DNA from: an uncultured Candidatus Saccharibacteria bacterium
GTDB lineage: Bacteria > Patescibacteriota > Minisyncoccia > Phycocordibacterales > UBA1006
DNA length: 64,000 bases
Assembly: GCA_964464735.1 (NCBI GenBank)
Contig: CAYXKF010000004.1
Coordinates: forward strand, 3,929 to 67,928
Reading direction: 5' to 3'
In this document: positions 1 to 64,000 of the stretch, one piece after another
How positions within the stretch are numbered: position 1 is the first letter of the stretch
Layout: each line of letters begins with the position of its first letter
The notes under the pieces: generated by a model
What the model was told of the DNA's origin: nothing
Database searches by the model: none
Seen by the model: the letters and a program-made list of their open reading frames with translations, nothing else
Program-made: the position numbers and the translations under genes

Positions 1-34
1 CAGTTTTGGCATTGCCGTGTTTCGTTTTGCATGA

Positions 35-1813
35 CTAATGAAGTTCTTGCTGATAACAGTGATCGCAATAAATAACCCCGTCATTTGAATCATATACTGT
101 CTTAAACATATTAGGGCATGCATCGGTGCCATGGTTATGCATTCCAGTATTGGCATGAACACCTGCTTCGTCCTTTACCCCTTTACAGTGACATTGTTCG
201 TCCTTTAAGCGAAAACCTTTCATTACTGCCAGTCGTTCATACGTACGGCAGTTTGGACAGGTATCAGGCAGCGGTATCCCTAATTTTGAATACAACTGAA
301 GTTCTTGCTCAATAAGCCGAAATGCCGTCGTACATTTGCCATGGGTGGCATCCCCTTTATTCTTGCATTCTAAAACTTTGCCTACCAAAAAATCATTTTC
401 TGTAATTACATCAGGAATATCTTCATACTTATAGTCGGGAGAATACGCCCGCTCTTCTTGCTCTTTCCACTTCAAGCCACCAGCCAGCACAGCATCTTTC
501 GTAAGCGGAATCCAATCAGCAGCCATCGTCTCATTGTATGCATATGGACTAAGAGTCATAGGGAAAAACTCGCCCCATTCGCCGGTCGCAAGCATATGAT
601 CTTTTATCTTTTGATAAAGTGTTTGGTATTCTTCTTTCGAATAGCGCTTATTCAAAATACTAAATTCCCCTTTCTTTAAACCAATGCATCCAAGCAACTC
701 GTTCCCCGAATGGCAGTAATCCGAATAGTGGACATTCTTTCCTTTTAGGCAAAATACAACAACCATACTTCCATATGATTCGTCGGCAGTTGCGGTTTCA
801 TACGCCAGCTCCGCACGTCCGGTTACCGAGGCATCGTAACAATTTTTACCGCTATCGCCCATAAATAGATATTTACCATCCTCGAAGTCGCGATGGAAAA
901 AGGTTTCTTTGGCATTTTTACAGTTGACTAACACGTCGCCAGTACAATTGACACACTGGATCATATTTGCATACGGGCGCGGATGCACGCGGATCATTTC
1001 GGCAAGCTCAGTATGATATCCATTGATTGCCGCGCGTGAATTAAGCATCATTTCTTTTTTCTTTTGTTCGTATTCTTCTTTCGAATATCCTACGTTTCGA
1101 ATGTGATATTTTTTGTTGCGAAGGCCGACACACAAAATACAATCGGAACAGCCTTTCAGGTCGTGTGACAAATAGCAGTCGGTACAGCTGAAAGAATAGC
1201 GGCAATAAGCGCACCGGGCACATTTTTCTAGCCGGATACCCTGGCAACACATTTCGCTATGATACGTATACAACCCATCAATACTGTCTTTCACCCAACC
1301 CGTCATATACGAATACGCGACATTTTCAAGCTCCCATGCACAGACCGAAAGGTAGCAATTTTTAGAATAAAAATGGTCATAGGTGTATTCGCAGTTCGTA
1401 CTCCCAACGCCATCATCGTTGACCATGGCAATGCGCGGCACTACTGAATAAAGTTCTTTAAATTGCTCGAAGAAGGGTCGGGTAAAATCAAAGTCCCGAG
1501 CATAATTGTGGCCGCTCCAATCATCACTCCACCAGCAGTGATGGCAATATACCGGAAATGGCGAATTAGCCGGATATGTCGCAATAATATTTTTTGAGCA
1601 CCTATCGCACGTGCGCCGATAATACGAGCGCTCGTTACGATGGACAAGCCGCCGCTGCAGCCGGCATGCCGGACATAATTTTGGCGCAGGTACACCGATT
1701 TTTTCATAAAATCCAAAATCGTCGGGCTCGATGATAAATTGTCCCTTACAATTTGCACAGCTGCGTGTTTCACTTTGCATGCCCATAGTATATATCAAAT
1801 TTATATTGCGCAA
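35..1813 (-). CDS. Cys-rich zinc-ribbon protein, paralog 8 of the family arrayed at 33233-45247; the true start is probably the internal Met at ~1780 (MQSETRSCANCK...)
   Basis: 592-aa ORF. The N-terminus ETRSCANCKGQFIIEPDDFGFYEKIGVPAPKLCPACRLQRR and the C-terminus YCDHCYQQELH match the consensus of the tandem paralogs. The internal FGC..L..K.Y.I.NK.YSKEEY module is present, and Cys content is ~9%. Confidence 0.8.
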   Translation of the reverse strand: MRNINLIYTMGMQSETRSCANCKGQFIIEPDDFGFYEKIGVPAPKLCPACRLQRRLVHRNERSYYRRTCDRCSKNIIATYPANSPFPVYCHHCWWSDDWSGHNYARDFDFTRPFFEQFKELYSVVPRIAMVNDDGVGSTNCEYTYDHFYSKNCYLSVCAWELENVAYSYMTGWVKDSIDGLYTYHSEMCCQGIRLEKCARCAYCRYSFSCTDCYLSHDLKGCSDCILCVGLRNKKYHIRNVGYSKEEYEQKKKEMMLNSRAAINGYHTELAEMIRVHPRPYANMIQCVNCTGDVLVNCKNAKETFFHRDFEDGKYLFMGDSGKNCYDASVTGRAELAYETATADESYGSMVVVFCLKGKNVHYSDYCHSGNELLGCIGLKKGEFSILNKRYSKEEYQTLYQKIKDHMLATGEWGEFFPMTLSPYAYNETMAADWIPLTKDAVLAGGLKWKEQEERAYSPDYKYEDIPDVITENDFLVGKVLECKNKGDATHGKCTTAFRLIEQELQLYSKLGIPLPDTCPNCRTYERLAVMKGFRLKDEQCHCKGVKDEAGVHANTGMHNHGTDACPNMFKTVYDSNDGVIYCDHCYQQELH

Positions 1814-1840
1814 AACAAAAACCGCCCGATTAGGCGATTT
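1811..1840 (-). terminator. Possible weak intrinsic terminator overlapping the rplU stop (CGCC/GGCG stem followed by a U-run on the minus-strand transcript)
   Basis: The minus-strand RNA reads AUCGCCUAAUCGGGCGGUUUUUGUUUU. The stem is short. Confidence 0.3.
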
Positions 1841-2171
1841 TTGTGATCTTTACTTTTGTAAATGGTTGGCGGTGTCCGTAGCGGCGGTGATAGTTAGACT
1901 TTGCGCGAAATCGCTGGACCAAAATCTTCTTTCCTCGGCCTTCTTCCATAACCATGCCTGACACAGTGCTCGTTAGGTATGGAGACCCGACAGTGCTGGT
2001 TCCTGCTGCAGTGTTGGCAGTAAGGATAACCTTATCAAATACGACAGTCCTGTCATCCTTGATAGATTTTGCTGGAAGCTTCTCGATAGTGATGGTTGCC
2101 CCTTCTGATACCAAGTATTGCTTTCCGCCGGTCTCGATAACCGCGATTTGTGATGCTGTTTTCTTTGCCAT
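1830..2171 (-). CDS. rplU: 50S ribosomal protein L21
   Basis: MAKKTASQIAVIETGGKQYLVSEG...YGHRQPFTKVKITKI matches the L21 N- and C-terminal signatures. The ORF-track N-extension is probably not translated. Confidence 0.85.
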   Translation of the reverse strand: MAKKTASQIAVIETGGKQYLVSEGATITIEKLPAKSIKDDRTVVFDKVILTANTAAGTSTVGSPYLTSTVSGMVMEEGRGKKILVQRFRAKSNYHRRYGHRQPFTKVKITKIA

Positions 2172-2281
2172 ATGGCGGCTACTGTAGCACGTCTTGGCAA
2201 AAAGCGCAAGACACGACGTTTTACCCATACCTATAGGCAAATCGCTTTAAAAGCCATGCCTGATATGGTAAAATTGCGGCC

Positions 2282-3196
2282 ATGGTAGAAAAACATACTT
2301 TTGGCCCTGTTACTTGGATCGACATCGATTCGCCGACCTCAAGCGATATTGAAAACGCAACAAAAGATAATTTAGTGATGAGCGAAGCTTTGGTGAACGA
2401 ACTGTTGTTTCCAAGCCCGCGCGGACGCCTTTTTAAGGACGGCGAAGCATTATGCATTACGCTGCACTTTCCTATTGTCTCGTACCACCACAGCAATACG
2501 CACGTCGAGGAAATTGATTTTGTCATCACTCACGACCATCTAATCACGACCCGTTTTTGCGATGTCATGCCTCTGCACGAAGTGCGCCGTAAGTTAACAG
2601 TTGCCCAAGAACTTAACCGTTTGCCGTTTCATAGCGGTTTTGACTTATTTGCAATCGTGATCAGCGAGCTGTATAGCGCCATGGACCCAGAACTGTTAAA
2701 AGTTGACCGCTATATTGTTGATGCCGAAAAAAATATTTACGAGGGAAACCAAAAACTAGCCGTCGAACAAATTTCGCGCACGACCAAACGCATTATGAAC
2801 TTCCGTCGTGCACTGCAATACCACCCCGAAGTATTTATTGCGTACCGACAACTGATTGCAAGCGGGCATGCACCTACGTCGACCCAAATTATCGACCAGT
2901 TGATTCATGAATCAACACGACTGGTTTCGATGGTTGATGAACAAAAAGCAACAATCGAAGAATTTGCCGAAACAAATAAGACTCTTTTGTCGACCCACAA
3001 CGAAAACGTTATGAAAGTCTTTACCATTCTTGCATTCATTACCTTCCCCTTGACCTTGCTGGTAAGCATCTTGGCGCTCAATGAAAAAGTGCATGCGTTT
3101 GCCAATACCATCGAAGGTACTATGACTCTTATTGGTATCTCAATTATTGTTGCCGTCGCTATGATGATTTACTTTAAGCATAAAAAATGGATCTAA
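2282..3196 (+). CDS. CorA-family divalent cation (Mg2+/Co2+) transporter-like protein with an atypical A-L-N in place of the G-M-N motif
   Basis: 304 aa with a cytoplasmic N-domain and two C-terminal TM helices (FTILAFITFPLTLLVSILALNEKV...IIVAVAMMIYFKHKKWI). The CorA-like end is YFKxKxWI. Confidence 0.6.
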   Translation: MVEKHTFGPVTWIDIDSPTSSDIENATKDNLVMSEALVNELLFPSPRGRLFKDGEALCITLHFPIVSYHHSNTHVEEIDFVITHDHLITTRFCDVMPLHEVRRKLTVAQELNRLPFHSGFDLFAIVISELYSAMDPELLKVDRYIVDAEKNIYEGNQKLAVEQISRTTKRIMNFRRALQYHPEVFIAYRQLIASGHAPTSTQIIDQLIHESTRLVSMVDEQKATIEEFAETNKTLLSTHNENVMKVFTILAFITFPLTLLVSILALNEKVHAFANTIEGTMTLIGISIIVAVAMMIYFKHKKWI

Positions 3197-3197
3197 C

Positions 3198-4616
3198 ATG
3201 AAACCGATTCGCCTAACTAATACGCTCAGCAAACAAAAAGAAGTATTTACACCGATCACCGGCGGCAAAGTTGGCATGTACCATTGCGGGCCGACGGTAT
3301 ACTGGACACAACATATTGGCAACATGCGTGCGGTAACCATTTCTGATATTGTGCGCCGAGTATTCAAATACAACGGGTATGATGTCACCTTAGTACGAAA
3401 TTATACTGATGTTGGCCACTTAACCGGCGACAATATTGGCGATGCCGATACGGGCGAAGACCGTATGACCAAGGCAGTGCGACGCGAGAACCTGACGCCC
3501 GACGAAATCGCAAACAAATATATTGCGGTTTACAACAACGACATCGCAAGTCTAAATGTTATTCCTCCAAGCCACGATCCGCGTGCAACCGATTACATTC
3601 AACAAATGATAGAACTGGTCAGCGAGCTTTTGAAAACAGGCCATGCCTATACAACCGATTACGCGGTATACTTTGATGTTTCAACTTTCCCCGACTACAC
3701 CAAACTGTCTGGGCAAGAATTAAGCAAACTTGAGGCTGGCGAAGGGCATGGAACAGTTACCGACAACAACAAAAAGAATCCAAACGACTTTGCATTATGG
3801 TTTTTTAAAGCCGGATCACACGCAAATGCTTTGCAAACATGGCAGTCCCCTTTTAGCTCGCCACTGGTTCAAAACGGCGAAGGGTTTCCTGGTTGGCACA
3901 TTGAATGTTCGGCAATGAGCAAAGCATTTTTAGGAAACACCTTTGACATTCACATGGGCGGAATCGAACATATTCCGATTCATCACACTAACGAAATTGC
4001 CCAAAGCGAATGTGCAAACCATGCACACTTTGTAAACTATTGGCTGCATAACGAACACTTACTTGTCGACAATAAAAAAATGGCAAAGTCCGAAGGTACT
4101 TCGTATACCATTGCCGACATTACTGGAAAAGGATTTAGCCCAATGGCACTTCGATACTTTTTTTTGCAATCACACTATCGGTCAAAGCAAAACTTTACCT
4201 GGGAAGCACTTGAAGCGTCGCAAACTGCATATAAAAAACTTAAAGCCACTGTGGTCGCTTTGCCGCACAATGGAGCAATCAACGACACCTACAAAGATCG
4301 CTTTTTAGAAGCAATAAACGATGACATCAATATTTCTGCTGGCCTGGCAGTTGTTTGGGAATTATTAAAAGACACCAGTGTTTCGGATGCCGACAAAAAA
4401 GCAACTATTTTGGATATTGATACGGTGCTTGGATTAAACTTAGACGAAGTTGAAACAATTGAAATTCCCGCCGAAGTTCAAAAACTATTAGACGAACGCA
4501 AAGTTGCCCGCGAACAAAAAGATTTCAAAAAATCAGACGAACTACGCGATCAAATCAAAGCGCTTGGATTCGAAGTAAAAGATTCAGCAGACGGCCAAAG
4601 TATTTCAAAACTGTAA
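3198..4616 (+). CDS. cysS: Cysteinyl-tRNA synthetase
   Basis: Class I HIGH (HCGPTVYWTQHIGN) and KMSKS (KMAKSEG) motifs; 472 aa; CysRS-like zinc ligands. Confidence 0.9.
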   Translation: MKPIRLTNTLSKQKEVFTPITGGKVGMYHCGPTVYWTQHIGNMRAVTISDIVRRVFKYNGYDVTLVRNYTDVGHLTGDNIGDADTGEDRMTKAVRRENLTPDEIANKYIAVYNNDIASLNVIPPSHDPRATDYIQQMIELVSELLKTGHAYTTDYAVYFDVSTFPDYTKLSGQELSKLEAGEGHGTVTDNNKKNPNDFALWFFKAGSHANALQTWQSPFSSPLVQNGEGFPGWHIECSAMSKAFLGNTFDIHMGGIEHIPIHHTNEIAQSECANHAHFVNYWLHNEHLLVDNKKMAKSEGTSYTIADITGKGFSPMALRYFFLQSHYRSKQNFTWEALEASQTAYKKLKATVVALPHNGAINDTYKDRFLEAINDDINISAGLAVVWELLKDTSVSDADKKATILDIDTVLGLNLDEVETIEIPAEVQKLLDERKVAREQKDFKKSDELRDQIKALGFEVKDSADGQSISKL

Positions 4617-5165
4617 TTATTTTTCAGTACTTATTTCAAACGACACCGGACAGCCAATTATCGAGGCAAGCTTTTCAACCGGAATAACGCCGGTTAGTTC
4701 GCTGCCATCAGGAAAGCGCCACGTCGGATACGCCATAACTTTTTGGGCTTTGCATTCTTCGGTCTGACCATTACCATCAGGAGCCGAGCATTCAACATAC
4801 GGAAGGTCGGTATAAGTTGTTTTAAACAATGCTTTTTGCTGCGCACAATGCGGGCACCAAGAAGCGCCGTAAAACAACACACCGTTTTGTTTTAGACACT
4901 GGGCAGTATTCATAACAACCCGTGGTTGCACTGGTACTGCTTCTGTTTTTTCAGTTACGGTAATTTGTTCGGGAGCTATTGGCAAAACAGCATCATCTGA
5001 ACTTAGCACAATCCGCGAATCAAGCGCAGGTGGAATTTCCCAGACCTTATCTTGAACCTTAGGCTTGAACCACGTAAAAGGATTCCACCACACAGCCAAT
5101 GCGACTGATGGTACGGTGGCAATAATCACAACTGCGGCTAATAAAAACGAGAAATGCTTTTTCAT
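4617..5165 (-). CDS. Membrane-anchored thioredoxin-fold thiol-disulfide oxidoreductase (WCPHC active site)
   Basis: Signal anchor MKKHFSFLLAAVVIIATVPSVALA, then a Trx-like domain with YGASWCPHCAQQK. Confidence 0.7.
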   Translation of the reverse strand: MKKHFSFLLAAVVIIATVPSVALAVWWNPFTWFKPKVQDKVWEIPPALDSRIVLSSDDAVLPIAPEQITVTEKTEAVPVQPRVVMNTAQCLKQNGVLFYGASWCPHCAQQKALFKTTYTDLPYVECSAPDGNGQTEECKAQKVMAYPTWRFPDGSELTGVIPVEKLASIIGCPVSFEISTEK

Positions 5166-5197
5166 ATAGATAAACAGTAACGCATTTGTACAAAAAA

Positions 5198-6373
5198 TCA
5201 ATGATGATGGCCCGCGTGCTCGATAAGCCTAGTCTCGCTTTCGATCTGTTCGCTGCTTCCCACTTCGGATTTTTTAATAAGCATCCATGATGCAATAAAG
5301 GTCGTTATTGGTACTGCCAAAATAAGCCCGATTGATCCGACCAAAATACGCACAATTTCGGTTGCAAACATTTCTTGGTTGATAATTGGTACCGAATTGC
5401 CCATCGCACCAGTGTGTGAAGAACTATAAAACTGAAGCAGTAATAAAAGTGGCAGTGACGCACCGACGTACGCGATCGCCAAAGTATCAACCAATGCGCC
5501 AATATGCTCGCGACCCATACGGATTGCGCGCTTATAAATTGAAGTGCGCGGAATATGCGGCGCGATCTTGTGAAGTTCCTCGACTGAAATTGCCTGACTA
5601 ATTGCAATATCGTATAGCACACCCAAAAGTCCGATCATGATTCCGCCAAACAATAATCCGGCAAAATCAATCTTATTGGGAATTGCCGCGCTTAGATAAA
5701 TGGCTTCTTCGTCACCTAATCCGGTTAAGTGCCCAAAGTGCATCGCACCGTACGCAAGCAACCCGGCAAAAACAACTGTCCCCAACATGCCCAAAACCGC
5801 TGCGCTGGTTGTCTTGTTAAATCCATGCGTAATGTATGATCCTACGACAATAATGACGGATGCCACAACAATACTTACCAGCACCGGCGAATAGCCGTGC
5901 AATATTGCCGGCATCAAAACGTATAAAATCAATACGATGCTTCCAGCCAAACTAACCAGTCCGCGAATACCCTGCATGCCGCCAAAAATAACAACCGCAA
6001 GCAAGAACAGTGCCAACAAAACATACAAGGCGCCCATACGATTGTAATCATGGACGGTATAGGTGTTTTGGTATGGCTCTTCAAAGTTTTGAGTATGGAT
6101 AAGATAAAACACGTCGCCCGTTTTAAGCGGCATGTAATCATTATGTACGGTTATTTCTTTTCCTTTTTCTTCCTTGTTAATGATCTTTGCGCTGACGGTT
6201 TGATCAACTAGTTCGACGCCCAAGATATCGTCGTTTGCTATCGGATTATCAACAACCGATATCACTTTTGCACGAAGGGTAGTATTAACTACAGTACCTG
6301 CATACGCCGTTTGATACGAAGAAAAAAAGCCCAACCCAACAACCAGCAATGCTATGGCGCACAGATATTTCAT
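5198..6373 (-). CDS. YibE/F-like polytopic membrane protein
   Basis: N-terminal signal plus an extracytoplasmic domain, followed by multiple Gly/Leu-rich TM helices (LVSLAGSIVLILYVLMP..., LFGGIMIGLLGVLYDIAIS). Confidence 0.45.
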   Translation of the reverse strand: MKYLCAIALLVVGLGFFSSYQTAYAGTVVNTTLRAKVISVVDNPIANDDILGVELVDQTVSAKIINKEEKGKEITVHNDYMPLKTGDVFYLIHTQNFEEPYQNTYTVHDYNRMGALYVLLALFLLAVVIFGGMQGIRGLVSLAGSIVLILYVLMPAILHGYSPVLVSIVVASVIIVVGSYITHGFNKTTSAAVLGMLGTVVFAGLLAYGAMHFGHLTGLGDEEAIYLSAAIPNKIDFAGLLFGGIMIGLLGVLYDIAISQAISVEELHKIAPHIPRTSIYKRAIRMGREHIGALVDTLAIAYVGASLPLLLLLQFYSSSHTGAMGNSVPIINQEMFATEIVRILVGSIGLILAVPITTFIASWMLIKKSEVGSSEQIESETRLIEHAGHHH

Positions 6374-6391
6374 ACAGTCAGTGTATGAAAA

Positions 6392-7141
6392 TTATTCAAC
6401 CAATACAAGTGCCGCCATTGCCGCAACACCAACACATACCGCAATAAACTGAAGAATAGTTTGTTTTGTTCCTTTGGCTTGATGCAATTCGGGAATCAAG
6501 TCAGCCGCGGCAATATAAATAAATCCTCCGGCGGCGATTGGCAAAAACCACAAGCTTGCACTTTGTGCAGCGCTTCCCAAAATAAAAGCGACAACGACAC
6601 CCAATACTGCGCTTAGGGCAGAGACAAAGTTAAGCAATAGCGCTTTACCGCGCGCATAGCCTGCATGAATCAAAACGCCAAAATCCCCGATTTCTTGCGG
6701 AATCTCGTGCAAGATAATGGCAATTGTTGTCGCAATACCAAGCTCGACGCTGACCATATAGCTTGAGGCCAACACAAGCCCATCGATAAAATTATGCAAG
6801 CCATCGGATACCAAAACCATCTTTCCGCTGTGGTGCACATGTGCGTGGCCGTCGTCGGCACCGTGATGGTGCCAATGAAAGAATTTTTCAAGCAAAAAAA
6901 ACAACAGCATGCCGCCGATAATCAAAAGCGAAATGACAAAACCATTTGACGCTTGCTCGAACGCTTCGGGAATCAAATGAATGAACGCGTCGCCCAAAAG
7001 CGCACCAACGGCAAGACTTACCATAAAGAACACATATTTTTTAATGCGATCTTCTTTAAGCGACAAGGTTGCAATGCCGATAAACGAAACAAGGCTTATG
7101 ATAATGACACTGGCGAACGCATAGATGTAAGTTATAGCCAT
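6392..7141 (-). CDS. zupT: ZIP-family zinc transporter (ZupT-like)
   Basis: His-rich loop HHHGADDGHAHVHHSGK and the ZIP signature HEIPQEIGDFGVL. It is divergent from a Fur-family regulator. Confidence 0.8.
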   Translation of the reverse strand: MAITYIYAFASVIIISLVSFIGIATLSLKEDRIKKYVFFMVSLAVGALLGDAFIHLIPEAFEQASNGFVISLLIIGGMLLFFLLEKFFHWHHHGADDGHAHVHHSGKMVLVSDGLHNFIDGLVLASSYMVSVELGIATTIAIILHEIPQEIGDFGVLIHAGYARGKALLLNFVSALSAVLGVVVAFILGSAAQSASLWFLPIAAGGFIYIAAADLIPELHQAKGTKQTILQFIAVCVGVAAMAALVLVE

Positions 7142-7171
7142 ACCCTTACAGTATACACAGTATTTTAATAG

Positions 7172-7188
7172 ATGCAAATCATTTGCAT
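7172..7188. promoter_or_regulatory. Perfect 17-bp palindrome ATGCAAATCATTTGCAT in the zupT/zur divergent intergenic region; candidate Zur/Fur-family operator
   Basis: The inverted repeat (8-1-8) is read directly. It lies between divergently transcribed zupT and a Fur-family gene. Confidence 0.55.
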
Positions 7189-7223
7189 TTACAATGTATC
7201 CAGTATTTGCTACACTTATACAT

Positions 7224-7625
7224 ATGGAAGACATCAAAGCATTACTAAAAGAAGCAAAACTAAAAGTTACTCCTGCGCGCTTAGCCATACTAGAGGCACT
7301 TCACGCATCAAAAAAACCGCTTTCGGTACAAGATCTTATGAAGTCGCTGAAAGGTATTGATTCGGTTACCCTGTATCGCACGCTTGAATCATTTGCCGAC
7401 AAAAATATCATTGCGCGCATTTTGATTTCGCAAGACCGCGCGCATTACGAATTTGTGCATCATCACCATCATCACATCGTATGTACCAAGTGCGGCTTGG
7501 TCGACGATATTCCCCACTGCGTCATGGATATGATTGAAAAGGATGCGCTTAAGCATGCAAAAAACTTTAAAGCGATTTCGTCGCATAGCCTTGAGTATTT
7601 TGGAGTCTGCAAAAAATGCGCGTAG
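7224..7625 (+). CDS. zur: Fur-family metalloregulator, probably Zur (zinc uptake regulator)
   Basis: Winged-helix N-domain; HHHHHH plus CTKCG...HC...CKKC metal sites; divergent from the ZIP transporter. Confidence 0.75.
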   Translation: MEDIKALLKEAKLKVTPARLAILEALHASKKPLSVQDLMKSLKGIDSVTLYRTLESFADKNIIARILISQDRAHYEFVHHHHHHIVCTKCGLVDDIPHCVMDMIEKDALKHAKNFKAISSHSLEYFGVCKKCA

Positions 7626-7672
7626 CACTTGTTAATTATCTAAAAACTTTTTAAATAAAAGAACTTTAGAGA

Positions 7673-7700
7673 TTGACATTTTATAGGTATATGCTATAAT
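7673..7700 (+). promoter_or_regulatory. Near-consensus sigma70-type promoter (TTGACA-16-TATAAT) upstream of the lipoprotein gene
   Basis: TTGACA at 7673-7678 and TATAAT at 7695-7700. Confidence 0.6.
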
Positions 7701-7711
7701 ACAATAAAATA

Positions 7712-7763
7712 AGTTAGCGAAACCCATGGTTTACATTTATTGGAGATCATAGGTTTCGCTAAC
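7712..7763 (+). ncRNA. Leader stem-loop: perfect 13-bp inverted repeat (AGTTAGCGAAACC ... GGTTTCGCTAACT) with a 27-nt loop in the 5' leader of the lipoprotein gene; candidate cis-regulatory RNA or operator
   Basis: The inverted repeat is read directly, between the promoter and the ATG at 7777. Confidence 0.4.
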
Positions 7764-7776
7764 TAAAACAACTCAA

Positions 7777-8049
7777 ATGAAAAAGCTTACTCCGTTAATT
7801 AGCATTTTCTTCCTACTTCTTTTTATGTCTTCTTGTACTGAACAAAGAAGAGCAAGAAAATGGGGAGGCACAACGCAGATTAATTTACCTAAGGGTAAAA
7901 AATTAATCAATATAACATGGAAAGATAGTAACATATGGTATTTAACCAGAGACATGACACTCGCTGATTCGGCTCAAACATACGAATTTTCCGAATCCAG
8001 CAGCTGGGGCATGATGAATGGGACAATAACCATCACTGAACAAAAATAA
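7777..8049 (+). CDS. Small lipoprotein (lipobox LFMSSC), unknown function
   Basis: MKKLTPLISIFFLLLFMSSC signal plus lipobox; 90 aa; AT-rich. Confidence 0.6.
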   Translation: MKKLTPLISIFFLLLFMSSCTEQRRARKWGGTTQINLPKGKKLINITWKDSNIWYLTRDMTLADSAQTYEFSESSSWGMMNGTITITEQK

Positions 8050-8069
8050 CTTTCCCGTTTCAATTAATA

Positions 8070-8100
8070 AAAAAGTTCTCCGCTAAGGAGAACTTTTTTA
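8070..8100. terminator. Bidirectional intrinsic terminator between the lipoprotein gene and dnaJ
   Basis: AAAAAGTTCTCC-GCTAA-GGAGAACTTTTTT hairpin with flanking A/T runs. Confidence 0.8.
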
Positions 8101-8101
8101 T

Positions 8102-8992
8102 TTAATATCCTTCGTTTTTCAACTCTTCGATAGCCTCTTTGGCCCTTTTAGAAAGTTTTTGTGGCATATCGATGGCAATGTATACCAAAAGATCCCCTGT
8201 TCCCCAGTTGCCGCCCGGAACACCTTTTCCTTTTACACGAACCACTTGCCCATGGCTTATGCCGGCAGGAATACTAATTTCAAATTGCTTTCCATCAGGA
8301 GTCGTGAGCATGCGCTTTGCACCAAGCAATGCTTCTGAAAGCTTAAGTGAAATATCAGTTGCCAAATGCTTGCCCTCAAGGCGAAATGTTTTGTCTTCGG
8401 CAACATCAACAACAATAAACAAGTCACCCGACTTGCCGCCTTCGACTTTTTCGCCAAAGCCAGTTACCTTAAGACGCGCCCCGCGTTGCGATCCGGGTGG
8501 AATATCGATCGTCACTTGTTCTTCTTTTTCGCCTTGCGGGATTGTGATCTTCTTTTTTGCTCCATACACCGCTTCGGCAAACGAAAGCTGAATTACTGTC
8601 TCGTAATTTCGTCCTCGACGAACACGGCGTCCGCCATGACCGCCAAATCCAAAACCAAACTGCGAAAAGATATCTTCCATGTCGCCAAAATCAAATTCCA
8701 CACCGCCTTGGCCGTTAAATCCGCCGAATCCCGAAAAGTCGAAACCTTGCCCGTTAAAGCCGCCCGTACCACCGAAGCCTTGCGGACCATCCGAACCAAA
8801 CCGATCATACTGCGCTCGTTTTTGCTTATCGGATAGCGTCTGATATGCTTCGTTTACTTCTTTAAACTTAGCTTCGTCGCCGGTTTTTTTATCCGGATGG
8901 TATTCTTGAGCTTTTTTATAAAACGCTTTCTTAAGCTCGCTCTCGTTAGCGTTTTTATCAACTCCTAAAATTTTGTAATAATCTTTTGACAT
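8102..8992 (-). CDS. dnaJ: DnaJ-family co-chaperone (J-domain plus G/F-rich region plus C-terminal substrate domain; no CxxCxGxG zinc finger, i.e. class II/CbpA-like)
   Basis: DYYKILGV...HPDK J-domain, [17 protein letters not shown] region, 296 aa. Confidence 0.85.
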
Positions 8993-9045
8993 GTAATTAA
9001 ATTAAAGTGAATCCGAGATTAAATCTTCAGAAATATTATCCGTCG

Positions 9046-9136
9046 CAGCTTTTTCCAGGGGCTCGCCGCAGAGGCTTGGCCTCGAGGCAAACGATTTTTT
9101 CCAGCAGGAAAATATTCGGCTCCCTGGAAAAGCTCG
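9046..9136. ncRNA. Structured ~90-nt intergenic element (copy A) between dnaK and dnaJ; a second copy is at 25980-26071
   Basis: Outer stem GCTTTTTCCAGGG/CCCTGGAAAAGC. The shared core is GGCTTGGCCTCGAGGC ... CCAGCAGG ... ATATTCGG. An inner hairpin has an AGCA loop. Confidence 0.5.
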
Positions 9137-9147
9137 ACTAAAACTGC

Positions 9148-11031
9148 TTACTTTTGCTCTGAATTATCTTCGCCCTTCACTTCCTCGGGCTGCACTTCTA
9201 CTTCATCGGTCTTAGGCGCCTCGTTGCCGCCGGCTTTTTGCATAGCCTCGCCAATCTTCATCATCGCTTCTGAAACCGTTTTTGTTTTTGCATCCAAATC
9301 AGCTTCGGTTCCGTTGTCTTTAACAGCCTTAAGCGCCGCAATAGAATCTTCAACTTCTTTTTTCAACTCAGGGGCTACTTTATCGCCATAATCTTTTAAA
9401 GATTTTTCGGCAGTAAAGATTGTCATGTCAGCCAAGTTTCGTTTATCAGCAAGTGCTTTTTTAGCAGCATCCTCGCCAGCATGCATTTCGGCATCTTTTT
9501 TCATCTTTTCAATATCGGCATCAGTCAAACCACTTGAAGCCTCAATGCGGATTGACTGCTCTTTGCCGGTTGTTTTTTCTTTTGCCTTTACTTGCAAAAT
9601 ACCGTTTGCATCAATATCAAAGGTTACTTCTACCTGCGGCATACCGCGCTGTGCTGGTGGAATACCGTCAAGAATAAATCGTCCAAGCGACTTATTGTCG
9701 GCAGCCATCGCACGTTCACCCTGAACAATGTGAATTTCTACGCTGGTTTGATTATCAGCTGCGGTTGAAAACACTTGAGACTTTGAAGTTGGGATCGTCG
9801 TATTTTTTTCGATTAGTTTTGTCGCAACTCCGCCCAATGTTTCAATACCCAAAGAAAGCGGAATAACGTCGAGGAGTAGGACGTCTTTGATGTCTCCCTG
9901 CAATACTCCGGCCTGAACCGCCGCACCAAGCGCAACCACTTCGTCGGGATTGATTGATCGGTTTGGATCTTTGCCAAATACTTTCTTTACTTCTTCAACC
10001 ATCATTGGCATGCGGGTCTGTCCACCGACCATAATGATTTCGTTGATATCAGACGCACTGAATCCTGAATCCTTAAGCACCTGCTTGGTAATAGTGATTG
10101 ATTTTTCAACAAATGGACGGGCAAGATTTTCAAGCTGTGCGCGAGTCATCTTAACCAGCAAGTGTTTTGGGCCTGACGCGTCAGACGTAATAAACGGAAT
10201 ATTGATTTCTGTTTCGGTTGCAGTCGAAAGTTCGATCTTTGCCTTTTCGGCAGCTTCGTCCAACCGCTGCAATGCAAGCGTGTCGGTGGTGACATCAATG
10301 CCTGATTCTTTTTTAAATTCACCCGCAACCCACTTAATGATTTCTTGGTCGATGTCGCGTCCGCCCATGTGACTATCACCGCCAGTCGACTTAACATCAA
10401 TAACCGATTCAGATACTTCAAGCACCGATACGTCAAACGTACCACCACCAAAGTCGTACACGACAACTTTTTCGTCCTTCTTGCGGTCAAAGCCGTACGC
10501 AAGCGCGGCCGCAGTCGGTTCGTTGATGATGCGCTTTACATCCAAGCCAGCAATCGCACCTGCATCCTTGGTTGCTTTTCGCTGAGCGTCGTCAAAGTAC
10601 GCAGGCACCGTAATGACTGCTTCGGTAATTTTTTCGCCAAGCTTCGCTTCGACATCGGCCTTAATTTTTTGCAAGATCATTGCCGAAACTTCTTCGGGCC
10701 GCTGAGCCTGTCCGTTTAGGTTTACCGTAACGCCTCCGTCAGCGCCTTTTGAAATTTCGTAAGGGACGATCTTGGTATCTTTTTGCACCACATCGTCGTT
10801 AAAGTTGTGGCCCATGTAGCGCTTGATACCGTAAATAGTGTTTTTAGGGTTTGTTACCGCCTGGCGCTTTGCAAGCAAACCAACCAATCGTTCACCGTTT
10901 TTTGACACGGCAACAATCGAAGGAGTCGTGCGATTTCCTTCGCTGTTTTCAATAATCTTTGGCGCACCGCCTTCGATGATTGCGACTGCGCTGTTTGTAG
11001 TTCCTAAATCGATTCCAATAATTTTGCTCAT
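9148..11031 (-). CDS. dnaK: Molecular chaperone DnaK (Hsp70)
   Basis: [18 protein letters not shown] and the rest of the Hsp70 signature; 627 aa. Confidence 0.95.
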
Positions 11032-11045
11032 ATGATTTATATTAG

Positions 11046-11402
11046 CTAACTAATAATTTTAAAACCATTTTTATATAATTCTTTTAATTCATTAACATCT
11101 CGTTTTAACAATTCAACAGTCTCCGCCTTTCTTTGATCAACATGCAAGGAATCGTAAAACTCTTGAGCAACCCTAAAACCTGCATTCAATACATCCTCAT
11201 TATTGCGTTCTCTCCATAAAATTCCAACTTTTTTATTATCTCTTCCATATGAAGCTATATTAAAAAAACATTCAGAAATTACCTCTTTGTTGTTAACATT
11301 AATATGATCAAGTGGTCCGACTAATTTTTTAACAGTTGCGCCATCATTACTCAATATATAATTGGCAAATTCTTCTATTTGAGTTATTTGATCATTGTTC
11401 AT
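11046..11402 (-). CDS. Hypothetical 118-aa protein encoded in an AT-rich insert between grpE and dnaK
   Basis: ORF with an ATGA start/stop overlap with grpE (TGA at 11399-11401). Its base composition is visibly more AT-rich than its flanks. Confidence 0.5.
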
Positions 11403-11998
11403 AATTCATAAACTTTTACTCGTGCCGGGCGAATGACCTTTTCGCCGTTCTTGTATCCCTTTTGCATTACCTGTGCAATTTTATGATCCTGGGATGCATC
11501 TTCCGTCTTTTCGGTCCCCATCACATCATGCACATTAATATCTACTATGTCGCCAACTTTTGGCGCAATTTCGCTTACTCCGTTATCGGCCAAAACTTTT
11601 AGCAACTGCTGATGAATGTATTCAACTCCCATGCGCCAGTTTTTATCAACCTTTTCCCATGCTTCTTTGTTGTTAAACGCCATGTCGTAGGCATCAAGTA
11701 CCGGAAGCAATTCTTCGACAAACTGGGTTCGTGCGTATTCAAGCGTTTGCCGACGCCGGGCTTCGTCATCTTTTTTGTAGTTGATAAAATCAGCGCGTTC
11801 TTTTTGCAAATTAGCCAGATAATCACTACGTTCTTTTTGCACTTCTTTTAACTGCGCGCGAATATCTTTTAATTTTGCATTGCTTGATTGAGCCACCCCC
11901 TCGTCGTCAGTCATTTCAAACTCGACGTCGTCCGCCATCTCGGGCAGGTCGTGACTATGGCCACAATTGCAATCGTGTTCATGTTCGTCGTGATGCAT
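11399..11998 (-). CDS. grpE: Nucleotide exchange factor GrpE with an N-terminal His/Cys-rich extension (MHHDEHEHDCNCGHSHD)
   Basis: GrpE coiled-coil and C-terminal beta domain (...KGYKNGEKVIRPARVKV); ends in TGA. Confidence 0.85.
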   Translation of the reverse strand: MHHDEHEHDCNCGHSHDLPEMADDVEFEMTDDEGVAQSSNAKLKDIRAQLKEVQKERSDYLANLQKERADFINYKKDDEARRRQTLEYARTQFVEELLPVLDAYDMAFNNKEAWEKVDKNWRMGVEYIHQQLLKVLADNGVSEIAPKVGDIVDINVHDVMGTEKTEDASQDHKIAQVMQKGYKNGEKVIRPARVKVYEL

Positions 11999-12006
11999 AC
12001 AAACAC

Positions 12007-12034
12007 AGTATAATCATCGCAAAAATATTTGCAA
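12007..12034 (-). promoter_or_regulatory. Candidate sigma70-like promoter for grpE (TTGCAA-16-TATACT) ending ~8 nt before the annotated ATG
   Basis: The minus-strand sequence reads TTGCAAATATTTTTGCGATGATTATACTGTGTTTGTATG. Confidence 0.35.
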
Positions 12035-12090
12035 GTATTTCGCGCTCGCAAAAAGGTTGTAATTTTATAAACATGTGCTAAAATATCGCT

Positions 12091-12702
12091 ATGGTTAAAA
12101 AACAACAACCAATCCCTATTAGTTCGGGTAAAAAAACAAGCATCCAAAGCGGTATTTTAAAGGTATTGGGTGCCCAAAAGTACCTTGAACCCGAAGAGGC
12201 TAAAACATTGATTTTAGAGCATTTTAAGCGCTCTGACGGGGCAAAGGCCGCACTGCCCCAGTTTGCCTATAGCGTCCAACGGTCGCTTGATCGGCTTATC
12301 GAGGCTGGCGAAATTGTTACCGTAAAGTCAGGAAGTGTCGGCGCCAAAAAGCACCTTATTACCCTATCTGACAGCGGGCGCCAAAAACTACAGCATCAGT
12401 CGTTTGATCTATCTACCAGCATTGTGCCGACCATGTGGGACGGTAAATGGCGTATTGTCCTTTTAGACTTTCCTGAATACCAAAAGCAAGACCGCGACAC
12501 GATGCGTTACCTATTAAAGAAGGCACGTTTTGTATGCCTTAAAAAATCGGTTTGGGTGTCACCATTTCCATACGAAGAATATCTGCAGTCACTAAAACAA
12601 AACCTTCCATCATCTGATGCGGTTATTTGTATCGTTGCCGAAACCATTGACCCCGAAATCGAAGTAAAATTGCTTGAACATTTTCGGTTGGTACGGCAAT
12701 AA
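12091..12702 (+). CDS. PaaX-like transcriptional regulator (N-terminal winged helix plus C-terminal Cas2/VapD-fold domain)
   Basis: C-terminal WDGKWRIVLLDFPE...RDTMRYLLKKARFVCLKKSVWVSP resembles the PaaX C-domain/Cas2-fold signature. Confidence 0.4.
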   Translation: MVKKQQPIPISSGKKTSIQSGILKVLGAQKYLEPEEAKTLILEHFKRSDGAKAALPQFAYSVQRSLDRLIEAGEIVTVKSGSVGAKKHLITLSDSGRQKLQHQSFDLSTSIVPTMWDGKWRIVLLDFPEYQKQDRDTMRYLLKKARFVCLKKSVWVSPFPYEEYLQSLKQNLPSSDAVICIVAETIDPEIEVKLLEHFRLVRQ

Positions 12703-12769
12703 AAATTACAAACAAAAAACACATCTTTAACCAGATGCGTTTTTGTTTTTATCGGAATGCCCTATTAAT

Positions 12770-13579
12770 CTATATAATTTCTAAAACCTTAAACACAATT
12801 CCCAACACTACCGCAGCAAAGCTTAACTGCAGTGCTAATCGAGCACGATCAAGTTGCTCGTTGCTAAAAAATACCATGCTTGCTGCATATATCCATGTCA
12901 CAATGCATCCTAGGTATCCGATTGCGAAATGTGGTTGAAGAATAAACGTAGTCAGAACTGCTGCCAAAATACCTACAACTATTAATATACCTGAAAAAAT
13001 TCGAACCACCTGAAATGAGACGTTGAACGGAAGCAGGACTGCTAAGCCATATTCGATTTTCTCGATTAGTGCGTAGGATACAAGCAATGATGCAAATGTA
13101 ATTGTGCACAAATATGCCATAACTGAATCGCATGCAATGGCACTAAAAACCAACGGCAGGCCAAAAATAAACAGCTTAAGAATAAAATATGCGACAGCAG
13201 GCATATTTTTACCAGGGAAATCACGATAAAAGATTGCCATCAAAATCGTAACCAATAAAACGCAGACCAAGATGACAAACAAGATACCTTGATATTGAGT
13301 AAGCATGCTTATGGGAAAGAGCCAGCAAGTAAATGCGGCCAGGGCGTACCATAACCATCGATAATTCGCCTTATCTCCTTGCCCATTCATATTCTTGTCA
13401 TCTTTATCGTCAGCATAGAAATACCTTTGACTAACATGGAATGCCAAATAAAGACTTCCGGAAATCAAAAGTATCGTTAAATCAACATTTTTGCCCGATA
13501 AGGCTATTACACATGTAGGTACTGAACTAATCGCAAGCCATTTGAGCTCGCTAAGCAGGAGTCGAATTGATAGATACAT
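12770..13579 (-). CDS. Polytopic membrane protein, unknown function
   Basis: 269 aa, about 8 hydrophobic helices. Confidence 0.55.
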   Translation of the reverse strand: MYLSIRLLLSELKWLAISSVPTCVIALSGKNVDLTILLISGSLYLAFHVSQRYFYADDKDDKNMNGQGDKANYRWLWYALAAFTCWLFPISMLTQYQGILFVILVCVLLVTILMAIFYRDFPGKNMPAVAYFILKLFIFGLPLVFSAIACDSVMAYLCTITFASLLVSYALIEKIEYGLAVLLPFNVSFQVVRIFSGILIVVGILAAVLTTFILQPHFAIGYLGCIVTWIYAASMVFFSNEQLDRARLALQLSFAAVVLGIVFKVLEII

Positions 13580-13825
13580 AAGTTGTGGTTTTCAGTTTTT
13601 AGAAGTTGGTTTTCATCAAAACTCTACCAAGAGAATCACATTTTGGCAAACAAAAAATCCCTTACGGGATATTTTGTGATTTGAGTATAAATTATCGTTT
13701 TGACCAACTATGGGTCGCTTCGCGACCTAAGAACCCACGGTTCTCAGCACTCGCAGACTCACTGCTCTCCTCCACGGGAAAACAAATGTTTTCCCGACCC
13801 CTTTCTTACCTCAGCGGTCAACCAT

Positions 13826-13850
13826 ATAAAAACTCCCCGAAGGGAGTTTT
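13826..13850 (-). terminator. Intrinsic terminator immediately downstream of the rpsI TAG stop
   Basis: The minus-strand RNA is AAAAACUCCCUUCGGGGAGUUUUUAUAU. It is bidirectional. Confidence 0.7.
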
Positions 13851-13852
13851 TA

Positions 13853-14254
13853 CTATCGTTTTGACCACTGAGGTGACTTGCGGGCCTTTAGCAAACCTGG
13901 CTTCTTTCGTTCCTTCTTTCGAGGGTCTCGCTTTAGGTAACCAAGCTTCTTAAGGGTCGGGCGAACTTCGGTATTTTTTTCAACCAACAAGCGGCTGATA
14001 CCATGGCGAATCGCTTCAGCCTGGGCTCGAACTCCACCGCCGTTTACTACGACAGTGATTTAAAATGTCGGAGCGTCCTCAAGCGCGGACAATGGGCTTT
14101 TGATGACATTTTGCAATACCGGAATGGTATATTCTTCAAGCGCCTTGCCGTTGACAGTAATTTTGGTCTTTGATGCAGCAACTGCGCGCACACGTGCAGA
14201 TGCAGTCTTACGGCGTCCGATAGTTTCAGTAAATTTTTGCTTTGCGTCTGACAT
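13853..14254 (-). CDS. rpsI: 30S ribosomal protein S9, full-length reading frame interrupted by one in-frame TAA (14060-14062) at a conserved Tyr position
   Basis: N-half ...[15 protein letters not shown]...[11 protein letters not shown]...EDAPTF, then TAA, then the same frame continues [25 protein letters not shown]...[21 protein letters not shown] to a TAG. Confidence 0.75.
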
Positions 14255-14256
14255 AA

Positions 14257-14598
14257 TTATTCGGTAATGACCAATTTGACTAATAGTTTTTTCTGGTGCT
14301 TGTTTTTTGGAAGCATGTTCTTGACGGTCTTTTTGATCACTTCGCCAATACCCTTGCGCTTAAGCAATGCGCCGCGCTTTTCAGCAATAAGGCCTCCTGG
14401 GTAACCCGAGTAACGCAGGTATTCCTTGTCCATCTTGTCACCATCGATGCGAACTTGCGCAGCGTTGATAACCGTAACCGAACCAGAATCAATAACATTC
14501 TTTTCAAAAGCAGGGTCGTTCTTGCCCATCAAGGCTACTGCGATTTCAGTCGCAAGGCGTCCAAGCTTTTTGTTTTTTGCATCAATGACGTAATCCAT
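14257..14598 (-). CDS. rplM: 50S ribosomal protein L13
   Basis: MDYVIDAKNKKLGRLATEIAVALMGK... L13 signature. Confidence 0.85.
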   Translation of the reverse strand: MDYVIDAKNKKLGRLATEIAVALMGKNDPAFEKNVIDSGSVTVINAAQVRIDGDKMDKEYLRYSGYPGGLIAEKRGALLKRKGIGEVIKKTVKNMLPKNKHQKKLLVKLVITE

Positions 14599-14600
14599 AA

Positions 14601-14957
14601 TTAATCAACAAATTCAATAATCGCGCGTTCTGCTCCGTCGCTTTTTCGTTCAGTCATCTTGATGATGCGGGTGTACCCACCGGCGCGTGACTTACTTTTT
14701 GCAGCACGTTCAAGAACTTCGTTCATGACCGAAGCTGCTCCGCTTCCAAGGACTGATTCGACATAGCGCTTGCCTGCAAGCGTGTTATCTTTTGCCTTGG
14801 TAATCAGCTTTTCAACGTATGGTCGAAGTACCTTTGCGCGGGTTTGCGTAGTCTGGATGCGGCCATGTTCAAATAGTGACACAGCTAAAGTGCGCACTAG
14901 TGCGGTGCGTCCCTTTCGTTCAAGACCTAATTTTTTTACTTTGCTGTGATGGCGCAT
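14601..14957 (-). CDS. rplQ: 50S ribosomal protein L17
   Basis: MRHHSKVKKLGLERKGRTALVRTLAVSLFEHGRIQTT L17 signature. Confidence 0.9.
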   Translation of the reverse strand: MRHHSKVKKLGLERKGRTALVRTLAVSLFEHGRIQTTQTRAKVLRPYVEKLITKAKDNTLAGKRYVESVLGSGAASVMNEVLERAAKSKSRAGGYTRIIKMTERKSDGAERAIIEFVD

Positions 14958-14969
14958 AATGGTGGTAAT

Positions 14970-15980
14970 CTACTCGCTTTTAAGTGTTATGTCAAATGCT
15001 TTTAGGGCATCCTTGATTTCGTTAATACCCTTTTGTCCAAGACCTTCAATCTCAAGCAAATCAGCTTCGGTTTTTCGAACCAAGCCGCCGATGGTGCGAA
15101 TATTTGCCTGATTAAGCACGTTTTGGATGCGGGTTGGAACTTGTAACTTGTCGATGCGGGTCTTTAGTGTGTCATTCATTGACTCTTGGTCAACTTCGTC
15201 TTCGGTGCCTACTGATGCAGTTTCTGCAATGCTTTCAAATGCTGCTTCATCGGCAACAACTGATTCGCGTGCAATGCCGATAGTCTTTGGTTCGATGTAT
15301 AAATCCAAGATAGCTGAGCACTGTTGGATCATAATAGATAGTGATCGTTCGACCGCCTCACGTGCAGTAAGTGATCCGTCAGTTTCAACACTGATGATTA
15401 ATTTGTTGTAATCGGTTCGGTCACCTACACGCATTTTTTCTACTTCGTAGCTTACCTTACGAATTGGGGTAAACGCTGCGTCAACCAAAATAGAGCCGAT
15501 GGCAACTTTTTCTTTGCCACGCATGTCCTTGGTCACAAAACCAATGCCGTTTTCGACGGTGATCTCGACTTGCAAGTCGTCCTTACCGGTTACTTCACAT
15601 AGGTATAATTCTGGGTTCATGACTTCAACCTGTCCGCTTGCTTCGATGTCGGCGGCAGTAACAACCTTAGGGCCTTTTACCTTAAGGGTAAGAATCTGAG
15701 GTTCTTCTGATGTAGATTGAAAACGCACCTTCTTAAGGTTTAAAATAAATGCAATGACGTCTTCGCGAACGCCATTCATCGTTGAAAATTCATGATCAAC
15801 ACCCTGGATGCGCAATGTTGTCATTGCCGAGCCTGGGATTGATGAAAGGATGATTCGGCGCAGCGAGTTACCCAACGTATGTCCGTAACCTGGGTACAGG
15901 CCCTCGATTTCGTAGGTGCCCTTTTTACCCTCTTCGTGAACCACTTTTAACTTTGATGGCAAAAGAATATCGTGTGTCAT
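14970..15980 (-). CDS. rpoA: DNA-directed RNA polymerase alpha subunit
   Basis: 336 aa; N-terminal dimerisation domain and alpha-CTD (IEGLGQKGINEIKDAL). Confidence 0.9.
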   Translation of the reverse strand: MTHDILLPSKLKVVHEEGKKGTYEIEGLYPGYGHTLGNSLRRIILSSIPGSAMTTLRIQGVDHEFSTMNGVREDVIAFILNLKKVRFQSTSEEPQILTLKVKGPKVVTAADIEASGQVEVMNPELYLCEVTGKDDLQVEITVENGIGFVTKDMRGKEKVAIGSILVDAAFTPIRKVSYEVEKMRVGDRTDYNKLIISVETDGSLTAREAVERSLSIMIQQCSAILDLYIEPKTIGIARESVVADEAAFESIAETASVGTEDEVDQESMNDTLKTRIDKLQVPTRIQNVLNQANIRTIGGLVRKTEADLLEIEGLGQKGINEIKDALKAFDITLKSE

Positions 15981-16011
15981 ACGCGTGTGCGATAAAATAA
16001 AACTAATAATA

Positions 16012-16605
16012 TTAACGGCTGTAGAACTCGATCACTGACTGAAAGTCTAGAAACGCATCAGGATTTTTAGGATCCCCCGAAACAGAGATAGTAAGGTCAG
16101 TTGGCTTTACGGTTAGCCACTGTACTGCATTAGTATCGGTAAATTCTTTTTTAAAGTATGTGCTGTTTTTGCTGCCTTCGCGAACGGTTACAACATCTTT
16201 CGCTTGTAATGCATACGAAGGAACGGTCGTGCGGGTTCCGTTTACGGTAAAGTGACCGTGAGATACCAATTGGCGCGCGGCGCGGCGTGTTGGCGCAAGC
16301 TTTGCGCGGTAGACCACGTTGTCGATGCGTGATTCAAGCATTTTAAACAATGCCTCGGCAGGAGAAATGTTTGAGCGCTTTGCAATTGCCTTGTTGACAT
16401 AATTACGAAACTGCTTTTCCGAAACGCCATACGTAAAGCGCACCTTTTGCTTTTCGATCAGCTGCTTTCCGTAATCGCTGGTACGCGAAGGGCGACCGCT
16501 TTTCGTGCGCTTTTTTGAAGCATCAAAACGAGGCGACGCGCATTGGTCGAAAATCGGAGCTCCCAGACGGCGGGCGATTTTGAATTTTTTTAGTTTCATT
16601 GGCAT
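16012..16605 (-). CDS. rpsD: 30S ribosomal protein S4
   Basis: LESRIDNVVYRAKLAPTRRAARQLVSHGHFTVNG S4 domain. Confidence 0.9.
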   Translation of the reverse strand: MPMKLKKFKIARRLGAPIFDQCASPRFDASKKRTKSGRPSRTSDYGKQLIEKQKVRFTYGVSEKQFRNYVNKAIAKRSNISPAEALFKMLESRIDNVVYRAKLAPTRRAARQLVSHGHFTVNGTRTTVPSYALQAKDVVTVREGSKNSTYFKKEFTDTNAVQWLTVKPTDLTISVSGDPKNPDAFLDFQSVIEFYSR

Positions 16606-16640
16606 ACGGATGCAATAACGAAAGGATTAAACAATAATAA

Positions 16641-17075
16641 TTATACGCGACGTGCCTTTTTAGGGCGTGGACCGTTGTGCGGGACCGGAGTCTTATCTTG
16701 AACCGAAAGGATGTCAAAACCTTGTGCGCCCAGTGATCGAATTGCGGCTTCGCGCCCAGCACCAATACCGCGGACAACGACATGGATTTCTTTAATGCCG
16801 ATAAGTGTTGCGCGTTCTGCAACTACTTTTCCTACTTCGGCAGCAGCATACGGGGTTCCTTTTTTGGCACCCTTAAATCCAAGTGATCCTGAAGTAGATG
16901 ATGCAACCACACCGCCGTCGGTATCAGTAAGTGTAACGATGGTGTTGTTAAATGTTGACTGGATGTGGACGATTGCCGTAACCAGCTTACGCTTTGCGGT
17001 GCGCGCCAAAGCTCGGGCCTTAAGGCTCTTGTCGACTTTTTGTCCTTTAGATGTGACGATGCGTTTCTTTCCCAT
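16641..17075 (-). CDS. rpsK: 30S ribosomal protein S11
   Basis: IVHIQSTFNNTIVTLTD...TPYAAAEV S11 signature. Confidence 0.9.
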   Translation of the reverse strand: MGKKRIVTSKGQKVDKSLKARALARTAKRKLVTAIVHIQSTFNNTIVTLTDTDGGVVASSTSGSLGFKGAKKGTPYAAAEVGKVVAERATLIGIKEIHVVVRGIGAGREAAIRSLGAQGFDILSVQDKTPVPHNGPRPKKARRV

Positions 17076-17094
17076 AGTGATGCGTTATAAATTA

Positions 17095-17475
17095 TTATGT
17101 CTTTTCTGCTACACGGCGACCTGAACCCATAGTAACGCGCTTATTGCCGCGAACTGTTCGAGAGTTAGTTTTAGTGCGCTGTCCGCGTACCGGAAGGTGG
17201 CGTGCATGGCGTGAACCGCGGTATGACTGGATATCCTTTAGACGCTTGATGTTTTGGCTGACTTCGCGATTAAGATCTCCTTCAAGAGTAAAGCCTTCGA
17301 TGATCTTACGAACTCGATTTTCTTCGTCTTCGGTTACTGCGGTGATTTTTTTCATCGGATCAACCTTTGCTTCCTGCAAAATAGCGATCGCACGAGAAAG
17401 GCCGATACCGTATACGGCAGTCAAAGCATACATTGCTCGCTTATTATCTGGAATGGTAACACCTAAAACACGCAT
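17095..17475 (-). CDS. rpsM: 30S ribosomal protein S13
   Basis: MRVLGVTIPDNKRAMYALTAVYGIG... S13 signature. Confidence 0.9.
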   Translation of the reverse strand: MRVLGVTIPDNKRAMYALTAVYGIGLSRAIAILQEAKVDPMKKITAVTEDEENRVRKIIEGFTLEGDLNREVSQNIKRLKDIQSYRGSRHARHLPVRGQRTKTNSRTVRGNKRVTMGSGRRVAEKT

Positions 17476-17496
17476 ACGTAGTGATTATGATAACGA

Positions 17497-17619
17497 TTAA
17501 CCCTGGCGCATCTTGCGGCGGGGATTTGTCTTATTAATACGATACAAACGACCATGACGGCGAACCAGCTTGTCGCCGGATGCTAAATCTTTGCTTTTGA
17601 TTGATGATCGGATCTTCAT
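17497..17619 (-). CDS. rpmJ: 50S ribosomal protein L36 (zinc-less variant)
   Basis: MKIRSSIKS...[21 protein letters not shown]; probable start at an internal Met; no Cys ligands. Confidence 0.7.
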
Positions 17620-17644
17620 GAAAATAATTGGTTTGCACTTTTGT

Positions 17645-17854
17645 TTATAAACGGCGCACGACACGCCCCTTTCCACCGTATTCGTCAAGCAGTACTTCGA
17701 CCTTATCCCCGATCAATACGCGGATACGGTTGAATTTCATTTTACCGGACAAATAGGCGATCAATACGGTACCATCCTCGAGCTGCACCCGAAACATCGT
17801 GTTCGGAAGCGCCTCTAAAACGACCCCTTGTATTGTTTTTTCCTCGTTATCCAT
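17645..17854 (-). CDS. infA: Translation initiation factor IF-1
   Basis: S1-like fold, 69 aa ([18 protein letters not shown]...[17 protein letters not shown]). Confidence 0.9.
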
Positions 17855-17891
17855 GCAATGCGAGACATCCTAGCAAAGGCTTAGGTATTTG

Positions 17892-19163
17892 TCAATGAGC
17901 TGCTGTCTTTACGTGGATTTTAGCTTCATTTTTGGGGATCTTTGGCATCCAAAATGGACGAAGTTTGATAATTGCCCCTTCGATTGTCGGCTTTGCGGCA
18001 AAAATAGCCTTAAGGTCAGCAAAACGCTTACCGGCCAGCTGGGTTCCAAGCGTTTTGGTATCAATAACGGCGTACGCATCCAACGTGCCGTTTTGCACCA
18101 CCTGGATAGTTTGCGTTTGCGTTGGATCAGTTTGCGACTGGCTTTGCAGTGCAAGCGTTGCGGTCGAAGTATCAGATACAGTATATGTTGCGCGCACATC
18201 AGGAAGCGTGATACCTGCCGTTGCAACAACATCATGAACAAATTCGTCTTTTGAAACTACATATGCATACACTGCGCCGGTAAGCACTGCGTCGTGTGCC
18301 GTTTCAGAGTCGCTACGCTTCTCTACCTTTAAATCTGCAAATGAATATTGGATACTACCATCAACAAGCAGATAATCCTCGTTGATGTGGCGGCGGATCA
18401 ATTCGGAACCTTCGACGCGGATGCGTTCGACAAGCTTGTCGTGGATCATGGTTTTTTCGTCAGCCGACACCGTTGGCTGCATGCCCGAGCCGCCACCGGT
18501 TATGGGCGACTTTGACCGTGCATATTGGGTCTTAAACTTAGGACTTTTTGCTTCGCGCCAACCAGGGATCACAAAATCTGTCGGACTTTGGTTGTAATCA
18601 GCACCAGCTTCGGCAGCCTCGATCGTCACTTCAAGCGATCCGGGTTTTTCTTTGGTGCCGGCAGGAACAGTAAATGGTTGATCCTTTAAAATGTAATAAA
18701 TTTTTCCATTGGGCGCTTCTAAACGTGTGCGCTCTTTCAGCGATTGCGCCGGGCCTTCGTTAAAAAGTACGACGCTTCCGGTCGCCTTGGTTGAAACTTC
18801 TTGCATCGTAACGGCACTTACTTTTTCGGTCTTGGTTACCGGAAGCACCACCAAGTGAAAACCGGCCATACCAGCAGGTGCATCCTTGGTTAAGTTTTTG
18901 GTTCCTGAAATTGGCACGTTAACCCGATGCGGCGAGGCGCTGACATTTACGTGCCCTGTTACCGATGCAATGACAATTGCAATCACCAGGCTTGCGATCA
19001 AGATACCCAAAAGCACGTACCAGCGCTGGGTGCGCAGGTAGCTTACGTGCGAATTATTTACAAACACCCGAGGCTCTGATTTTGGCGCCGGCGATTCGGC
19101 ACGCGGTGCTGGGTTTGAAAATTTGCCTTCAAATGTATTATTTTTGCGGATACCGTCAATCAT
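17892..19163 (-). CDS. Hypothetical single-pass membrane-anchored protein (423 aa)
   Basis: One N-proximal TM helix (WYVLLGILIASLVIAIVIASV), then a large extracytoplasmic domain; no recognised motif. Confidence 0.5.
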   Translation of the reverse strand: MIDGIRKNNTFEGKFSNPAPRAESPAPKSEPRVFVNNSHVSYLRTQRWYVLLGILIASLVIAIVIASVTGHVNVSASPHRVNVPISGTKNLTKDAPAGMAGFHLVVLPVTKTEKVSAVTMQEVSTKATGSVVLFNEGPAQSLKERTRLEAPNGKIYYILKDQPFTVPAGTKEKPGSLEVTIEAAEAGADYNQSPTDFVIPGWREAKSPKFKTQYARSKSPITGGGSGMQPTVSADEKTMIHDKLVERIRVEGSELIRRHINEDYLLVDGSIQYSFADLKVEKRSDSETAHDAVLTGAVYAYVVSKDEFVHDVVATAGITLPDVRATYTVSDTSTATLALQSQSQTDPTQTQTIQVVQNGTLDAYAVIDTKTLGTQLAGKRFADLKAIFAAKPTIEGAIIKLRPFWMPKIPKNEAKIHVKTAAH

Positions 19164-20218
19164 AAGTGCATTATATGTGATCGTTTAATAATATGTGCTG
19201 CTTCGCGCAGTGCCTGGTACCGTTTTGTACCCGGATACAGCACTGACTGCATTGATTCAATAACTGTTGGTGAAATTTCAAAGTGTCCCGGGGCAACAAT
19301 CGAAAGGCGTTCAAGCGTATGGGCATCAAGTGTGCGTTCGAATTCGTGGCTATGACTAAGCATTGCTTCGCGAAGACCTTTTGCAAGCTGTTTAGTAAAA
19401 AGTGGTTCGTGGCGCCGCGCTATGCCAAGCTGATTGCCAAGCATCATCCATGTTCGTGCGGTCGGCGACAGAGCAGCATATGCATGATAAATACCAACAG
19501 GAAGCGAATGCATTTGGATGCGGTTTTTTTGCGCAACAACGATTGATGAAACCGTGTCGCCCACCACCATCAGCGCTTGCCCGTTATGCAAGGATGCAGA
19601 ATTAAAACCACGCAAGACCTGCAGTGTTGCCGATGATACCTGTAAAACCGTAATGTCGGCGCGTTCGCCGTGTTCGCGGATTGCACGGTACGTTTTTCGA
19701 GGACAAATGCTTGCACCATACAAAAATGAATATTCTTTTGCACGCACTTTTTGAGCAAGCGGAAGGTTTACATCATATCCGTTAACCTTAAGGCTATACA
19801 GTACCGCGTCGACAAACCCATGGTCATTTTTTTCGGCTGCAAAATCGCGATCAAGTTCGGCCCAGGCGCGTTTTTGCAAGTCCTTCATAACTGCACGGGT
19901 AAACGCATCAGCACCCAGCTGTTTTTCGGCGTTATATTCATGCGTTACATAGTGAAAAACTGTATGCGTAAAAGCATCAGCCAAAATGCAGGTAACTGTT
20001 GGCTTATGAGAAAACCGCCACGCGCGCTTAATAAACATCGTGGCTCGCTTAAACGAACTTACCAAGTGATGATGATATCGTTTTGGCGACAGTGCGTCGT
20101 CATAATCGGCACATGCAGCGATCACGATCGAATTTCCCCGCTCGTCGCGCGCATAAATTTCGAACGAATGAACGTCAAAAAAAATAACAAAGTCGCTGGT
20201 AAGCCGATCGTTGATCAT
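19160..20218 (-). CDS. Hypothetical protein (352 aa), possibly an actin-like ATPase-fold protein
   Basis: Codon-consistent long ORF overlapping the upstream gene by 4 nt. The fold assignment is a guess only. Confidence 0.4.
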   Translation of the reverse strand: MINDRLTSDFVIFFDVHSFEIYARDERGNSIVIAACADYDDALSPKRYHHHLVSSFKRATMFIKRAWRFSHKPTVTCILADAFTHTVFHYVTHEYNAEKQLGADAFTRAVMKDLQKRAWAELDRDFAAEKNDHGFVDAVLYSLKVNGYDVNLPLAQKVRAKEYSFLYGASICPRKTYRAIREHGERADITVLQVSSATLQVLRGFNSASLHNGQALMVVGDTVSSIVVAQKNRIQMHSLPVGIYHAYAALSPTARTWMMLGNQLGIARRHEPLFTKQLAKGLREAMLSHSHEFERTLDAHTLERLSIVAPGHFEISPTVIESMQSVLYPGTKRYQALREAAHIIKRSHIMHL

Positions 20219-20273
20219 AACGTCCGCTTATTATACATCAAACAAAAACGCAAACAAGAAAAAAGTGCCGCAG

Positions 20274-22025
20274 TTATTCCAAAATCGCCTTGATACGCCG
20301 CACACCTGCCGATGATGCTTCTTCTTTTTGAATTTTAAAGCGCCCAAGTTCGCTGGTATTAGTAACGTGCGGGCCACCGCAAAACTCTTTCGATACGTAT
20401 TCGTCGTTCGAGTTTTGAATCGTATATACCGAAACGACATCAGGATACTTTGCACCAAATTCCATTTCGGCACCCAGTTGTTCTGCATCTTCGCGCTTCA
20501 TTTCACGGCGAACGACCGGCAATTTTTCAATAATCCAGTTATTTACCAGCGATTCAATTTTTTGCAATTCTTCAGCGGTTACTTTTCGGTCAAAATTAAA
20601 GTCAATACGCAAGCGCTCTTCGGTAATATTCGAACCGCGCTGCTTTACTTCTTTACCAAGCACTTCTTGAAGCGCCGCAAGTAGCAAATGGTGAGCCGTA
20701 TGCAGTCGCACGGTCTTTTCGTTGGTATTAGCAAGCCCACCCTTAAACTTTTGTTCGGCACCTGCGCGCGATTTGTCTTGGTGTTCTTTCATTTGCGCAT
20801 CAAAAGCTGCACGATCAATAACCATTCCTTTTTCTTTTGCCAATTCTTCGGTAAGTTCGATAGGAAAACCGTAGGTTGTGGCTAAAATAAATGGATCAAC
20901 ACCTTTTTCGAATTCTCGTAGACCTTGTTCTAGTGTACGATTAAATTTAAGTATTTCTTCAAGAATGACTTTTCCTATTTTTTCATCCGACAACTGAGGA
21001 TACGACTCGACATATAACGTAGTTAAAGTATTGATGACGTTGGCGATATGCAACTCTTCAAGCCCCAATCCGTTTGCACGCACAAGCGCCCGCCTCATCA
21101 AACGGCGCAGTACATAACCCTGATCCTTATTCGAAGGAAGAACTCCATCCGAAATTAAAAAAATACTTGCCCGCATGTGGTCGGCAATAATGCGTGCAGA
21201 TTTTTCGTTATAGGGATTTTTTGAGTTTAATTTGATCGCTTCAATCACTGATGCAAACAAGTCAGTCTCGTATACGTTATTCTTTCCCTGCACAACAGCA
21301 GTCGTACGCTCAAGTCCGCTCCCGGTGTCAACATTTTTTTGTGCAAGTTTACCAACCACCTTTCCGTTAACTTTTTCATACTCCATAAAAACGTCATTCC
21401 AAATTTCAATAACGTCTTCTTTTTTAACAGCCTCAAGAAATTGCTCGCGTGAAATTTCGCCAAGATTACCTACAACATCATAAAACATTTCAGTGTCAGG
21501 ACCGCACGGGCCATTATCACCGGGGCTCCACCAGTTATCCTCGGCTCCTAAAAAGAAAATCCGGGATTCAGGAATACCCAACGATTGCCAAATTTGCGGG
21601 GACTCTTCATCACGTGGTGCATTTTCGTCGCCTTCAAAACACGTCACATATAAACGGTTCTTATCAAGACCTAAGCCGATTTCTGTATTGGTTAAAAATT
21701 CAAAACTCCACTTAATGGCGTCTTCTTTAAAGTAGTCCCCCAATGACCAATTACCCAGCATTTCAAAAAATGAAAGATGGCGATTGTCGCCAATATCGTC
21801 TAAGTCACCCGTGCGTACGCATTTTTGACATGACGCCAAGCGATTTCCCAATGGATGCTTTTGCCCCATTAAATATGGCACTAGGGGTTGCATACCAGCG
21901 GTGTTAAAAAGAACCGAGGGATCATTTTCGGGAACCAGTGAAGCCGACGGTAAAACAGCATGTTGTCGCGCCGCAAAAAAATCCAAGAACCGTTTGCGGA
22001 TTTCAGCTGATGTTAGATATGCCAT
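20274..22025 (-). CDS. alaS: Alanyl-tRNA synthetase, compact form (catalytic plus editing domain, no C-Ala domain)
   Basis: Class II catalytic core; editing-domain HTAHHLL...CGGPHV motifs; ends after GVRRIKAIL; 583 aa. Confidence 0.85.
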   Translation of the reverse strand: MAYLTSAEIRKRFLDFFAARQHAVLPSASLVPENDPSVLFNTAGMQPLVPYLMGQKHPLGNRLASCQKCVRTGDLDDIGDNRHLSFFEMLGNWSLGDYFKEDAIKWSFEFLTNTEIGLGLDKNRLYVTCFEGDENAPRDEESPQIWQSLGIPESRIFFLGAEDNWWSPGDNGPCGPDTEMFYDVVGNLGEISREQFLEAVKKEDVIEIWNDVFMEYEKVNGKVVGKLAQKNVDTGSGLERTTAVVQGKNNVYETDLFASVIEAIKLNSKNPYNEKSARIIADHMRASIFLISDGVLPSNKDQGYVLRRLMRRALVRANGLGLEELHIANVINTLTTLYVESYPQLSDEKIGKVILEEILKFNRTLEQGLREFEKGVDPFILATTYGFPIELTEELAKEKGMVIDRAAFDAQMKEHQDKSRAGAEQKFKGGLANTNEKTVRLHTAHHLLLAALQEVLGKEVKQRGSNITEERLRIDFNFDRKVTAEELQKIESLVNNWIIEKLPVVRREMKREDAEQLGAEMEFGAKYPDVVSVYTIQNSNDEYVSKEFCGGPHVTNTSELGRFKIQKEEASSAGVRRIKAILE

Positions 22026-22049
22026 ATCGGCGACTATAGCAGATTTAAG

Positions 22050-22080
22050 GTAATAAAAAAAGCCCCGCTTATCGGGCTTT
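22050..22080 (-). terminator. Intrinsic terminator downstream of mgtC
   Basis: Minus-strand AAGAAAGCCCGAUAAGCGGGGCUUUUUUUAUUACC. Confidence 0.7.
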
Positions 22081-22081
22081 C

Positions 22082-22591
22082 TTATGAAGCGTCAGAACTA
22101 TCTTTCGAATTTGAATACAGCTTGTGCTTAAGTGCTTCTTCGATTCCGTGTAGCCCAGACAATACAATAAGCACCAAAACGGTCGCGGCAATTGCCAAAG
22201 TTACGTATCCAAACCCGCACGCAACACCAATGGCTGCCGCTGCCCACATGGCACTTGCGGTCGTTAGGTTGTCGACATGTTCTTTATTATGAAAGATAAG
22301 CCCAGCGCCCAAAAAGCCGATTCCGGTAACTACGCTTGCCGCAACATGGATGGGCGACATACTGATGGCGTTTGACATGCCATGCTGAAGATACTGCATC
22401 ATAGCGATTTCAGAAATTGATACAAACAATGCAGCAGCCATCGAAACTAGCGCGTAGGTTCGCATGCCTGCCGACTTATGGCGGACAATGCGCTCGAACC
22501 CAATTGCCATACCAAGCAGCAGCGCAACAACAATGCGCACAATCATAACTGAAATTACTGGTTCGATCATGCAGTAATTATAGCATGTCAA
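22082..22591 (-). CDS. mgtC: MgtC/SapB-family membrane protein
   Basis: Resembles the MgtC N-terminal signature (RIVVALLLGMAIGFERIVRHKSAGMRTYALVSMAAALF). Confidence 0.75.
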   Translation of the reverse strand: MTCYNYCMIEPVISVMIVRIVVALLLGMAIGFERIVRHKSAGMRTYALVSMAAALFVSISEIAMMQYLQHGMSNAISMSPIHVAASVVTGIGFLGAGLIFHNKEHVDNLTTASAMWAAAAIGVACGFGYVTLAIAATVLVLIVLSGLHGIEEALKHKLYSNSKDSSDAS

Positions 22592-22594
22592 TTT

Positions 22595-23683
22595 TTAAGC
22601 AACAATTCCCCCACCAATGCAGGTGTTGCCGTCATAGAGGACGATTGATTGACCCGGGGCAATTAATTCTTCGGGGTTTTCAAATAGTATCGTTAAAGTC
22701 GTACTGTTTTGCTTAACTCGTACTTGATAGCGTTTACCATGATACCGAAACGCCGCATCATATATCTTATTATCCTTTATTACTGTGCGTAATACAATAT
22801 CAGTAAGCGTGTATTCTTTTTTTGATTGCCCCACCTGTATATATTCGTCATGAGTACCAACCGTAAGTGTATTTGTTTTTTGATCGCGGCCAATTACGTA
22901 CAGCGGTTCGTGCGTACTACCCTTTTCATTTTGCGCATTAAAGCCGTGGCGCTCACCGTAGGTATACAGTTCGACTCCTTGATGCGTCCCAATTGTTTTT
23001 CCAGCACTTGTAACCTCTTGCCCTTCTGTAACTTGAATGTAATGTGCCAAGAATTCCTTCATGTCAACCAATCCTAAAAAGCAGATGCCTTGCGAGTCTT
23101 TTTTTTGCGCAACGGGGACATGAAACTTTTTAGCTAAGTCGCGCACTTCTGTTTTAAGTAAATTCCCAACTGGAAAAATGGTTTTTGATAATATATCCGG
23201 CGACAATGTCCACAAAAAATATGATTGGTCCTTGCTTGTATCTTTTGCAGCAACCAGCTGGGATGCTCCGTTGACTGTCGTTACTTGGGCGTAATGTCCC
23301 GTTGCGACAAAGTCGGCACTGTTATTCATTGCCCAATCAAAAAATAATCCGAATTTAATTTCTTTATTACACAACACATCAGGATTTGGCGTGCGCCCAT
23401 TGCGGTAATTTTCAAGCATATCTTCGGTAACGCGCTTTTTGTATTCGTCACTGACATTGTATTCGATAAAAGGAATATCCAATGCGGAACAGACACGCAT
23501 CGCATCGCGGCGTTCGTCTTGCCAGGTGCAAGTAATCCAGTCGGGTTGCCAAGTGCGCAAATACACGCCGGTAACATCATAGCCTTGCTGCTTTAACAGT
23601 GCTGCCGAAACCGCCGAATCGACGCCCCCCGAAAGTCCGACAAATACGCTACCTTTCTTCTTTTTTTGCAAAAACGAAAACAT
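22595..23683 (-). CDS. mnmA: tRNA-specific 2-thiouridylase MnmA
   Basis: PP-loop VGLSGGVDSAVSAALL; 362 aa. Confidence 0.85.
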   Translation of the reverse strand: MFSFLQKKKKGSVFVGLSGGVDSAVSAALLKQQGYDVTGVYLRTWQPDWITCTWQDERRDAMRVCSALDIPFIEYNVSDEYKKRVTEDMLENYRNGRTPNPDVLCNKEIKFGLFFDWAMNNSADFVATGHYAQVTTVNGASQLVAAKDTSKDQSYFLWTLSPDILSKTIFPVGNLLKTEVRDLAKKFHVPVAQKKDSQGICFLGLVDMKEFLAHYIQVTEGQEVTSAGKTIGTHQGVELYTYGERHGFNAQNEKGSTHEPLYVIGRDQKTNTLTVGTHDEYIQVGQSKKEYTLTDIVLRTVIKDNKIYDAAFRYHGKRYQVRVKQNSTTLTILFENPEELIAPGQSIVLYDGNTCIGGGIVA

Positions 23684-23728
23684 ACGGCCACTATACCTTT
23701 TTCTTGGTACACAGCAACTTATAAAAAG

Positions 23729-24625
23729 TTACCTAAGATATTTTCGGATATTTGCCTGTTGTTCATCAAGTGTCTTGGCAAAATGCACAAGACCCGTCTT
23801 ATCATGAATATAATACCAATAGTCGGACGCAGTAGGGCTTAATGCCGCCTCAATCATTGCTTTGCCCGGGTTACAAATTGCCCTATCAGGTAGGCCTTGC
23901 CGCTGGTACGTCGTCATATCGGCATCAACCTGCAGCGGCCAACCTTTTTCAAGTCGTTTCCATAAAATGCCTGCAATGATTTTTGCTTCGTTTGCATTTG
24001 CCGCCTCTTTTTCTAAAATCGATGCCATGATAATAATACTTTGCGCAGAACGGTTTGACTTTGCGTTATCAAGAACCGGCTGGATATTGGCATCAAATCC
24101 GTCACGCATGCGTTCGATCACTTGGTCAGGTGTCACTGAACGGAAATAATAATACGTGTCAGGAAAAAGCGTTCCTTCGAACGTTGCAGCTTTTAATATA
24201 AATTGGGCGGCATCAAATTGCGGAATCTGGTTTTTAATTTCGGACGCAATATCGCGCACCGTCATTCCCTCTGGAATCGTAACGCGCACTTGGCTTTTAC
24301 CAAAATTACCGCGGGCAGTTCGTCGTACCACCGAAAAAAATGTATACGGCTTGGTAAACTCATAATCACCCGCATGTACCTGTTTGCCCAAAAGCAAAAT
24401 GCGATAGATCAATGCGCTTTTAATGACCGAATGCTCGCGCAATGTGCGCCCTGCGCCGGTCGTCGTGATACCTGTCGGGATGGTCACCACTTGGGTTTGT
24501 GGGGCACGACGCGGAGCAAGACTAAAGTATCCCACAATAACTGTGATGATAATAATGACTAAAACCAATCCAGCTAATACAAGACTGCGCCGTTTTGCAT
24601 CCGATAAAGGAACATATACATCCAT
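23729..24625 (-). CDS. mltG: Endolytic murein transglycosylase MltG/YceG family
   Basis: N-terminal TM anchor plus the YceG hallmark MASILEKEAANANE. Confidence 0.75.
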   Translation of the reverse strand: MDVYVPLSDAKRRSLVLAGLVLVIIIITVIVGYFSLAPRRAPQTQVVTIPTGITTTGAGRTLREHSVIKSALIYRILLLGKQVHAGDYEFTKPYTFFSVVRRTARGNFGKSQVRVTIPEGMTVRDIASEIKNQIPQFDAAQFILKAATFEGTLFPDTYYYFRSVTPDQVIERMRDGFDANIQPVLDNAKSNRSAQSIIIMASILEKEAANANEAKIIAGILWKRLEKGWPLQVDADMTTYQRQGLPDRAICNPGKAMIEAALSPTASDYWYYIHDKTGLVHFAKTLDEQQANIRKYLR

Positions 24626-24628
24626 ACG

Positions 24629-25888
24629 CTACATTGGAAGGTTGGCTGGCGGTTCAGCCTTGCGTGACTGAATGCGCCCAACGCTTGGGCTTTGCAATAC
24701 GCGGCCCGGAAGGTGGAATATGGTCGCGATTTCGTCGGCAGTCATCACGTTTACAATATGGCGCTGCACCGGCGCAGTAAAAAAGCGATGGTAGATGTCA
24801 TACCACGAAAAGCTGTAAAAATGATCGTGATACATGCGCAATACATATTCTTCAAACTGGTACCGTCGTTGGCGGTCAGTTATGGTATCATTGACGTCTT
24901 GCCACGGGTTGTCAAAACCAGTCATCGCCACGCGCTTTAAGGTGTTTAAGTTCCAGCTATTAAAGCTTTCAAACAAGTGCTTGATGTTGCGGTGCTTGTT
25001 ACCGTCGTAGTTTGATTTTTTAGCAATGTAAATAACGCGGATACCCACCTTCCAAGCATGCTGTGAGATTTTACGCTCGATCTTTTCGATAATTTCCTGT
25101 TCACCCTTGGTGATGGTGCGGAATTTTTTCCATACATTTGTTGCTGTGTCATTACTTTGATGGCTTGGATCATCGCGATCAAGGATTTTGTTAATCGCCT
25201 TCTTGCCACCCTCACGCCAACTATCATCCTTTTCAGGCTGGATGATGATTTGGATCCAAAAGTATTCGTTTTTGCGCACCGTTGTGCCCATGGCTTCAAG
25301 CATGTTCACCAGCGGGTCAATTTGTTGATCAGGTTCAAGTGTTTCAAGTTTTTTATCGGTACCCAAATCGCGGTATGTCTTGATAGGCAAATGACTTGGC
25401 TGGGTCAAGCGAAAATCTCCCGAGTACATGCGGTAATCGCCTTCAGGATGAAACGGCGGGATCAGCTTGGTGTAATCTTCAGCTTCAACGACTTGCGCCT
25501 GTGGGTACTGGGCATAAATTTGTGAGGTAATAATGTCGCGGTGGTATGCCGGCGTACGGATATAAAAATGGATCTGGCCCTCAAGTGAAACAATTTCAAG
25601 AGAAAACCACGCCAAGATGCGGCCTTGGAAATATTTTTTGTAAAAGTTACCCACGCCACCTGTTTGCCACATCGAGTTCATCAAGATAAGTTCCATCGCT
25701 TCAGGCGAACGCCGAATTTCCTTAGGGACACGAATTTCAAGCAAGACCCACGGAACACTGGCCGCATGCAAATAACGCTTATAGTAAACACGCGTCCAAA
25801 ATGCCGAGTATGCCAAAAAAATCACGAACAGTGTCGCAATAATATCGCCCAACGAAGGAAGAAAAGAAAGAATCGGCGTAGAGTTCAT
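24629..25888 (-). CDS. Hypothetical N-terminally membrane-anchored protein (419 aa)
   Basis: N-terminal TM (IIATLFVIFLAYSAFW); no recognised motifs. Confidence 0.5.
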   Translation of the reverse strand: MNSTPILSFLPSLGDIIATLFVIFLAYSAFWTRVYYKRYLHAASVPWVLLEIRVPKEIRRSPEAMELILMNSMWQTGGVGNFYKKYFQGRILAWFSLEIVSLEGQIHFYIRTPAYHRDIITSQIYAQYPQAQVVEAEDYTKLIPPFHPEGDYRMYSGDFRLTQPSHLPIKTYRDLGTDKKLETLEPDQQIDPLVNMLEAMGTTVRKNEYFWIQIIIQPEKDDSWREGGKKAINKILDRDDPSHQSNDTATNVWKKFRTITKGEQEIIEKIERKISQHAWKVGIRVIYIAKKSNYDGNKHRNIKHLFESFNSWNLNTLKRVAMTGFDNPWQDVNDTITDRQRRYQFEEYVLRMYHDHFYSFSWYDIYHRFFTAPVQRHIVNVMTADEIATIFHLPGRVLQSPSVGRIQSRKAEPPANLPM

Positions 25889-25979
25889 GGTGTCACTTTA
25901 TTATATCATAAATAAAATGACAGTTTAAAGTTTTTAAGTATCAAATAAGAGAAAAACAAGGTCTGAAAAAGAACCTCCT

Positions 25980-26071
25980 CAGACCTTTCCAAAAAGCTCA
26001 CCTCAGGAGCTTGGCTTCGAGGCGGACGAAATCCGCCAGCAGGCGGATATTCGGGTTTTTTGGAAGGTCTG
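25980..26071. ncRNA. Structured ~90-nt intergenic element (copy B), homologous to 9046-9136
   Basis: Outer stem CAGACCTTTCCAAAAA/TTTTTGGAAGGTCTG. The inner hairpin ATCCGCC-AGCA-GGCGGAT shares the AGCA loop with copy A but has a different stem sequence. Confidence 0.5.
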
Positions 26072-26117
26072 ATAAAAAATGTCTGTTGGATTTTGAGTTG
26101 TTTACGTAAAAGAAAAA

Positions 26118-26145
26118 CCCGATCCTATGACCGGGCTTTTCTTCG
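26118..26145 (-). terminator. Intrinsic terminator downstream of the sigma-r4/HARE-HTH gene
   Basis: Minus-strand CCCGGUCAUAGGAUCGGGUUUUUCUUUU. Confidence 0.55.
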
Positions 26146-26156
26146 TTTGTCGTGTG

Positions 26157-27203
26157 TTACTTAGTCGTATATCGTCCGTCGTCAAGCTTTTTGAAATACT
26201 TTTGGTTCTGTAGATTTACCAAGATAGTGTTTTTCTTTAGATAGCGTTCTTTCAAAACTTTTTCAATGACTTCTTCTTTGGTAAGTGGGCCTTCGGCTTT
26301 AAGGATATCGGCAATGACTTCGCGTACCACACCTTTTTTATATCCCCATTCGCGAAGCGCATATACGCCGCGGCCAACCAATACAAAACGTTCATCCTTA
26401 ATCAATTCGTTATGGCAGGTTGCAGTATGCACCTTGCGGCCAAAAATCTTTTCGATGGCCTGCGCTACTTCACGAAAGTGCATCGGAGAGCCGTGCTTGC
26501 GCATAACAAGGTATGCATAATCTTTTACGCCGCGAGTTTTTACCGCTGATGAATCAGCATGTCCCCACTCACCTAATGGGTTCGGTGCGATCTTGTTTGA
26601 AAGGTCAAGCCATCGGCGAGCAATATCGCTATTTTTATGTTCATCCTTAATTTTACCTGCATGTTCGTGACCCAAGATTTTTTGCAATACTTCGCCTTCA
26701 GAAATCAGGTCGCCATGCTGAATTGAACTGTGAATATCCTTTAGGATTTTCTTTACTACGTCCGCCGTCTCGCTGTCGACAACCCAATGGGTCTTAAAAT
26801 GTTCGTCATCCTTAACCTTAGCAAATTGATCACCTAAGACCAGGTATAAATGCACATGATTTTGTGTCAGCCGGTCATTCGACATATGGTCAAGCAAATG
26901 TTTTTCCTCGACAACGCCGCCAAGACTGTGCATGATCTCGCCCATCTCGTCAAAAATCTGCTTTGCCTCATTGAATGAGCTTGACTTGCGAATCGCTTGC
27001 AATGCAAAGTTTTCAATTTGGCGTACACGCTCACGGGTTATCTTGTATTCTTGCCCGATTGAATCAAGCGTGCGTCGTTCGCCGTCGCCCTCAAGACCAA
27101 AGCGGTTTACCACAACATAGCGCGAACGGTCCTGGAGGTTACCAAGAAGTTTTTTTGTAAGCTGTTTGGGTTTAAAAGTAAGCGAAGCTTTTTTTGTAGA
27201 CAT
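26157..27203 (-). CDS. DNA-binding protein with a sigma-70 region-4-like HTH followed by a C-terminal HARE-HTH/winged-helix-like domain
   Basis: DSIGQEYKITRERVRQIENFALQAIRK (sigma r4-like); C-terminal GSPMHFREVAQAIEKIF...GVYALREWGYKKG resembles the RNAP delta N-domain/HARE-HTH. Confidence 0.45.
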   Translation of the reverse strand: MSTKKASLTFKPKQLTKKLLGNLQDRSRYVVVNRFGLEGDGERRTLDSIGQEYKITRERVRQIENFALQAIRKSSSFNEAKQIFDEMGEIMHSLGGVVEEKHLLDHMSNDRLTQNHVHLYLVLGDQFAKVKDDEHFKTHWVVDSETADVVKKILKDIHSSIQHGDLISEGEVLQKILGHEHAGKIKDEHKNSDIARRWLDLSNKIAPNPLGEWGHADSSAVKTRGVKDYAYLVMRKHGSPMHFREVAQAIEKIFGRKVHTATCHNELIKDERFVLVGRGVYALREWGYKKGVVREVIADILKAEGPLTKEEVIEKVLKERYLKKNTILVNLQNQKYFKKLDDGRYTTK

Positions 27204-27296
27204 AGTTATTGGCTTTGCAGGTAGCAATGAATAATGTGGTGTAATAAAGACCAAGTCATACTAGCATAACTGACTGTACTGTCAAGTACCCTTATT

Positions 27297-29972
27297 TTAT
27301 AAGCGCTTTTTCTTTAAAAGCTTTTTTAAATAGTAACCAGTATACGATTCGCCATTGTGTGATACGTCTTCGGGCGTACCCTTTGCGATGATCGTTCCCC
27401 CGCCTGACCCCCCTTCGGGGCCAAAATCGATCAGATAATCGGCGCACTTAATAAGGTCAAGATTGTGCTCGATCGTAATGACGCTATTGCCGCGATCAAC
27501 TAGCTTGTTTAACACTTCAATCAGCTTACGCACATCTTCGTAATGAAGCCCAACCGTTGGTTCGTCCAGCAGATAGACAGTTTTTTGCGTCAGCGGACGA
27601 TACAACTCGCTTGAGATTTTTACGCGCTGCGATTCACCGCCCGAAAGCGTGTTGGCCTGCTGCCCCAGTTTGATGTATCCCAACCCAACGGCATCAAGCG
27701 TCGAAAGGCGGTCATATACTTGTGGGATATCATTAAAGAATTCAAGTGCCTCATCGACAGTCATTTCAAGCACCTCGAACACGTTTTTGTTTCGATACTT
27801 TACGGCAAGTGTTTCTTTATCAAATCGTTTACCATGACAGACATCACACGTTACATAGACTGTCGGCAAAAAGTGCATCTCGACAGCAACTGATCCACGT
27901 CCTTCGCAGGCCTCGCAGCGGCCACCACCGCGTTCTGATTTTACGTTAAATGAAAAACGGTTCGCTTTCCAGCCGCGTGCTCGCGCTTCATTGGTTGCGG
28001 CAAATAATTCACGAATTGGTTCCCATGCGCCCGTATAGGTCGCTGGGTTACTACGTGGTGTGCGGCCAATGACCGACTGGTCAACCATGACCACACGCGA
28101 GACCGATTTGTCACCTTCAAAATGATCGACATTATAGACTTTTGCACTGCGATGCTCGCGGTCGTATCGTGCCAATAAGTTCTTATACAAAATGTCGTAC
28201 ATAAACGACGACTTGCCCGAACCCGATACGCCCGTAATACATACAAAACGTCCTAATGGCACGTCGATGTTTAGTTTTTTAATATTGTGAATCGCCCCAC
28301 CGCGTACTTTTAAAATGCCCTTGTCAGATATCCGGCGTTTTTCGGGAACTTCGATTACTTTTTCGCCACGCAAATAAGCCAGGGTCTGCGACCGTGGCGG
28401 TGCTTTAGGTGCGTCCAATAATTTTTGCAGATAATCCGAAACCAACACTTCGCCGCCATGACGTCCGGCGCCCGGACCAATGTCAATAATGTAGTCAGAT
28501 GCCAACAGCGTGTCTTCGTCGTGTTCAACGACAATAATAGTATTACCAATATCACGAAGCTTGGTAAGTGTTTTGATCAAACGGTCGTTATCGCGCTGGT
28601 GCAAACCAATAGTTGGTTCGTCCAATACATACAAAGCACCCACTAGTTTGGTACCCAGTTGGGACGCCAATCGGATACGCTGGCTTTCGCCACCAGACAA
28701 TGTGTGCGCCTTACGGCTTAATGTAAGGTATGCCAATCCAACATCAAGCAAGAATTTTAAGCGGTTGGTAATTTCATTTAAAAGCGGCTCGGCAATTGCC
28801 ATGTCTTTTTCACCCAAAGACAGCTCAAATAAAAACGTGTGTGCCTGGTCGATCGTCAGCTCGGTAAAATCGATGATCGAAAGCCCTTTGCCTTCTGACC
28901 CACCTTTTCCAATAAATACATGCAGCGCTTCGGTGCGAAGTCGCGTGCCGTTACAGTCGGGACACAAATCCTCTTCTTCAAAGCCGCTCCATGCCGACGT
29001 GGTACCCAATCCATGACAGGTTGGACACGCGCCGTACGGGCTGTTAAACGAGAACAATCGTGGTTCAATTTCGGGAAAAACAAACCCGTCATCAGGGCAT
29101 ACCAATCGCGACGAAAACAACGTATCTTCAATTACTGTACCATCAGGACGCACAAACGATACCCGCACAAACCCTTCGGCTTCGGTAACCGAACGCTCGA
29201 CGGCTTCAGTAAGACGCATGGTAAAATCATCTGGCGTGTCATGCATTTCGTGAATCGAAAATTCATCGACCAATAGGTCTATGTCATGCTTACTAGTCTT
29301 ATTAAGCGTGATACGTTCGCGCAGTTTTTTCATTTCACCGTCAATTTGCGCCATAGTGTAACCCGAACCCAGCGCATCGTAGAGCAGCTGATAGTATTCG
29401 CCTTTGCGCCCGCGGACGACCGGTGCAAAAATGCGCACCCGGCTATCGTCCCACTTAACACCCATGACACTTTTGGTTCCTTGTTGCTCTTTTTCAAACT
29501 GGATAATCTTTGCAGTAACAAAGTTACGAATTTCTTCGTTAGTCATCTTGCGGATTTCTTTTCCGGATATCGGGCTATACGGCCGGCCAATACGCGCATA
29601 CAGTACACGAAGATAGTCATATATTTCGGTGATCGTAGCGACGGTCGAGCGCGGGTTATTACTTCGTGATTTTTGGTCAATTGAAATTGCCGGAGAAAGC
29701 CCAATGATATCATCAACGTCAGGCTTAGGCATTTGCGCTAAAAACTGGCGCGCGTAACTTGAAAGCGATTCGACATAGCGGCGCTGACCTTCGGCAAAAA
29801 TAGTATCAAACGCAAGCGATGATTTGCCTGATCCCGACAAGCCGGTAATCGCAACCATGGCATTACGCGGCATGCGCACCGTAATGTCTTTTAAGTTATG
29901 CGTACGGGCACCTTTTACGATAATTTCGCGCTCACCTTCTGAAAAATGGGGACTTTTTTGATCTTTTTTCGG
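27297..29972 (-). CDS. uvrA: Excinuclease ABC subunit A
   Basis: Two ABC ATPase modules ([21 protein letters not shown]) and zinc fingers. The likely start is MPKKDQ...[12 protein letters not shown], with the ORF-track N-extension ignored. Confidence 0.9.
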
Positions 29973-30078
29973 CATCTTACTAAAGTACCCCATGACGTAT
30001 AAAAAATCAAACATGTGAAAACGGAAGTCTGTTGCGACTTCCGTTTCTGTGTATTGATAAGATATTTCGTTGTGTTTT

Positions 30079-31107
30079 TTAAGCGAATTCAAGCAATTCA
30101 GCTAATGGTGATTCGATACCGTAAGTACCGTGCTGCAAAAACCTTCCATGAACAAGTCCTCCTGCGGCTCCACATTCTAACACCTGTTTAAGACCGGCTG
30201 CGGTTTCTACTGGCCCGCCAATTGGAAGAATATCAATATCCTTTGGAAATATCTGTGCGAACGTAAGCACCTGTGGCATTGAAATAAGTGTAGTTATTGG
30301 TCCAGTAAGATTACCGACCGTTTGTTTGCTTCCGTATGATATAACAGATTTATTGCTGCCCAACTCACGCAATTCGATGCCTGGAATAGGTCCAGGGCCG
30401 GCAACAGCAGTAACAATGCCCGATTTAATAATAACTTCAGCAATGGCCATCAATATTGCTATTGAACTCGTAGTAAAACTACTTTCATGGAACTTAAGGT
30501 CATACCCATTAGCAGATATGGTATCTCTCATATGCTCCATTCTTTCCGTAAATTCAGATGGTTGCCAAATGTTGTAATTCGGCAGGGTTACCCAAAACTT
30601 TTTGCCATATGGTTTCAGTTCTTCTAAAAGAGCTTTAAGTAATTGTGGCGAATAGCCGTGAATCATCTGGCCCGATAAACTTAGGTCAATACAAATGATA
30701 TCTACATCCTTAAGCTTTGAACAAAGCCCTGAAATGCTTTTAGCAGCGGCTTTATCATCGCCGGTATAAAAATCAGATACTGTAACTACAAATGTTTTAT
30801 TGCACCGTTTCGCACGGATCTGAGTTTCAGATATGTATTCCATCATTTCAGGCAATCCAGAATTACCATTATTGATTTCGTATAAAGTCATCAAATTTTC
30901 CCCGCACCTCCAAAAAGGCTTATGCCCTGGAACTTCCATATGGTAATTCATTGGAGCAGGAGTAAATGTTCCTGTAACTAAGTGACTCGCGCTAGATTTT
31001 AACAGGTCATCTGTTTTTCTTTTATTTCCTTTAATGCAGCCTGGGGCAACCCCAAAGATACGCAACTGAGGAAATTCTTCAATAATAACTTTTCGGTCTT
31101 TTCTCAT
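30079..31107 (-). CDS. FMN-dependent TIM-barrel oxidoreductase, dihydroorotate dehydrogenase-like
   Basis: C-terminal [22 protein letters not shown] resembles the PyrD-family FMN site; 342 aa. Confidence 0.4.
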
Positions 31108-31174
31108 GTCCGTTATTTTTTTATGTTCACCAGCAAACTACCATGAAAAAACGCCCCTTTCAAGGCGCTTTGTT

Positions 31175-31747
31175 TTATACATTATTTGATCCGTTCAAGA
31201 ATGTTGCAGCCTTTTCGTAGCCCGCTGTGATCAAGATCTCGATTGCCTGTTTTACTTTTGGCGCGACATCGTGCAGTGCTTTTATTTCAACTTCAGTAAA
31301 ATTGCCAAGCACATTGGGTTTAATAAACTTTCCTTCGGTATAGCGCTGCGCCAAACCAATACGAATACGATAATAATCACTTCCGCCCAAATGTGCGTTC
31401 AATGACTTAATACCGTTATGTCCGGCGTCGCCGCGGTCGTACGAAATTTTTACTTGGCCCAATGGCAAATCAACTTCATCATGCAAAACAATAAACTTTG
31501 CATTATCTAATTCGTGATGCTTTTTTGCATATGCGGCGCTGATACCCGATTCGTTCATAAACGTTTGCGGCTTGATAAGTTCGATGCTAGTGCCCGCAAA
31601 TTGTGTCTTGGCAAAATCAGCCTTTGCCATTTTTGAATGCTCGTAGGTCTCGTTTGGAAACATGTAATCAAGCAAAAGCCAGCCGGCGTTATGGCGGGTT
31701 TTAGCTAACTTTTCGGTTGGGTTACCAAGGGCAACGATGCAGTACAT
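31175..31747 (-). CDS. pth: Peptidyl-tRNA hydrolase
   Basis: VALGNPTEKLAKTRHNAGWLLLD Pth signature. Confidence 0.85.
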   Translation of the reverse strand: MYCIVALGNPTEKLAKTRHNAGWLLLDYMFPNETYEHSKMAKADFAKTQFAGTSIELIKPQTFMNESGISAAYAKKHHELDNAKFIVLHDEVDLPLGQVKISYDRGDAGHNGIKSLNAHLGGSDYYRIRIGLAQRYTEGKFIKPNVLGNFTEVEIKALHDVAPKVKQAIEILITAGYEKAATFLNGSNNV

Positions 31748-31764
31748 AAGTCGATAATACAAAA

Positions 31765-32298
31765 TTATAAGTGCTTGGCAATTGCCTCGATGACTTCTGG
31801 AAACGTATCTTGCGGATAAAAGTGACCTCCCTTTTCTAATTCGTAATAATCGGCATCAAGCATGTTTGCCACATGGCGGGCTTCGGCGATTGGAATATGC
31901 GGATCATCAACGGCATTAAACTCGATAATCCACTTTTGGTTATTCTTAATCGCTTGCCAATCCCATGGTGTATCAAAATATTCGGCATCAATTTCGGACT
32001 GGATATTCATATGTGTGTGATAGGTGCCGATTAACACCGAGCCAAGTATTTTGTGAGTTTGTGCGTATCGCATAGCCGCAATTGCACCGGTCGAATGGCC
32101 GATCAAAATAGTATTTTCGTCAGCGTTCAATGACTCAATATAGGGCATCCAAATTGACTCACGGCCAATTTCAGAATCAGGAAAAATTCCCGGCGAAATT
32201 ACTTTGATACCTAATTTTTCAAGCTCGGTTTTTAAATACGGAAAAAAATTCTGGTTCGTATCACCTCCACCATTTCCGGGCAAAAAGATTGCACGCAT
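31765..32298 (-). CDS. Alpha/beta hydrolase, YdeN/RBBP9-like serine hydrolase
   Basis: GHSTG nucleophile elbow; ~178 aa from the internal Met MRAIFLPGNGGGD. Confidence 0.55.
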   Translation of the reverse strand: MRAIFLPGNGGGDTNQNFFPYLKTELEKLGIKVISPGIFPDSEIGRESIWMPYIESLNADENTILIGHSTGAIAAMRYAQTHKILGSVLIGTYHTHMNIQSEIDAEYFDTPWDWQAIKNNQKWIIEFNAVDDPHIPIAEARHVANMLDADYYELEKGGHFYPQDTFPEVIEAIAKHL

Positions 32299-32299
32299 G

Positions 32300-33214
32300 T
32301 TACTTTTCATATCTTTTAACAAATGCCAATACTTCGGAACGTTGCGGTGAATTTGAAGCACCAAATCGCTGCACCTTAAGTGCCGAGGCGGCGTTCGCAA
32401 GATGGATTGCATCACGAATAGACTTCCCCTGGGCCAACAATGCGGCAAATGCGCCAGTAAAGCAATCGCCTGCGCCCGTAGTATCGGCAGCTTTTACCTT
32501 AAATACAGGCTCATACCAGATATATACCGGATCTGCATATACGATACCGGTTTTACCAAGCGTTACCAGCACGGCTGTATTCGTTTTTACGGCAAGTTTT
32601 TGCGCTGCTATAGTAATCGCTTTTTTGTTTTTACCATCAACTTTCTTATTTATATAAAATGAAAGCTCGGTTTCATTCACACATAAGATATCGGTATATT
32701 CAATGATTCCTTTCTCAAGCTGAAGTGCGGGTGCAGCATTTAAAATGGTAACCACTTTCCTTTCTTTTGCCTTTTTGAATAGTGCAAGTATGGATTTTTG
32801 CGGCACCTCGAGTGTCGCTAGTGCAACATCGCCATCCGAAAATAACATGCCTGAAGACTTCAAAGTAGTATCGGTATTTGCGCCACTTGAAACAGCAATG
32901 ACATTTTCCCCATCCTTCGAAACCATGATCATCGCTACCCCAGTTGGTTTTTTTGATTTGGATACAATAAGTTTCGCAAATTCTTGTGATTTTAAAAATG
33001 ACAAAACATCTTTTCCAAAACTATCGCGTCCTATGGTGCCAATGATCGAGGTCGGCGCTTTCATACGATTTGAAGCAAGGGCTTGATTAAGCCCCTTACC
33101 GCCGGGAATATACGATACATCGCCGCCAATGACCGTTTGTCCAGAATTTGGCGCCGAATCAACCGGTACCGTAATATCCATATTTATGCTTGCGAGTACG
33201 ATGACTTTTGACAT
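32300..33214 (-). CDS. rbsK: PfkB-family sugar kinase (ribokinase-like)
   Basis: GGKGLNQA and DTTGAGD motifs. Confidence 0.8.
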   Translation of the reverse strand: MSKVIVLASINMDITVPVDSAPNSGQTVIGGDVSYIPGGKGLNQALASNRMKAPTSIIGTIGRDSFGKDVLSFLKSQEFAKLIVSKSKKPTGVAMIMVSKDGENVIAVSSGANTDTTLKSSGMLFSDGDVALATLEVPQKSILALFKKAKERKVVTILNAAPALQLEKGIIEYTDILCVNETELSFYINKKVDGKNKKAITIAAQKLAVKTNTAVLVTLGKTGIVYADPVYIWYEPVFKVKAADTTGAGDCFTGAFAALLAQGKSIRDAIHLANAASALKVQRFGASNSPQRSEVLAFVKRYEK

Positions 33215-33232
33215 AACTTAATTATAGCATTT

Positions 33233-34951
33233 TTATAAAAACTCCTGCTGATAACATTCTTTGCAATAAATCACCGGCGCGCGGTCTTTTTCGTAATGGG
33301 TCCTAAACTGCTTGTTGCAATTATCGCAGGTGCGGTCTTTTAGTCGCATATTATTTACCCATATGCGAAGCTTTGCATCAATACGGCAAAACGGACACTG
33401 GCGCGGAATACAAATGTTTAACTTTCGAAGCAATTGAAGTTCAAGCGGAATAATTTTATATCCTTTTTTGCAATCACTGCATTCGATCGTTTCAGATAAA
33501 ATTGAATCGTCAATATGTGAAATATGATCAAGCACATCAGCAGCTTTTTTGGTAATTGAATATTCACGCTTGCTGTCATCATGTTTCCATCCGCCCATTG
33601 CCAAAACCTGGGCATCAGTCTTTGGATAAAACAAATTGGCAAACGTATGCTGATACGGAAACGGCGCGATCTGCGGCGGAAAAAACTCGCCGTACTTGTA
33701 TACATGCCCATTAGTATCACTGTACGGCATATCATCGATATGCTTGATAATTTTTTCGCGCAAAGCAGTGTATTCATCTTTTGTATACTGTTTGTTAAAA
33801 ATAACGTAATCGCCCTTTCGCGCCGAAACGCATCCAAACTGGTTGCTTCCAGTTATCGCAAGCTTGCAATACGCACTGTCGGTCAGATTGATACCGCTTT
33901 CTTGAACGAACTTCACGTTTGAAGCAAATTCGCCCGTTACCCCGCTTTCATACGCGTTTTCTAGCCCGTATCCAAAGTCGCAAATGTCATAGCAGTTCTT
34001 TTGCGGGGCACGGTACAAGCTAATACAATACTTGCAGTCTTCACAATACGCGCAGTCGTAGCATTCGTGACAGTTTTTTGATTCAAAAATATAACTGCCA
34101 GTGCAATTAACCGACATAGTATCCCACGCCGGACGCGGCACGACGCTTTTCCAAAAATCTTGTGCTTCAGTTTGCGCTTTTTGGTATCCGACATGCGAAC
34201 CTAAGTCATATTGTGCGCGTTTTTCAAGATACGCCTCTTTGGTCAGCTGTTCGTTTTTAAAGCAATAGCTTTTATTTTTTAAGTTCGCACACATAAAACA
34301 ATTGGTGCAGTTTTCACAATCGCGCAAAAAGGCACTGTCGATGCAAAAGCGATTATTGCCGCGGCTTCCTACCACGCGCGAGCTTTTGTACAGGTTCGAG
34401 CAGTCATAACACGCGTCACAGCTCATCACCATCGAACAATCAGAAACATCACGGCACTGCGTCACGTTAAACCCATATTCGCATTCTTGGTTGAAATCGG
34501 TATTGAATGTTAGATAACAATCTTTCAAATCGGCGGCGTGATTATTGTATGGCGAACCAGGAGTCGTCGTCGCATTAATTGAAAGGCCTAACAGTGGTGC
34601 TTGATGCATCAGTTCATCAAACTGTTCGAAAAATGGACGACTAAAATCGTAATCGCGGCCATAATCGCGCCAATCCCAATTGTCAGACCACCAGCATGTC
34701 GGGCAATACACTTTGTACTGCGAGCGTTTATCTTCGCCATTTGGCGGATACATCGAAATGAAGCGCTTACTGCACAAATCGCAGTCACGGTAAAACAAAT
34801 TTACCAAGTTGTACCAAGCGTAGCGGCGCATCCGTCGGCAGTCAGGGCAAAAAGTCGGCGGCGGAACCTGCATTTTTTCGTAAAATCCAAAGTCGTCATC
34901 CTCGATGACAAATGACTTTTTGCAGTTTTGGCAATTTCGCGTTTCGGTCAT
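33233..34951 (-). CDS. Cys-rich zinc-ribbon paralog G (array position 7); start MTETRNCQNCK, with its ATG overlapping the TGA of paralog F (ATGA)
   Basis: Family consensus at both termini (…FYEKMQVPPPTFCPDCRRMRR… / …VIYCKECYQQEFL); internal NKQYTKDEY module. Confidence 0.8.
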   Translation of the reverse strand: MTETRNCQNCKKSFVIEDDDFGFYEKMQVPPPTFCPDCRRMRRYAWYNLVNLFYRDCDLCSKRFISMYPPNGEDKRSQYKVYCPTCWWSDNWDWRDYGRDYDFSRPFFEQFDELMHQAPLLGLSINATTTPGSPYNNHAADLKDCYLTFNTDFNQECEYGFNVTQCRDVSDCSMVMSCDACYDCSNLYKSSRVVGSRGNNRFCIDSAFLRDCENCTNCFMCANLKNKSYCFKNEQLTKEAYLEKRAQYDLGSHVGYQKAQTEAQDFWKSVVPRPAWDTMSVNCTGSYIFESKNCHECYDCAYCEDCKYCISLYRAPQKNCYDICDFGYGLENAYESGVTGEFASNVKFVQESGINLTDSAYCKLAITGSNQFGCVSARKGDYVIFNKQYTKDEYTALREKIIKHIDDMPYSDTNGHVYKYGEFFPPQIAPFPYQHTFANLFYPKTDAQVLAMGGWKHDDSKREYSITKKAADVLDHISHIDDSILSETIECSDCKKGYKIIPLELQLLRKLNICIPRQCPFCRIDAKLRIWVNNMRLKDRTCDNCNKQFRTHYEKDRAPVIYCKECYQQEFL

Positions 34952-36648
34952 AAGTATTCTTGCTGATAACACTGCTTGCAGTAAATAACCGGCGCGCGGT
35001 CTTTGGTGTAAAACGTCTTAAATTCTTTGCCGCATTTATCACACGCACGATCAAGCTGCTGCATGTTTGAAACCCAAATATCGACTTTCTCCCAGATACG
35101 ACAAAACGGGCACGACCGAGGAAGCGGCAACGTATGCTGGCGCAAAAATTGCAACTCTTGCCCAATGACACGAAAACCGCGATTACAGGTACTGCAACCG
35201 ATCACCTCTTGCAAAATAGTGTCGGATGCATCTTTAATGTTGTCAGGCAAATATTTAGCTGCAACCGTAACAGCGTATTCGCGATTTTCGGGTTCGTACC
35301 ATTTTAGGCCCTTTACCTGCACCTGTTCTTTATTAAGTGGAAAAAAACGCGCGGCAAAGCTGTCGTTGTAAAAGTTCGGTGAGAATTCAGGTGGAAAGAA
35401 CTCGCCATATTTATAGACATGCCCTTCTGTACTAATATATGGATTAGCGTCCATGTCTTTCTTAATTTGTTCACGCAGCTTTTCGAATTCTTCTTTACTA
35501 TATTGTTTATTTAAAATCGAATAGTTGTTCTTTTTTAGGCTTACGCACCCAAAATGATGTTCGGCGGTAATTGAAAGCTTTGAATACTGTACATCCAACA
35601 ATCCATGACCTGATTCGTGGGTAAAATAAATATCCTGCGCGCCTTCACCGACCGTTATCGCTTCGTAAATACGATTCGAATTATTTCCCCAGTCGACATA
35701 ATCGTAGCTGTCTTTTACCGGGCCAAACTTGATAAGCATCAAATATTTAGAGTCTTCGGCATACGAAACTGCATAGCATTCTTTGCTATTTTTGCAGTAC
35801 GAAAAATAGCTCCCACTGCTTTTATCGTCTGAAAACAGGTCATAAACCGGCCGCGGTGAATATTTTTTAAAATGATCATAGGCTTTTTTCTTGTATTCTT
35901 GGTATTGGCTGTACGAACCCAAATCTATTTCGGACATCTTTTGCTTGTATTCTTCTTTTGAAAGCTGTTCGTTAAAAAATACATTCGAGGCATGCTGAAG
36001 GTTGATCGAGCCAAAACAATTATTGCAGTCATTGCAGTCGTAACAAAACGTCGTATCGATCGATTTGATCATGCCATGAGAACCGACGACATGAAAGTTA
36101 TCCGACGCCGATACGCAGTCGAAACATTTTTCAGAACCGCTTATAAACGAGCAGTTGAGTACATTTTTATTCTGCGCGCCGTAGAATCCGTATACATGCT
36201 CTTCGCAAAAGTCCGAATAAAACAGCAAATAACAATTTTTCGAATGCCCCACATGATTACAAAATTGCGAGAAATTGCTGGTCGGCTGATCAATCGAAAG
36301 GCCCAACAACGGCGCTTTATGCAAAAGTTCATTCCATTGCTCGAGGAACGGACGCATAGGATCATAATCCATCGCCAAGTCCTTCGCATCCCACTTATCA
36401 GACCACCAGCAGCGATCGCAATACACGACATACGGCGCATCTGGGTGATACATCGAGAACCGCTCTTCGTGACACAGATCACACTTTCGCTTGAAAAGCT
36501 GGATTCCCTTCATCCAAATAAGGCGGCGTTGCAAGCGGCACTGCGGGCAAAATGTCGGCGGAGGAACATTGATTTTTGCGTAAAAATCAAAATCCTCGTC
36601 TTCGATGACGAATGCATTTTTACAATTTTGGCAATTTCGAGTTTCCAT
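34948..36648 (-). CDS. Cys-rich zinc-ribbon paralog F (array position 6)
   Basis: METRNCQNCKNAFVIEDEDFDFYAKINVPPPTFCPQCRLQRR...; C-terminal VIYCKQCYQQEYL; a 2-nt gap follows the upstream paralog's stop. Confidence 0.8.
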   Translation of the reverse strand: METRNCQNCKNAFVIEDEDFDFYAKINVPPPTFCPQCRLQRRLIWMKGIQLFKRKCDLCHEERFSMYHPDAPYVVYCDRCWWSDKWDAKDLAMDYDPMRPFLEQWNELLHKAPLLGLSIDQPTSNFSQFCNHVGHSKNCYLLFYSDFCEEHVYGFYGAQNKNVLNCSFISGSEKCFDCVSASDNFHVVGSHGMIKSIDTTFCYDCNDCNNCFGSINLQHASNVFFNEQLSKEEYKQKMSEIDLGSYSQYQEYKKKAYDHFKKYSPRPVYDLFSDDKSSGSYFSYCKNSKECYAVSYAEDSKYLMLIKFGPVKDSYDYVDWGNNSNRIYEAITVGEGAQDIYFTHESGHGLLDVQYSKLSITAEHHFGCVSLKKNNYSILNKQYSKEEFEKLREQIKKDMDANPYISTEGHVYKYGEFFPPEFSPNFYNDSFAARFFPLNKEQVQVKGLKWYEPENREYAVTVAAKYLPDNIKDASDTILQEVIGCSTCNRGFRVIGQELQFLRQHTLPLPRSCPFCRIWEKVDIWVSNMQQLDRACDKCGKEFKTFYTKDRAPVIYCKQCYQQEYL

Positions 36649-36650
36649 AC

Positions 36651-38399
36651 TTATGCAACTTCTGTCTGATAACACTTCTCGCAGTATATTACTTCTGCGC
36701 GATCTGGCGCATAGGTTGTCTGAAATTCATTTTGGCAATTGCCCATATGACCGTGATTCTCAGCTTTGCACATGCACTGACGATGATAGAGTGCCGGAGG
36801 ATTTCTCCAACCCACACGATCAATATGCCGGCAGTTAAAACATAGACGCGGAAGCGGCAGCTGCGACTGACGGTAAAAATCAAGTTCTTGCTGGGTAATT
36901 TTAAAGGCGCTAGCACAATCAACATTGCAGCCATTTTTATGTCCGTCTAGTTCGTCGTGTTGGCACTGAATCACTTCGTTTATAATCGAATCAGGAACAT
37001 CTTTTATTGAATCAGGTAACTCACTTGCCTTTTTGGTGATCGGATATTTTCGCTCTTCAGGTGTTCGCCAGCGATACCCTTGCTTAGTCGCTTCTTCTTC
37101 GGTAATAGGAAAATATTCAAACGCCTGTGATTGGCTGTATCCGTAAGTAGACATATCAAAAGGGAAAAATTCGCCGAACCGGTAAACTCGCCCTTCTGCA
37201 TCTATATACGGCATATCATCCATATGTTTTTTTATTTTTGGAAGCAAATCAAAGTATTCCTCTTTGGTGTATTGCTTATTTAAAATACAATACGTTTTAT
37301 TGCGCACGCCAATGCACCCAAAAACATTACTGACGCTTTTGCAATTGATTGAATAATATCCGTCACTTATATTTGCGCACTCAAATGTAGCGATTGTTTT
37401 ATGCGCGCCGTTTCCGCAGCAAATCGTCTCGTACGAAAGTTCGGTGCCTTCGCTTGAGGTGATATCCATCCCGTCATTGTTCGGAGGATAGATAACACTT
37501 TGGCAGTATTTCATATTTCGGGCATTGCCTACAAAAAAGCACCGATCAATTTCGCTTGCGTTATTTAAATAGTCTCCAATGCAGCCAGGAGCTTGCACGC
37601 TGTGCTGATATTTAACGGGTGATTTTTCCCAAAAGGTTTCGGCTTTTTTTCGCGCTTCAACAATACCCGACCACGAATCAAGGTTCATTTCGGCAAGCTT
37701 TGCTTTATACGTTTCTTTATCACATGGCTGATTGAAAATATGATAGCTTTTATTTTTCAACCCGCTGCATCCAAAACAGCTGGTACACCCGACACAATCT
37801 TGGGACATCCACACCTCGACGCACGAAACGCAGTTGCGCGAAAAATACGTTTTGAAAGATTGCGTGGTGTTTATACAGTAATAACAGAGTTCAGAATCTT
37901 TTACATTTAATCCGTCAAAACATTTTTTGCTATATAAAAGCGTAACACTGTATGCGCTGTCTTCGTCATAACCCGAATCAAAACACAGATAACAATTTTT
38001 TGAATACCCACATACTGCATAGCTGCAATTCACCATTTCCATAGACCACATAATTCCCCATGGCACGACAGCATAGAAATCGCGAACTTGGTCGAAAAAT
38101 GGCCGTGAAAAATCGTAATCACGCCCGTAATCCATGGCATCCCACTTATCACTGTTCCAGTATTCATTACTATACACCGGCATTGGATTTTCAGGCGGCA
38201 TCAATGTAAATATTTTTTCACCAGTTGCAGCGCACGTGCGAGCATACAAATGGCGCATGTCGCGAAAACTCATACGACGGATCGCACGGCATTTCCAGCA
38301 AAATGTCGGCGGGGGTACCTTTATTTTTTCGTAGAATAAAAAGTCATCAGGCTCGATCGTAAATTGCAGTTTACAGTTTTGGCACGCTCGGGTTTCCAT
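36651..38399 (-). CDS. Cys-rich zinc-ribbon paralog E (array position 5)
   Basis: METRACQNCKLQFTIEPDDFLFYEKIKVPPPTFCWKCRAIRR...; C-terminal VIYCEKCYQTEVA. Confidence 0.8.
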   Translation of the reverse strand: METRACQNCKLQFTIEPDDFLFYEKIKVPPPTFCWKCRAIRRMSFRDMRHLYARTCAATGEKIFTLMPPENPMPVYSNEYWNSDKWDAMDYGRDYDFSRPFFDQVRDFYAVVPWGIMWSMEMVNCSYAVCGYSKNCYLCFDSGYDEDSAYSVTLLYSKKCFDGLNVKDSELCYYCINTTQSFKTYFSRNCVSCVEVWMSQDCVGCTSCFGCSGLKNKSYHIFNQPCDKETYKAKLAEMNLDSWSGIVEARKKAETFWEKSPVKYQHSVQAPGCIGDYLNNASEIDRCFFVGNARNMKYCQSVIYPPNNDGMDITSSEGTELSYETICCGNGAHKTIATFECANISDGYYSINCKSVSNVFGCIGVRNKTYCILNKQYTKEEYFDLLPKIKKHMDDMPYIDAEGRVYRFGEFFPFDMSTYGYSQSQAFEYFPITEEEATKQGYRWRTPEERKYPITKKASELPDSIKDVPDSIINEVIQCQHDELDGHKNGCNVDCASAFKITQQELDFYRQSQLPLPRLCFNCRHIDRVGWRNPPALYHRQCMCKAENHGHMGNCQNEFQTTYAPDRAEVIYCEKCYQTEVA

Positions 38400-38401
38400 A
38401 T

Positions 38402-40078
38402 CTATACCATTTCTTGTTGATAACATTTTTCACAATACACTTTTTCAAGCCGATCTGGCGCATACGCCGTATCAAATTCATTTGAGCAATTTCCAACATG
38501 TGCGTGATTTGTTTTATTACACATACATTTGCGATGATAAAGCAAGCGAGGCAGCCGCACTGCCATTCGTTCGTCGTGCCGACAAAAGAAACACTTTGTA
38601 GGCAATGCAAGCCTGAAGCGCTCATAAAAAGAAATTTCATGATTAATAAACCGGTAATTGCGCTTACATGCTTGGCAGGCAAAAATCTTGTCTTTTAAAA
38701 ATTCCCAATTGTATATTTGTGCAGGCAGTAATGAATCAAGCAAGCAATTTTCTTGCCCTTTAGTATCAGGAATATTATCCTCCCATCGATAGCCGAACGC
38801 CAGGGCCTGATCTTTGGTAAGCGGATAGTATTCACCAACGGTCGACTCGTTATATGCATAGGGGGAAATAGCAATTGGAAAGTATTCTCCCCATTCCCCA
38901 TTCTGCTTCATATGTTCGATTATTTTTGGAACCATTATTTCATATTCTTCTTTTGTATATTGCTTGTTTAAAATACAATAATCTTTTTTACGAAGCCCTA
39001 CACATCCAAAAAGGTTGTTCGAATTGAAACAAGCCTCTGAATATGTTGTATCTGTGCAGTCAATAGCTAAGTGGCAGAACTTCAGTCCATATGGTTGCGA
39101 GAAAAGGCACTCGTATGAGTTTTCAATATCAAGTGAAAAGCCGCAATCATAGCTGTTTATGAATTTGCGCACAGTAAATCCAAATTTGCTGTCTTCTCCT
39201 GATTTAACATCAAATGCCCAGTGGACATTTTTTGCGTGATAAACATGATTTCCGCTTGCAGCTACGTTGTGCGAACCAAACATGTGAGGCGTAGGAACTT
39301 CTTGCATCAACGCATCACGCTGACTCAAGATATGCTGAAGCACCTTCGGATCAGATAAAGGATACTCACTTAAGAATTTTTGGTACTCCTCCTTAGTAAC
39401 TTGCTTATTGAAAATATGATAACTTTTATTTCGAAGTCCAACACATCCGATGCAATTAACACATCCACGGCAATCAAACAAAGCGATCGAATCAGTGCAC
39501 GCCTCACATTCGCGGCAATACAGCAGTCGAGTAGACTCTAATACATCAATGCATTGGTAACAGTATTCAGACTTAAACAAATACAGGCAGTCGACCGATT
39601 CGCGACAATTCCATACTGAATGACTATAGTCACAATCTTCATTATCAACGCATCCAAATACGAAGTAACAGCGAGCGCTCCTGTTGCATAAATTGGAAAA
39701 TCCACAGTCGGTACTGTTGTTCACCATCAATGAGAAGCGGGGTACTTGGTCGTTTAATTCTTTATACTGTTCAAAAAAAGGGCGTGCGAAATCAAAATCG
39801 CGACCGTAACTCGTAGCATCCCAATCGTCTGCATACCATTCTTCGGTACTCCACACTGGAAAGGGCTGTCGTTCATGATACATCGAAATAATGGCCTTTC
39901 CCGATTTAGACGATGGCCGGCGATATAATGTCCTGAAATTTCTAACAAACAACCGACGAATCTGTCGGCATTTAGGACAATGGGTAGGAGCCGGCACTTG
40001 CATCTTTTCGTAAAACAAAAAGTCGTCCGGTGTTATTTGAAAATTTTGATTGCATTTTTTGCAGACCTTGATTTCCAT
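38402..40078 (-). CDS. Cys-rich zinc-ribbon paralog D (array position 4)
   Basis: MEIKVCKKCNQNFQITPDDFLFYEKMQVPAPTHCPKCRQIRR...; C-terminal KVYCEKCYQQEMV. Confidence 0.8.
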   Translation of the reverse strand: MEIKVCKKCNQNFQITPDDFLFYEKMQVPAPTHCPKCRQIRRLFVRNFRTLYRRPSSKSGKAIISMYHERQPFPVWSTEEWYADDWDATSYGRDFDFARPFFEQYKELNDQVPRFSLMVNNSTDCGFSNLCNRSARCYFVFGCVDNEDCDYSHSVWNCRESVDCLYLFKSEYCYQCIDVLESTRLLYCRECEACTDSIALFDCRGCVNCIGCVGLRNKSYHIFNKQVTKEEYQKFLSEYPLSDPKVLQHILSQRDALMQEVPTPHMFGSHNVAASGNHVYHAKNVHWAFDVKSGEDSKFGFTVRKFINSYDCGFSLDIENSYECLFSQPYGLKFCHLAIDCTDTTYSEACFNSNNLFGCVGLRKKDYCILNKQYTKEEYEIMVPKIIEHMKQNGEWGEYFPIAISPYAYNESTVGEYYPLTKDQALAFGYRWEDNIPDTKGQENCLLDSLLPAQIYNWEFLKDKIFACQACKRNYRFINHEISFYERFRLALPTKCFFCRHDERMAVRLPRLLYHRKCMCNKTNHAHVGNCSNEFDTAYAPDRLEKVYCEKCYQQEMV

Positions 40079-40080
40079 AA

Positions 40081-41811
40081 TTACATGACTTCTTTTTGAT
40101 AGCACTGTTCACAATAGACTTTTTCGAGCCGATCAGGTGCATAGGATGTTTCAAATTGATGTTGGCATACACCCTGATGATCATGATTTGGCAGATCGCA
40201 CATACATTTTCGGATCCACAGATGCATTGAGTTTCTCCACCCTACTCGCTCAAAATGCCGGCAGTTCGGACACAAAGTCGGCAAAGGCAGCTTCTTTTGT
40301 TTCAAAAATTGTAACTCGTCGGGGGTAATTTTAAACGCTGTGGTGCATTGATACCCGCATTCACCCTTATGCGCACATTCAATCACCTGACCAAAAATGT
40401 CTTCACTAACGGCATTAATATCATTCGGTATCTGATTGTTTAGCATTGTAATAGCATATGTTCGTTTTTCGCGCGGTTTCCACGGATACCCTTTCTCGCT
40501 TGCAATTGCTTCGGTAATCGGGAAATAATCCTGTACGACACTTTCGTTATACGTAAACGGGCAAAATTCATACGGAAAATATTCCCCGTATGCATACACG
40601 CGCCCTTTTGCATCCACATACGGCATATCGTTCATATGCTTGATCAGTTTCGGAACCAGTTCTTCGTATTCTTCTTTAGTATACTGCTTGTTTAAAATGC
40701 AATACTGCGCATTTTTTATGTTCGAGCACCCAAAACAATCCGAACAGTTGCGGCACAGCGCCGAATATTTCATGTTTTTTGAAGTCAGGCAGATAAAGCT
40801 TGCCAACGCGCCGTAACTTTGAATACTACATGCCACGCCTTCGTACTCAAGCTCACCGGTTAAAATACCATAACAATCGTAACAGTCTTTGCAGCTTAAT
40901 ATGCGGTTTCCGTTTGAAACATTTTCGCTGTTTTGCACATCAAACGAATTATGCACCATGCGCGAATTGTTGATAAAATCTCCGGTCGCATCCTGCGAGT
41001 TTACAATATTCGAATATTTCACCACCGAATTTTTGCACAATTCTTCAAATCGTTTTTTTGCCTTTTCAAGACCTTCTCGCGTATGAAGCTGCAGTTCATC
41101 AAACCGTTTTTTATATTCTTCTTTTGTCAGCTGCTGATTTTCAAAAATATACGACTGCTTTCGGATATTGGTACTTAAACAGCAGTTTTGGCAGTTTGCA
41201 CTGTTGGCAACAAAGTACGAATCAATGCAGCTTTGCGAACGAATCGCATAGTGACAGTTAAAATTACCCAGACAATCCACATTCCACGAACAATTATCCA
41301 ATTGCTGGGCACCAAGGCAGTCAAACGAATTTTTAGACTTATCAATATTTTCAGAATACTGAATATCTTCGCAGCCGATGACCGAAAACGCCAGGTATAC
41401 ATTTTTATTATCAAGCGTGTAGTTGCTGTAATCGCTGTTTACCAATGTTCCGCCGCGATACTGATAATTGCGCGGAGTCTTTTTAAACAAATCATTGAAT
41501 TGCTGCAAAAAAGGAACATTCCAATCAATGTCCATCGCATATGTCTTTGCATCCCATCCGTCGCCCATCCAGCATTCGTGGCAATATACTGGACAGAGAT
41601 CAGCGTCAGAATACATGCCGATGCTCATTTTTCCACATAGTCCGCACGGGCGCCGATACAACGACCGTACATTACGCCAAAGCATACGGCGAATACGCCT
41701 ACATTCAGGGCAGAATGTTGGATGCGGAACCTTTATTTTTTCAAGAAAAGAAACCTCATCATGAGTGACGATAAATGATTCTTTGCAATTTTGGCATTTT
41801 TTGGTTTCCAT
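40081..41811 (-). CDS. Cys-rich zinc-ribbon paralog C (array position 3)
   Basis: METKKCQNCKESFIVTHDEVSFLEKIKVPHPTFCPECRRIRR...; C-terminal KVYCEQCYQKEVM. Confidence 0.8.
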   Translation of the reverse strand: METKKCQNCKESFIVTHDEVSFLEKIKVPHPTFCPECRRIRRMLWRNVRSLYRRPCGLCGKMSIGMYSDADLCPVYCHECWMGDGWDAKTYAMDIDWNVPFLQQFNDLFKKTPRNYQYRGGTLVNSDYSNYTLDNKNVYLAFSVIGCEDIQYSENIDKSKNSFDCLGAQQLDNCSWNVDCLGNFNCHYAIRSQSCIDSYFVANSANCQNCCLSTNIRKQSYIFENQQLTKEEYKKRFDELQLHTREGLEKAKKRFEELCKNSVVKYSNIVNSQDATGDFINNSRMVHNSFDVQNSENVSNGNRILSCKDCYDCYGILTGELEYEGVACSIQSYGALASFICLTSKNMKYSALCRNCSDCFGCSNIKNAQYCILNKQYTKEEYEELVPKLIKHMNDMPYVDAKGRVYAYGEYFPYEFCPFTYNESVVQDYFPITEAIASEKGYPWKPREKRTYAITMLNNQIPNDINAVSEDIFGQVIECAHKGECGYQCTTAFKITPDELQFLKQKKLPLPTLCPNCRHFERVGWRNSMHLWIRKCMCDLPNHDHQGVCQHQFETSYAPDRLEKVYCEQCYQKEVM

Positions 41812-41813
41812 GG

Positions 41814-43559
41814 TTATGATACTTCTTGCTGATAGCAGTGCTCGCAGTATACCTTTTCAGGGCTATCTGGTGAATAGGTCGTCTTGAAAGTGTTAGCGCA
41901 CGCGCCGATATGGTGCGGATGATCCTTCTTGCAATCGCATGTGCGCTGCCATAATTGCATCGGGTTTCGATATTTTAACCGAGCCGCGTGTCGGCAATTT
42001 GGGCAAAGACGTGGCAATGGTAAATTCATCTGGCGGTAAAATTGCAATTCAGCAGGAATAATCTTAAAAGCGGTGGCACACTGTTCGTTGCATGTTCCGC
42101 CATGGTCACACGCGATCACTTCGTTTACGATCGAATCAGGCACTTCGGCAATCGTCTTAGGCAAATTGCGTGCCTCAATTGTTGTTTGATAATTGCGTTT
42201 TGCATCTTCGTACCATCGATATCCTTTCATCAATGCTTCCGCTTTAGTTAAAGGAAATAATTCTTGAGCCGTAGTCTCGTTATACGCAAAAGGACTAAAC
42301 TCGATTGGAAAAAATTCACCATATTTATATATCAAGCCAGCAGAATCAATATAAGGAATTTCATTCATGTGATTTACAAACTTTTGTCGCAAATTTGCGT
42401 ATTCTTCTTTTGTGTACTGAATATTAAAGATACAGTACTGGCGTTTATTAAGCCCTACGCAAGCGAAACAATCTTGGCAACTAGTACAAAACAGGCAGTA
42501 TTCAAGATTGCGACAGTTCGTAATCGCCCACTGACACATACGAATGTTGGAAGTCTGATCACCTCCTTGAAATACCTCATACATCAAAGACGAATTTGCT
42601 CCGAAGTTTGCAAAGTCATAGGTATCGGTTATTTTTCCAGTAACAAAACTGCAGTATCGGCAATCCTCCATTTCAAACCCAATAAAGCAATTCTTAGCGT
42701 TTTTCGTATCATTCAAATAATCCCCTGTTGATTCTATGTTGCGCCATCCATGGGTATACTTTTGAGGAAAATCTCTCCAGAAAGTTTTAGCATCCACCTG
42801 TATCTTCGCAATAGATTCGCTTGAGCCATCAAATAATTCACGAACTTTCTTTTCGTATGAATCTTTATCATACGGCTGATTAAAAATATGATAACTTTGT
42901 TTTTTGAGATTCACGCATCCGAAACAATTATTGCACCCACTGCAATTTTTCGAGAACCAAACATCCGTACAGCTTTCACAATCAACACTATAAAATGTTC
43001 TATAACATTGATTGCAATTGATGGTCTGATAGCATAATTCAAGCTGGTTACCCATGAGGTTATCAACACTATCTTTGCTGTGATTGATAAAGCTTCCATA
43101 CGTAATATTTTCGCAATAATCACTATAGGTCACCAAATAGCAATTCTTAAGCCAACTTGCCATATTAGTATATTCGGAATTTATTTTAGTCGAGTAGAGT
43201 CCATACAAATTCATCGCCGGAACCGTTTTAAAAAGCGCTTGCAGTTGAGCAAGTATTGGCTTACTTTCGTCAAAAGTATAAGGATAATCCAGTCCATCCC
43301 AAGAATCGCTCCACCAACATTCTGAGCAGTAATTTATAAGACCTGATTCGGGTGACAAAACAGTAATTATCTGCTTGTGACATTTTTCACATTCACGGCG
43401 ATAAAAAGTTCGCTCATTGCGGCGAGCAAGACGACGAATCAACCGGCACTGCGGACAAAATGTCGGAGGCGGAACCTTTATTTTCTCGTAAAACGAAAAG
43501 TCATCAGGCTCGATGGTAAAAGAATTCTTGCAGTTTTGGCACGAACGCGTTTCGGTCAT
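41814..43559 (-). CDS. Cys-rich zinc-ribbon paralog B (array position 2); its ATG overlaps the TGA of paralog A (ATGA)
   Basis: MTETRSCQNCKNSFTIEPDDFSFYEKIKVPPPTFCPQCRLIRR...; C-terminal KVYCEHCYQQEVS. Confidence 0.8.
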   Translation of the reverse strand: MTETRSCQNCKNSFTIEPDDFSFYEKIKVPPPTFCPQCRLIRRLARRNERTFYRRECEKCHKQIITVLSPESGLINYCSECWWSDSWDGLDYPYTFDESKPILAQLQALFKTVPAMNLYGLYSTKINSEYTNMASWLKNCYLVTYSDYCENITYGSFINHSKDSVDNLMGNQLELCYQTINCNQCYRTFYSVDCESCTDVWFSKNCSGCNNCFGCVNLKKQSYHIFNQPYDKDSYEKKVRELFDGSSESIAKIQVDAKTFWRDFPQKYTHGWRNIESTGDYLNDTKNAKNCFIGFEMEDCRYCSFVTGKITDTYDFANFGANSSLMYEVFQGGDQTSNIRMCQWAITNCRNLEYCLFCTSCQDCFACVGLNKRQYCIFNIQYTKEEYANLRQKFVNHMNEIPYIDSAGLIYKYGEFFPIEFSPFAYNETTAQELFPLTKAEALMKGYRWYEDAKRNYQTTIEARNLPKTIAEVPDSIVNEVIACDHGGTCNEQCATAFKIIPAELQFYRQMNLPLPRLCPNCRHAARLKYRNPMQLWQRTCDCKKDHPHHIGACANTFKTTYSPDSPEKVYCEHCYQQEVS

Positions 43560-45247
43560 AAGACTTCTTTTTGATAACACTGTTCGCAATATACTTTTTC
43601 AGTTCGGTCAGGAGCATACGCACTTTCGAATTGATTAACGCATTTTCCTGCATGGTCGTGACCTTCTTGTACGCACGAGCAAGAACGAGTGTAAAGTTTT
43701 CGGGGCAAACGCAAGCTAATACGCACTTTTTCACGGCAATCAGCACAGTTACGAGGAAGTGGAACTTTTTCGCGCTTATAAAACACCAATTCGTCAGGAA
43801 TAATATTAAAGTTTTTAGTGCATGTTTCACAAGTAAAAATATTTGAAATATACTCATCCGTAATATCTGCAATACTATCGGGTACGTCTTGCATTGTTAC
43901 CGTACCTTTTCCGAAAACCCCAGGAATTTTTTCTTCCCACTGCCAACCCCGAGCCAAAACTTCTTCTTTTGAAAGCGGCATGTATATTGCCCCGCGTGTC
44001 TCGTTGTAGTAAACAGGGGCGATTGACGGCGGAAAATATTCACCATATTCACCGGTCGATTTCATGTGTTCAATAATCCTTGCTTTCAATGCTTCGTATT
44101 CTTCTTTTGAATACCTTTTATTAAAGATCATATACTCGCCTTTTTTAACCGATACACACCCAAAAAGATTCTGGCTATTCTGGCACGAATCACAATACTG
44201 CAGATGCGAGTTGTCATAACACAAATGGCAAAATTGCAAATTATATGCGCGTACGCAGCCATGCAATTCATAGCAACCCTCGGATTTTATTCCGGCGTGA
44301 TAAATATCCATCGAATCCGAAATACCCAAAGTGCCGTAAATGTTTTTACTATCTTCGCTTTTATCACATTCGTATCCCTGTAAAACATTTTTACAATTAA
44401 AAAGAAGGTTTCCAACAGACGAAACTGTGCGCTCGCCCTGCATATATTTATGAATGGCATCGTACAGCATCATTTCCTTAAACTCATTAAACAACTGCAC
44501 TCGGACCGAATGTTTTGAAAGGTCGTACTGTTTTACTTTCTCTTGGTACTCTTCTTTCGTTAGTTGCCGGTTTTTAAAAATATAATGTCCGCCGCGGATA
44601 TTACACGAAAGAAAACAATCGCTTGATCCGCTTACGTCATAACAATAGAAGCAGTTTGATGAGTTGTTAAGCAAAAGGCAGTATTGCGACTGATACGAAT
44701 ACTGACTATCAATACATTCGTATAAGCGTTCGCCTTTTTCATAAATCCATCCACAATCACAACAGTCGCGCGAATTCATCGTCCAATTGCAATACGAAAC
44801 ATTTTCACTGGTAAACGTGGCAAAACAAATGTAAGCATTTTTATTTTCTCCACAGTGATTCGTATATTCAGAATTAATACTATTTTTTGTAAGTAGTGCC
44901 ATACGCGGAACTTCGTGTTGCAAGGCCGAGAATTGTTCGAAAAATGGTTTTGAAAAATCAAAATCACGGCCATAGGCTGCAGGATCCCAGGCGTCTCCCC
45001 ACCAGCAGGATACGCAGTACACTTTATAGGGCTTGTTTGGAGAATAAATCGTTACTGTGCTTTTTTTGCACAAATCGCATTCGCGACGATATAACGTTCG
45101 CTCGTTTCGGTATGCATACCGGCGCTGTTGACGACAATCACGGCACCACTGTGGCGCCGGTACCCCTATTTTTTCATAAAATGCAAAATCATCATCCGCG
45201 ATTTCGAATGAGTTTTTGCAATTCTGACAAATCTTGGTTTCGGCCAT
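43556..45247 (-). CDS. Cys-rich zinc-ribbon paralog A (array position 1, promoter-proximal)
   Basis: MAETKICQNCKNSFEIADDDFAFYEKIGVPAPQWCRDCRQQRR...; C-terminal KVYCEQCYQKEVL. Confidence 0.8.
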   Translation of the reverse strand: MAETKICQNCKNSFEIADDDFAFYEKIGVPAPQWCRDCRQQRRYAYRNERTLYRRECDLCKKSTVTIYSPNKPYKVYCVSCWWGDAWDPAAYGRDFDFSKPFFEQFSALQHEVPRMALLTKNSINSEYTNHCGENKNAYICFATFTSENVSYCNWTMNSRDCCDCGWIYEKGERLYECIDSQYSYQSQYCLLLNNSSNCFYCYDVSGSSDCFLSCNIRGGHYIFKNRQLTKEEYQEKVKQYDLSKHSVRVQLFNEFKEMMLYDAIHKYMQGERTVSSVGNLLFNCKNVLQGYECDKSEDSKNIYGTLGISDSMDIYHAGIKSEGCYELHGCVRAYNLQFCHLCYDNSHLQYCDSCQNSQNLFGCVSVKKGEYMIFNKRYSKEEYEALKARIIEHMKSTGEYGEYFPPSIAPVYYNETRGAIYMPLSKEEVLARGWQWEEKIPGVFGKGTVTMQDVPDSIADITDEYISNIFTCETCTKNFNIIPDELVFYKREKVPLPRNCADCREKVRISLRLPRKLYTRSCSCVQEGHDHAGKCVNQFESAYAPDRTEKVYCEQCYQKEVL

Positions 45248-45275
45248 AGCAGTAGTGCCAGTATACTCTTTTGCT

Positions 45276-47009
45276 TTATGAATTCAACGCGACAAACCAA
45301 TTAGGATTGCTATTGAAAATATAACTAAACCAGGCGCGCATGACTTCGGTCGCCGGAAAGGCCCCTACTTTAGGCCCGTGTTCAAGCAATACCACAAACG
45401 CATATTTTGGTTCTTCATACGGGAAAAATCCCACCACCCACGAATTAAGTTGTGAATTATTTTTACCAACCTGCGCAGTACCCGTTTTTGCCGCAATGTG
45501 GACAAATGGGAAATTAAGATTTTTTGCAGTGCCTGCGGTAACCGTTTGGCGCATCGCGTCTTTGATGACCTGATAATTCTGTGCGCTGATATTTTTATCG
45601 ACTGCTATTGATTCTTGTTTTTCAAATTCGGGAACTAAGATCGGTTTTACCAGTGTACCGTCGTTTGCAATAGCAGCAATGCCACGAAGCATCTGCAGCG
45701 GTGTCACCTGAAAACCAAAATGTCCGATACCGCTAATGTAGGTGTCTCCAAGCCGCCAGGTCCCATCCTTGAAAGTTTTTGCCTTCCATTCCGGCGAAGG
45801 AATAACGCCATTTTTTTCGTCACCAAGCGAAATGCCAGTTTTTTGCGCGATACCAAACAGTGACGAATATTCTTCGATACCGGCAATGCCGATTCCTTTT
45901 TGACTTTTATATCCGCCGGTAATTTCGTAAAAATACGTGTTTACTGAATCTGCAATCGCATGATAAATATTGGTAGTGCCATGTCCTTCGGGACGCCAGT
46001 CCTTAAAGATAGACGAAAGCGAAGCGTTATACGGGTTAGGAATTTCAAGTTTACCGCTTGAATACACCGTCGTTTGCGGGGTCACCACACCTTCGTTTAG
46101 CGCGCCGAGTGCAATAAACGGCTTCATGACCGAACCTGGCGTATATAAGCCCGACACCATGCGGTTTAAAAAGTAATTTTTGTTTGAGGTAAGCATCGTT
46201 TGCAGCCGATCACTATTGCCGCCTTGCGTAACCAGCAACGGATCAAATTCGGGATAGCTGGTCAAAATAAGCAGCTCGCCGGTTTGTACATCCATGACGG
46301 CACCGGCACCGCCACCATAGCCTGACGCATCAACAACACGCGCGATTTCTTGCGCCATGTGCGTTTGCAAATCAGCATCAATCGACAACGTTATGTTGTT
46401 GCCCGCAACAGCAGGTTCGGCAACGTGTGAATTTTGGCTTTCACCACCCACGTCGGTTTCGACGATCGTGTAACCGTTAGTACCCGAAAGCTGCTTGTTA
46501 TAAATTTTTTCAATGCCAGTTTCGCCGATTGTTTCGGTACGCCAAAAAAAACCCTTGTCATCGACTTCGGGAAGCCGCACATATCCTAAAATATGCGCAA
46601 ACCCAGGTAGCGTACCATAGGTTCGCGTTGGAACTTCGATGCTTGCAAGCGTGCCATCCTGCCCTTTGCGTTCAAGCGTTGTCATTGCGTTCCATGCCAA
46701 TGGTTTTTGATTGCGATCAAAAATAACGCCACGCGGAGCAAACACAATAGTGCGATCAAAACGGTTTGATTGTGCAATGCGCTGGTACTCTTTTTTATCG
46801 GCAATCTGTAACCATAGCGTACGCAAAAAAAGTAACGCAAAAATAACCGCGCATACGCCCAGCGCGATCTTTACCGCACCATGGATCGGCCGTTCGATTG
46901 ATCCTTCCATACGGTCATGTTCGATGTTGCTGATGTTTACGTCATCGTACAAAAAATGGTCAGGCAACACTTCGCGGCGCATTCGTTTTTTACCAAAAAA
47001 AGAAAGCAT
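45276..47009 (-). CDS. mrdA: Penicillin-binding protein 2 (class B transpeptidase)
   Basis: N-terminal TM anchor; transpeptidase motifs GSVMKPF (SxxK) and KTGTAQV (KTG). Confidence 0.85.
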   Translation of the reverse strand: MLSFFGKKRMRREVLPDHFLYDDVNISNIEHDRMEGSIERPIHGAVKIALGVCAVIFALLFLRTLWLQIADKKEYQRIAQSNRFDRTIVFAPRGVIFDRNQKPLAWNAMTTLERKGQDGTLASIEVPTRTYGTLPGFAHILGYVRLPEVDDKGFFWRTETIGETGIEKIYNKQLSGTNGYTIVETDVGGESQNSHVAEPAVAGNNITLSIDADLQTHMAQEIARVVDASGYGGGAGAVMDVQTGELLILTSYPEFDPLLVTQGGNSDRLQTMLTSNKNYFLNRMVSGLYTPGSVMKPFIALGALNEGVVTPQTTVYSSGKLEIPNPYNASLSSIFKDWRPEGHGTTNIYHAIADSVNTYFYEITGGYKSQKGIGIAGIEEYSSLFGIAQKTGISLGDEKNGVIPSPEWKAKTFKDGTWRLGDTYISGIGHFGFQVTPLQMLRGIAAIANDGTLVKPILVPEFEKQESIAVDKNISAQNYQVIKDAMRQTVTAGTAKNLNFPFVHIAAKTGTAQVGKNNSQLNSWVVGFFPYEEPKYAFVVLLEHGPKVGAFPATEVMRAWFSYIFNSNPNWFVALNS

Positions 47010-47011
47010 AG

Positions 47012-47293
47012 CTATACGTACAAATCGTCGCTGTTATATCCACCAATTTGTGAAGCGATAAATGCAAGCACTGCCCATACAAGACATGCACCGCCAAACC
47101 AAATGATGCGTTCGCCAAAGTGCAAACCAGGATACATGCGAATGATCATGATGGTCGCAATGATAACACTTTCGGGATACCCGCGGAACACAAAAATGCC
47201 CAACACCAAAAGCACTGCAACCCACCACCATGGCGCAAATACCGATGCGATCAAAATGCCAATGGTCGCAATAATGCGCATATTATTTTGCAA
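47012..47293 (-). CDS. Small membrane protein (93 aa), unknown function
   Basis: Three predicted hydrophobic helices; tightly packed between mrdA and gdh. Confidence 0.4.
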   Translation of the reverse strand: MQNNMRIIATIGILIASVFAPWWWVAVLLVLGIFVFRGYPESVIIATIMIIRMYPGLHFGERIIWFGGACLVWAVLAFIASQIGGYNSDDLYV

Positions 47294-48536
47294 GCGTGCC
47301 GCGCAGCTGTTCGGCTTCGACGATACGTTTTACCGCAACAATCATTGCCGCTTCGCGAAGGGTAACGTTATGCGTTCGCGCTGTTGCCATAACGGCGCGC
47401 GTTGATTCGGTCATGATTTTCTGTAGTCGCGCGTCGATGTCGGCCAATCCCCAGCGGTCGGCGTTTTGGTTTTGTACCCATTCAAAATAACTGACCGTCA
47501 CACCGCCGGCATTTGCCAGCACGTCAGGAAGCACGGCAACCGATTTTTGCGCCAAGATTTCGTCAGCCTCGAACGACGTCGGATTGTTGGCTAATTCAAG
47601 AATGACCGATGCTTGGATCGACTGTGCGTTTGCCTTTGTGATCACTCCATCAAGTGCCGACGGTACCAGCACATCACAAGCTTCGGTCAGCAGCTCTTGG
47701 TTTGTGATGTGTGTTCCATACGAATCTGGAATTGCCGCAATCGATCCATATTCTTCTTTAAGCTGGCGCACCAATCGCGGGTCAAGGCCGTTTTGGTTTA
47801 TTAAAGCTCCCGACGAATCCGACACACCCACAATAACGCATTCCATATCGTGCAATGATTCAGCAACAAAGTAACCCACGTTTCCAAACCCCTGCACAAT
47901 CACGCGCTTGCCCGCAAGGGCGATATTTTCTTCGGCAAAGTAGGTTTGCAAACAATATGCCCCACCCTTACCGGTTGCCGATTCGCGCCCCAAGCTTCCG
48001 CCCAATGCAATAGGCTTTCCGGTGAAAGCTCCTGGTTCATGACGATCGACCGTTTTTTCGTATGCATCAAGCATCCATGCCATGATCTGCCCGTTGGTGT
48101 AGACATCGGGCGCAGGAATATCCTTATGCACGCCAATGTACGGCGCCATTAAGCGCGCCCATTCGCGCGAAACTGCCTGCAATTCGTTTTGAGAATATTT
48201 TTTCGGGTCAATAGTAACTCCACCCTTACCACCACCTAATGGAATATCAACAACTGCGGTCTTGATCATCATGCCAGCCGCAAGTGCTTTTACTTCGTTT
48301 TCATTTGCCTCGGGATGGAAACGGATACCGCCTTTAAATGGGCCACGCGCGTCGTTAAATTGCACGCGATAGGCATGAAACGATTCTTGTTTGCCGTCAT
48401 CACGCGTGATCGAGATCGTATCGGTGATAGTGCGCTTCGGGGTCGAAAGCGTTGCAGTGACCGAGTCGTCGTATCCCAAGATTTTTGCCGCCTTGGTAAT
48501 AGTGTGTACGATGTTTGCAAATGGATCGTATGACAT
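47283..48536 (-). CDS. gdh: Glu/Leu/Phe/Val dehydrogenase (glutamate dehydrogenase-like)
   Basis: Substrate-site IPLGGGKGG motif and a C-terminal Rossmann fold. Confidence 0.85.
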   Translation of the reverse strand: MSYDPFANIVHTITKAAKILGYDDSVTATLSTPKRTITDTISITRDDGKQESFHAYRVQFNDARGPFKGGIRFHPEANENEVKALAAGMMIKTAVVDIPLGGGKGGVTIDPKKYSQNELQAVSREWARLMAPYIGVHKDIPAPDVYTNGQIMAWMLDAYEKTVDRHEPGAFTGKPIALGGSLGRESATGKGGAYCLQTYFAEENIALAGKRVIVQGFGNVGYFVAESLHDMECVIVGVSDSSGALINQNGLDPRLVRQLKEEYGSIAAIPDSYGTHITNQELLTEACDVLVPSALDGVITKANAQSIQASVILELANNPTSFEADEILAQKSVAVLPDVLANAGGVTVSYFEWVQNQNADRWGLADIDARLQKIMTESTRAVMATARTHNVTLREAAMIVAVKRIVEAEQLRGTLAK

Positions 48537-48559
48537 AAACGTTATGATGCTATAAATAA

Positions 48560-51082
48560 TTAATCTTCAACTGTTTCAATAAAAGTGTATCCCTGCTTAA
48601 GATATTCGTCGGCTTTTTTCGCCTTAACAATTACTTCGTTGTCACCTTTTTTCAGCCTTACTTTTTGATTGCGCTCGATCGAATCAGGAAGGTTTTGATA
48701 TGTGCCAGCAAACATCGCTGAGCTTACCAAAGTTTCTTTGCGATCAGCATCCGATGTTAAAAATCGGTCTTTAATAAATGCAAAGGTTCGGGCATACAAT
48801 TCGTCTTCGAGGATACGGTATGTAATAAGACTTTCTTTTTTATATTCGACTAACGGTTCCTTGTGGCCGTATGCACGCAATTGCACCGACTGGCGCACTT
48901 GGTTCATGCCTTCCAGATGATCCATCCACAAGCGGTCAAGCGTGCGCAAGACAACCGGATGCATTTCGTTAATATAGGTATCAAGCCCAACTTCCTGTAT
49001 TGATGCATCAAGGGCTTCGGCAGAATCAGGAAAACGGTTTTTTAGTTCGGTAATAAATTCTTCGTAAGCGGCTTGCTCGTCAAGCAACAATGCGCGGCGC
49101 TTGCCGTACACCAACCGGCGGTGAAACGACAACACATCGTCAAACGAGAGTACATGCTTGCGGGCATCAAAGTTAAATCCTTCGATTCGCTTTTGTGCGG
49201 TCTCGATGGCCTTACTGAAAAACGCGACTTGGATCGATTGCTCTTCGGGAAAATCCATTTTGGCAAGCATTTTTTGCGTACCCACATTATCGCCAAAAAC
49301 GGTTAACAAATGGTCTTCAAGTGAAACGAAAAATTGCGTTTCACCCGGGTCGCCCTGACGACCTGATCGCCCGCGCAACTGGTTATCGATACGCCGCGCT
49401 TCGTGGCGTTCGGTACCAACGACAAATAATCCACCTAAATTTTTAACTTCATGTTCCTCGTCGGCAGTTGCTGGGCTTCCCCCAAGCTTAATGTCGACAC
49501 CACGGCCAGCCATATTGGTTGCAATAGTTACCGCACCCTTGCGGCCTGCCTGCGCAATGGTTTCGCTTTCGGTATCGTGATTTTTTGCGTTCAATACCTG
49601 GTGAGGAATCCCTTCTTGATTCAAGTATGCCGAAAGTAATTCGTTTTTATCGATCGATGCGGTACCAATTAAAACTGGCTGGCCTTTTTCGTGCAGTTCT
49701 TTTACTTTTTTTGCGATCGCCTTAAACTTGCCGCGCTCGTTGATGAAAATAAGATCGTTATTGTCGATGCGCGCCAATGGGCGGTGTGTTGGCACTTGTA
49801 CGACATCTAAATTGTATACGGTATGAAATTCTTCGGCCGAAGTTTGTGCAGTACCGGTCATACCCGCAAGGTTTTCGTACATCTTAAAATAGTTTTGGTA
49901 CGTGATTGATGCAATTGTGCGCGCTTCGGCCTTGATTGGTAGCCCTTCTTTGGCTTCGACCGCCTGGTGCATGCCGTCAGACCAGCGCGAAGATTCCTTC
50001 ATGCGGCCGGTAAATTCGTCGATGATCACGACTGTGTCGCCGCGTACAATATATTCTTTATCCTTACGGAACAGCGCCTTGGCACGCACTGCGTTTTCAA
50101 GGTGATGCACATAATGGATATTTTGCGCAGTGTATAAATTAGTGATCCCAAGTTGCGCTTCGGCAAAATCGATACCATCGTTGGTCAGCTCGACTGCACG
50201 GTGCTTTTCGTCTTTGGTAAAATGTGTTCCCTCGACCATGCGACCGGCAATTGATGCAAACGTACGATACAAGTCTTGCGGTTCGTCGATTTGCGCTGAA
50301 AGGATCAACGGCACGCGCGCTTCGTCAATTAAGATGCTGTCAACTTCGTCGACCAATGCAAAATAATGTCCGCGCTGCACACACTGTGCAATTGCTTGTG
50401 CTGTATTATCACGCAAATAATCGAAACCGAATTCGCTGTTTGTGCCATACGTGATATCACACGCATAGGCAGCAGTACGATCCGATGGACGCAAAAAACT
50501 TTCGGCAACGCGAAACGCACCGGTCGTATCACGGTTCTCATCAAGAATTTCTGATTCAGGAGTTTCAACTGAAGACTCGTTATAGACATATGATTGACGA
50601 TTGTCGTTAATGACACCAACGCTCATTCCCAAAAAGCCATACACTTGCCCCATAATAGACGCGTCGCGTCGCGCAAGGTAATCGTTTACCGTTACGACAT
50701 GCACGCCTTTGCCCGCTAATGCATGTAGATACACCGGCAACGTTGCAACCAACGTCTTTCCTTCTCCAGTTTTCATTTCAGAAATATTGCGATGAAAAAG
50801 CGCCATGCCTCCAATCAGCTGTACGTCATAGTGGCGTTGGCCAAGCGTGCGCTTTGAGGCTTCGCGAACCGCGGCATAGGCTTCGGGCAAAATTGACTCA
50901 AGTGTTTCGCCGGCTGCAATGCGTTCTTTAAATTCGTTGGTCTTGGCACGCACTTCATTATCCGAAAGCGCCTCGAAGCTTGGCTCAAGCGCATTTATTT
51001 TTTCGACGGTGTGACGGGCAGCCTTTAAAAACGACACCGAGGCATCGGGAAAAAGCGCCTTTTTTACGTAATTGAATACCAT
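48560..51082 (-). CDS. secA: Preprotein translocase ATPase SecA
   Basis: DEAD-like motor domains, 840+ aa; likely start MVFNYVKKALF. Confidence 0.9.
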   Translation of the reverse strand: MVFNYVKKALFPDASVSFLKAARHTVEKINALEPSFEALSDNEVRAKTNEFKERIAAGETLESILPEAYAAVREASKRTLGQRHYDVQLIGGMALFHRNISEMKTGEGKTLVATLPVYLHALAGKGVHVVTVNDYLARRDASIMGQVYGFLGMSVGVINDNRQSYVYNESSVETPESEILDENRDTTGAFRVAESFLRPSDRTAAYACDITYGTNSEFGFDYLRDNTAQAIAQCVQRGHYFALVDEVDSILIDEARVPLILSAQIDEPQDLYRTFASIAGRMVEGTHFTKDEKHRAVELTNDGIDFAEAQLGITNLYTAQNIHYVHHLENAVRAKALFRKDKEYIVRGDTVVIIDEFTGRMKESSRWSDGMHQAVEAKEGLPIKAEARTIASITYQNYFKMYENLAGMTGTAQTSAEEFHTVYNLDVVQVPTHRPLARIDNNDLIFINERGKFKAIAKKVKELHEKGQPVLIGTASIDKNELLSAYLNQEGIPHQVLNAKNHDTESETIAQAGRKGAVTIATNMAGRGVDIKLGGSPATADEEHEVKNLGGLFVVGTERHEARRIDNQLRGRSGRQGDPGETQFFVSLEDHLLTVFGDNVGTQKMLAKMDFPEEQSIQVAFFSKAIETAQKRIEGFNFDARKHVLSFDDVLSFHRRLVYGKRRALLLDEQAAYEEFITELKNRFPDSAEALDASIQEVGLDTYINEMHPVVLRTLDRLWMDHLEGMNQVRQSVQLRAYGHKEPLVEYKKESLITYRILEDELYARTFAFIKDRFLTSDADRKETLVSSAMFAGTYQNLPDSIERNQKVRLKKGDNEVIVKAKKADEYLKQGYTFIETVED

Positions 51083-51211
51083 ATTAGTCGAGCATACCAC
51101 GCATATAAGCAATTACAATATTGCCAAATGGGGCTTTTGAATTCGATTTATAATACATGCACAGCGCTTGTTGGAAGCCTAAATATGTATTACAATGAGT
51201 GTTCGACCGAA

Positions 51212-51295
51212 AAGCCCCTTCTAGGATCAGCGATCGCACTCACATAGGACGTTTGTTGTGGAGCTCGCCATCGCTGATCACTTGAGGGGGTTTTT
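51212..51295 (+). promoter_or_regulatory. Long imperfect hairpin in the secA/doxX divergent intergenic region (arms built on GATCAGCGAT), followed by GGGGGTTTTT; candidate leader/attenuator or sRNA terminator
   Basis: CCCCTTCTAGGATCAGCGATCGC ... GCCATCGCTGATCACTTGAGGGGGTTTTT is read directly. Confidence 0.35.
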
Positions 51296-51355
51296 ATATG
51301 CATCATTTTTTGTGTATGCTATACTGCCCATTATTTGTAAGCATAATGTATAGAT

Positions 51356-51793
51356 ATGAATCAAATCATGTGTTCGGATAAAGTGTGTTTTAAAAGCGCG
51401 GCATTAATATTACGCTTGGCAGTCGGCGCGCTATTTTTGTATTCGGGGATTGTTAAGATCGCCAACATGGAAATGATCGTCGGCTTTTTTGCTTCGATGG
51501 GGCTTTCTGCCGTCATTGCATGGCTAGTAACCCTAGGCGAGATTTTTGCCGGAGCAGCATTGATCGCAGGCATATTTACCCGTATCGCGTCAGCAATCGT
51601 GGTTATCATCATGATCGGCGCAACTATTTTAACCGCAAAGGCAACTGGCTTTAACAGCGCCATCCCAACACTATTCTACATTTTTGCAGGCGTATCGCTT
51701 TTCTTAAGCGGACCTGGACTGTTTGCACTTGCAAACGTGTTTGGCAAAAAGTGCGACTGCGACTGTGCAGAGGGCACGTGCGAGACGAAATAA
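51356..51793 (+). CDS. DoxX-family membrane protein with a C-terminal Cys cluster (CDCDCAEGTC)
   Basis: LRLAVGALFLYSGIVK DoxX signature. Confidence 0.7.
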   Translation: MNQIMCSDKVCFKSAALILRLAVGALFLYSGIVKIANMEMIVGFFASMGLSAVIAWLVTLGEIFAGAALIAGIFTRIASAIVVIIMIGATILTAKATGFNSAIPTLFYIFAGVSLFLSGPGLFALANVFGKKCDCDCAEGTCETK

Positions 51794-51805
51794 TTTTTCA
51801 TCGCA

Positions 51806-51840
51806 AACAAAAAAACCGGCATTCGCCGGTTTTTTTGTTT
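51806..51840. terminator. Bidirectional intrinsic terminator between doxX and the RRM-protein gene
   Basis: AAAAAAACCGGC-ATTC-GCCGGTTTTTTTG. Confidence 0.85.
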
Positions 51841-51849
51841 TAGGGCTAC

Positions 51850-52176
51850 TTAGTAGCGGTTACCGCCACGGAATCCTCCGCCGCCGTTACCACCACGATT
51901 GCCACCGCGGAATCCTCCACCATTTTGTTCTGGTGGGCGAGCTTCGCTGACGTTGATGGTTCGGCCATCAAGTTCAGTTCCGTTCAAAGAAGAAATTGCC
52001 TTTTGAGCTTCTTCAGGAGTGCTCATTTCAACGAAACCGAATCCGCGTGAGCGTCCAGTTTCGCGATCAGTTACAACGCGAGCAGAAGTTACGTTTCCGT
52101 AAGCTGCAAATGCTTCTTGTAATAGCTGATCAGAGGTATTCCAAGAAATACCGCCAACATATAGTCGAGTAGACAT
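51850..52176 (-). CDS. Glycine-rich RNA-binding protein (single RRM plus RGG/GGN tail)
   Basis: LYVGGISWNTSDQLLQEAF (RNP2) and RGFGFVEM (RNP1); C-terminal GGFRGGNRGGNGGGGFRGGNRY. Confidence 0.85.
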   Translation of the reverse strand: MSTRLYVGGISWNTSDQLLQEAFAAYGNVTSARVVTDRETGRSRGFGFVEMSTPEEAQKAISSLNGTELDGRTINVSEARPPEQNGGGFRGGNRGGNGGGGFRGGNRY

Positions 52177-52460
52177 GATGTTACAGATAGATTAACTAAA
52201 AAAGTCTGTAAGCTGACCTTCTGTGCTTGCTTACAGAGTGCAAAAACACGAGAAAACTTACAGGTCTTAGTCTACCACGAAAAGCGACTCATAAGCAAGC
52301 CAGTGCGGCCAGGTTAATAAAATCATTGTTTGAGTCCTGAAACCAAAGGCGTAAAACAAATACAAATTGAGGACTTATGAAAAAGAAGCGTATCCTTACC
52401 ACTGGACTTTAGACAGAATATTTATACTTGTTTTTATTGAGTAAAAAAGAAAATCTTATT

Positions 52461-52548
52461 TGGCGGAAGCGGAGAGATTCGAACTCTCGATACCTTGCGG
52501 TATGCCGGTTTTCGAAACCGGTGCGTTAGACCACTCTGCCACGCTTCC
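52461..52548 (-). tRNA. tRNA-Ser (anticodon CGA), CCA encoded
   Basis: Cloverleaf read on the minus strand: GGAAGCG acceptor, ACCGG-TTTCGAAA-ACCGG anticodon arm, long variable arm, GTTCGAATC T-loop, ...GCCA end. Confidence 0.85.
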
Positions 52549-52592
52549 GTATATTTTGCCATCATACAAAATATGCTACAATCCGCAACATA

Positions 52593-53518
52593 TGGAAATC
52601 GGGATCATTATAATTACCGTCCTAGGCTTATGCCTTTTCGAGATCGTAAACTCGATCGACAACGCGATCATCAATGCCGAAGTGTTGGGCACTATGGGCC
52701 CCAAGGGTCGCCGGTGGTTTTTACTATGGGGATTCATCATTGCAGTATTTGCCGTACGCGGTTTGCTGCCATGGCTTATTGTTTGGCTTTCAACTCCTGG
52801 GGTTGGCCCTATTCAGGCATTACTTGCAACATTTAGCAACGACCCAAGCGTCATGGCGGCGGTCGAAGCGGCTGCACCGCCCCTATTGGCCGGAGGTGGG
52901 ATCTTTTTGCTTTTCTTGTTTTTACACTGGCTCTTTCTTGAACAAAAAAATTACGGCCTTTTTCACGAACCATTTTTTACCCGTCAAAGCGTATGGTTTT
53001 ATGCCGTGGTATCAGCGCTTCTTGCCGTAATTGTCTGGCTTGGCCTTAAGCAAAGCCCTGGGCTTGCCTTTGGCGCCGTCATCGGCTCGACCGCGTTCTT
53101 TATCGTCCACGGGTTCAAGCAAAACGCCGAAAAGGCCGAGGAACAATTGCTACATGGTTCGTATTCGGATATTAGCAAAATTCTGTATCTTGAAATCATC
53201 GACGCGACATTCTCGATCGACGGCGTACTAGGAGCATTCGCCTTTACCATGTCGGTACCATTGATCATTCTAGGAAACGGCCTTGGTGCGTGGGTTTTAC
53301 GAAAACTGACCATGCAAAATATCGAGAGCATCAAAAAATATCTTTACCTAAAAAACGGGGCCATGTACTCATTACTAGCGTTGGGAACAATCATGCTAAT
53401 CGACGCCTTTGGGCACCATATTCCGGCGTGGGTTTCGCCGATAATTACGTTTAGTATCATTGGATATTTCTTCTGGCGTTCAAAGCGCGCAATAAAAAAA
53501 CAGGAGTCCGCATCTTAA
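52593..53518 (+). CDS. TerC/DUF475-like integral membrane protein
   Basis: IVNSIDNAIINAEVLG (S-x-DNA motif) and multiple TM helices. The start is revised to MEIGIII, because the ORF-track start overlaps the tRNA. Confidence 0.5.
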
Positions 53519-53841
53519 TCGACACGAACTCCCTAACGCCTGGCAGCATTATTAAAAGTTACTCTCCATTTTCTGTCTTAGGTTTTTCTCCTTTTTCGCA
53601 GCCATATAAAAATTTGTGAGCCGACATTGGAAGTTCTCCGGCATCATTATTGGGCGTCGAGGAATCCTCGTCGCGGTTTGCGTCTTGAGACGTTTTGCCG
53701 CCAAACAAGTTCCAGGTCAGACGCTCATCACCTAAATACTTTGGCAAATAATCATTGTTTACATTATCCATGGTATCTCACTTTTTGGGTTCAACAAATT
53801 AAAAAACAAAGGTGTGTTAATTTAATTGTACTAAATATCTT

Positions 53842-54207
53842 TTACCTGTCAATATCCCGCACCACATCCTCGACTTTCGTCTTAATGCGGGTCACATGCG
53901 GACGCGCCATATTTTCACCATGCGTAAGCAATTTGTTTATGATGACCCCGAACACATATGCTGGAACACCAAACACGATTCCGATTACTAAAAAGATCCA
54001 AAAAAACACTTTGGCAACACCCGATGCGTGAACAATAAGATGGGTGAATCCCATAATGCCAAGCAAAATCACAATGACTGCGTAAATAATTACCGGCAAC
54101 AAAATAACACCCAGCATGGTTTCGCGGGCTTGCTCAAAAGCAAAGCCGGTTGGGTCTTTGATTCCTTTTTTTGTATCACGGTATATCTTAAAAGCGCGCA
54201 AAATCAT
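53842..54207 (-). CDS. Small membrane protein, unknown
   Basis: Three hydrophobic helices; start at the internal ATG (MILRAFKIYRD). Confidence 0.4.
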   Translation of the reverse strand: MILRAFKIYRDTKKGIKDPTGFAFEQARETMLGVILLPVIIYAVIVILLGIMGFTHLIVHASGVAKVFFWIFLVIGIVFGVPAYVFGVIINKLLTHGENMARPHVTRIKTKVEDVVRDIDR

Positions 54208-54228
54208 GATGAAAGTATAGCACAAAAA

Positions 54229-54247
54229 ACCGGCACAGGGCCGGTTT
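54229..54247. terminator. Bidirectional intrinsic terminator
   Basis: AAAAAACCGGCACAGGGCCGGTTTTTTT. Confidence 0.75.
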
Positions 54248-54268
54248 TTTTGAATAGCAAAGTTGATG

Positions 54269-54652
54269 TTAAACTGTCATCATCCAAGGAATCGCAAGCG
54301 CGATGATCATCAGCATTGCACCCATAAGCGCAAAGTTTTTATTGAAGTTGATCATTTCGCTCATCTTTTGCATTGGGTCGGTAGCGCTCCAAAAACGGTG
54401 CATTGTTAGGGTCATGACCAGCATCGTTGCAATTAAGATCCACAGGCCAACTTGCGGCATGAACCCAAGCAAAACTGAAAGCCCGCCAAGCAGCATGGTG
54501 ATACCGCTGACAATGACACCTGCCTTTGCCATTGGTATGCCCTTAGATTGCGCATAGCCGGTCAAATTACCAAGGTGCGCAAAGTGGTTATAGCCCGAAT
54601 AAATAAAGTAGCCTCCTAATATGATTCGTCCGATAAGAAAAAGTACTGGCAT
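54269..54652 (-). CDS. DoxX-like membrane protein
   Basis: MPVLFLIGRIILGGYFIYSGYNHF DoxX signature. Confidence 0.6.
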   Translation of the reverse strand: MPVLFLIGRIILGGYFIYSGYNHFAHLGNLTGYAQSKGIPMAKAGVIVSGITMLLGGLSVLLGFMPQVGLWILIATMLVMTLTMHRFWSATDPMQKMSEMINFNKNFALMGAMLMIIALAIPWMMTV

Positions 54653-54690
54653 ATAATTAAAAATATTTAGCGGTTAATACCCTTATTTTA

Positions 54691-55437
54691 CTACGCTTCA
54701 ATGCGATTGAAAAGCACCGTAGCAATGGCCAAAATAACGACGGTTGCAATAGTAAGGATCAGCAAATCGAGGCCTAGGTTAAACGAATATCCACCAGTAA
54801 GCGGCCCGCGAATCGCATCAATACCGTACGAAAGCGGGTTAAGCTTGATCACCGTTGCCAAACCTTTAGGCAAACCCGCAAGTGGAAACAGTGCGCCTGA
54901 CAAAAAGAATAACGGCATCATAATAAAATTCATGATAATCGGAAACGCCTGCATGTCGCGCATATTAACGGCTATTGCGGTACCTAGTGCGGTAAAAAAG
55001 ACTGCGATCAAAAACATCACCACCAATACCAGCGGTAATGCTGCCCAATTAATAGGATGAAACCCCGCAAGCAACGCAATAATAAAGACTGCGATTCCCT
55101 GGAATAATGCAATGGTTGCACCGCCCAGTGTACGACCTAACGCAATATTCCAGCGCGATACCGGTGCCACTAAGGTTTCTTTTAAAAATCCAAACTGGCG
55201 ATCCCAAATGACCTCGATACCAGCAAACATCGCCGAAAAAATGATCCCCATACCAATGATACCCGGTGCCAAAAAATCAATGTAGTCCCCCTGACCTGCT
55301 TTTGCAAAGACCGGCCCAAAACCAAAACCGAACGCAAGCAAGAAAAGAAGCGGTTGCCCAAGCGATCCAATGATGCGCGCCTTCGAGCGCCAGTATTTTT
55401 TAATTTGTCGTAACCATAAAATGTATATTGCGGCCAT
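54691..55437 (-). CDS. ABC-2 type transporter permease
   Basis: Six TM helices; ABC-2 family topology; downstream of the ATPase. Confidence 0.7.
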   Translation of the reverse strand: MAAIYILWLRQIKKYWRSKARIIGSLGQPLLFLLAFGFGFGPVFAKAGQGDYIDFLAPGIIGMGIIFSAMFAGIEVIWDRQFGFLKETLVAPVSRWNIALGRTLGGATIALFQGIAVFIIALLAGFHPINWAALPLVLVVMFLIAVFFTALGTAIAVNMRDMQAFPIIMNFIMMPLFFLSGALFPLAGLPKGLATVIKLNPLSYGIDAIRGPLTGGYSFNLGLDLLILTIATVVILAIATVLFNRIEA

Positions 55438-55449
55438 AAAGTTAAAAAA

Positions 55450-56247
55450 TTATCTTTTACCCCACGCACGTGCATGCTGTCGTAATTGGTCGACCGAACC
55501 AGCCTCTTCATCACGAATACCGTGGCCGGTAAGTTCCAAAAATGCATCTTCAAGATTTTCTTTATTTGCCCTGGTAATCAGTTCGGCGGGAGTACCCGAA
55601 GCAATAATGGTGCCGTGGTCAATAATGGCAATTTTGGTTGCCATACGCGCTGCTTCTTCCATATAGTGCGTCGTAAAAAATATTGTCATGCCATTTTCTT
55701 GGTTAAGTTTTTTGATGTAATCCCACATGTGGTTGCGGGTCTGCGGATCAAGGCCAAGCGTCGGTTCATCCAAAAACAAAATGCGCGGTTCGTGCAAAAG
55801 CCCGCGTGCAATCTCAAGCCGGCGCTTCATCCCGCCAGAATAGTTGCGAACCAAATCTTGTTGCCGGTCAGCAAGGTCAACCAGTTCGAATAGTTGCTGG
55901 ATTTTTCGCTTGCGAACACTTTTTGGCACACCATACAGCGCACCATGGAAATCCATATTTTCATACGCTGTTAAATCATCATCAAGGCTTGAGTCTTGGA
56001 AAACGATACCAAAGAGCTTGCGTATTGCAGCCTTATCGCTCTCTATTGATGCACCGCCAAGCGTTACTTCGCCAGATGTTTTTTCAAGCAGCGTTGTTAG
56101 CACTTTGATAGTCGTTGATTTTCCAGCACCATTGGGGCCAAGAAAACCAAAAATCTGCCCGACCGGTACGCTAAACGAAATACCTTTTACGGCTTCGAAG
56201 TCACCAAACTTCACTGATAAACTTTTTACATCGATAATATTTTCCAT
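55450..56247 (-). CDS. ABC transporter ATP-binding protein
   Basis: Walker A GPNGAGKST, signature LSGGMKRRLEIA, Walker B ILFLDEPT. Confidence 0.9.
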   Translation of the reverse strand: MENIIDVKSLSVKFGDFEAVKGISFSVPVGQIFGFLGPNGAGKSTTIKVLTTLLEKTSGEVTLGGASIESDKAAIRKLFGIVFQDSSLDDDLTAYENMDFHGALYGVPKSVRKRKIQQLFELVDLADRQQDLVRNYSGGMKRRLEIARGLLHEPRILFLDEPTLGLDPQTRNHMWDYIKKLNQENGMTIFFTTHYMEEAARMATKIAIIDHGTIIASGTPAELITRANKENLEDAFLELTGHGIRDEEAGSVDQLRQHARAWGKR

Positions 56248-56292
56248 AATGAATTTTCAGTATACGCTTCGAATAAGGATCAGGCAAACAAG

Positions 56293-56586
56293 TTACCGTA
56301 TCGCCCCTTCGGCTTTTAGTTTTCGCAATTTTTCGCTTTGCCCTCCACGATTATAATTACCAATAACACCGTCGCTTCGGATAACACGATGGCATGGCAC
56401 TGTGGGGCTATAGTTTTGCTTCATGATTGAACCGACTGCTCGAGCCGCATCAGGACTTCCCGCTTTTGCAGCAACCTGCTTATAGGTCATAACCTTCCCC
56501 TTTGGAATACCAGCGACAATAGTAAGTACTTTATCGCGAAATGATGTGGTGTTTTTTGGAACTTTCACAACTCCACTATAGCACAA
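56293..56586 (-). CDS. ogt: Methylated-DNA-protein-cysteine methyltransferase, DNA-binding/active-site domain only
   Basis: PCHRVI active-site motif; 97 aa. Confidence 0.75.
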   Translation of the reverse strand: MCYSGVVKVPKNTTSFRDKVLTIVAGIPKGKVMTYKQVAAKAGSPDAARAVGSIMKQNYSPTVPCHRVIRSDGVIGNYNRGGQSEKLRKLKAEGAIR

Positions 56587-56608
56587 AACCCCGAACGGGG
56601 TTTTGTGC
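56581..56608 (-). terminator. Perfect 12-bp hairpin GCACAAAACCCC-GAAC-GGGGTTTTGTGC downstream of the FN3 gene (overlaps the annotated ogt start)
   Basis: Read directly. Confidence 0.55.
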
Positions 56609-56625
56609 TTCTAAAGTATGCAATT

Positions 56626-57807
56626 TTATCTTCGTCCCTTACCATCATGATCGTCTTTATCATCCCAGTCATGTCTGCGGTCAAAGAAGTCACGTGAATA
56701 GATGTACCACTTGGTATAAATGCGTGGATCTTCGGGATCAGTGGTAAATGATCGGCGTGATGAAACAAAGCGGTTTCCTGACGCGTCTTCGGATATCACA
56801 CGATAGGTATATTCGGTATCTGATACAAGACCAGTAATGCTGATCACATGCGAACGGGTTAGATCATCATCGATGATACGGTCTTCATCCCCATATTCAG
56901 ATTCGTACAACACTTCAGTTGTAGCCGGTTCGTTCGTGTTCCAGCTGATTGTTACGCTATGCGAACCAACCTGGTCGATATGGATATCAGTTATAACTGG
57001 GTCATCATTATCATCATCGCGGCGTGTCGTAAATATTCGGTCGGACGATGTTGTTACATTGCCATCCGAATCACGCACCGAAATGCTGTAATGATAAGTC
57101 GTATTATCGTTTAAGCCCGAGAGCGTAACCGAATGGTCATCATTCATTGCACTGCGACTTGAAGTATTTCCATAACTGTCGGTTCGTCCATACGATACTA
57201 CGCCGCTGGTATCTTCGTCAGTATGCCACGATATGACTGCGCTTGAGTCACTAATCGAACCGACACTGATATCCGAGATGTCAGGATCTCCCGCACGGTC
57301 TTCGCTGGTAGTGCGAAAGGTCGATCGTGCCGATACTGCCTTGTTACCAAAGAAATCCCATGCAATTACCTGATATCGATACCGGGTATCTTTATCCAAA
57401 CCACTTAAACGCACGCTGTGTTCGGTTTTTAATGACGATTTATAACCGCTTGATTCATCAAGCTCGTCTACGCCATAAATAATTTCGGACGCACTGCGTT
57501 CATTTGTCTTCCATGTAATAACCACACTACTGTCGCTTTGGCGCTGTACTTGGATGTCAGAAATAACCGGTGCTTTCGTATCAGCCACGCATCGCTTTAG
57601 TATACCTTTATGGTTGCCATTGCCACGCGAGCTTGCAAATAGCAATCCAAACGGCACACGACACAACTTTACTTCGGCCGAAACCGATGCATTTTGCGCA
57701 TAAGCTGGGATTGCAGCTACTGGTGCAATAAAGCTGGTAATTAATAGAATGCTTAGTAGAAATGTTCTTTTCATATACTTATACGGCGTCAAAGTTATTG
57801 CTAACAT
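56626..57807 (-). CDS. Secreted protein with three tandem fibronectin type III-like repeats
   Basis: Signal peptide MKRTFLLSILLITSFIAPVAAIPAYA. There are three ~95-aa repeats: P.I.DI.V...S..V.I.W.T.E....V.YG...........HSV.L.GL...T.Y.Y.V...D..GN. Confidence 0.75.
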   Translation of the reverse strand: MLAITLTPYKYMKRTFLLSILLITSFIAPVAAIPAYAQNASVSAEVKLCRVPFGLLFASSRGNGNHKGILKRCVADTKAPVISDIQVQRQSDSSVVITWKTNERSASEIIYGVDELDESSGYKSSLKTEHSVRLSGLDKDTRYRYQVIAWDFFGNKAVSARSTFRTTSEDRAGDPDISDISVGSISDSSAVISWHTDEDTSGVVSYGRTDSYGNTSSRSAMNDDHSVTLSGLNDNTTYHYSISVRDSDGNVTTSSDRIFTTRRDDDNDDPVITDIHIDQVGSHSVTISWNTNEPATTEVLYESEYGDEDRIIDDDLTRSHVISITGLVSDTEYTYRVISEDASGNRFVSSRRSFTTDPEDPRIYTKWYIYSRDFFDRRHDWDDKDDHDGKGRR

Positions 57808-57918
57808 GACGCGAGTTAAATCTAATAAGGACCTTTCCTTTAATGATGACGAATGAAAAAGAACCTGGTTACAGGCAATATCATTACGATACAGTATTTA
57901 AAATGGGCAAGTTTTGCA

Positions 57919-58965
57919 TTAAAGCGACAAATTTGGCGAACGTTCGACAGTATTGGGATCGGCAAAATTCCCCGCCACTGCCTGATAATGCGCCGCAACC
58001 CCGATCATGCCAGCATTATCACCATATAATTTTTTACTTGTCGGATAATGAATGCGATATGTCTTTCCAAACTGTGCACGAAACTGTTTGCGAAGGGTCT
58101 GGTTTGCCGATACCCCGCCGGCAACAATAAGATCTTTTATTTCATAACGAGCCGAGACTGCCTTGAATGCACGCTCGGTTTTAATAAGCAGTTCGTCAAT
58201 AGCTGCTTTTTGAAACGACGCCGCGACATCGCAAATAATTTGCGTTTTTTCTTTTTTGTCGAGCTTTTCTACAAATAATTTTTTCGTTAAATACAGCACC
58301 GCGGTCTTAAGGCCCGAATAACTCATATCAAGCGTGGGGTTTTTTATCATCGGAATCGGAAGCGGATATGCCGTGTCATTACCCTTTTTCGCCAACTCTT
58401 CGACAATCGGTCCGCCCGGGTAACCTAGCTCAAGCATTCGGGCAACTTTGTCGTACGCTTCGCCAATTGCATCGTCAATCGTTTTTCCTAAAATTTCGTA
58501 TGACCCGTGGTCTTTCATTAAAACAATTTCGGTGTGTCCGCCCGAAACCAATAGTGCGATTAAAGGAAATGAATAGGTAATTTCTGGATTGCCTTTTGCA
58601 TTTTTTGCCAGTGCCGAATATATATGCCCTTCCATGTGATTCACCCCAATAAGCGGTTTGTCATACAATACTGCGTATTCTTTGGCCTTATTAATGCCAA
58701 CACCCAAGGCAATCGCAAGTCCGGGGCCATAAGTAACCGCAAAGGCATCAATCTTATCAATCGAAACTTTTGCGCGTTTTAATGCCTCGGCAATCACCAT
58801 ATCAATCGCTTCTTCATGCATCCGGCGTGCAATGCCCGGCACGACACCTCCCCATTGTTTATGAAATTCAATCTGCGAAGAAATAGCATTCGAAAGAACC
58901 CGATCGTTTTCGGTTATCGCTACCGAAGTCTCATCGCATGATGTATCAATTGCAAGAATTTTCAT
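57919..58965 (-). CDS. tsaD: tRNA N6-adenosine threonylcarbamoyltransferase TsaD (Kae1/Gcp)
   Basis: MKILAIDTSCDETSVAI and GVNHMEGHIYSA motifs. Confidence 0.9.
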   Translation of the reverse strand: MKILAIDTSCDETSVAITENDRVLSNAISSQIEFHKQWGGVVPGIARRMHEEAIDMVIAEALKRAKVSIDKIDAFAVTYGPGLAIALGVGINKAKEYAVLYDKPLIGVNHMEGHIYSALAKNAKGNPEITYSFPLIALLVSGGHTEIVLMKDHGSYEILGKTIDDAIGEAYDKVARMLELGYPGGPIVEELAKKGNDTAYPLPIPMIKNPTLDMSYSGLKTAVLYLTKKLFVEKLDKKEKTQIICDVAASFQKAAIDELLIKTERAFKAVSARYEIKDLIVAGGVSANQTLRKQFRAQFGKTYRIHYPTSKKLYGDNAGMIGVAAHYQAVAGNFADPNTVERSPNLSL

Positions 58966-58968
58966 ACC

Positions 58969-60072
58969 CTATTTATAGTCGCTTACAGTAATAGTGCGCG
59001 ATGTCTCGCTGGTTCCGTGTTCAATTTTTATCCAGACAATCACTGCATCTTCGGACACGCGCTTAAAAAGTTCGGTCACCTTGTCGGCCCATTCGATCGA
59101 AAATATGTTTCCTGCGGCAACTTGATTTATAAAGCCAAGCTCTTCAAGTTCTAACGGTTCAAACAAACGCCATGTGTCAATATGGTACAAAAATGGTTTT
59201 TTGTTTGATAAGTGCGAATCATCAGGCACCGCAACTGAATACTCTTTTTCAATAATAAATGTTGGTGATTGGATTGGGTCAGTAATTCCTAGCGCCTCGG
59301 CGACGCCTTTCGTAAACTCAGTTTTTCCCGCACCCAGTTCTCCTTGCAACGCAAAAATAACCGACTTGTACCCTAAGTAGTGCTGATATTTTTTAATAAG
59401 TTCTTCGCCCAATTGTTGCGTTTCTTCGGGCGAATGAGTTTGTTTTGTAAATAGTGGAACCAGGTGGATATCACCTTGGCGCAACACCACTTTTTGATCA
59501 AGCGTCGTATCAACGACCGTAGATGGTTCATTTTTTGGAAGCTCGCCTGCATCAATAATAAGGTCAATCAGGTTTTTTTGCTTGTCCGAGATTGCATTTA
59601 AAATATCATCAATCGAATACGGCCGCTTTTTATACGACGCATTTGCCGATGTTGCGGTGATTGGTTTTCCAAGCGCACGTACAATATCGGTAACCAATGA
59701 ATAATCTGGAATGCGCACGCCTAAAGTTCCGGTTTCAGATTGCACGCCACGGGCAACCTTGCCTAATCCTTTTGATACAATCGTAAGCGGGCCAGGCAAA
59801 AAGTTTTCATACAAGTTGAGTGCCGTTTTGTTTACTTCAACGTAGGTTCGAGCCATATCAATCGAATTAACTGCAATCGAAAGCGGCTTTCCTTCGCGAC
59901 GCGCTTTGTATTGAAGCAACTTATCCACCGCCGCCTGATTTGTAGCATCTGCGCCAATTCCATAGACAGTTTCGGTCGGAAACACCACTAAGCCGCCTTG
60001 CTGCAGCGTTAAAACCGCTTGTGCAATAAGCGCTTCGCGGGAAGTGTTTTTTACATCCAGGAGTTCGGGCAT
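58969..60072 (-). CDS. Fusion protein: YrdC/Sua5-like threonylcarbamoyl-AMP synthase (TsaC) N-domain plus TsaE (YjeE) P-loop ATPase C-domain
   Basis: N-terminal VVFPTETVYGIGADA (YrdC); C-terminal LQGELGAGKTEFTKGVAEALG...SPTF (TsaE). Confidence 0.7.
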   Translation of the reverse strand: MPELLDVKNTSREALIAQAVLTLQQGGLVVFPTETVYGIGADATNQAAVDKLLQYKARREGKPLSIAVNSIDMARTYVEVNKTALNLYENFLPGPLTIVSKGLGKVARGVQSETGTLGVRIPDYSLVTDIVRALGKPITATSANASYKKRPYSIDDILNAISDKQKNLIDLIIDAGELPKNEPSTVVDTTLDQKVVLRQGDIHLVPLFTKQTHSPEETQQLGEELIKKYQHYLGYKSVIFALQGELGAGKTEFTKGVAEALGITDPIQSPTFIIEKEYSVAVPDDSHLSNKKPFLYHIDTWRLFEPLELEELGFINQVAAGNIFSIEWADKVTELFKRVSEDAVIVWIKIEHGTSETSRTITVSDYK

Positions 60073-60120
60073 ATCGGTGCCATTGTGCAGTACGATAAGA
60101 AATTTGTAAAGAAAGCACCT

Positions 60121-60651
60121 TTAATACTTACGCGCATCATAAGCCCAATGCAACAATGCTTGATGTTGCCGTGGGCGGCAAAAAATATCACCGCGTTTGC
60201 AGTTGTGTACGATTTGTGCAATGTGCCGTCGCATCTTAAACCAGCGTTTGATTTGACGATCGTCTTCTTTAGGGATCCGCCGCCCCAAGTAATACCGGCA
60301 GTACCACTGAAACCATCCGCGAGGGTCATCCTTATAAATCCACCCATTTTTTTGCCAAACCGATAATGGCTGACTTGCCGCGACTTTATAATAATTAAGC
60401 TTTGGATCGGCTTTAAGCGCATCTTTTGCAACAAGCTTTGCACCCGCAAACCAATCTTTGGGAAATTCTTTTGGCCGATCATGAAAATAAATTCCACCAA
60501 ACACGCCAATCGCAAGCATCTGCTTTGGCGTCAGGTCGGGGCGAAACAAAGGATCAAAATTCTTTCCAACAGGTTCGGTTAATTGATAGGTATACCCTTT
60601 TTGAAACTTATCATTCACTGTTATTGTTTTTTTACGAAATGATTTTGGCAT
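60121..60651 (-). CDS. Hypothetical basic, Trp-rich protein
   Basis: ORF only; probable start MPKSFRKK. Confidence 0.4.
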   Translation of the reverse strand: MPKSFRKKTITVNDKFQKGYTYQLTEPVGKNFDPLFRPDLTPKQMLAIGVFGGIYFHDRPKEFPKDWFAGAKLVAKDALKADPKLNYYKVAASQPLSVWQKNGWIYKDDPRGWFQWYCRYYLGRRIPKEDDRQIKRWFKMRRHIAQIVHNCKRGDIFCRPRQHQALLHWAYDARKY

Positions 60652-60658
60652 ATATATG

Positions 60659-60743
60659 CGGAGGCGGCGAGATTCGAACTCGCGAAGGCTTTCACCTTGC
60701 CACCTTTCCAAGGTGGTGCACTAGACCGCTATGCGACGCCTCC
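60659..60743 (-). tRNA. tRNA-Ser (anticodon GGA), no encoded CCA
   Basis: GGAGGCG acceptor, CCACC-TTGGAAA-GGTGG anticodon arm, long variable arm, GTTCGAATC T-loop. Confidence 0.85.
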
Positions 60744-60788
60744 AGTACTTCGCCAGAGACTAACGCATAATTGACCACGATTCAAGCA

Positions 60789-61208
60789 TTACGAGCGTAT
60801 CTTAAGCACTTGGTCCACTTTAATATTTCCCGCTATTTCCATAAGTTTTACCGCTTCGGAGATTTCATTTTTTTGTAATCCCGCCTTTTTTGCAATATCT
60901 TCGTACAGATAATTACCATCTTCACTTAAGGGAACATATTTCATCAGGCTTATCAGCATCTTCTTCATAATCACATAATCGCCCTCGTTGATTTTACGCT
61001 GTGCCTGCACAACATCCAATTGATTCTCTTTTAACACCTGCGCATAAGAATCAGGATATTGTTCGCGCAGATAGCTTACGAGGTATGGCACACATGGCCT
61101 TGCAAATACTTCGTCGACCGCCACATTGGTTTCTGCCTTAATTGCTTCCTGCACATACCGCATTTTCTTTTTTAACGCATCAGGAATAAGATTACCAATA
61201 TTGTCCAT
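60789..61208 (-). CDS. Hypothetical protein (139 aa)
   Basis: ORF only. Confidence 0.4.
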   Translation of the reverse strand: MDNIGNLIPDALKKKMRYVQEAIKAETNVAVDEVFARPCVPYLVSYLREQYPDSYAQVLKENQLDVVQAQRKINEGDYVIMKKMLISLMKYVPLSEDGNYLYEDIAKKAGLQKNEISEAVKLMEIAGNIKVDQVLKIRS

Positions 61209-61212
61209 AGAG

Positions 61213-62160
61213 TTATATTGATTGATTTAATAATATTTTGATCCGCGCCTCGACAGGCGGATGGGTTGAAAATAAATTACGCAAACCGTTAGCCGCTTTG
61301 GATCCAAACGGGTTTGCAATAAATAAGTGTGCAGTCGCATTGCTTGCCTTATGCATTGGACGCGCATAGGCTGATATTTTTTTCAGCGCATTTGCCAATC
61401 CCTCGGGATAGCGGGTCAACAGAGCCCCTGATGCATCAGCTAAAAATTCACGCTTTCGAGAAACCGCCAGTTGAATAAGGGTTGCAAAAATCGGTGCCAA
61501 AATAGCCAGTACCAGACCGACTATCATTAATATACCACCCGCCTTGCTGTCATCGTCGCGATGACCCATACCAAACAATTGCGAACGTAAGAAAAAGTCG
61601 GCAACAATGGTTACAAAACCTGCTAGCACCACGGCAACCGTCGAAACTAAAATGTCTCGGTTTCCAATGTGCGACAATTCGTGCGCGATCACGCCTTCCA
61701 GTTCGTTTTTTTCTAGCACTTGCAAAAGGCCGGTCGTAACTGCCACTGCCGAATGCTTTGGATTACGCCCCGTTGCAAACGCGTTAGGCGCAACGTCATC
61801 AATAATGTAGACGCGCGGCTTAGGCAAGCCGGCAGTGATCGAAAGGTTTTCGACAATGCGGTGCAACTCGGCATATTGGCTTTCATTGGCAGGCTTTGCA
61901 CCCGAAACTGATAACGCAATAGTGTCCGACTTCCAATAAGCAAAAATATTCATTAAAACACTAAAGATAAAAAGCCCATACAAGATATTTGGGTTTCCGT
62001 AAATCCGTGAAAACAAAAACCCGATAGCAATAATGATGCCGCAAAATACTGCCATAAGCAGCCACGTTTTTGCAATATTTGAAGATTGATGAGTGTACAA
62101 TGTCGCCATACGCCCCGAGTATAACACAAAAACCGCGTGCTGCGGTTTTGTGTTTAACAA
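61213..62160 (-). CDS. htpX: M48-family zinc metalloprotease HtpX-like
   Basis: HELSHIGNRD (HExxH); two N-terminal TM helices. Confidence 0.85.
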   Translation of the reverse strand: MLNTKPQHAVFVLYSGRMATLYTHQSSNIAKTWLLMAVFCGIIIAIGFLFSRIYGNPNILYGLFIFSVLMNIFAYWKSDTIALSVSGAKPANESQYAELHRIVENLSITAGLPKPRVYIIDDVAPNAFATGRNPKHSAVAVTTGLLQVLEKNELEGVIAHELSHIGNRDILVSTVAVVLAGFVTIVADFFLRSQLFGMGHRDDDSKAGGILMIVGLVLAILAPIFATLIQLAVSRKREFLADASGALLTRYPEGLANALKKISAYARPMHKASNATAHLFIANPFGSKAANGLRNLFSTHPPVEARIKILLNQSI

Positions 62161-62168
62161 CTTAGTAT

Positions 62169-62330
62169 TTATCGAGGCACCGTACCGATAGTATCTTCTG
62201 GAACCGGATCCTCGTAGCTTTCGTTGGTCAATTCGGGCGATTTGACGGGGCTGTCTTTTTTGATTGCAACAATGCCGACAACTACAATCACGGCCAGTAT
62301 GATGATTATTATGATCCCGCGGGTAGTCAT
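62169..62330 (-). CDS. Small (53 aa) single-TM protein between lemA and htpX, absent from the ORF track
   Basis: MTTRGIIIIILAVIVVVGIVAIKKDSPVKSPELTNESYEDPVPEDTIGTVPR, read on the minus strand; it starts right after the lemA stop. Confidence 0.4.
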   Translation of the reverse strand: MTTRGIIIIIILAVIVVVGIVAIKKDSPVKSPELTNESYEDPVPEDTIGTVPR

Positions 62331-62331
62331 A

Positions 62332-62883
62332 TTAGAATTTTACCTCGACTGGGTTTTGCGCAGCATGGTCATCAGGCAAATCAAACAGTTCCATCTTAGA
62401 GAACTTAAACATGCCACCGATTACATTTCCAGGAAACATCTCAAGCGCAGTGTTAAAGTCACGCACGTTGCTATTGTAAAAGCGGCGTGCTGATTGAATT
62501 TTATTTTCGGTATCCGATAATTCGCGCTGCAATTCCAAAAAATTTACGTTTGCCTTAAGGTCTGGATACGCTTCAGAAATGGCAAACAACGATTTAAGGG
62601 CGCCGGTAAGCATATTTTCGGCTTCCCCTTTTTGTTCAGGAGTAGTCGCCTGCATTGCCTGGGCGCGTGCTTGAGTTACTTTTTCAAAGGCGGTTGATTC
62701 GTGGGTTGCGTATCCCTTAACGGTATTAACCAAGTTAGGAATTAAATCGAAGCGGCGTTTTAACTGCACTTCAATATCAGCCCACGCTTCTTGTGCGCGG
62801 TTTTTATGTCGTATAAAGTTGTTGTAAGTAAGGACGACCCACAAAATAAGTAAGGCCGGAATAAGTAAGAAAAGCCACGTCAT
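62332..62883 (-). CDS. lemA: LemA-family protein
   Basis: N-terminal TM plus LemA coiled-coil domain (LVNTVKGYATHE...). Confidence 0.75.
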   Translation of the reverse strand: MTWLFLLIPALLILWVVLTYNNFIRHKNRAQEAWADIEVQLKRRFDLIPNLVNTVKGYATHESTAFEKVTQARAQAMQATTPEQKGEAENMLTGALKSLFAISEAYPDLKANVNFLELQRELSDTENKIQSARRFYNSNVRDFNTALEMFPGNVIGGMFKFSKMELFDLPDDHAAQNPVEVKF

Positions 62884-62955
62884 AATGTATTTGGATTATT
62901 GGTAAATCTTGCAAAGTAAGTATAGCACATTGGCGCAAGATCCCATGATTACGTA

Positions 62956-63453
62956 TTAATTTTGCTTATAAGTCAAAAGCGTAAATACCCGAATGGTTTC
63001 GATGTTGTTTCCCACAGCGCAGGTAACACGGTCGCTATTTGCTTCGGGTTCGGTACAAATTGGCGTACCAGGCAAGTTATCAACAAGTGATGCCTTAATT
63101 TTATACGCAATGTAATCGTTTTCACCCTTAGGGTTCGGTGGTACCAAAACGGTAATCTTTACAACATCGTTCGTGCGCTCTTCCAGGCTCCAACCTTTAG
63201 GAAGTGGAATTCCGTCTTTCAGTGCCCATGTTTTAACTTCGGCCTTTACCGTTTCAGGATCAAGTTTTTCGCGCGCAACATCAATACCTTCACCCGCTTC
63301 TTTTAATATCCCATCAAGCCAGTCCGAATGCCCGACTTTGTCGATGGCAATTTGTACATCTTTTTCGCTTGGCAGTTTTAAATCGCCATGCCATAGCATC
63401 AGGCCTACGGTTGCAATAGCAACTAAAACAATTGCTCCAATGATCTGCATCAT
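62956..63453 (-). CDS. Hypothetical membrane-anchored protein
   Basis: N-terminal TM (MMQIIGAIVLVAIATVGLMLW). Confidence 0.4.
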   Translation of the reverse strand: MMQIIGAIVLVAIATVGLMLWHGDLKLPSEKDVQIAIDKVGHSDWLDGILKEAGEGIDVAREKLDPETVKAEVKTWALKDGIPLPKGWSLEERTNDVVKITVLVPPNPKGENDYIAYKIKASLVDNLPGTPICTEPEANSDRVTCAVGNNIETIRVFTLLTYKQN

Positions 63454-63457
63454 AGGG

Positions 63458-64000
63458 TTATACAAGCGAACGCTCGTGCATAATCTTAACGATCCAAAAA
63501 CCAATCACAACGCCGACAATTGGCGCAACGATATACAAAACATTTACCGAATGAATACCCAACGCAACGGCCGGATTAAGCACCCCGTTTGATCCGATCA
63601 TTGAAGCAATAGCGATTCCTAAAAATAATGACAATCCAGCAACAAGCCCATCAAACATAGTATGGACGCGTTCGTACACGATCGAGGCAATACCAAAACC
63701 AAAAAATAGTGCGCCAAGCATTTCAGCAAAAAAGACCGCCGACGTCATATCCACCGCAATAACCGGAACTGCATGCGTGCCATACTGGACAACAACCAAC
63801 GCAAGCAATGCGCCGGCAACTTGTGCGATAATATATCCAATCGCATCAATGAATGAAATTTTCCGAACTGACAAAAACCCCAATGTGATCGCCGGATTAA
63901 TATGCGCACCCGTCGTGCTACCAATAGTGTAAGCAGCAAACATAAGCACCAAACCTGCCAAAATAGCAGTTGGCACGACAAAAATATGAGTAAGAGAGAG
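63458..64000 (-). CDS. MIP-family channel (aquaporin/glycerol facilitator), 5' end beyond the window
   Basis: Two NPA boxes (HINPAITLG, VLNPAVALG); the ORF runs off the window edge. Confidence 0.75.
   Translation of the reverse strand, partial: LSLTHIFVVPTAILAGLVLMFAAYTIGSTTGAHINPAITLGFLSVRKISFIDAIGYIIAQVAGALLALVVVQYGTHAVPVIAVDMTSAVFFAEMLGALFFGFGIASIVYERVHTMFDGLVAGLSLFLGIAIASMIGSNGVLNPAVALGIHSVNVLYIVAPIVGVVIGFWIVKIMHERSLV

Follow-up and report, generated by a model that had tools for sequence, protein, structure and literature searches.

Why should a gene of a large cysteine-rich protein family sit directly behind a ribosomal protein gene, far from the tandem array that holds seven of its paralogs? 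The question arises at the very start of the 64-kb stretch of DNA analysed here (the window), where a preliminary description had recognized an eighth paralog next to rplU and had suggested that this position might tie its expression to growth. To answer it, we consider in turn what the gene encodes, how old it and its paralogs are, whether its proximity to rplU is conserved or is reflected in the transcription signals between the two genes, and which neighbours recur beside family members elsewhere.

The gene behind rplU and its product

The open reading frame originally described, at 35..1813 on the reverse strand, stands as an ORF but not as the gene: its upstream extension begins at a TTG at 1813, and because orthologues begin with MQSE.. 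or MSVE.., we place the start of the gene, here called T, at the ATG at 1780. So defined, T occupies 35..1780 (-), ends with the TAG at 37..35, and encodes a 581-aa cysteine-rich zinc-finger protein; the deposited version (P0001) starts two codons upstream of this ATG. That T is a full-length copy on the same strand as the array is borne out by its match to the family HMM (E = 1.7e-248 over HMM positions 1-577, hmmsearch) and by its end-to-end alignment with all seven array genes, at 34-38% identity, and the distance to the array, given as 31 kb, measures 31.4 kb. Both of the terminal motifs previously noted are present in the 581-aa sequence, and the invariant residues common to T and the array genes include CxxC...FYxK..VPxP..CxxCRxxRR at the N-terminus and YCxxCYQxE at the C-terminus. 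In addition, T has a cysteine in every column in which cysteine occurs at 77% or more among 312 homologues, namely those of the zinc sites Zn1-Zn4 and C142, C211, C214, C217, C356 and C365. With the reading frame intact and the full ligand set retained, T as a pseudogene can be ruled out, and its ordinary GC content (0.44) likewise rules out a foreign island.

The protein has a modular layout that is shared by the family: a double zinc finger, two beta-solenoid-like modules, and a second double zinc finger (ZZ-S-S-ZZ). The N-terminal double finger (residues 3-85; 1526..1774, -) contains Zn1 (C8/C11/C36/C39) and Zn2 (C58/C61/C79/C82) followed by an arginine-rich helix. It is duplicated internally as the C-terminal module (approximately residues 467-581; 38..382, -), the profile-profile match between residues 3-85 and ~468-573 having a probability of 99.7% in hhalign. 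Between them lie S1 (residues 127-244; 1049..1402, -), which is cysteine-rich and beta-solenoid-like and ends in GLRNKxYxIxNxxYSKEEY, and its internal duplicate S2 (residues 276-392; 605..955, -), which matches S1 with an hhalign probability of 99.95%. Among the 312 homologues, which have on average 36 cysteines per protein, the strongly conserved ones are those of the four terminal zinc sites together with C211-x2-C214-x2-C217, C142, C356 and C365.

An AF2 model of the full-length protein has a pLDDT of 84 and a pTM of 0.86; confidence is good for the fingers and S2 but poor for S1, the central domain scoring low (pLDDT 51-72), and the strands in S1 recur with a periodicity of approximately six residues. 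Modelling the S-S core in isolation gave a less confident result than the full-length model (pLDDT 67.8) and left the fold assignment no clearer. Foldseek searches returned weak, non-specific beta-helix look-alikes, the best at E = 0.037 in a search where TM-scores reached at most 0.12 (0.17 over all searches), and at E of 0.09 or above for the isolated core. The beta-helix and solenoid proteins with which the core can be compared include the hexapeptide left-handed helices of LpxD and gamma-carbonic anhydrase, pentapeptide-repeat proteins, and pectate-lyase-like right-handed helices, but the family is without catalytic motifs and model confidence is low in just this region.

The terminal modules give weak matches to known zinc-finger domains. 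Their CxxC...CxxC ligand sets are reminiscent of the Pfam domains zf_Tbcl (PF13451) and zf_Tbcl_2 (PF23477), although these are described as 'probable treble clef' domains of ~40 aa, whereas the family proteins are ~570 aa long. T itself scores 18.1 bits against zf_Tbcl (E = 0.0026, residues 5-44), under the 24-bit gathering cut-off, and has no match to zf_Tbcl_2, for which the cut-off is 27 bits and paralog A7 reaches 14.1 bits. Of 55 family members, 28 match zf_Tbcl and 13 match zf_Tbcl_2 at E < 0.1, and relatives above the zf_Tbcl cut-off do exist, for example P0120, which is annotated with PF13451. The C-terminal module of T, with two consecutive Cys/His zinc sites of similar spacing, also recalls LIM and cysteine-rich proteins (PDB 1ctl), which was the sole sequence match in the PDB but was not significant (E = 0.23). 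No Pfam or NCBIfam family was above threshold for T, and these collections contain no model of a ~570-aa ZZ-S-S-ZZ protein or of the S module; searches of NCBIfam and Rfam brought up nothing relevant, and PADLOC anti-phage defence models matched neither T nor paralog A6. Inspection of the T N-terminus revealed no visible signal peptide or transmembrane segment. From this anatomy we would tentatively expect a cytoplasmic protein whose terminal treble-clef fingers hold at least four structural zinc ions, and in which the arginine-rich finger helices and the solenoid body might serve as binding surfaces for nucleic acid or protein.

Two tandem clusters of ancient paralogs

The main array comprises exactly seven arrayed copies in the window, A1-A7, at 33233..45247 (-), and follows directly on a PBP2/FtsI-like gene. 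Its ORFs seem to overlap by 25 nt and to carry 'MLSxR..' extensions at their N-termini, but both impressions come from reading the conserved CYQQE codons of the gene before in another frame; the true starts are MET(R/K)xC ATGs that lie 2 nt past the previous stop or overlap it as ATGA. With 2-nt gaps and ATGA overlaps throughout, the array is therefore a translationally coupled operon. Ahead of its first gene, and overlapping the PBP2 stop, we read from the sequence a promoter-like TTGAAT-N16-TATACT at 45260..45287 (-); a generic consensus scan did not report it, yet as a candidate promoter it would be better than the comparable stretch upstream of T (see below).

T is not solitary, a point that the earlier description missed: a ninth copy begins immediately downstream. 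Only its N-terminus is present (1..32, -; MQNETRQCQN and a partial cysteine codon) before it runs past the window edge. Its ATG, at 32..30, lies 2 nt beyond the T stop codon, the same spacing as in the main array, and thus the rplU-side locus is itself tandem, with at least two genes. A scan of all six frames of the window with the motif E[TI][KR]xC[QAK][NK] gave nine occurrences, found only at the starts of the nine family genes. A search with the family HMM recovered exactly eight full-length copies; the truncated ninth is missing from this set because the scan considered ORFs of at least 100 codons. Among metagenome contigs, no exact match to window positions 1-60 was found, and a scan of such contigs for close relatives yielded one only, at 38%. 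Within one genome the family is, as first proposed, both dispersed and tandemly arranged, the rplU-side locus forming a small tandem cluster next to the larger one of the array only in kind, not in place. Such a split over several loci is common in the family: on one contig, for example, two loci (L057 and L066) lie ~25 kb apart, or ~39 kb from start to start.

If the second cluster had been seeded by the first, T might have arisen recently by duplication of an array gene and transposition elsewhere, and family, strand and genome are indeed all the same. The relationships of the copies argue strongly against this. A database search returned over 4,188 relatives, every one from Patescibacteria and either unnamed or 'hypothetical'; the best relatives of T are 58-62% identical to it and dozens more are 45-50% identical, as against 34-40% for the array members. 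In a distance-based (neighbour-joining) tree of 312 sequences, bootstrapped 100 times, for which the homologue set is biased towards relatives of T, T forms a clade with P0002, P0003 and P0004 from other genomes at 100% bootstrap, and the smallest clade uniting T with any paralog of the window contains 181 of the 312 sequences and has 4% support. The GC content of T, as noted, is also ordinary. The phylogeny therefore rules out recent duplication, the chances of which we consider vanishingly small, and the placement that the earlier account had named as counting against an old locus did not occur; and T is almost certainly what it appears to be, an intact and anciently diverged member of the Cys-rich zinc-finger family.

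The same is true of the array. Six of its seven members have cross-genome partners, as a pair or small clade, at 100% bootstrap (the partner of A5 is at 58%), these partners coming from L044, L029, L022, L070 and other loci, and only A1 and A2 belong to one subfamily. Because they group across genomes in this way, every full-length copy represents an ancient lineage, and none has arisen by recent amplification. T itself belongs, as an orthologue, to a subfamily ('T') that diverged early within a Patescibacteria-specific family. The genome carries at least nine copies, which fall into eight or more old lineages if the truncated copy is left unclassified.

The family itself is large. An exhaustive profile search gave 5,688 clusters at 50% identity, 2,327 of them at E <= 1e-30, with a uniform length of 545-600 aa; the named sources are all metagenome-assembled genomes of Patescibacteria, and the annotations are all hypothetical. 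We found no description of it in the literature on PF13451, on cysteine-rich paralogs of Patescibacteria or Parcubacteria, or on CPR zinc ribbons.

The rplU neighbourhood

Directly upstream of T, on the same strand as originally stated, is rplU (ribosomal protein L21, 113 aa; 1830..2171, -), 49 nt from the ATG at 1780. In typical bacteria, rplU is part of a ribosomal protein operon, rplU-(ysxB)-rpmA. The arrangement here is similar in that T follows rplU on the same strand; it differs in that rpmA is absent, a terminator-like hairpin follows rplU, and the order of genes is not conserved. This last point emerged from a sample of ~89 non-redundant loci, 80 of them from species-representative genomes and nine reached via close orthologues, among which a family gene adjoins rplU in none. 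In three (L079, L085 and L088) rplU lies 2-4 kb from a family gene, and since ~1.2 such loci would be expected by chance, given that loci average 11 kb and genomes ~0.8 Mb, this is approximately what chance would provide. The ten best T-type orthologues are in unrelated places, eight of them within tandem clusters: they are found, for instance, within a three-gene array (L001, the source of P0003), as the last of five copies ahead of a T4CP-like ATPase (L002), next to VanY and MraY (L004), following rpoC (L006), next to Ser_hydrolase and infA-rpmJ-rpsM (L087), in a five-copy cluster (L089), and as the second of two copies with rplU 1.9 kb downstream, past GalT and one more gene (L088).

The end of rplU forms an intrinsic-terminator-like hairpin at 1815..1844 (-), 13 bp long, with an A-tract, a GC core and a U-tract; on folding it reads ACAAAAAUCGCCU/AAUC/GGGCGGUUUUUGU followed by UUUG, and the rplU stop codon is at the top of its 5' arm, adjoining the loop. 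A consensus terminator scan missed this hairpin, which was found by reading and folding and then confirmed with a custom scan; the 'possible terminator' of the earlier account is a real hairpin. In the custom scan, this A-tract/GC/T-tract form of hairpin turned up at ~10 other gene 3' ends in the window (for example, after the genes ending at 12770, 22082, 26157 and 31175) and none between the array genes; recurring as it does at so many gene ends, the form is the usual one for terminators in this genome. Downstream of it, a promoter-like TTGCGC-N15-TATACT can be read from the sequence at 1787..1813 (-), with the -10 element ending 6 nt before the ATG at 1780, so that transcription from it would produce a leaderless mRNA or one with a very short leader. 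It is weak, the -35 matching at 3 of 6 positions and the spacer being 15 nt, and it was not returned by a consensus promoter scan. As rplU ends in a putative intrinsic terminator, the cluster would most likely rely chiefly on its own weak promoter, read-through from rplU perhaps adding a little, and on balance we think it probable that the rplU-side cluster is transcribed mostly independently of rplU.

These observations bear on the proposal that T is an old, separately maintained locus, linked to rplU, co-transcribed with it and coupled to ribosomal protein synthesis. The strand and the short gap are compatible with such a link, as are the three loci in which rplU is not far away, one of which (L085) shares with the window a divergent arrangement of CysRS and rplU, and the age of T is confirmed by its fully supported clade. 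It is the rplU part of the proposal that finds no support: adjacency recurs at none of the ~89 loci, the nearby cases are about as numerous as expected by chance, the closest orthologues reside elsewhere, and a hairpin of the genome's usual terminator class separates the two genes. Growth-linked co-expression is thus unsupported, both because the adjacency is not conserved and because of the intervening hairpin, with a TATACT element upstream of T besides, and we consider a maintained link to rplU unlikely. The placement of T is very probably incidental, and the second cluster probably came to lie behind rplU through genome rearrangement, rather than as a conserved member of a ribosomal operon.

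Recurrent neighbours and possible roles of the family

If rplU is not the informative neighbour, others may be. All neighbouring ORFs were clustered in 83 loci, and the commonest group consists of soluble TrwB_AAD_bind/TraG-D_C ATPases, related to the type IV coupling proteins (T4CP), together with a membrane protein of ~450 aa (type c). The ATPases are of two types, one (a) with a C-terminal zf_Tbcl_2 finger, the same type of finger as in the family, and the other (b) without it; the CxxC...PVYCxxC form of the family fingers matches that of the C-terminal finger of these neighbours. Of the 83 loci, 20 have a T4CP-like ATPase within 6 kb on either side, and in 13 it is an immediate neighbour; approximately three quarters have none within 6 kb. 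Four loci (L015, L036, L054 and L060) show the order b, array, a, and in L088 a family gene is abutted by a T4CP-like ATPase that is larger and carries DUF8128 at its N-terminus. A 2025 survey counted 5,713 VirD4-like homologues across 2,918 genomes of Patescibacteria and found just 148 of these homologues near virB4; most are orphans, at approximately two per genome, and the authors propose their possible exaptation (PMC12102498). With ~2 such homologues per genome, adjacency would be expected by chance in ~0.5% of cases, well under 1%, but the loci lack phylogenetic independence, and the enrichment should not be taken as a formal statistic. The window contains no T4CP-like ATPase. It does contain a homologue of the type-c membrane protein (24629..25888, -), which elsewhere precedes a cassette of T4CP-like ATPase and family genes and here follows a sigma70_r4/HARE-HTH gene (26157..27254), a neighbour that it also has in L034 and L036.

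It is tempting to see in the paralogs a set of specialised partners, either adaptors or cargo, for the orphan T4CP-like ATPases that flank arrays in other Patescibacteria. In many genomes the arrays are indeed flanked by ATPases resembling VirD4, TrwB and TraG, but no relaxase or VirB4 was seen in the family loci, the proteins have no known secretion signal, and the likeness to T4CP systems is one of neighbourhood only. A functional link between the family and the ATPases is therefore best regarded as possible and still tentative. Our best guess, from anatomy and neighbourhood, is that the proteins would act as a zinc-dependent binding scaffold or adaptor working with these ATPases.

A second recurrent context points in another direction. 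MraY, FtsW and MurG occur in 6-9 loci, and in the window PBP2 adjoins the main array, so that the proteins might instead be scaffolds of the cytoskeleton or cell envelope: beta-helix polymers of the bactofilin kind, linked via terminal zinc fingers and working with cell-wall synthesis and division genes. The position of the array directly downstream of PBP2/FtsI, the recurrence of MraY, FtsW, MurG, ScpA/B, VanY and an M23 peptidase in 5-9 loci, the beta-solenoid-like core, and a translational coupling of paralogs tight enough to suggest stoichiometric assembly would all fit. However, the dcw-linked loci (L004, L010, L037 and others) resemble a single syntenic group, there is no match in sequence or fold to bactofilin or another polymer, and T4CP-like ATPases lie beside family genes more often and more closely, all of which makes this reading improbable. 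The ATPases could also be read as export machinery and the family as its type IV-like substrates, variable secreted or surface effectors that interact with a host and diversify in an arms race. That the family occurs in multi-copy arrays, is confined to episymbiotic Patescibacteria and adjoins T4CP-like ATPases might be expected of such proteins; a missing signal peptide or transmembrane segment at the N-terminus, ancient subfamilies with conserved orthologues across classes, and a length and architecture that are uniform over ~5,700 clusters would not. Because of this uniformity and the age of the subfamilies, conserved housekeeping-like roles fit and rapid diversification does not, and effectors of this kind seem quite improbable to us.

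Finally, ~36 cysteines per protein and a central C-x2-C-x2-C(-x2-C) motif (C211/C214/C217) resembling cluster-binding motifs might suggest zinc buffers, or Fe-S or redox proteins, rather than binding scaffolds, and a ZIP zinc transporter, CorA and CysRS are all encoded within 7 kb of T. Yet most of the central cysteine columns are merely 50-60% conserved, whole finger ligand sets have been lost in some orthologues (P0003 and P0004), and the transporter genes do not recur at other loci. ZIP, CorA and CysRS were accordingly dropped as a functional hint for want of recurrence, and we hold it very improbable that buffering or redox chemistry is the role of the family.

We therefore return to the binding scaffold that would work with T4CP-like ATPases. 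Taken in its entirety, the account given here, in which T is an old zinc-finger and solenoid paralog in an incidental cluster behind rplU, expressed from its own promoter and belonging to a family with ATPase partners, is in our judgment slightly favoured over its failing in one part or another. A bolder version, which we hold to be rather doubtful, would have the family supply the orphan VirD4-like ATPases with conserved partners, be they adaptors, cargo or co-assembling subunits, and place both in a previously unrecognised cassette of c, b, array and a, of which the rplU-side cluster would be a displaced piece.

One more paralog near rplU is by itself a minor matter of ordinary genome anatomy, and since its placement is not conserved it provides no reliable word on regulation. 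Of wider significance is the family to which it belongs: thousands of clusters confined to Patescibacteria, without annotation, a whole-protein domain model or a structural relative, whose ancient paralog subfamilies are maintained in tightly coupled arrays. The most useful lead to emerge is that family genes repeatedly lie beside orphan ATPases of the coupling-protein type. If that link is functional, the family would offer a concrete handle on the role of the orphan ATPases in these host-dependent organisms, and if the c-b-array-a cassette is real, it may underlie the trafficking of DNA or protein in episymbiotic Patescibacteria.

Gene starts and spacing in the family arrays

The seven tandem paralogs of the main array (33233..45247, minus strand) are preceded by a good sigma-70-like match, TTGAAT-N16-TATACT, at 45260..45287 on the same strand, which shares sequence with the PBP2 stop codon and lies 12 nt upstream of the ATG of the first array gene. 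The 'MLSxR' N-terminal extensions of the array ORFs, and the 25-nt overlaps that accompany them, are an artefact: they arise when the upstream gene's conserved CYQQE codons are read in another frame. From their true starts, the genes are separated by 2-nt gaps or joined by ATGA overlaps, and this arrangement means that they are translationally coupled. Beside the target, a ninth paralog begins (MQNETRQCQN..; 1..32, minus strand) 2 nt after the target's stop and reaches past the window edge.

Neighbours, hairpins and composition

CorA, CysRS, a YibE/F protein and a ZIP zinc transporter are encoded at 2282..7288, less than 7 kb from the Cys- and Zn-rich target gene, and in the related locus L085 a divergent CysRS/rplU pair likewise lies close to a family gene. 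This company is probably a coincidence. A generic terminator scan did not return the rplU hairpin; elsewhere in the window, hairpins consisting of an A-tract, a GC stem and a T-tract, several of them bidirectional in form, mark gene 3' ends at 12715..12744, 13827..13852, 22056..22083, 26109..26144, 31148..31171, 51805..51840, 54224..54250 and 62129..62149. The stretch 14000..20300 has raised GC (0.46-0.48) and a GC skew that is near zero or positive; it holds rpsD and rpoA (14970..16605) and two ORFs (17892..20218) with only weak matches to Baseplate_J and HopA1.

Possible cassette remnants and a possible former place of the target

A cassette recurs in related loci (L015, L036, L054, L060, L002, L011, L047, L062 and L088), in which a membrane protein of ~450 aa and a TrwB/TraG-like ATPase are encoded upstream of the family array and a second TrwB/TraG-like ATPase, with a C-terminal zf_Tbcl_2 finger, downstream of it, often with CutA1 and a sigma70_r4/HARE-HTH gene nearby. 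In the window, homologues of the membrane protein (24629..25888, minus strand, without a Pfam match) and of the sigma70_r4/HARE-HTH protein (26157..27254, minus strand) stand side by side with neither ATPase nor array, which suggests that an ancestral cassette was split apart in this genome. In L087, a Ser_hydrolase gene (5500..6066) lies directly 3' of the target's closest orthologue. In the window, the Ser_hydrolase gene (31765..32448, minus strand) comes after a PfkB kinase, just beyond the point where the main array ends on its 3' side, a hint that the target formerly stood at the array's end.

Zinc sites in the target subfamily

The closest orthologues of the target, P0003 and P0004, have lost the last zinc site and have a C-terminus devoid of Cys, and in P0003 half of the ligands of the first site are gone as well. 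Judged from these losses, some of the fingers are dispensable.

Follow-up and report, generated by a model that had tools for sequence, protein, structure and literature searches.

The spacer between dnaK and dnaJ holds a strongly folded segment (copy A) that recurs at a second site (copy B) in the 64-kb stretch of DNA analysed here, the window. This raises the question of whether the two segments are cis-regulators of the genes next to them, as an earlier note on this DNA had proposed, or members of a dispersed family of elements. The features of copy A, of its surroundings and of copy B are listed below, the stems being those of the predicted folds.

8102–8992, − strand: dnaJ-type gene with J domain and DnaJ_C, no zinc finger; flanks copy A
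9042–9140, + strand: copy A, whole three-way junction in the dnaK-dnaJ spacer, antisense to both genes (fold, alignment, covariance model)
9042–9062, + strand: copy A P1 5′ strand, GTCG-C-AGCTTTT-T-CCAGGGGC, with one bulged T (fold, pair counts)
9065–9088, + strand: copy A P2, GCC / GCA-GA internal loop / GAGGC-TTG-GCCTC / GGC (fold)
9092–9118, + strand: copy A P3, CGA..TTTTCC-AGCA-GGAAAA-TAT-TCG (fold)
9119–9138, + strand: copy A P1 3′ strand, ending 9 nt before the dnaK stop codon (9148–9150)
9148–11031, − strand: dnaK (Hsp70); flanks copy A
25977–26075, + strand: copy B, whole element, between a sigma70-r4/HARE-HTH gene and a DUF8128 gene, antisense to both
25979–25997, + strand: copy B P1 5′ strand, TCAGACCTT-T-CCAAAAAGC (fold)
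26001–26022, + strand: copy B P2, CC-TCA-GGAGC-TTG-GCTTC-GA-GG, with a G.U pair valid on the + strand only
26027–26053, + strand: copy B P3, CGAA-ATCCGCC-AGCA-GGCGGAT-A-TTCG (fold)
26054–26072, + strand: copy B P1 3′ strand, GGTTTTTTGGAAGGTCTGA (fold)

Two homologous copies share a three-way junction

Copies A and B are homologous, as the earlier note had claimed: positions 9042–9140 and 25977–26075 align over 99 nt each without an indel and with 80% identity, and the shared core strings that it quoted are exact in both. The window contains exactly two occurrences of the 15-mer GCTTGGCYTCGAGGC, the chance expectation for an exact match being ~2e-4 by our own arithmetic. A covariance model built on the two copies found only these two in 64 kb; covariance-model scores were 113.8 bits (model R1) and 63.5 bits (model R2) for copy A and 114.1 bits for copy B.

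Both copies are predicted to adopt a common fold, a three-way junction composed of a closing stem P1 and two hairpins, P2 and P3. The predicted free energies are −48.2 kcal/mol (z = −5.3) for copy A and −51.6 kcal/mol (z = −7.2) for copy B, and none of 200 shuffles folds as well as either. The earlier description of the outer stem and of the AGCA-loop hairpin is correct, and we add to it a single bulged base in the P1 5′ strand of both copies, 7 bp below the junction. The stem ends read GTCGCAG.../...CTCGAC in copy A and TCAGACC.../...GGTCTGA in copy B. The claim that pairing is kept by compensatory change is borne out by every stem difference between the copies and by strong covariation across the further members described below: in alignment A2, eight of the 13 P1 pairs carry compensatory double changes, P3 carries three, and P2 carries one together with a change from G-C to G.U.

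The copies belong to a family found in Paceibacteria/Kaiserbacteria DNA

Pattern scans and synteny look-ups revealed 13 further members, all in Paceibacteria/Kaiserbacteria-type (CPR) DNA, so that the family sample is a small one of 15 members, collected with search patterns that fixed the loop sequences. Ten metagenome loci came from the pattern scans, and rRNA and tRNA context likewise places relatives in CPR DNA. Loci L240–L251 and L372–L390 derive from groundwater metagenomes (IMG 3300025323 and 3300002502 among them). Among the genome-contig matches listed, the real members are those at loci L146 (Paceibacterota) and L207 (Kaiserbacteria), the others being chance matches in high-GC genomes; the pattern used on genome contigs was too GC-rich and too loose. 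Two copies each are present in the window, in L251 and in L249, where they form tandem units after a tRNA.

The core of the element is ~65 nt long and reaches 90–100 nt with the closing stem, which measures 13–20 bp; the predicted fold of the element lies between −47 and −52 kcal/mol. P2 has a conserved GCC/GGC base, a 3×2 internal loop with GNA opposite GA, and a UUG-type loop; its base pairs GCC/GGC in copy A become TGC/GCA in L253. In P3, a bulged A (9114 in copy A) and the CC-AGCA-GG tip are invariant across the family. The conserved nucleotides are those of the hairpin tips and of one internal loop, not those of a junction core, and the very short junction strands of window-type members differ from those of the other type. 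In the window type (copies A and B, L253, L244 and L207), a closing P1 of locus-specific sequence, unrelated from one of these copies to another, encloses P2 and P3; other members have a 5′ hairpin before P2 and P3 instead of P1.

In the core alignment of 14 sequences (the window copies and 12 others), 95.4% of cells are paired versus 81.2% in shuffles, and the covariation score is 0.363 versus 0.127, a value reached by none of 500 shuffles, with slid controls giving at most 0.065. The columns GCTTGGC, CGAGGC and CCAGCAGG were required by the search patterns in 11 of these 14 sequences, and invariance there is thus by construction. All 13 P1 pairs covary in the six members with a closing stem, in an alignment fitted to the model, which favours structure.

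No Rfam 15 family matches either copy, in line with the novelty suggested earlier. At the gathering threshold the whole window gives two tRNAs only; the copy A region has zero matches with E up to 10, and the copy B region has only terminator-type noise outside the element. Twelve related loci return rRNA and tRNA only at the gathering threshold, and in L251, L249 and L246 the element stays unmatched at lax E-values. A viral scan with the 15-mer gave chance matches only, one of which, also carrying CAGCAGG, is GC-rich coding DNA; tighter patterns on viral contigs gave no or chance matches only, and blastn against INPHARED phages and PLSDB plasmids gave no match. No description of such an element in Patescibacteria was found in the literature searched.

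Several known identities do not fit. The window has two tRNA-Ser genes (52461–52548 and 60658–60743), which are all that ARAGORN and the Rfam tRNA model give, arguing against a tRNA or tmRNA-like gene. Resemblances to the SRP Alu domain, 5S rRNA, RNase P, tmRNA and scoutRNA have no Rfam support and are incompatible with several divergent copies per genome. A coding gene, such as a small ORF starting at the GTG of GGGTGAG, is rejected as well: the frame of the core in L146 and L242 differs from that in L251, because the upstream hairpin lengths differ by non-multiples of three, and the core substitutions are compensatory in stems. As for tertiary motifs, a kissing interaction of UUGG (P2) with CCAG (P3) is contradicted by L253 (GUCG) and by L251 copy 1 (CUCGG), where P3 has no compensating change, and a kink-turn in the P2 internal loop would break covarying P2 pairs.

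The fold is strand-specific and antisense to the heat-shock genes

The helices of the family contain 22 G.U against two A.C pairs, with a conserved G.U in P3 among family members, and the + orientation is more stable than its reverse complement by 3–15 kcal/mol in 13 of 14 members; for copy A alone the comparison is a tie. The fold is strand-specific, and in the window it is on the + strand, antisense to dnaK and dnaJ. Both window copies are oriented against essentially every gene in the 64 kb, and their structured strand is the G-poor one. The surroundings of copy B comprise three further features.

25900–25929, − strand: promoter-like site with an extended −10 (TTTAAA-18-TGaTATAAT) for the DUF8128 gene, between copy B and that gene
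25958–25971, + strand: upstream direct repeat AAGGTCTGAAAAAG, matching the outer P1 3′ strand of copy B and its flank
26111–26141, − strand: CCCGGTC-ATAG-GATCGGG with a T run after it, the intrinsic terminator of the sigma-like gene, which precedes copy B in the minus-strand direction

The earlier note placed the element in the 5′ region of minus-strand genes, as a thermosensor or riboswitch-like cis leader of dnaJ and, for copy B, of the DUF8128 gene. Both window copies are indeed upstream of minus-strand genes, copy A folds equally well on either strand, and its dnaK-dnaJ position is kept in one relative. Moreover, AAGGTCTGAAAAAG and the P1 5′ strand of copy B form a terminator-like minus-strand hairpin (25987–25958), and the overlap of this hairpin, which a T run follows, with what is, for a minus-strand leader, the P1 3′ strand recalls a riboswitch expression platform. 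The strand signal of the whole family nevertheless points the opposite way. Copy B sits upstream of the downstream gene's promoter-like site, which is also kept in L263, a locus without the element. Copy A ends 50 nt from the dnaJ ATG, and the ribosome-binding site and start codon are outside the element, untouched by it. The element is missing from other Paceibacteria dnaK-dnaJ spacers and from upstream of the close relative's DUF8128 gene, and homologues elsewhere follow rplL or tRNAs or lie in antisense orientation within an rRNA spacer. The predicted fold (~−47 kcal/mol) also appears too stable for a thermometer: by comparison with ROSE and FourU thermometers, its stability far exceeds that of a fold able to melt at 42 °C. 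Taken as a whole, the leader reading is largely refuted, and we regard it as very improbable.

The same holds for its two variants. An RNA thermometer of the ROSE or FourU type is rejected on three grounds: the element does not pair with the Shine-Dalgarno sequence or the AUG; it is on the wrong strand, with copy B upstream of a promoter; and a fold of −47 to −52 kcal/mol with a 13–20-bp stem is not a marginal helix melting at 30–42 °C. A riboswitch is not consistent with unrelated neighbours, variable orientation and the absence of a recurring regulated gene set. The element does resemble purine-class riboswitch aptamers in its P1-P2-P3 arrangement, variable P1 and conserved internal nucleotides, and copy A resembles RNA thermometers in lying upstream of a heat-shock gene; it differs from both in its strand, in having no consistent downstream gene, in that copy B is not in a 5′ UTR and in leaving the ribosome-binding site and AUG free. 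In annotation, the element should not be labelled a heat-shock leader.

An intrinsic terminator is not its identity either, as none is called at copy A on either strand and the sole call at copy B is a separate hairpin overlapping the P1 5′ strand. The terminator of the sigma-like gene, which gives weak Rfam terminator-type matches, has a counterpart in L263.

Members are gained and lost next to gene ends and tRNAs

Copy A has an orthologue, with compensatory changes, in a relative whose DnaJ is 83% identical (L253/L254/L255). In that same relative (GCA_964482675.1; L263/L264) copy B is absent from its site: the spacer is 116 nt long instead of the 268 nt of the window, with the same terminator and promoter, and is an empty site. 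Similarly, the L207 element, which follows rplL, is absent from the L372 group, whose L7/L12 protein is 94% identical. In Paceibacteria whose DnaJ is 50–55% identical, the element is absent, and dnaK and dnaJ are separated by a 20-nt spacer or by other genes; nor was the element found in 55 kb and 32 kb of related Paceibacteria DNA. These patterns are best explained if copy A was inserted long ago and passed on to at least two species, its pairing kept through compensatory change, and if copy B is lineage-specific. The neighbours of the family are unrelated (dnaK/dnaJ, DUF8128, rplL, tRNAs, 16S, cca, RNR and GH130), and the orientation of members relative to neighbouring genes varies. Among the immediate neighbours of members are gene 3′ ends, tRNAs and terminator hairpins. 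Nowhere in the vicinity of a copy was a transposase, integrase or reverse transcriptase seen.

Flanking duplications occur in several members. In a flanking-repeat test, five of the 14 members score above the 95th shuffle percentile, 0.7 being expected; where present, the repeats measure 10, 13, 14, 15–19, 32 and ~70 nt. L242 has a 32-nt duplication (30/32 identical) scoring 54 against a shuffle maximum of 25. The two flanks of the L207 element, GTTACGTTGAAGTAA and GTTACACTCAAGTAA, each encode VTLK-stop, with synonymous differences only; the downstream flank is identical to the empty-site allele in L372, and the target duplication rebuilds the interrupted 3′ end of rplL. In L244, the P1 3′ strand repeats the adjoining tRNA 3′ end exactly over 13 nt, and what comes after the second repeat is not the remainder of the tRNA. 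L146 has a 10-nt duplication over the 3′ coding end of the cca gene, and L251 has repeats of ~70 nt. For copy B, the partner of AAGGTCTGAAAAAG is AAGGTCTGATAAAA at 26064–26077, and this 14-nt repeat scores 22, the shuffles having a 95th percentile of 21 and a maximum of 24. For copy A and its orthologue, the shuffle comparison gives no significant flanking repeat, and a decayed duplicate of the dnaK 3′ end past copy A (GATAAT...TCWGAR), spotted by eye, is not significant. The earlier preference for a functional RNA rather than a mobile sequence is at odds with the absence of copy B from the close relative's orthologous site and with the target duplications of several members.

A proposed miniature insertion element and its alternatives

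Filled and empty sites in close relatives, the gene-end, tRNA and hairpin neighbours and the 10–32-nt target duplications are what is expected of an insertion element. We accordingly give about even weight, for and against, to the proposal that copies A and B are members of a previously uncatalogued family of structured elements that is dispersed in Paceibacteria/Kaiserbacteria genomes and behaves as a miniature insertion element. Four observations sit uneasily with it. None of the enzymes named above was seen beside a copy; there are no conserved termini or terminal inverted repeats, P1 being wholly different between copies, unlike in a classical MITE; the repeats vary from 10 to ~70 nt and are not significant for copy A and its orthologue; and an orthologous site has retained the structure in different species (DnaJ 83% identical), a pattern seen more typically with a function under host selection than with selfish DNA.

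Alternatively, the copies may encode trans-acting small structured RNAs, each transcribed independently from the element's own strand (+ in the window), with P2 and P3 binding a protein or RNA, and with gene copies duplicated and lost as those of other small RNAs are. The strand-specific G.U pairs together with the covariation, the conserved apical and internal loops, the tandem units after a tRNA in L249 and the structure kept at the orthologous dnaK-dnaJ site all agree with such RNAs, as do the terminator-like hairpins that come next on the element's strand in L207, in the two L249 copies and, less perfectly, in copy B. However, there is no common upstream promoter motif, only weak sigma-70-like matches; copy A has no terminator and would run into antisense dnaK; the window copies oppose essentially all genes in 64 kb; and the target duplications and the rebuilt rplL end are left unexplained. 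We see trans-acting RNAs as a possibility worth keeping, though an unlikely one.

Two further alternatives are weaker still. Self-cleaving RNAs such as the hammerhead and twister ribozymes typically occur in multiple scattered copies without regard to the genes around them, and the element, with its three-way junction, variable stems and invariant loop nucleotides, is likewise dispersed in either orientation to its neighbours and associated with no gene. A new class of small self-cleaving ribozyme, or another catalytic or processing RNA, is nonetheless improbable: no Rfam ribozyme matches even with E up to 10, the hammerhead core (CUGANGA ... GAAA) is absent from both strands by reading, and the conserved bases are in the tips and the internal loop, not in the short junction strands that differ between types. 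The long near-perfect P1 stems of locus-specific sequence might instead suggest a palindrome at the DNA level only, free of structural selection, whose complementarity is kept by template-switch (quasi-palindrome) correction, a mutagenic process that can mimic compensatory change. Template switching does not make conserved G.U pairs or an asymmetry of 22 G.U to 2 A.C, and the bulges, internal loop and loop sequences are invariant across distant genomes, which leaves this explanation with very little probability.

Returning to the insertion element, the conserved hairpins may be a recognition structure, as single-stranded DNA or RNA, for a trans-acting factor that inserts or maintains the element, and the element could pass between related genomes by DNA uptake followed by homologous recombination. 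An effect on dnaK or dnaJ, if any, would then be incidental. A more specific and rather doubtful version is a new non-autonomous mobile element with a conserved folded single strand (P2 and P3) that inserts by hairpins or gene 3′ ends, duplicates 10–30 nt so as to restore the gene end, builds its closing stem from the target, and spreads by uptake and recombination or by an unknown recombinase or ribozyme activity. In L207 such a stem would come from the natural GTTAC..GTAAC inverted repeat of the duplicated rplL end and in L244 from the tRNA 3′-end copy, and the 3′ strand of the stem would act as built-in homology to the target for recombination.

Comparison with known mobile and interspersed elements

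The element is multi-copy and has filled and empty sites, as MITEs do (L263 is empty for copy B, L372 for the L207 element), but it is not a MITE: the P1 sequences are unrelated and all 13 P1 pairs vary, leaving no conserved terminal inverted repeats, and the target duplications, of 10 to ~70 nt, are not short or of fixed length. REP/BIME, ERIC/IRU, pneumococcal BOX and RUP, Neisseria Correia, mycobacterial MIRU and Rickettsia RPE sequences are likewise short, non-coding, multi-copy, mostly intergenic and strongly folded; they too occur in either orientation, are present or absent at one site and are sometimes orthologous with pairing preserved. In contrast to these REP/ERIC-type repeats, the present element folds as either a three-way junction or several hairpins in a row, in which loop and bulge nucleotides are invariant, its outer stem is not conserved between copies and it lacks terminal inverted repeats, its target duplications are variable and measure 10–32 nt or more instead of 2–9 bp, and it resides in a CPR host with no RAYT or IS transposase partner seen. 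REP and REPIN are excluded in particular by a branched structure of 65–100 nt without a GTAG head.

Integron attC sites and the CTX-phage attP(+) site (XerCD) share with the element a stem structure conserved more than the sequence, strand-specific folding and extrahelical bases, and they may also be small non-coding inserts next to genes. The element, however, has on reading no R''/L''-L'/R' boxes or GTTRRRY-type stem ends and forms no array, no integron integrase, cassette array or dif-like site is nearby, and its centre is conserved, whereas that of attC is variable. Single-strand transposition on the lagging strand, in the style of IS200/IS605, is not favoured, the structured strand being G-poor and opposite to nearly all genes, as judged from two copies only. 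At the rplL site the element is like tRNA- and tmRNA-targeting islands, which bring a replacement gene end, and like Rhs/CDI orphan ends: in L207, and in a possible relative in L382 with a 67-nt insert, the functional gene end adjoins the insert and a displaced copy lies downstream, the two encoding one peptide with synonymous differences only. L244 repeats a tRNA 3′ end. Compared with such islands, the insert here is only ~65–85 nt long, encodes nothing and has no integrase.

CPR/Patescibacteria genomes, of ~1 Mb, are dense and almost unexplored for non-coding elements. Given that its members are gained and lost and yet keep their fold for long periods, the family would rank among the earliest non-coding elements to be reported from this large section of the bacterial tree. 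If target-duplicating insertion is true, the element would represent an unrecognised kind of DNA movement in organisms thought to depend heavily on uptake, and it could serve as a marker for recombination between uncultivated lineages.

The two window copies share one fold

The earlier note had described two look-alike segments of the window, with a common fold whose pairing is kept by compensatory changes in the stems, and both parts of that description hold. Copy A spans positions 9042–9140 and copy B 25977–26075, and the two align over 99 gap-free columns with 80% identity. Folded alone, each adopts the same three-way junction, at −48.2 kcal/mol (z = −5.3) for copy A and −51.6 kcal/mol (z = −7.2) for copy B, and none of 200 shuffles matched the fold energy of either. 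The junction is composed of a closing stem, P1, and two hairpins, P2 and P3:

P1, both copies, + strand: 13 bp in the common register, up to about 20 bp.
P2, both copies, + strand: GCC/GGC base, 3x2 internal loop (GCA or UCA opposite GA), 5-bp stem and UUG loop.
P3, both copies, + strand: 3–4-bp lower stem, invariant bulged A, 7-bp upper stem with a CC/GG end, and AGCA loop.

The 5′ strand of P1 carries a single bulged pyrimidine 7 bp below the junction in both copies. Their alignment shows compensatory double changes in P1 (eight), P3 (three) and P2 (one), with no difference in loops, bulges or junction strands. Run with filters off, a covariance model trained on the pair matched only these two in the window, where the exact 15-mer core also occurs twice and no more. 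Homology and a common fold are confirmed, far beyond chance.

The novelty that the earlier note had made dependent on an Rfam search is upheld, as Rfam 15 has no match for either copy. At gathering thresholds, it reported two tRNA-Ser genes and nothing else in the whole window; at lax settings (E up to 10), copy A gave zero matches and copy B only terminator-like noise, on the adjoining terminator. The element had no family match in twelve related loci, nor in a lax search of the metagenomic loci L251, L249, and L246, and a full-text search of the Patescibacteria literature found no account of such an element. The family is uncatalogued and new.

Relatives are found in CPR DNA and covary

The window host is a Paceibacteria-type CPR bacterium (grpE-dnaK-dnaJ, uvrA, and a sigma70-r4/HARE-HTH protein are present), and homologues of its DnaJ and DUF8128 proteins carry the source labels Paceibacteria, Parcubacteria, or Patescibacteria. 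A pattern scan of species-representative genomes, whose listed matches were mostly chance hits in high-GC genomes, gave among those listed two real relatives, L146 (Paceibacterota MAG) and L207 (Kaiserbacteria MAG). With a tighter pattern, metagenome contigs yielded ten real loci (L240, L242=L250, L243=L247, L244, L245, L246, L249, and L251) and three chance matches. L251 holds two copies, and a second, divergent copy in L249 was detected by R2, a covariance model of the ~65-nt core formed by P2 and P3. No element was found in the viral contigs, phage genomes, and plasmids searched, and the distribution so far is CPR DNA only.

P2 and P3 of the relatives are near-identical, reading GCC-GGA-xxxGC-UUG-GCxxx-GA-GGC-GG-GGUCGCGCA-xxxxxCC-AGCA-GGxxxxx-A-UGUGUGACC, with a longer lower stem of P3 than in the window copies. 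A closing P1 of the window type is also present in L244 and L207; most remaining relatives have instead a 5′ hairpin preceded by GGGUGAGA, and in L240 a predicted 5′ hairpin replaces P1. The core alignment of 14 sequences has 95.4% of its cells paired versus 81.2% in shuffles, double changes affect eleven pairs, and the covariation score is 0.363 versus 0.127 in shuffles (reached by 0 of 500; slid controls ≤0.065). Among the six P1-bearing members, aligned by fitting to the model, double changes occur at 24 of 31 pairs and all 13 P1 pairs covary. Because loop strings were part of the search patterns, loop invariance carries no independent weight in the members found with them. The dnaK-dnaJ locus L253 of the relative GCA_964482675.1 was found via synteny and is independent of the patterns; CCAGCAGG, the bulged A, AUAUUC, and GCUC are all retained there, and its P2 loop differs (GUCG).

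The two L249 units lie in tandem after a tRNA gene, on its strand, each followed by a strong terminator-like hairpin. The divergent unit (441–520, minus strand) has the AGCA loop on its first hairpin and a second hairpin with a GACG loop and the retained lower stem GGUCGCGGA...A-UCUGUGACC.

The structured strand is antisense to the window genes

For 13 of 14 members, the fold in the window + orientation is more favourable than that of the reverse complement by 2.9–15.5 kcal/mol; the difference is −5.1 kcal/mol for copy B and −6.3 for L253, and copy A is a tie. G.U outnumbers A.C in helix cells by 22 to 2 in the core and by 5 to 2 in the P1-bearing set, and one lower-P3 G.U is found in all 11 non-window-type members. 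This fold-energy asymmetry and G.U excess identify the + strand as the structured one. Since essentially all window genes are on the minus strand, copies A and B are antisense to local transcription, including that of dnaK and dnaJ, and the earlier assignment to the leaders of minus-strand genes does not stand.

Over the whole window, the minus strand carries about 44 of the 47 ORFs that reach 180 aa, and 15 of 16 4-kb bins show negative GC skew on the + strand; a position inside a single replichore, where genes run in the direction of replication, is probable. Nine paralogous minus-strand genes of ~565–590 aa stand head-to-tail at 33233–47009 (period ~1.7 kb), with a tenth at the window start (35–1813). 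These paralogues are ~60–85% identical in patches, and the proteins have no Pfam family, only a sub-threshold N-terminal treble-clef zinc-finger match.

Copy A is shared with a relative and copy B is not

The dnaK-dnaJ spacer is 155 nt long and mostly taken up by copy A, which is separated from the dnaK stop codon by 9 nt and from the dnaJ ATG by 50 nt. Of the relatives with data, GCA_964482675.1 (L253/L254/L255; DnaJ 83% identical) is the closest, and it has an element at the equivalent site in equal orientation, with many compensatory differences: its P1 sequence is unlike that of copy A, its P2 base is UGC/GCA versus GCC/GGC, and its P3 base is GGAA/UUCC versus CGA/UCG. At this site the element has been kept across species with pairing preserved. 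R2 found no element in 55 kb of other Paceibacteria dnaK-dnaJ loci (L258–L262); there the spacer is 20 nt (L259/L260, DnaJ 50–55% identical), or dnaK and dnaJ are separated by three small genes (L258) or an antisense gene (L261/L262). In L257 (DnaJ 80% identical), a different gene lies upstream of dnaJ and overlaps it. A PaaX_M protein gene (Cas2-like central domain; 12091–12702, +) is divergent from grpE-dnaK-dnaJ; its recurrence beside grpE in L253, L259, L261, and a 509-kb JGI contig makes it a candidate regulator of the Paceibacteria chaperone operon.

Copy B lies between a sigma70-r4/HARE-HTH gene and the DUF8128 gene, whose start codon is preceded by a strong promoter-like site:

25929–25900, minus strand: extended −10 promoter-like site, TTTAAA-18-TGaTATAAT, between copy B and the DUF8128 start codon.

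In GCA_964482675.1 (DUF8128 88% identical), both flanking genes are 116 nt apart versus 268 nt in the window. That spacer contains the upstream gene's terminator, 32 nt, and then the shared TGATATAAT promoter; copy B and ~90 nt of flanks are absent, and R2 gave no match at the locus. These comparisons show that copy A is common to both genomes and copy B is not. The DUF8128 promoter, conserved in the relative (L263, about 5960–6000), ends ~11 nt before the ATG with no Shine-Dalgarno sequence in the interval, which suggests that this lineage has mRNAs with very short leaders or none; the dnaJ layout may resemble it.

Duplicated flanks and the rplL site

Elsewhere, the element follows rplL on the same strand, ahead of a terminator (L207), follows a tRNA gene on the same strand (L244), lies antisense in a 16S-tRNA spacer (L240), or stands on either side of a 461-aa ORF within a ~230-nt repeat (L251); further neighbours are cca, RNR, GH130, and Wzy-like genes. 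It is not tied to dnaJ or any gene. The two L251 repeats (1975–2235 and 3660–3920) enclose an ORF without a Pfam match, and similar ~70-nt segments flank each copy. The L240 16S rRNA gene (1–1535) has a 906-nt insertion near model position 1064–1073, a typical example of the introns and insertions that CPR rRNA genes have been reported to carry; L256, from a close relative of the window genome, has a stand-alone 23S_rRNA_IVP (four-helix-bundle) gene at 2530–2883, with corA and cysS on either side.

Local alignment of the 220 nt on each side of the core, against shuffled flanks, placed flank repeats above the 95th percentile in 5 of 14 members versus 0.7 expected (binomial P ~4e-4): L242, L244, both L251 copies, and copy B. 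The L242 repeat is 32 nt long, 30/32 identical, and scores 54 versus a shuffle maximum of 25. In L244, a tRNA lies 150 nt upstream, and its T-arm/acceptor 3′ end recurs exactly as the P1 3′ strand, CGATCCCTGCCGC; AAGGTCTGA(A/T)AAAA occurs upstream of copy B at 25958–25971 and again as its outer P1 3′ strand; and an exact 10-nt repeat in L146 covers the final codons of a convergent cca gene. In L242 (3880–3975, minus strand), the downstream repeat supplies the 5′ arm of a ~15-bp hairpin (GACCCACGAAGGAGG ... CCCTCCTTCGTAGGTC) around ~45 nt; this could be a further structured element, or else the hairpin originally targeted.

The rplL site gives the clearest sign of insertion. In L207, rplL ends ...GGC GGG AAA GTT ACG TTG AAG TAA CTTT, followed by the 65-nt core, GTT ACA CTC AAG TAA ACTTTTC, and the terminator; both flank repeats encode VTLK-stop. 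The L372 group (Kaiserbacteria contigs, L7/L12 94% identical) has no element: ...GTT ACA CTC AAG TAA is followed by the terminator, and the last 15 nt of this empty site are identical to the L207 downstream repeat. The duplicated gene end contains a natural inverted repeat, GTTAC...GTAAC, and this forms P1 in L207, which suggests that a locus-specific closing stem can arise from the target. A third lineage (L382 group, 95% identical) has 67 nt inserted immediately behind the rplL stop codon:

L382 2361–2451, also L383–L390: insert region, at the same rplL place as the L207 element.

This insert reads GGGUGA, a hairpin, then GCC-stem-AGCA-stem-GGC, between GGC GGA AAA GTT ACT TTA AAG TAA and GGT GGT AAA GTC ACA CTT AAG TAG. 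Both flanks encode GGKVTLK-stop, the last seven codons plus stop, and differ at 7 of 24 positions. As all seven differences are synonymous, decay of a non-functional duplicate is excluded and the repeats come from two functional rplL alleles; this fits an insert that arrived with the donor's gene end, displacing the recipient's. R2 gave no score on the insert, which, from modules matched by eye, could be a candidate reduced relative of the element.

Discussion

The family is structurally constrained, strand-specific, and scattered among unrelated housekeeping loci; it is gained or lost between close relatives and often bordered by target duplications. We infer, at about even confidence, a miniature insertion element: a trans-acting factor would recognise the structure of P2 and P3, folded as RNA or as single-stranded DNA, DNA uptake and homologous recombination would possibly aid the spread, and the dnaK-dnaJ location would be incidental.

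The main rival, a family of small trans-acting RNAs that are each transcribed independently, draws on the terminator-like hairpins downstream of several copies on the element's strand; the copies, however, have no common promoter and the duplications are left unexplained. We hold it to be possible but rather unlikely. It and the insertion element are not mutually exclusive. A new self-cleaving ribozyme seems improbable. The dnaJ leader or thermosensor of the earlier note finds against it the antisense strand, the unrelated contexts, and the absence of copy B from the relative, and we regard it as very improbable; a purely DNA-level palindrome is just as hard to credit.

In its working, the putative insertion element is most like the interspersed hairpin repeats (REP/BIME, ERIC, BOX, RUP, Correia, MIRU, and RPE). 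Unlike MITEs, it has neither conserved terminal repeats nor a short fixed-length target duplication; unlike REP, it is not a short palindrome bearing a GTAG head; and it lacks the R/L boxes of attC sites, whose centre is variable whereas here it is conserved. Tested as an intrinsic terminator, RNA thermometer, riboswitch, or member of any Rfam family, it fits none. A rebuilt gene end is also a mark of integrative elements whose targets are gene 3′ ends, but here the insert is <100 nt and non-coding. A target-duplicating, gene-end-restoring insertion of this kind would be surprising if confirmed; the new CPR non-coding family is itself a solid find.

What the first reader, a model, noticed from the sequence alone, without database searches (positions are those of the whole stretch)
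13853..14254. Essential gene rpsI interrupted by an in-frame TAA at a conserved Tyr position, with both halves otherwise intact
The S9 frame reads ...EDAPTF, then TAA (14060-14062), then [25 protein letters not shown]...SPQWSKR, in the same frame and at canonical S9 length (~134 codons). In E. coli S9 the corresponding segment is LDLYITVKGGG, so the TAA sits exactly where a Tyr codon (TAY) is expected. TAA, TAG and TGA are all used as real stops elsewhere in the window. The options are a sequencing or assembly error, a recent nonsense mutation in a population variant, a split S9, or local read-through or suppression at this site.
Basis: seen in the sequence. Interest (0 to 1): 0.7.

Follow-up and report, generated by a model that had tools for sequence, protein, structure and literature searches.

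The report
One-off premature stop in rpsI
The ribosomal protein S9 gene of this uncultured Patescibacteria (CPR) bacterium really does carry one in-frame TAA, but the evidence points to a very recent nonsense variant or an assembly error, not to a new way of reading the genetic code.

Summary
rpsI lies on the minus strand (14254 to 13853) and has a single in-frame TAA at 14062-14060. Both halves are otherwise intact and together cover the whole S9 Pfam model.

The TAA does not sit at a conserved Tyr. It aligns with Asp in E. coli (LDLYITVKGGG), and the two closest orthologues have GAT there. The position varies across the clade.

TAA is the commonest genuine stop in the window (48 of 66 ORFs) and ends the two genes just upstream in the same operon. 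No other gene needs read-through. There is no suppressor tRNA in the window, no stimulatory RNA structure, and no start codon for a second half. That rules out genome-wide recoding and makes a programmed site or a split gene unlikely.

The half downstream of the stop is under strong purifying selection (dN/dS 0.025; 7 synonymous and 0 nonsynonymous changes in its own lineage). So the stop is either very young or not real.

The only independent assembly of this strain is a 1,118-nt Logan contig, 100% identical to the window. It ends exactly at the base before the TAA, which hints at read-level heterogeneity at that base.

Without reads I cannot separate a real nonsense allele from a consensus error. 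Interest is low.

The parts
14063..14254 (-). rpsI (uS9) codons 1-64, ATG to ...APTF
   Evidence: Translation. Matches Pfam PF00380 model positions 1-48. Identical to the partial gene at the end of Logan contig L001.
14060..14062 (-). In-frame TAA (codon 65); orthologues have GAT (Asp) here
   Evidence: DNA alignment with L002, L003, L004. One search gives the E. coli alignment, where the stop pairs with Asp.
13856..14059 (-). rpsI codons 66-133 in the same frame (ITVVVNGGG...SPQWSKR), with the conserved P-site tail
   Evidence: Matches Pfam PF00380 model positions 54-121 of 121, E = 1e-25. dN/dS against L002 is 0.025, with 7 synonymous and 0 nonsynonymous changes in the window lineage.
13853..13855 (-). 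Normal rpsI stop codon, TAG
13827..13852 (-). Terminator-like hairpin directly after rpsI (11-bp stem; the same stem reads on both strands). A similar hairpin follows rpsI in L004.
   Evidence: (inverted repeat I2).
14257..14598 (-). rplM (L13), intact. It ends in TAA two bases before the rpsI ATG (TAATTATG junction).
   Evidence: (PF00572).

Best explanation
This is the ordinary, single-copy rpsI (uS9) gene of a Patescibacteria/CPR bacterium, in its usual operon position after rplM. It carries one very young premature stop codon. The stop sits at a variable, Asp-equivalent surface position, and the ancestral codon was GAT.

My preferred reading is that the TAA is a real nonsense allele. It would segregate in the sampled population beside a sense allele, most simply GAA, AAA or CAA, which differ from TAA at the first base. 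The assembler happened to write the nonsense allele into the contig. In cells that carry it, translation ends after 64 residues and no functional S9 is made from this copy. That is plausibly tolerated for a while, because uS9 can be deleted in E. coli. It is not a recoding signal.

Shown: the stop exists, it is unique in the window, it is absent from relatives, the downstream half is under purifying selection, and TAA works as a terminator. Inferred: that the allele is real and polymorphic rather than a consensus error.
For: - The TAA is present, and both halves form one collinear S9.
- Orthologues L002, L003 and L004 have GAT at this codon, so the stop is lineage-specific.
- The half downstream of the stop has dN/dS 0.025 against L002. 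It has 7 synonymous and 0 nonsynonymous changes on the window's own branch. By my own estimate, if that half were evolving neutrally, 0 of 7 would have a probability of about 0.25^7 = 6e-5. So the stop is younger than nearly all of that branch.
- Logan contig L001 was assembled independently from SRR11567520 and was found through L13, not through S9. It is 100% identical to window 14063-15180 and ends exactly at the base before the first base of the TAA. By my own estimate, a random contig end would land there about 0.1-0.2% of the time. A de Bruijn contig ending just before a variant base is what low coverage plus two alleles would produce.
- The rest of the window looks well assembled. All other operon genes match their orthologues in length, or within 1-2 residues (S4, RpoA), and the large genes have full Pfam coverage.
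- uS9 is listed as nonessential in E. coli deletion studies (PMC7096426, Table 1). Salmonella rpsI alleles that truncate the C-terminus by 20 or 33 residues are viable (PMC3617221).
Against: - No reads were available, so the allele was never seen directly.
- L001 stops before the codon, so it neither confirms nor contradicts the TAA. Its end could be a coverage drop-out that coincides by chance.
- A nonsense allele in a universally conserved ribosomal protein should be strongly selected against. It would rarely become the assembled majority path.
- TAA is two substitutions from the ancestral GAT, so an unobserved intermediate codon has to be assumed.
- No other public assembly of this species covers the locus.
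Confidence: 0.45

Rival explanations
1. The stop is an assembly, consensus or sequencing artefact, and the organism has a sense codon here. Two routes are plausible. One is a miscall at the junction of two adjacent homopolymers, for example a true TTTAAAATC or TTTGAAATC written as TTTTAAATC. The other is a per-position consensus of two co-occurring strain alleles that produced a codon present in neither.
For: - The downstream half is perfectly conserved and shows no second lesion.
- This is a highly expressed, universally conserved gene, where real nonsense alleles should be rare.
- The codon lies between a T-run and an A-run (CATTTTAAATC).
- The site appears heterogeneous or problematic in an independent assembly as well.
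Against: - The other 60+ ORFs in 64 kb show no frameshift or premature stop, so the consensus error rate is low.
- L001 agrees with the window at all 1,118 shared bases.
- k-mer assemblers do not normally create codons that are absent from the reads.
- The sequencing platform is unknown.
Confidence: 0.35
2. The TAA is fixed and real, and uS9 has recently been lost in this lineage. The bacterium would be a natural uS9-null organism with a reduced CPR ribosome.
For: - uS9 can be deleted in E. coli (PMC7096426, Table 1).
- From general knowledge of the field, CPR bacteria are reported to lack some ribosomal proteins.
- No second S9 copy is present in the window.
Against: - There has been strong purifying selection on both halves up to the present, and there is no second lesion.
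- All relatives retain a full-length S9.
- The break in L001 suggests the site is not uniform.
- Only 64 kb of the genome was seen.
Confidence: 0.1
3. The gene is rescued functionally. Either the UAA is read through at this site (by a suppressor tRNA or a near-cognate tRNA), or the two halves are made separately and assemble on the 30S subunit as a split S9.
For: - The frame and length are preserved, and the downstream half is under selection.
- Genes in this operon are joined stop-to-start (TAATTATG) and lack Shine-Dalgarno motifs, so reinitiation after termination may be common here.
Against: - TAA ends 48 of 66 ORFs, including rplQ and rplM on the same mRNA.
- The TAA-A context occurs at 10 genuine stops.
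- Orthologues do not have the stop.
- There is no tRNA with a UUA anticodon in the window.
- The local RNA fold is not significant, z = -1.24.
- The first ATG, GTG or TTG after the stop is TTG at 13990, which leaves only 45 residues.
- A paper on bacterial stop-codon reassignment lists only UGA recoding (PMC13462651, abstract).
Confidence: 0.07

Closest known systems
Canonical bacterial uS9 (rpsI) in the rplM-rpsI operon
   Same: - Full-length collinear match to Pfam PF00380.
- 89% identity to the S9 of MAG GCA_964482675.1.
- Same operon order as the relatives: rpsM-rpsK-rpsD-rpoA-rplQ-rplM-rpsI.
- Conserved GGG motif and C-terminal ...PQWSKR tail.
   Different: Codon 65 is TAA instead of GAT (Asp). 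There is also a one-codon deletion relative to the closest orthologue, at EEYT-IPV.
Young nonsense alleles and pseudogenes, or consensus errors, in metagenome-assembled genomes
   Same: There is a single lesion in an otherwise intact gene under purifying selection. It is absent from relatives and unique within the window.
   Different: It hits a universally conserved ribosomal protein gene, where such alleles are expected to be rare. Which of the two causes applies cannot be told without reads.
Genome-wide stop-codon reassignment in bacteria (UGA to Trp or Gly)
   Same: Only the superficial feature of an in-frame stop inside a conserved gene.
   Different: The codon here is UAA, which is this organism's main terminator, and only one gene is affected. 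The reassignment paper I found covers UGA only (PMC13462651, abstract).
Viable C-terminal truncations of S9 in Salmonella (rpsI2, rpsI3)
   Same: These are premature ends in rpsI that the cell survives (PMC3617221).
   Different: Those alleles remove 20 or 33 residues. This one would remove 69 of 133, including most of the globular fold. The Salmonella alleles were selected in the laboratory as +1 frameshift suppressors.

Membership tests
uS9 / Ribosomal_S9 (PF00380) | Sequence match across the whole family model | tested here: met
   The N-terminal half matches model positions 1-48 (E = 7e-8). The C-terminal half matches 54-121 of 121 (E = 1e-25). There are 3,732 homologues, the best at 89% identity.
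uS9 / Ribosomal_S9 (PF00380) | Operon position directly after rplM, and the conserved C-terminal SKR tail | tested here: met
uS9 / Ribosomal_S9 (PF00380) | Uninterrupted reading frame | tested here: not met
   TAA at codon 65.
Genome-wide stop-codon reassignment | The codon occurs in-frame at conserved positions of many genes | tested here: not met
   Only rpsI is affected. The one other same-frame ORF pair (LemA and HtpX) is two separate genes. Large genes have full-length Pfam coverage.
Genome-wide stop-codon reassignment | The codon is no longer used as a terminator | tested here: not met
   TAA ends 48 of 66 ORFs.
Genome-wide stop-codon reassignment | A cognate tRNA (anticodon UUA) and a change in release factors | not testable with these tools
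   The window holds only tRNA-Ser(CGA) and tRNA-Ser(GGA). The rest of the genome is not available.
Programmed read-through site | The stop codon is conserved in orthologues | tested here: not met
   L002, L003 and L004 have GAT. All 29 aligned relatives have a sense residue.
Programmed read-through site | A special stop context or a downstream stimulatory structure | tested here: not met
   TAA-A occurs at 10 genuine stops. The fold z-score is -1.24.
Programmed frameshift (prfB-like) | The downstream coding part lies in a different frame | tested here: not met
   Both halves are in the same frame. The +1 frame from TTTT hits TAG after four codons, read directly from the sequence.
Split gene | The second half has its own start codon, and the split is shared by relatives | tested here: not met
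   The first ATG, GTG or TTG is at 13990, 24 codons after the stop. Relatives are unsplit.
Old pseudogene | Relaxed selection or further lesions | tested here: not met
   dN/dS downstream of the stop is 0.025. The window's own branch has 7 synonymous and 0 nonsynonymous changes there.

The most novel reading that the evidence does not exclude
The TAA is fixed in this CPR bacterium and S9 is still made. That would happen either by efficient site-specific decoding of UAA or as two separately translated fragments. The less exotic version is that the organism is a natural uS9-null bacterium. Either would be a first for a universally conserved ribosomal protein in a free-standing bacterial genome.
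Probability: 0.08. Interest if true: 0.8.

Novelty: already known. Interest (0 to 1): 0.15.

Why it matters
If the stop is a nonsense variant or an error, which is by far the likeliest case, it matters only as a quality flag. An annotation pipeline will call S9 missing or truncated in this genome. That can depress marker-gene completeness estimates and could feed false claims of ribosomal protein loss in CPR bacteria.

It would become interesting only if reads and proteomics showed a fixed TAA together with a full-length S9. That would be the first case of UAA being decoded as sense in a bacterium.

Tried and rejected
**Searches for an independent copy of the locus**
- An exact-DNA scan with NNN at the codon found nothing in genome contigs or metagenome contigs.
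- A degenerate back-translated pattern (F[10 protein letters not shown][V/I]RAQAEA) found nothing in metagenome contigs. In genome contigs it found only the 89%-identity relative.
- Exact-protein look-ups of the C-terminal half (68 aa), the 45-aa TTG ORF, S4 and the downstream membrane protein were all 'not on record'.
- A second homologue search with the C-terminal 79 residues found nothing closer than 91% identity. No public assembly therefore shows this strain's codon 65.

**Other readings tested and rejected**
- Genome-wide recoding: rejected on stop-codon usage.
- A second TAA-interrupted gene at 61213-62883: rejected, because these are separate LemA and HtpX genes.
- +1 frameshift on TTTT: rejected, because the wrong frame follows.
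- Read-through structure: the fold is not significant.
- A second rpsI in the window: none found.

**Dead end**
- A literature search for run SRR11567520 returned no papers.

Full report
**Observation**

The finding's coordinates are right, but the gene is on the minus strand. Reading 14254 to 13853 gives [132 protein letters not shown]. The internal TAA is at 14062-14060 and the normal stop is TAG at 13855-13853.

The two halves match the Pfam S9 model at positions 1-48 and 54-121 of 121. They are therefore one collinear S9 with a single bad codon.

The gene is the last in a standard minus-strand block, rpsM-rpsK-rpsD-rpoA-rplQ-rplM-rpsI. A terminator-like hairpin follows it at 13827-13852. 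All the other genes in the block are intact and match their orthologues in related contigs in length, or within 1-2 residues for S4 and RpoA.

**Organism**

The best S9 homologues belong to Patescibacteria (CPR). The closest, at 89% identity, is from MAG GCA_964482675.1, contig CAYZZD010000020.1, which is titled 'uncultured Candidatus Saccharibacteria bacterium'. The next is at 70% identity, and named hits at about 57-64% are Paceibacteria-type groups.

**Which residue is replaced**

That register is off by two residues.
- BLASTP pairs window [12 protein letters not shown] with E. coli KLDLYITVKGGG, so the stop pairs with Asp.
- Four solved bacterial S9 chains also have Asp there.
- The DNA alignment shows GAT in L002, L003 and L004 where the window has TAA. 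The ancestral codon is therefore GAT, and TAA is two substitutions away, at positions 1 and 3.
- Among 29 relatives the residue varies (D, V, A, T, M, S, N, Y, K, H), so the position is weakly constrained in this clade.

**Is TAA recoded?**

No.
- Of 66 non-overlapping ORFs of at least 60 codons, 48 end in TAA, 9 in TAG and 9 in TGA.
- rplQ and rplM, on the same operon, end in TAA two bases before the next ATG. A general UAA suppressor would extend them.
- The TAA-A context of the internal stop also occurs at 10 genuine stops.
- The one other place where two long ORFs are joined in frame by a single TAA (62883-61213) is a LemA gene followed by a separate HtpX-like gene, with non-coding-looking sequence between them.
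- Large genes show full-length Pfam coverage: DnaK, AlaRS, SecA, MnmA, GDH and PBP2.
- The window's only tRNAs are Ser(CGA) and Ser(GGA).
- The RNA around the stop folds no better than shuffled sequence, z = -1.24.

**Frameshift or split gene?**

Both halves are in the same frame, so a frameshift cannot help. Slipping +1 on TTTT leads to a TAG four codons later (read directly).

After the TAA there is no ATG, GTG or TTG until TTG at 13990, which would leave only a 45-residue tail fragment. The organism has almost no Shine-Dalgarno motifs (1 of 56 genes), so initiation depends on the start codon itself. Reinitiation on the ATC that follows the TAA is conceivable but would be inefficient; that is an inference from general knowledge. 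No relative is split.

**Age of the stop**

Against L002, the half downstream of the stop has 25 synonymous and 3 nonsynonymous differences (dN/dS 0.025). The upstream half has dN/dS 0.198.

I polarised the changes with L004 as outgroup. The window's own branch then has 7 synonymous and 0 nonsynonymous changes downstream of the stop. Non-synonymous sites outnumber synonymous ones about three to one. By my own calculation, neutral evolution would give 0 of 7 with a probability of about 6e-5.

The downstream half has therefore been a working coding sequence for almost the whole branch. The stop is very young, is not real, or is read through. The previous two sections argue against read-through.

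**Independent data**

The exact L13 protein is on record on only one other contig, Logan SRR11567520_156470 (L001, 1,118 nt). It is 100% identical to window 14063-15180 and ends exactly at the base before the first base of the TAA.

L001 was found through L13, so the place where it ends was not a selection criterion. By my estimate a random contig end would fall there roughly once in a thousand. In a k-mer assembly at low coverage, a contig that stops just before a base is what two alleles at that base would produce. That favours variation at 14062, the first codon position, meaning TAA against GAA, AAA or CAA, or GAT if position 3 also varies.

This is suggestive, not proof. Neighbouring genes of this strain are absent from that run's assembly, so coverage there is low.

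No other public assembly covers the locus:
- DNA pattern scans found nothing from this species.
- Exact-protein look-ups failed.
- A homologue search with the C-terminal 79 residues found nothing above 91% identity.

**Could a real nonsense allele survive?**

uS9 is universally conserved. Even so, it is listed among the E. coli ribosomal proteins that genomic deletion studies found nonessential, and 30S subunits assembled without it still translate (PMC7096426, Table 1 and results). Salmonella rpsI alleles lacking the last 20 or 33 residues are viable and cause +1 frameshifting (PMC3617221). A nonsense allele could therefore persist for a while, especially in a small population, but it should be costly.

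**Verdict**

This is a one-off premature stop in an otherwise normal rpsI. My estimates are:
- about 0.45 for a real, young nonsense allele segregating in the population;
- about 0.35 for an assembly or consensus error;
- about 0.10 for a fixed recent loss of uS9;
- about 0.07 for functional rescue by read-through or a split gene.

Only read pileups and proteomics can decide between these. A paper on bacterial stop-codon reassignment lists UGA recoding only (PMC13462651, abstract), so a decoded UAA would be new. Nothing here calls for it.

Noticed in passing
window 33233-45247 (minus strand): There are seven tandem paralogues of 563-591 aa, 30-48% identical to one another. The members tested have no Pfam hit (2 tested) and no NCBIfam hit (2 tested). 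Each begins with a Cys-rich, zinc-ribbon-like N-terminus: METRxCQNCKxxFxIxxDDFxFYEKIxVPPPTFCPxCRxxRR. For four of them the likely true start is an ATGGAAA two bases after the previous gene's stop. A PBP2/FtsI-type transpeptidase gene (45276-47009) lies directly upstream.
   Followed up: partly
window 13683-13706 and 13844-13867: A 24-nt direct repeat (83% identity, 161 nt apart) duplicates the last codons of rpsI plus part of its terminator. Each copy is followed by its own terminator-like hairpin, at 13827-13852 and 13657-13670. It looks like the scar of a small duplication or insertion just downstream of rpsI.
   Followed up: partly
whole window, gene starts: Almost no gene has a Shine-Dalgarno-like motif upstream (1 of 56). 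Many genes are joined stop-to-start, for example TAATTATG at rplQ-rplM and rplM-rpsI. This suggests SD-independent, coupled initiation in this organism.
   Followed up: partly
window 13580-13852 compared with L002 3808-5679: The closest relative has a 623-aa Kelch-repeat gene between rpsI and the next membrane-protein gene. The window has only about 270 nt of non-coding sequence there.
   Followed up: no
window 17892-20218 and 24629-25888 (minus strand): Three sizeable ORFs (423, 352 and 419 aa) lie between translation genes. None has a match reaching the curated cut-off in Pfam (only sub-threshold hits for two) or any NCBIfam match.
   Followed up: no
window 26157-27254 (minus strand): A 365-aa protein combines a sigma-70 region 4 domain with a HARE-HTH domain, which is an unusual architecture.
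   Followed up: no

Follow-up and report, generated by a model that had tools for sequence, protein, structure and literature searches.

The protein family encoded by a tandem gene array in the 64-kb stretch of DNA analysed here (the window) is reciprocally linked, in other genomes, with two soluble VirD4/HerA-like ATPases, CutA1 and a membrane protein. Judged by its sequences, the family appears to be a large, undescribed multigene family of cytoplasmic proteins that is restricted to Patescibacteria and predicted to be soluble. The best explanation that we can infer, with a probability somewhat short of even, is that its members are non-enzymatic, zinc-stabilised binding proteins serving as clients or adaptors of VirD4/HerA-like ATPases.

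Patescibacteria genomes measure approximately 1 Mb, and the one complete chromosome among the loci (L009) measures 808 kb. The family occupies 14 kb of the window and, elsewhere, up to ~19 kb of one 21-kb locus. Such a large share of small genomes, together with strong purifying selection, indicates that these cells bear a high cost for something described in no database. The linkage also ties the family to ~5,700 'orphan' VirD4-like ATPases, which were placed in no system by a 2025 survey (PMC12102498), thereby turning the question of ATPase role into testable predictions on binding, zinc content, localisation and co-occurrence.

Gene array and neighbouring genes

Seven open reading frames lie back to back on the minus strand and fill positions 33233–45247 (~12 kb) with no other gene between them, as the preliminary description had reported. 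An eighth paralog, H, is located 31 kb from the array and directly downstream of rplU; the seven genes are thus not the full set of the window.

43556..45247, minus strand: paralog A, 563 aa, opening the array; the exact protein is present in a public collection
41814..43559, minus strand: paralog B, 581 aa; start codon overlapping the A stop codon (ATGA)
40081..41811, minus strand: paralog C, 576 aa; 2 nt after B
38402..40078, minus strand: paralog D, 558 aa; 2 nt after C
36651..38399, minus strand: paralog E, 582 aa; 2 nt after D
34948..36648, minus strand: paralog F, 566 aa; 2 nt after E
33233..34951, minus strand: paralog G, 572 aa, closing the array; overlaps F at an ATGA
35..1783, minus strand: paralog H, the eighth copy, ~580–592 aa with an uncertain start; 582 bits against the family HMM

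With conserved ATG starts, the array proteins are 558–582 aa long, rather than the 563–591 aa given previously, for which longest-ORF starts (GTG, TTG or ATG) 7–10 codons upstream had been used in some cases. Public gene calls were the same as the conserved-ATG calls for A, E and G, the three that were looked up. The seven paralogs are 30–48% identical in pairs, and each scores 580–1000 bits against one family HMM, far above chance. The array sits amid housekeeping genes, and the same-strand gene string runs on past it, with a 28-nt gap to PBP2 on one side and an 18-nt gap to ribokinase, which starts 18 nt downstream of G, on the other. A mobile element or transposase was considered and rejected; nuclease or transposase domains and terminal repeats were not found, and tandem 2-nt junctions do not fit such an element.

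ATGA overlaps occur at A/B and F/G, and the remaining four junctions are exact 2-nt gaps, precisely as had been claimed. Promoter-like and terminator-like sites are not above the shuffled level within the array (35 versus 37±7 and 20 versus 17±4 in shuffled sequence, respectively). A single transcript probably covers the array, and translation may proceed by termination–reinitiation at the ATGA and 2-nt junctions. The proposal of a single polycistronic, coupled unit is consistent with the sequence, and the junctions stand as described. Tight junctions are also common in arrays elsewhere (gap of at most 10 nt in 34 of 102 adjacent pairs). Rfam and tRNA scans gave no match near the array. The 28-nt PBP2/A spacer is conserved in locus L087, and the following candidate promoter was noted in and around it, a type of site that occurs region-wide at chance level.

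45260..45287, minus strand: candidate sigma-70-type promoter TTGAAT-16-TATACT, 13 nt upstream of the A ATG

Composition and predicted fold of the proteins

Cysteine makes up 5.1–7.2% of residues (29–41 Cys per protein), below the ~9–10% stated in the preliminary description, whereas the abundance of CxxC pairs that it noted was borne out (10–18 per array protein). The N-terminal motif reads CxxC-x12-FYEK-x3-P-x-PT-x-CP-x-CR; the 20–25 residues formerly placed before FYEK instead separate one CxxC pair from the other. The pattern C6-x2-C9...F22Y23...P29-P31...C34-x2-C37-R38 is kept in at least 85–95% of 185 members and recurs in the C-terminal module. Twelve cysteines are invariant across the family (C6/9/34/37, C479/495/520/523 and C542/555/573/576 in E numbering), and the sequences predict three invariant Cys4 zinc sites and an optional fourth. 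The second N-terminal zinc ribbon is lost in paralog D, in which residues 51–95 contain no Cys, and is degenerate in paralog E. Cysteines per solenoid module vary from 3 to 16. An Fe-S protein was considered and rejected, as the CxxCxxCxxC run of solenoid 1 is not kept across paralogs.

Column entropy is ~1.1–1.9 bits at the termini versus 2.3–2.9 bits in the solenoids, in agreement with the earlier view of conserved termini and a more diverged middle. No hydrophobic N-terminus or transmembrane segment was found in the array proteins (maximum KD19 1.37), which begin directly with a zinc ribbon and, as previously noted, carry no signal peptide. The proteins are mildly acidic (pI 5.6–6.4) and predicted to be soluble; in most of the seven, ZnR1 and ZnR3 have a net positive charge, and Arg-rich helices come after them. 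In the models, the C-terminus forms a structured ribbon (VYCExCYQxEV), unlike the typical charged, disordered tail of T4SS substrates. No catalytic signature was found in the family proteins.

AF2 models of A (pLDDT 90.8, pTM 0.89) and E (pLDDT 87, pTM 0.88) have an identical order of elements, namely, a treble-clef/zinc-ribbon pair, β-solenoid 1 and a helix, β-solenoid 2 and a helix, an α/β linker, and a second zinc-ribbon pair. As modelled, each protein is one rigid body made of duplicated parts. By hhalign, the N-module and C-module are homologous (probability 99.7%, E 2.8e-25), as are solenoids 1 and 2 (probability 99.9%, E 2.3e-37), and the control comparison gave no match. The solenoid repeat is peculiar to the family and ends FGC.GLRNK.Y.I.NkqYtKEEY. 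Two zinc-ribbon pairs capping a duplicated β-solenoid would represent a new domain architecture, as no solved structure matches the models.

The earlier impression that no characterised family is involved was upheld throughout. Pfam and NCBIfam gave no family match above threshold; PHROGs gave only weak matches, of the solenoids to phrog_15341 (unknown function); a PDB single-protein sequence search gave nothing significant (best E ~0.8, a poxvirus capping-enzyme subunit); a PDB profile search gave no match; and the family was not met with in the literature searched, in which an eLife article on conflict systems proved to have no bearing on it. The eight paralogs had no credible match among PADLOC defence proteins, where two partial matches lie at chance level (E ~0.01).

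The nearest known domains are zf_Tbcl and zf_Tbcl_2, small domains of unknown function that cover less than 30% of a family protein. The terminal modules share with them the patterns CxxC...FY...P.P..C..CR and R.C..C...vYC..CY, with two CxxC pairs ~20–25 residues apart and an aromatic/Pro motif between, and the weak matches fall exactly on these modules. However, the scores of 13.7–19.5 bits stay below the gathering thresholds. The best zf_Tbcl (PF13451) match reaches 19.5 bits (E 9.8e-4) versus 24, with 11 of 70 members matching below threshold, and zf_Tbcl_2 (PF23477) reaches 13.7–14.1 bits in D and A versus 27, with 5 of 70 members matching. The two solenoids and the linker belong to no family.

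Fold searches returned only generic β-solenoid resemblance, and similarity to left-handed β-helix acyltransferases, γ-carbonic anhydrases, insect antifreeze proteins, curli CsgA and bactofilin is at fold-class level only. The family differs from these in being cytoplasmic and zinc-ribbon-capped and in having its own repeat. It shows no Hexapep match, active-site residues or significant fold match that would place it with hexapeptide transferases or γ-carbonic anhydrases. Neither a signal peptide nor an autotransporter or secretion domain, as in secreted β-solenoid adhesins or curli, is present (KD19 at most 1.37).

Distribution and evolution of the family

The family search yielded more than 7,400 word-search matches and 5,278 clusters at 50% identity, 2,219 of those at E<=1e-30. 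All members are ~550–600 aa long, and every named source is Patescibacteria. Many of the loci derive from groundwater datasets such as those of Hainich and Rifle. Arrays are common, and a locus carries from 1 to at least 11 family genes. Paralogs A–E have nearer relatives in other genomes (52–74% identity) than inside their own array (at most 44%); the closest relative of C belongs to another genome (L068, 55%), and orthologs of E in other Patescibacteria are 66–75% identical. F and G form a younger duplicate pair (48% identical). Compared with L087, paralog A is 95.6% identical to its ortholog (dN/dS 0.040) and B is 96.6% identical to a partial ortholog (dN/dS 0.048), and the array as a whole has a mosaic, recombination-like pattern of identity. 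The comparisons indicate that the paralogs are ancient and under strong purifying selection. Recent tandem duplication or gene conversion was rejected; inter-copy DNA repeats are 60–86% identical and consist of short conserved motifs only.

Array order and composition are not conserved between loci. Positional orthology is absent (median identity 40.1% at the same position, 39.5% at different positions and 39.2% within a locus), reciprocal best matches between large clusters cover only 3–7 of 8–10 genes, and strains differ through insertion or deletion of family members. Low dN/dS, ancient paralogs and the lack of fixed order or composition count against rapid diversification as well as against a complex of fixed stoichiometry. 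Of the two interpretations first offered, the diversifying family is therefore weakened by dN/dS of 0.04–0.05 and by the kinship of A–E with copies of other genomes, and the hetero-oligomer of seven is weakened by the variable copy number; a fixed seven-subunit complex was rejected. Overall, the preliminary observation is partly confirmed, the array being real with corrections, and its interpretation is partly supported.

A looser form of assembly may still be envisaged, in which the paralogs combine with one another, for example, head to tail through N- and C-terminal ribbons, into a self-contained hetero-oligomer or polymer that forms a filament, cage or scaffold in the cytoplasm; at most, the ATPases would then help in assembly. 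Coupled junctions would favour equimolar synthesis, the termini are conserved and mutually homologous, and the array stands alone in this window. The range in copy number, the absence of positional orthology, the few reciprocal best matches and the gain and loss between strains all weigh against such an assembly, which we regard as unlikely.

Linkage to VirD4/HerA-like ATPases in other genomes

Two ATPase forms, 'short' (~490 aa) and 'long' (600–830 aa), are encoded among family genes. Within 4 kb of family genes, 42 ATPases were found in 29 of 80 family-seeded loci, often 3–25 nt away; among the 36 family-seeded loci that reach 18 kb or more, 17 contain an ATPase. Reciprocally, family genes are present in 65 of 80 loci seeded with the short ATPase. 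The recurrent one-strand layout is N-dom, long ATPase, 3–5 family genes, CutA1, short ATPase and 4–5 family genes. N-dom, a membrane protein of ~450 aa, is encoded ahead of the VirD4-like ATPases in these clusters or as a fusion with them. A genuine zf_Tbcl_2 finger (E 2e-12; 46–47 bits, above the 27-bit gathering threshold) is present in the long ATPase and matches the ribbon modules of the family, and the short ATPase is highly conserved, with a mean identity of 74%.

Neither a VirD4-like ATPase nor CutA1 was found within the 64-kb window, which belongs to a 71-kb contig. In other genomes, roughly one in two family loci with good flanking sequence lacks an ATPase, indicating that the family can be encoded apart from it. 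Two genes of the window recall the clusters of other genomes: the first is possibly a remnant of the ATPase-cluster context, and the second is context, not necessarily a system component.

24629..25888, minus strand: homolog of the membrane N-dom protein (~450 aa), ~30% identity
26157..27254, minus strand: Sigma70_r4 and HARE-HTH gene, which in clusters of other genomes is conserved to the left of the N-dom gene

The ATPase link is visible only in other genomes, and the preliminary description missed it.

The clients bound by T4CPs (VirD4, TrwB, TraG) are cytoplasmic and Sec-independent, and the family proteins resemble such substrates in lacking a signal peptide. The neighbouring ATPases match T4CP Pfam models weakly (TrwB_AAD_bind, TraG-D_C, T4SS-DNA_transf and DUF87; E 1e-5 to 1e-15). 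They differ in lacking the N-terminal TM anchor typical of true coupling proteins and, according to published work, in lying far from virB4; relaxases and known effector signals are absent, and client status of the family is proposed from linkage. Patescibacteria carry ~2 VirD4 homologues per genome, only 148 of 5,713 T4CP homologues lie near virB4, and the survey already describes these VirD4-like ATPases as orphans, perhaps exapted ones (PMC12102498). By analogy, EssC of T7SS with its substrate arrays and HerA–effector complexes may be comparable, as a hexamer-type P-loop ATPase likewise sits inside a one-strand paralog array of variable length; however, family loci contain no WXG100, LXG, Sir2 or nuclease partner, and the family has no homology to any known substrate.

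CutA1 (PF03091, E 1e-14) is present in 37 of 80 ATPase-seeded clusters, mostly 15–200 nt upstream of the short ATPase. Its presence and the 29–41 Cys per protein could suggest that the family, with CutA1, stores or buffers Zn or Cu or takes part in thiol redox. Metallothionein-like stores contain roughly 15–30% Cys, most of them conserved as ligands. The family, at 5–7%, is far below this level, only its 12 conserved Cys are shared and form classic structural Cys4 sites, the solenoid cysteines vary widely in number, and CutA1 is missing from this window; we consider metal or thiol buffering very unlikely.

Possible function of the family

In the proposed client or adaptor role, the proteins would be non-enzymatic, zinc-stabilised binding or scaffold modules. 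All would bind one shared partner through their conserved termini, and the solenoid faces, being more variable, would provide paralog-specific binding. The partner would be the short and long soluble VirD4/HerA-superfamily ATPases, encoded inside the arrays in most related genomes, and the family would supply a set of clients (cargo) or adaptors on which the ATPase motor acts. Several points count against this explanation, including the missing ATPase and CutA1 in the window, the weak T4CP matches and the lack of a TM anchor in the ATPases. Gene linkage is not equivalent to interaction, and binding, transport and zinc content are all predicted. Folded zinc ribbons are unusual in secreted cargo, which counts against a cargo role. 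In addition, a t4cp homologue was non-essential in Tn-seq of Ca. Southlakia, as cited in PMC12102498.

A bolder version of the client proposal, to which we give a small chance, is that N-dom, the two soluble coupling-type ATPases and CutA1 constitute a new machine that recognises the conserved zinc-ribbon termini of at least 10 β-solenoid clients and translocates or deploys these to the cell surface or into host cells, each solenoid face being tuned to a different target. If true, a new class of Sec-independent cargo would underlie the episymbiotic lifestyle.

The basic treble-clef ribbons could instead bind RNA or DNA, giving the proteins housekeeping roles in translation or at the chromosome that are independent of the ATPases. 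The charge of ZnR1 and ZnR3 with their Arg-rich helices, the strong purifying selection, the location of copies in housekeeping operons (H after rplU, L001 copies between adk/AA_kinase and map) and the nearby chaperone genes dnaK, dnaJ and grpE are in line with this view. One would not expect a housekeeping factor to exist as 8–11 diverged versions that are gained and lost between strains, the net charge of the proteins is acidic, and no known nucleic-acid-binding family was matched beyond the sub-threshold zinc-finger matches. A housekeeping role in nucleic-acid binding is distinctly improbable on this evidence.

Some clusters adjoin AbiE and Fic genes, which points instead to a conflict role. 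The paralogs would then be variable sensors or effectors of a HerA-like-ATPase defence or inter-bacterial conflict system, or an antigenic-variation set. The ATPases match the PADLOC models HerA and mad8 (E 1e-12 to 1e-14), family genes of Staskawiczbacteria are interleaved with defence-type and regulatory genes and differ by strain indels, and the identity to L087 is mosaic. Ancient paralogs with low dN/dS, the conservation of the short ATPase, the housekeeping surroundings of the window array and the lack of credible PADLOC matches for the family proteins oppose this role. Moreover, the genes abut without small interleaved ORFs or immunity genes and encode no nuclease or toxin domain, unlike polymorphic toxin/immunity arrays, and the IMG/VR scan of viral contigs found no family member. 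We attach only a slim likelihood to a conflict or variation repertoire.

With regard to gene neighbourhoods elsewhere, dnaK, dnaJ and grpE are recurrent neighbours of family genes, two family copies lie between adk/AA_kinase and map in L001, and AbiEii, Fic, HTH_17 and MerR genes are interleaved with family genes in Staskawiczbacteria loci. The short and long ATPases carry conserved tail peptides (AEPLI; PGETVKF; EVPEDVLRKILE).

Gene organisation of the array

Paralogs A-G belong to a real, ancient and strongly constrained multigene family of new architecture, which comes solely from Patescibacteria wherever its source is named and occurs in tight arrays genomically linked to orphan VirD4/HerA-like ATPases. 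The ORF listing agreed with the preliminary description, showing seven back-to-back minus-strand genes at 33233-45247, and an eighth copy, H, was located outside this interval. Gene starts were set at the Met conserved in every copy, 4-6 residues ahead of the first CxxC. Exact A, E and G products with the same lengths are present in a public protein collection.

Family genes in the window and the neighbour of H (coordinates, strand, description)
43556-45247, minus, paralog A, 563 aa, conserved-Met start
41814-43559, minus, paralog B, 581 aa, conserved-Met start
40081-41811, minus, paralog C, 576 aa, conserved-Met start
38402-40078, minus, paralog D, 558 aa, conserved-Met start
36651-38399, minus, paralog E, 582 aa, conserved-Met start
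34948-36648, minus, paralog F, 566 aa, conserved-Met start
33233-34951, minus, paralog G, 572 aa, conserved-Met start
35-1783, minus, paralog H, directly downstream of rplU
1830-2240, rplU, immediately upstream of H

The junctions were also as described, with an ATGA overlap at A/B and F/G and a 2-nt gap at the remaining four. The many CxxC pairs were borne out by counts of 10-18 motifs per protein, and the cysteine content, given as 9-10%, was corrected to 5.1-7.2% across A-G. Pairwise identity among A-G was 30-48%, with F/G highest (48%) and B/E second (44%). Recent duplication or gene conversion within the array was ruled out, because its direct DNA repeats (period ~1.68-1.77 kb) were only 60-86% identical. 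A TATACT hexamer immediately ahead of the H ATG may mark a promoter specific to H or point to leaderless initiation. Two tRNA-Ser genes, at 52461-52548 and 60658-60743 (-) with anticodons CGA and GGA, were the only RNA genes detected within the 64-kb window.

Protein architecture and search for known families

The paralogs had been assigned to no characterised family, and profile-HMM searches of Pfam and NCBIfam likewise returned nothing above threshold; the zf_Tbcl and zf_Tbcl_2 matches in Pfam were all sub-threshold and confined to the terminal ribbons. PADLOC and PHROGs gave no meaningful match, sequence and profile searches of the PDB gave no significant match, and neither a family member in IMG/VR viral contigs nor a description of the family in a full-text literature search was found. 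The phage family phrog_15341 (function unknown) weakly matched both solenoid modules in A, B, C, D and G (E 3.5e-5 to 1.4e-2).

At the profile level, each family protein shows two internal duplications. The N-terminal module (residues 9-84 of E) matched the C-terminal module (495-580) with a probability of 99.7% (E 2.8e-25), and solenoid module 1 (122-238) matched module 2 (270-389) with a probability of 99.9% (E 2.3e-37); the control comparison of the N-terminal module with solenoid 1 gave no match. AF2 models of E (pLDDT 87, pTM 0.88) and the divergent paralog A (pLDDT 90.8, pTM 0.89) had an identical order of elements, beginning with a pair of small zinc modules of β-ribbon/helix type and continuing with helices, a strand-rich solenoid and a helical hairpin; a second, better-defined solenoid comes next, then a long helix and an α/β linker, and last a further pair of zinc modules. 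Across 185 members from ~80 genomes, conserved cysteines formed three Cys4 sites (E numbering: C6/C9/C34/C37, C479/C495/C520/C523 and C542/C555/C573/C576), and the remaining residues conserved at ≥95% were mostly aromatic or structural. Members may lack the second N-terminal ribbon, as D and E do, and the cap motif FGC.GLRNK.Y.I.N.qYtKEEY closes both solenoids. As proposed earlier, the paralogs have no signal peptide, and they also have no TM segment. Their pI is 5.6-6.4, with acidic solenoids and, in most paralogs, basic first and third ribbons. The family proteins showed neither a catalytic motif nor homology to enzymes. The component folds, treble-clef ribbons and a β-solenoid, are familiar; the libraries and literature searched hold no described counterpart of the family, of its architecture or of the clusters combining ATPases with arrays. 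We regard the family as outside known kinds, although the lack of a known counterpart does not prove a new mechanism.

Divergence, selection and probable exchange

Each of A-E was closer to a protein of another genome (A 70%, B 54%, C 55%, D 52% and E 74%) than to any other member of its array (≤44%). F and G shared common outside relatives at ~50% and are a younger pair. A contig from a related organism (L087) was syntenic over RRM, DoxX, SecA, GDH, an 89-aa ORF, PBP2, A and B, which permitted a selection test on A (95.6% identical, dN/dS 0.040) and B (96.6%, 0.048). These values show strong constraint on the family rather than diversification, and the earlier suggestion of a diversifying family is weakened. 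A conflict or variation repertoire, as another reading of the paralogs, is very unlikely.

In a comparison of window positions 42543-52100 with positions 1-9705 of L087, SecA, GDH and PBP2 in the flank reached just 84-88% identity and their synonymous sites were saturated (pS 0.75-0.79), against a pS of 0.29-0.39 for A and B. Nucleotide identity was 66-83% in the flank and 88-97% in the array, except for one 78% patch at 44343-44642. In this pair the array is much younger than its surroundings, and the mosaic pattern suggests recent homologous exchange as the likeliest cause of its low divergence.

Distribution and variability of the arrays

A word-indexed search yielded >7,400 matches, and the named ones were all Patescibacteria (Nomurabacteria, Staskawiczbacteria, Liptonbacteria, Paceibacterota and Parcubacteria). 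An exhaustive profile search returned 5,278 clusters at 50% identity (2,219 at E ≤ 1e-30); among the best 150 of these 5,278, nearly all were ~550-600 aa with an end-to-end profile match, with some shorter partials. Across 80 species-representative genome loci of ≤21 kb, 1 to 9 family copies were found per locus and same-strand arrays were frequent, and 34 of 102 adjacent same-strand pairs were separated by ≤10 nt (12 of them overlapping).

No fixed order or composition of arrays was found across genomes. Across eight large clusters, median identity did not differ between same-position (40.1%), different-position (39.5%) and within-locus pairs (39.2%). Between clusters, only 3-7 of 8-10 genes were reciprocal best matches; one subtype was kept consistently at 65-81%. 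Such variable and unordered content argues against a fixed hetero-oligomer, the other option raised initially. That the paralogs self-assemble into a hetero-polymer is unlikely.

A comparison of L004 (12855-17854) with the near-identical Staskawiczbacteria contigs L005 and L088 showed an indel by which two family genes and an AbiEii gene are lost. One family gene in the latter two is probably a pseudogene, because it is broken into 335-aa and 195-aa ORFs.

Linkage to VirD4/HerA-like ATPases

The dominant neighbour in family-seeded loci was a P-loop ATPase matching TrwB_AAD_bind, TraG-D_C, T4SS-DNA_transf and DUF87, and 29 of the 81 loci contained a total of 42 such genes within 4 kb, frequently at a distance of 3-25 nt from the nearest family member. 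Three forms were seen. The short form (~490 aa) has AEPLI or EPMI at its C-terminus. In the long form (600-830 aa), a genuine zf_Tbcl_2 finger (E 2e-12) follows the ATPase domain and leads into a long, probably disordered tail that is rich in K and E and terminates in a conserved PGETVKF or EVPEDVLRKILE. The fused form (800-920 aa) has an N-terminal ~450-aa domain (N-dom) that is elsewhere a separate membrane protein. The conserved C-terminal peptides, seen in L004, L038, L047, L079, L113 and others, look like docking motifs.

The reciprocal metagenome scan took as its seed the short ATPase, whose mean identity across 18 genomes is 74%, and recovered family genes in 65 of 80 loci, and the loci that had none were mostly short contigs. 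A recurrent one-strand layout comprised (secDF), Sigma70_r4/HARE-HTH, a 174-aa TM protein, N-dom, the long ATPase, 3-5 family genes, CutA1, the short ATPase and 4-5 further family genes, with up to 11 family genes per 21 kb. A 2025 survey of 2,918 Patescibacteria genomes counted 5,713 VirD4-type homologues, of which just 148 lay close to virB4, and its authors suggested exaptation (PMC12102498). With about two VirD4 copies per genome, the observed linkage far exceeds chance expectation.

We infer that the family proteins would be non-enzymatic, zinc-stabilised binding modules, in which conserved ribbon termini would meet a common partner and the solenoids would supply paralog-specific surfaces. 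The common partner would be the ATPase pair, with the family as its clients or adaptors, a tentative reading that we place somewhat short of even. An ATPase was present in 17 of 36 family-seeded loci of ≥18 kb; some family genes thus lie within ATPase clusters and others apart from them. Nucleic-acid-binding housekeeping proteins acting independently of the ATPase would be a rather unlikely alternative. In L001, two family genes (8254-11749) separate adk/AA_kinase from map where the ribosomal-protein/secY operon ends, with a fused N-dom-ATPase gene 2.4 kb downstream.

A 101-aa CutA1 gene (PF03091) was observed amid the Cys-rich arrays of 37 of 80 loci (L088-L167), in most cases with 15-200 nt separating it from the short ATPase downstream. 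Metal or thiol buffering by the family together with CutA1 has little probability.

No VirD4-like ATPase, CutA1, TM174 or SecDF was found within the 64-kb window. Relatives of its paralogs occupy assorted positions inside ATPase clusters at 47-65% identity, and two genes of the conserved left flank of such clusters are present, followed by YceG:

26157-27254, minus, Sigma70_r4/HARE-HTH gene
24629-25888, minus, N-dom homolog, 419-aa membrane protein

Expression of the array

Within 32200-47400, promoter-like sites (35 vs 37±6.9) and terminator-like sites (20 vs 17.4±4.3) were about as numerous as in shuffled controls. The sole spacer upstream of A contains the promoter-like TTGAAT-16-TATACT, which is kept in L087. 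No clear Shine-Dalgarno was found ahead of the internal starts of the array. Termination-reinitiation would be the natural reading of the junctions, and the array is putatively co-transcribed and translationally coupled. A perfect TATAAT lies in the 18-nt G/ribokinase spacer (33215-33232), 7 nt ahead of the ribokinase ATG.
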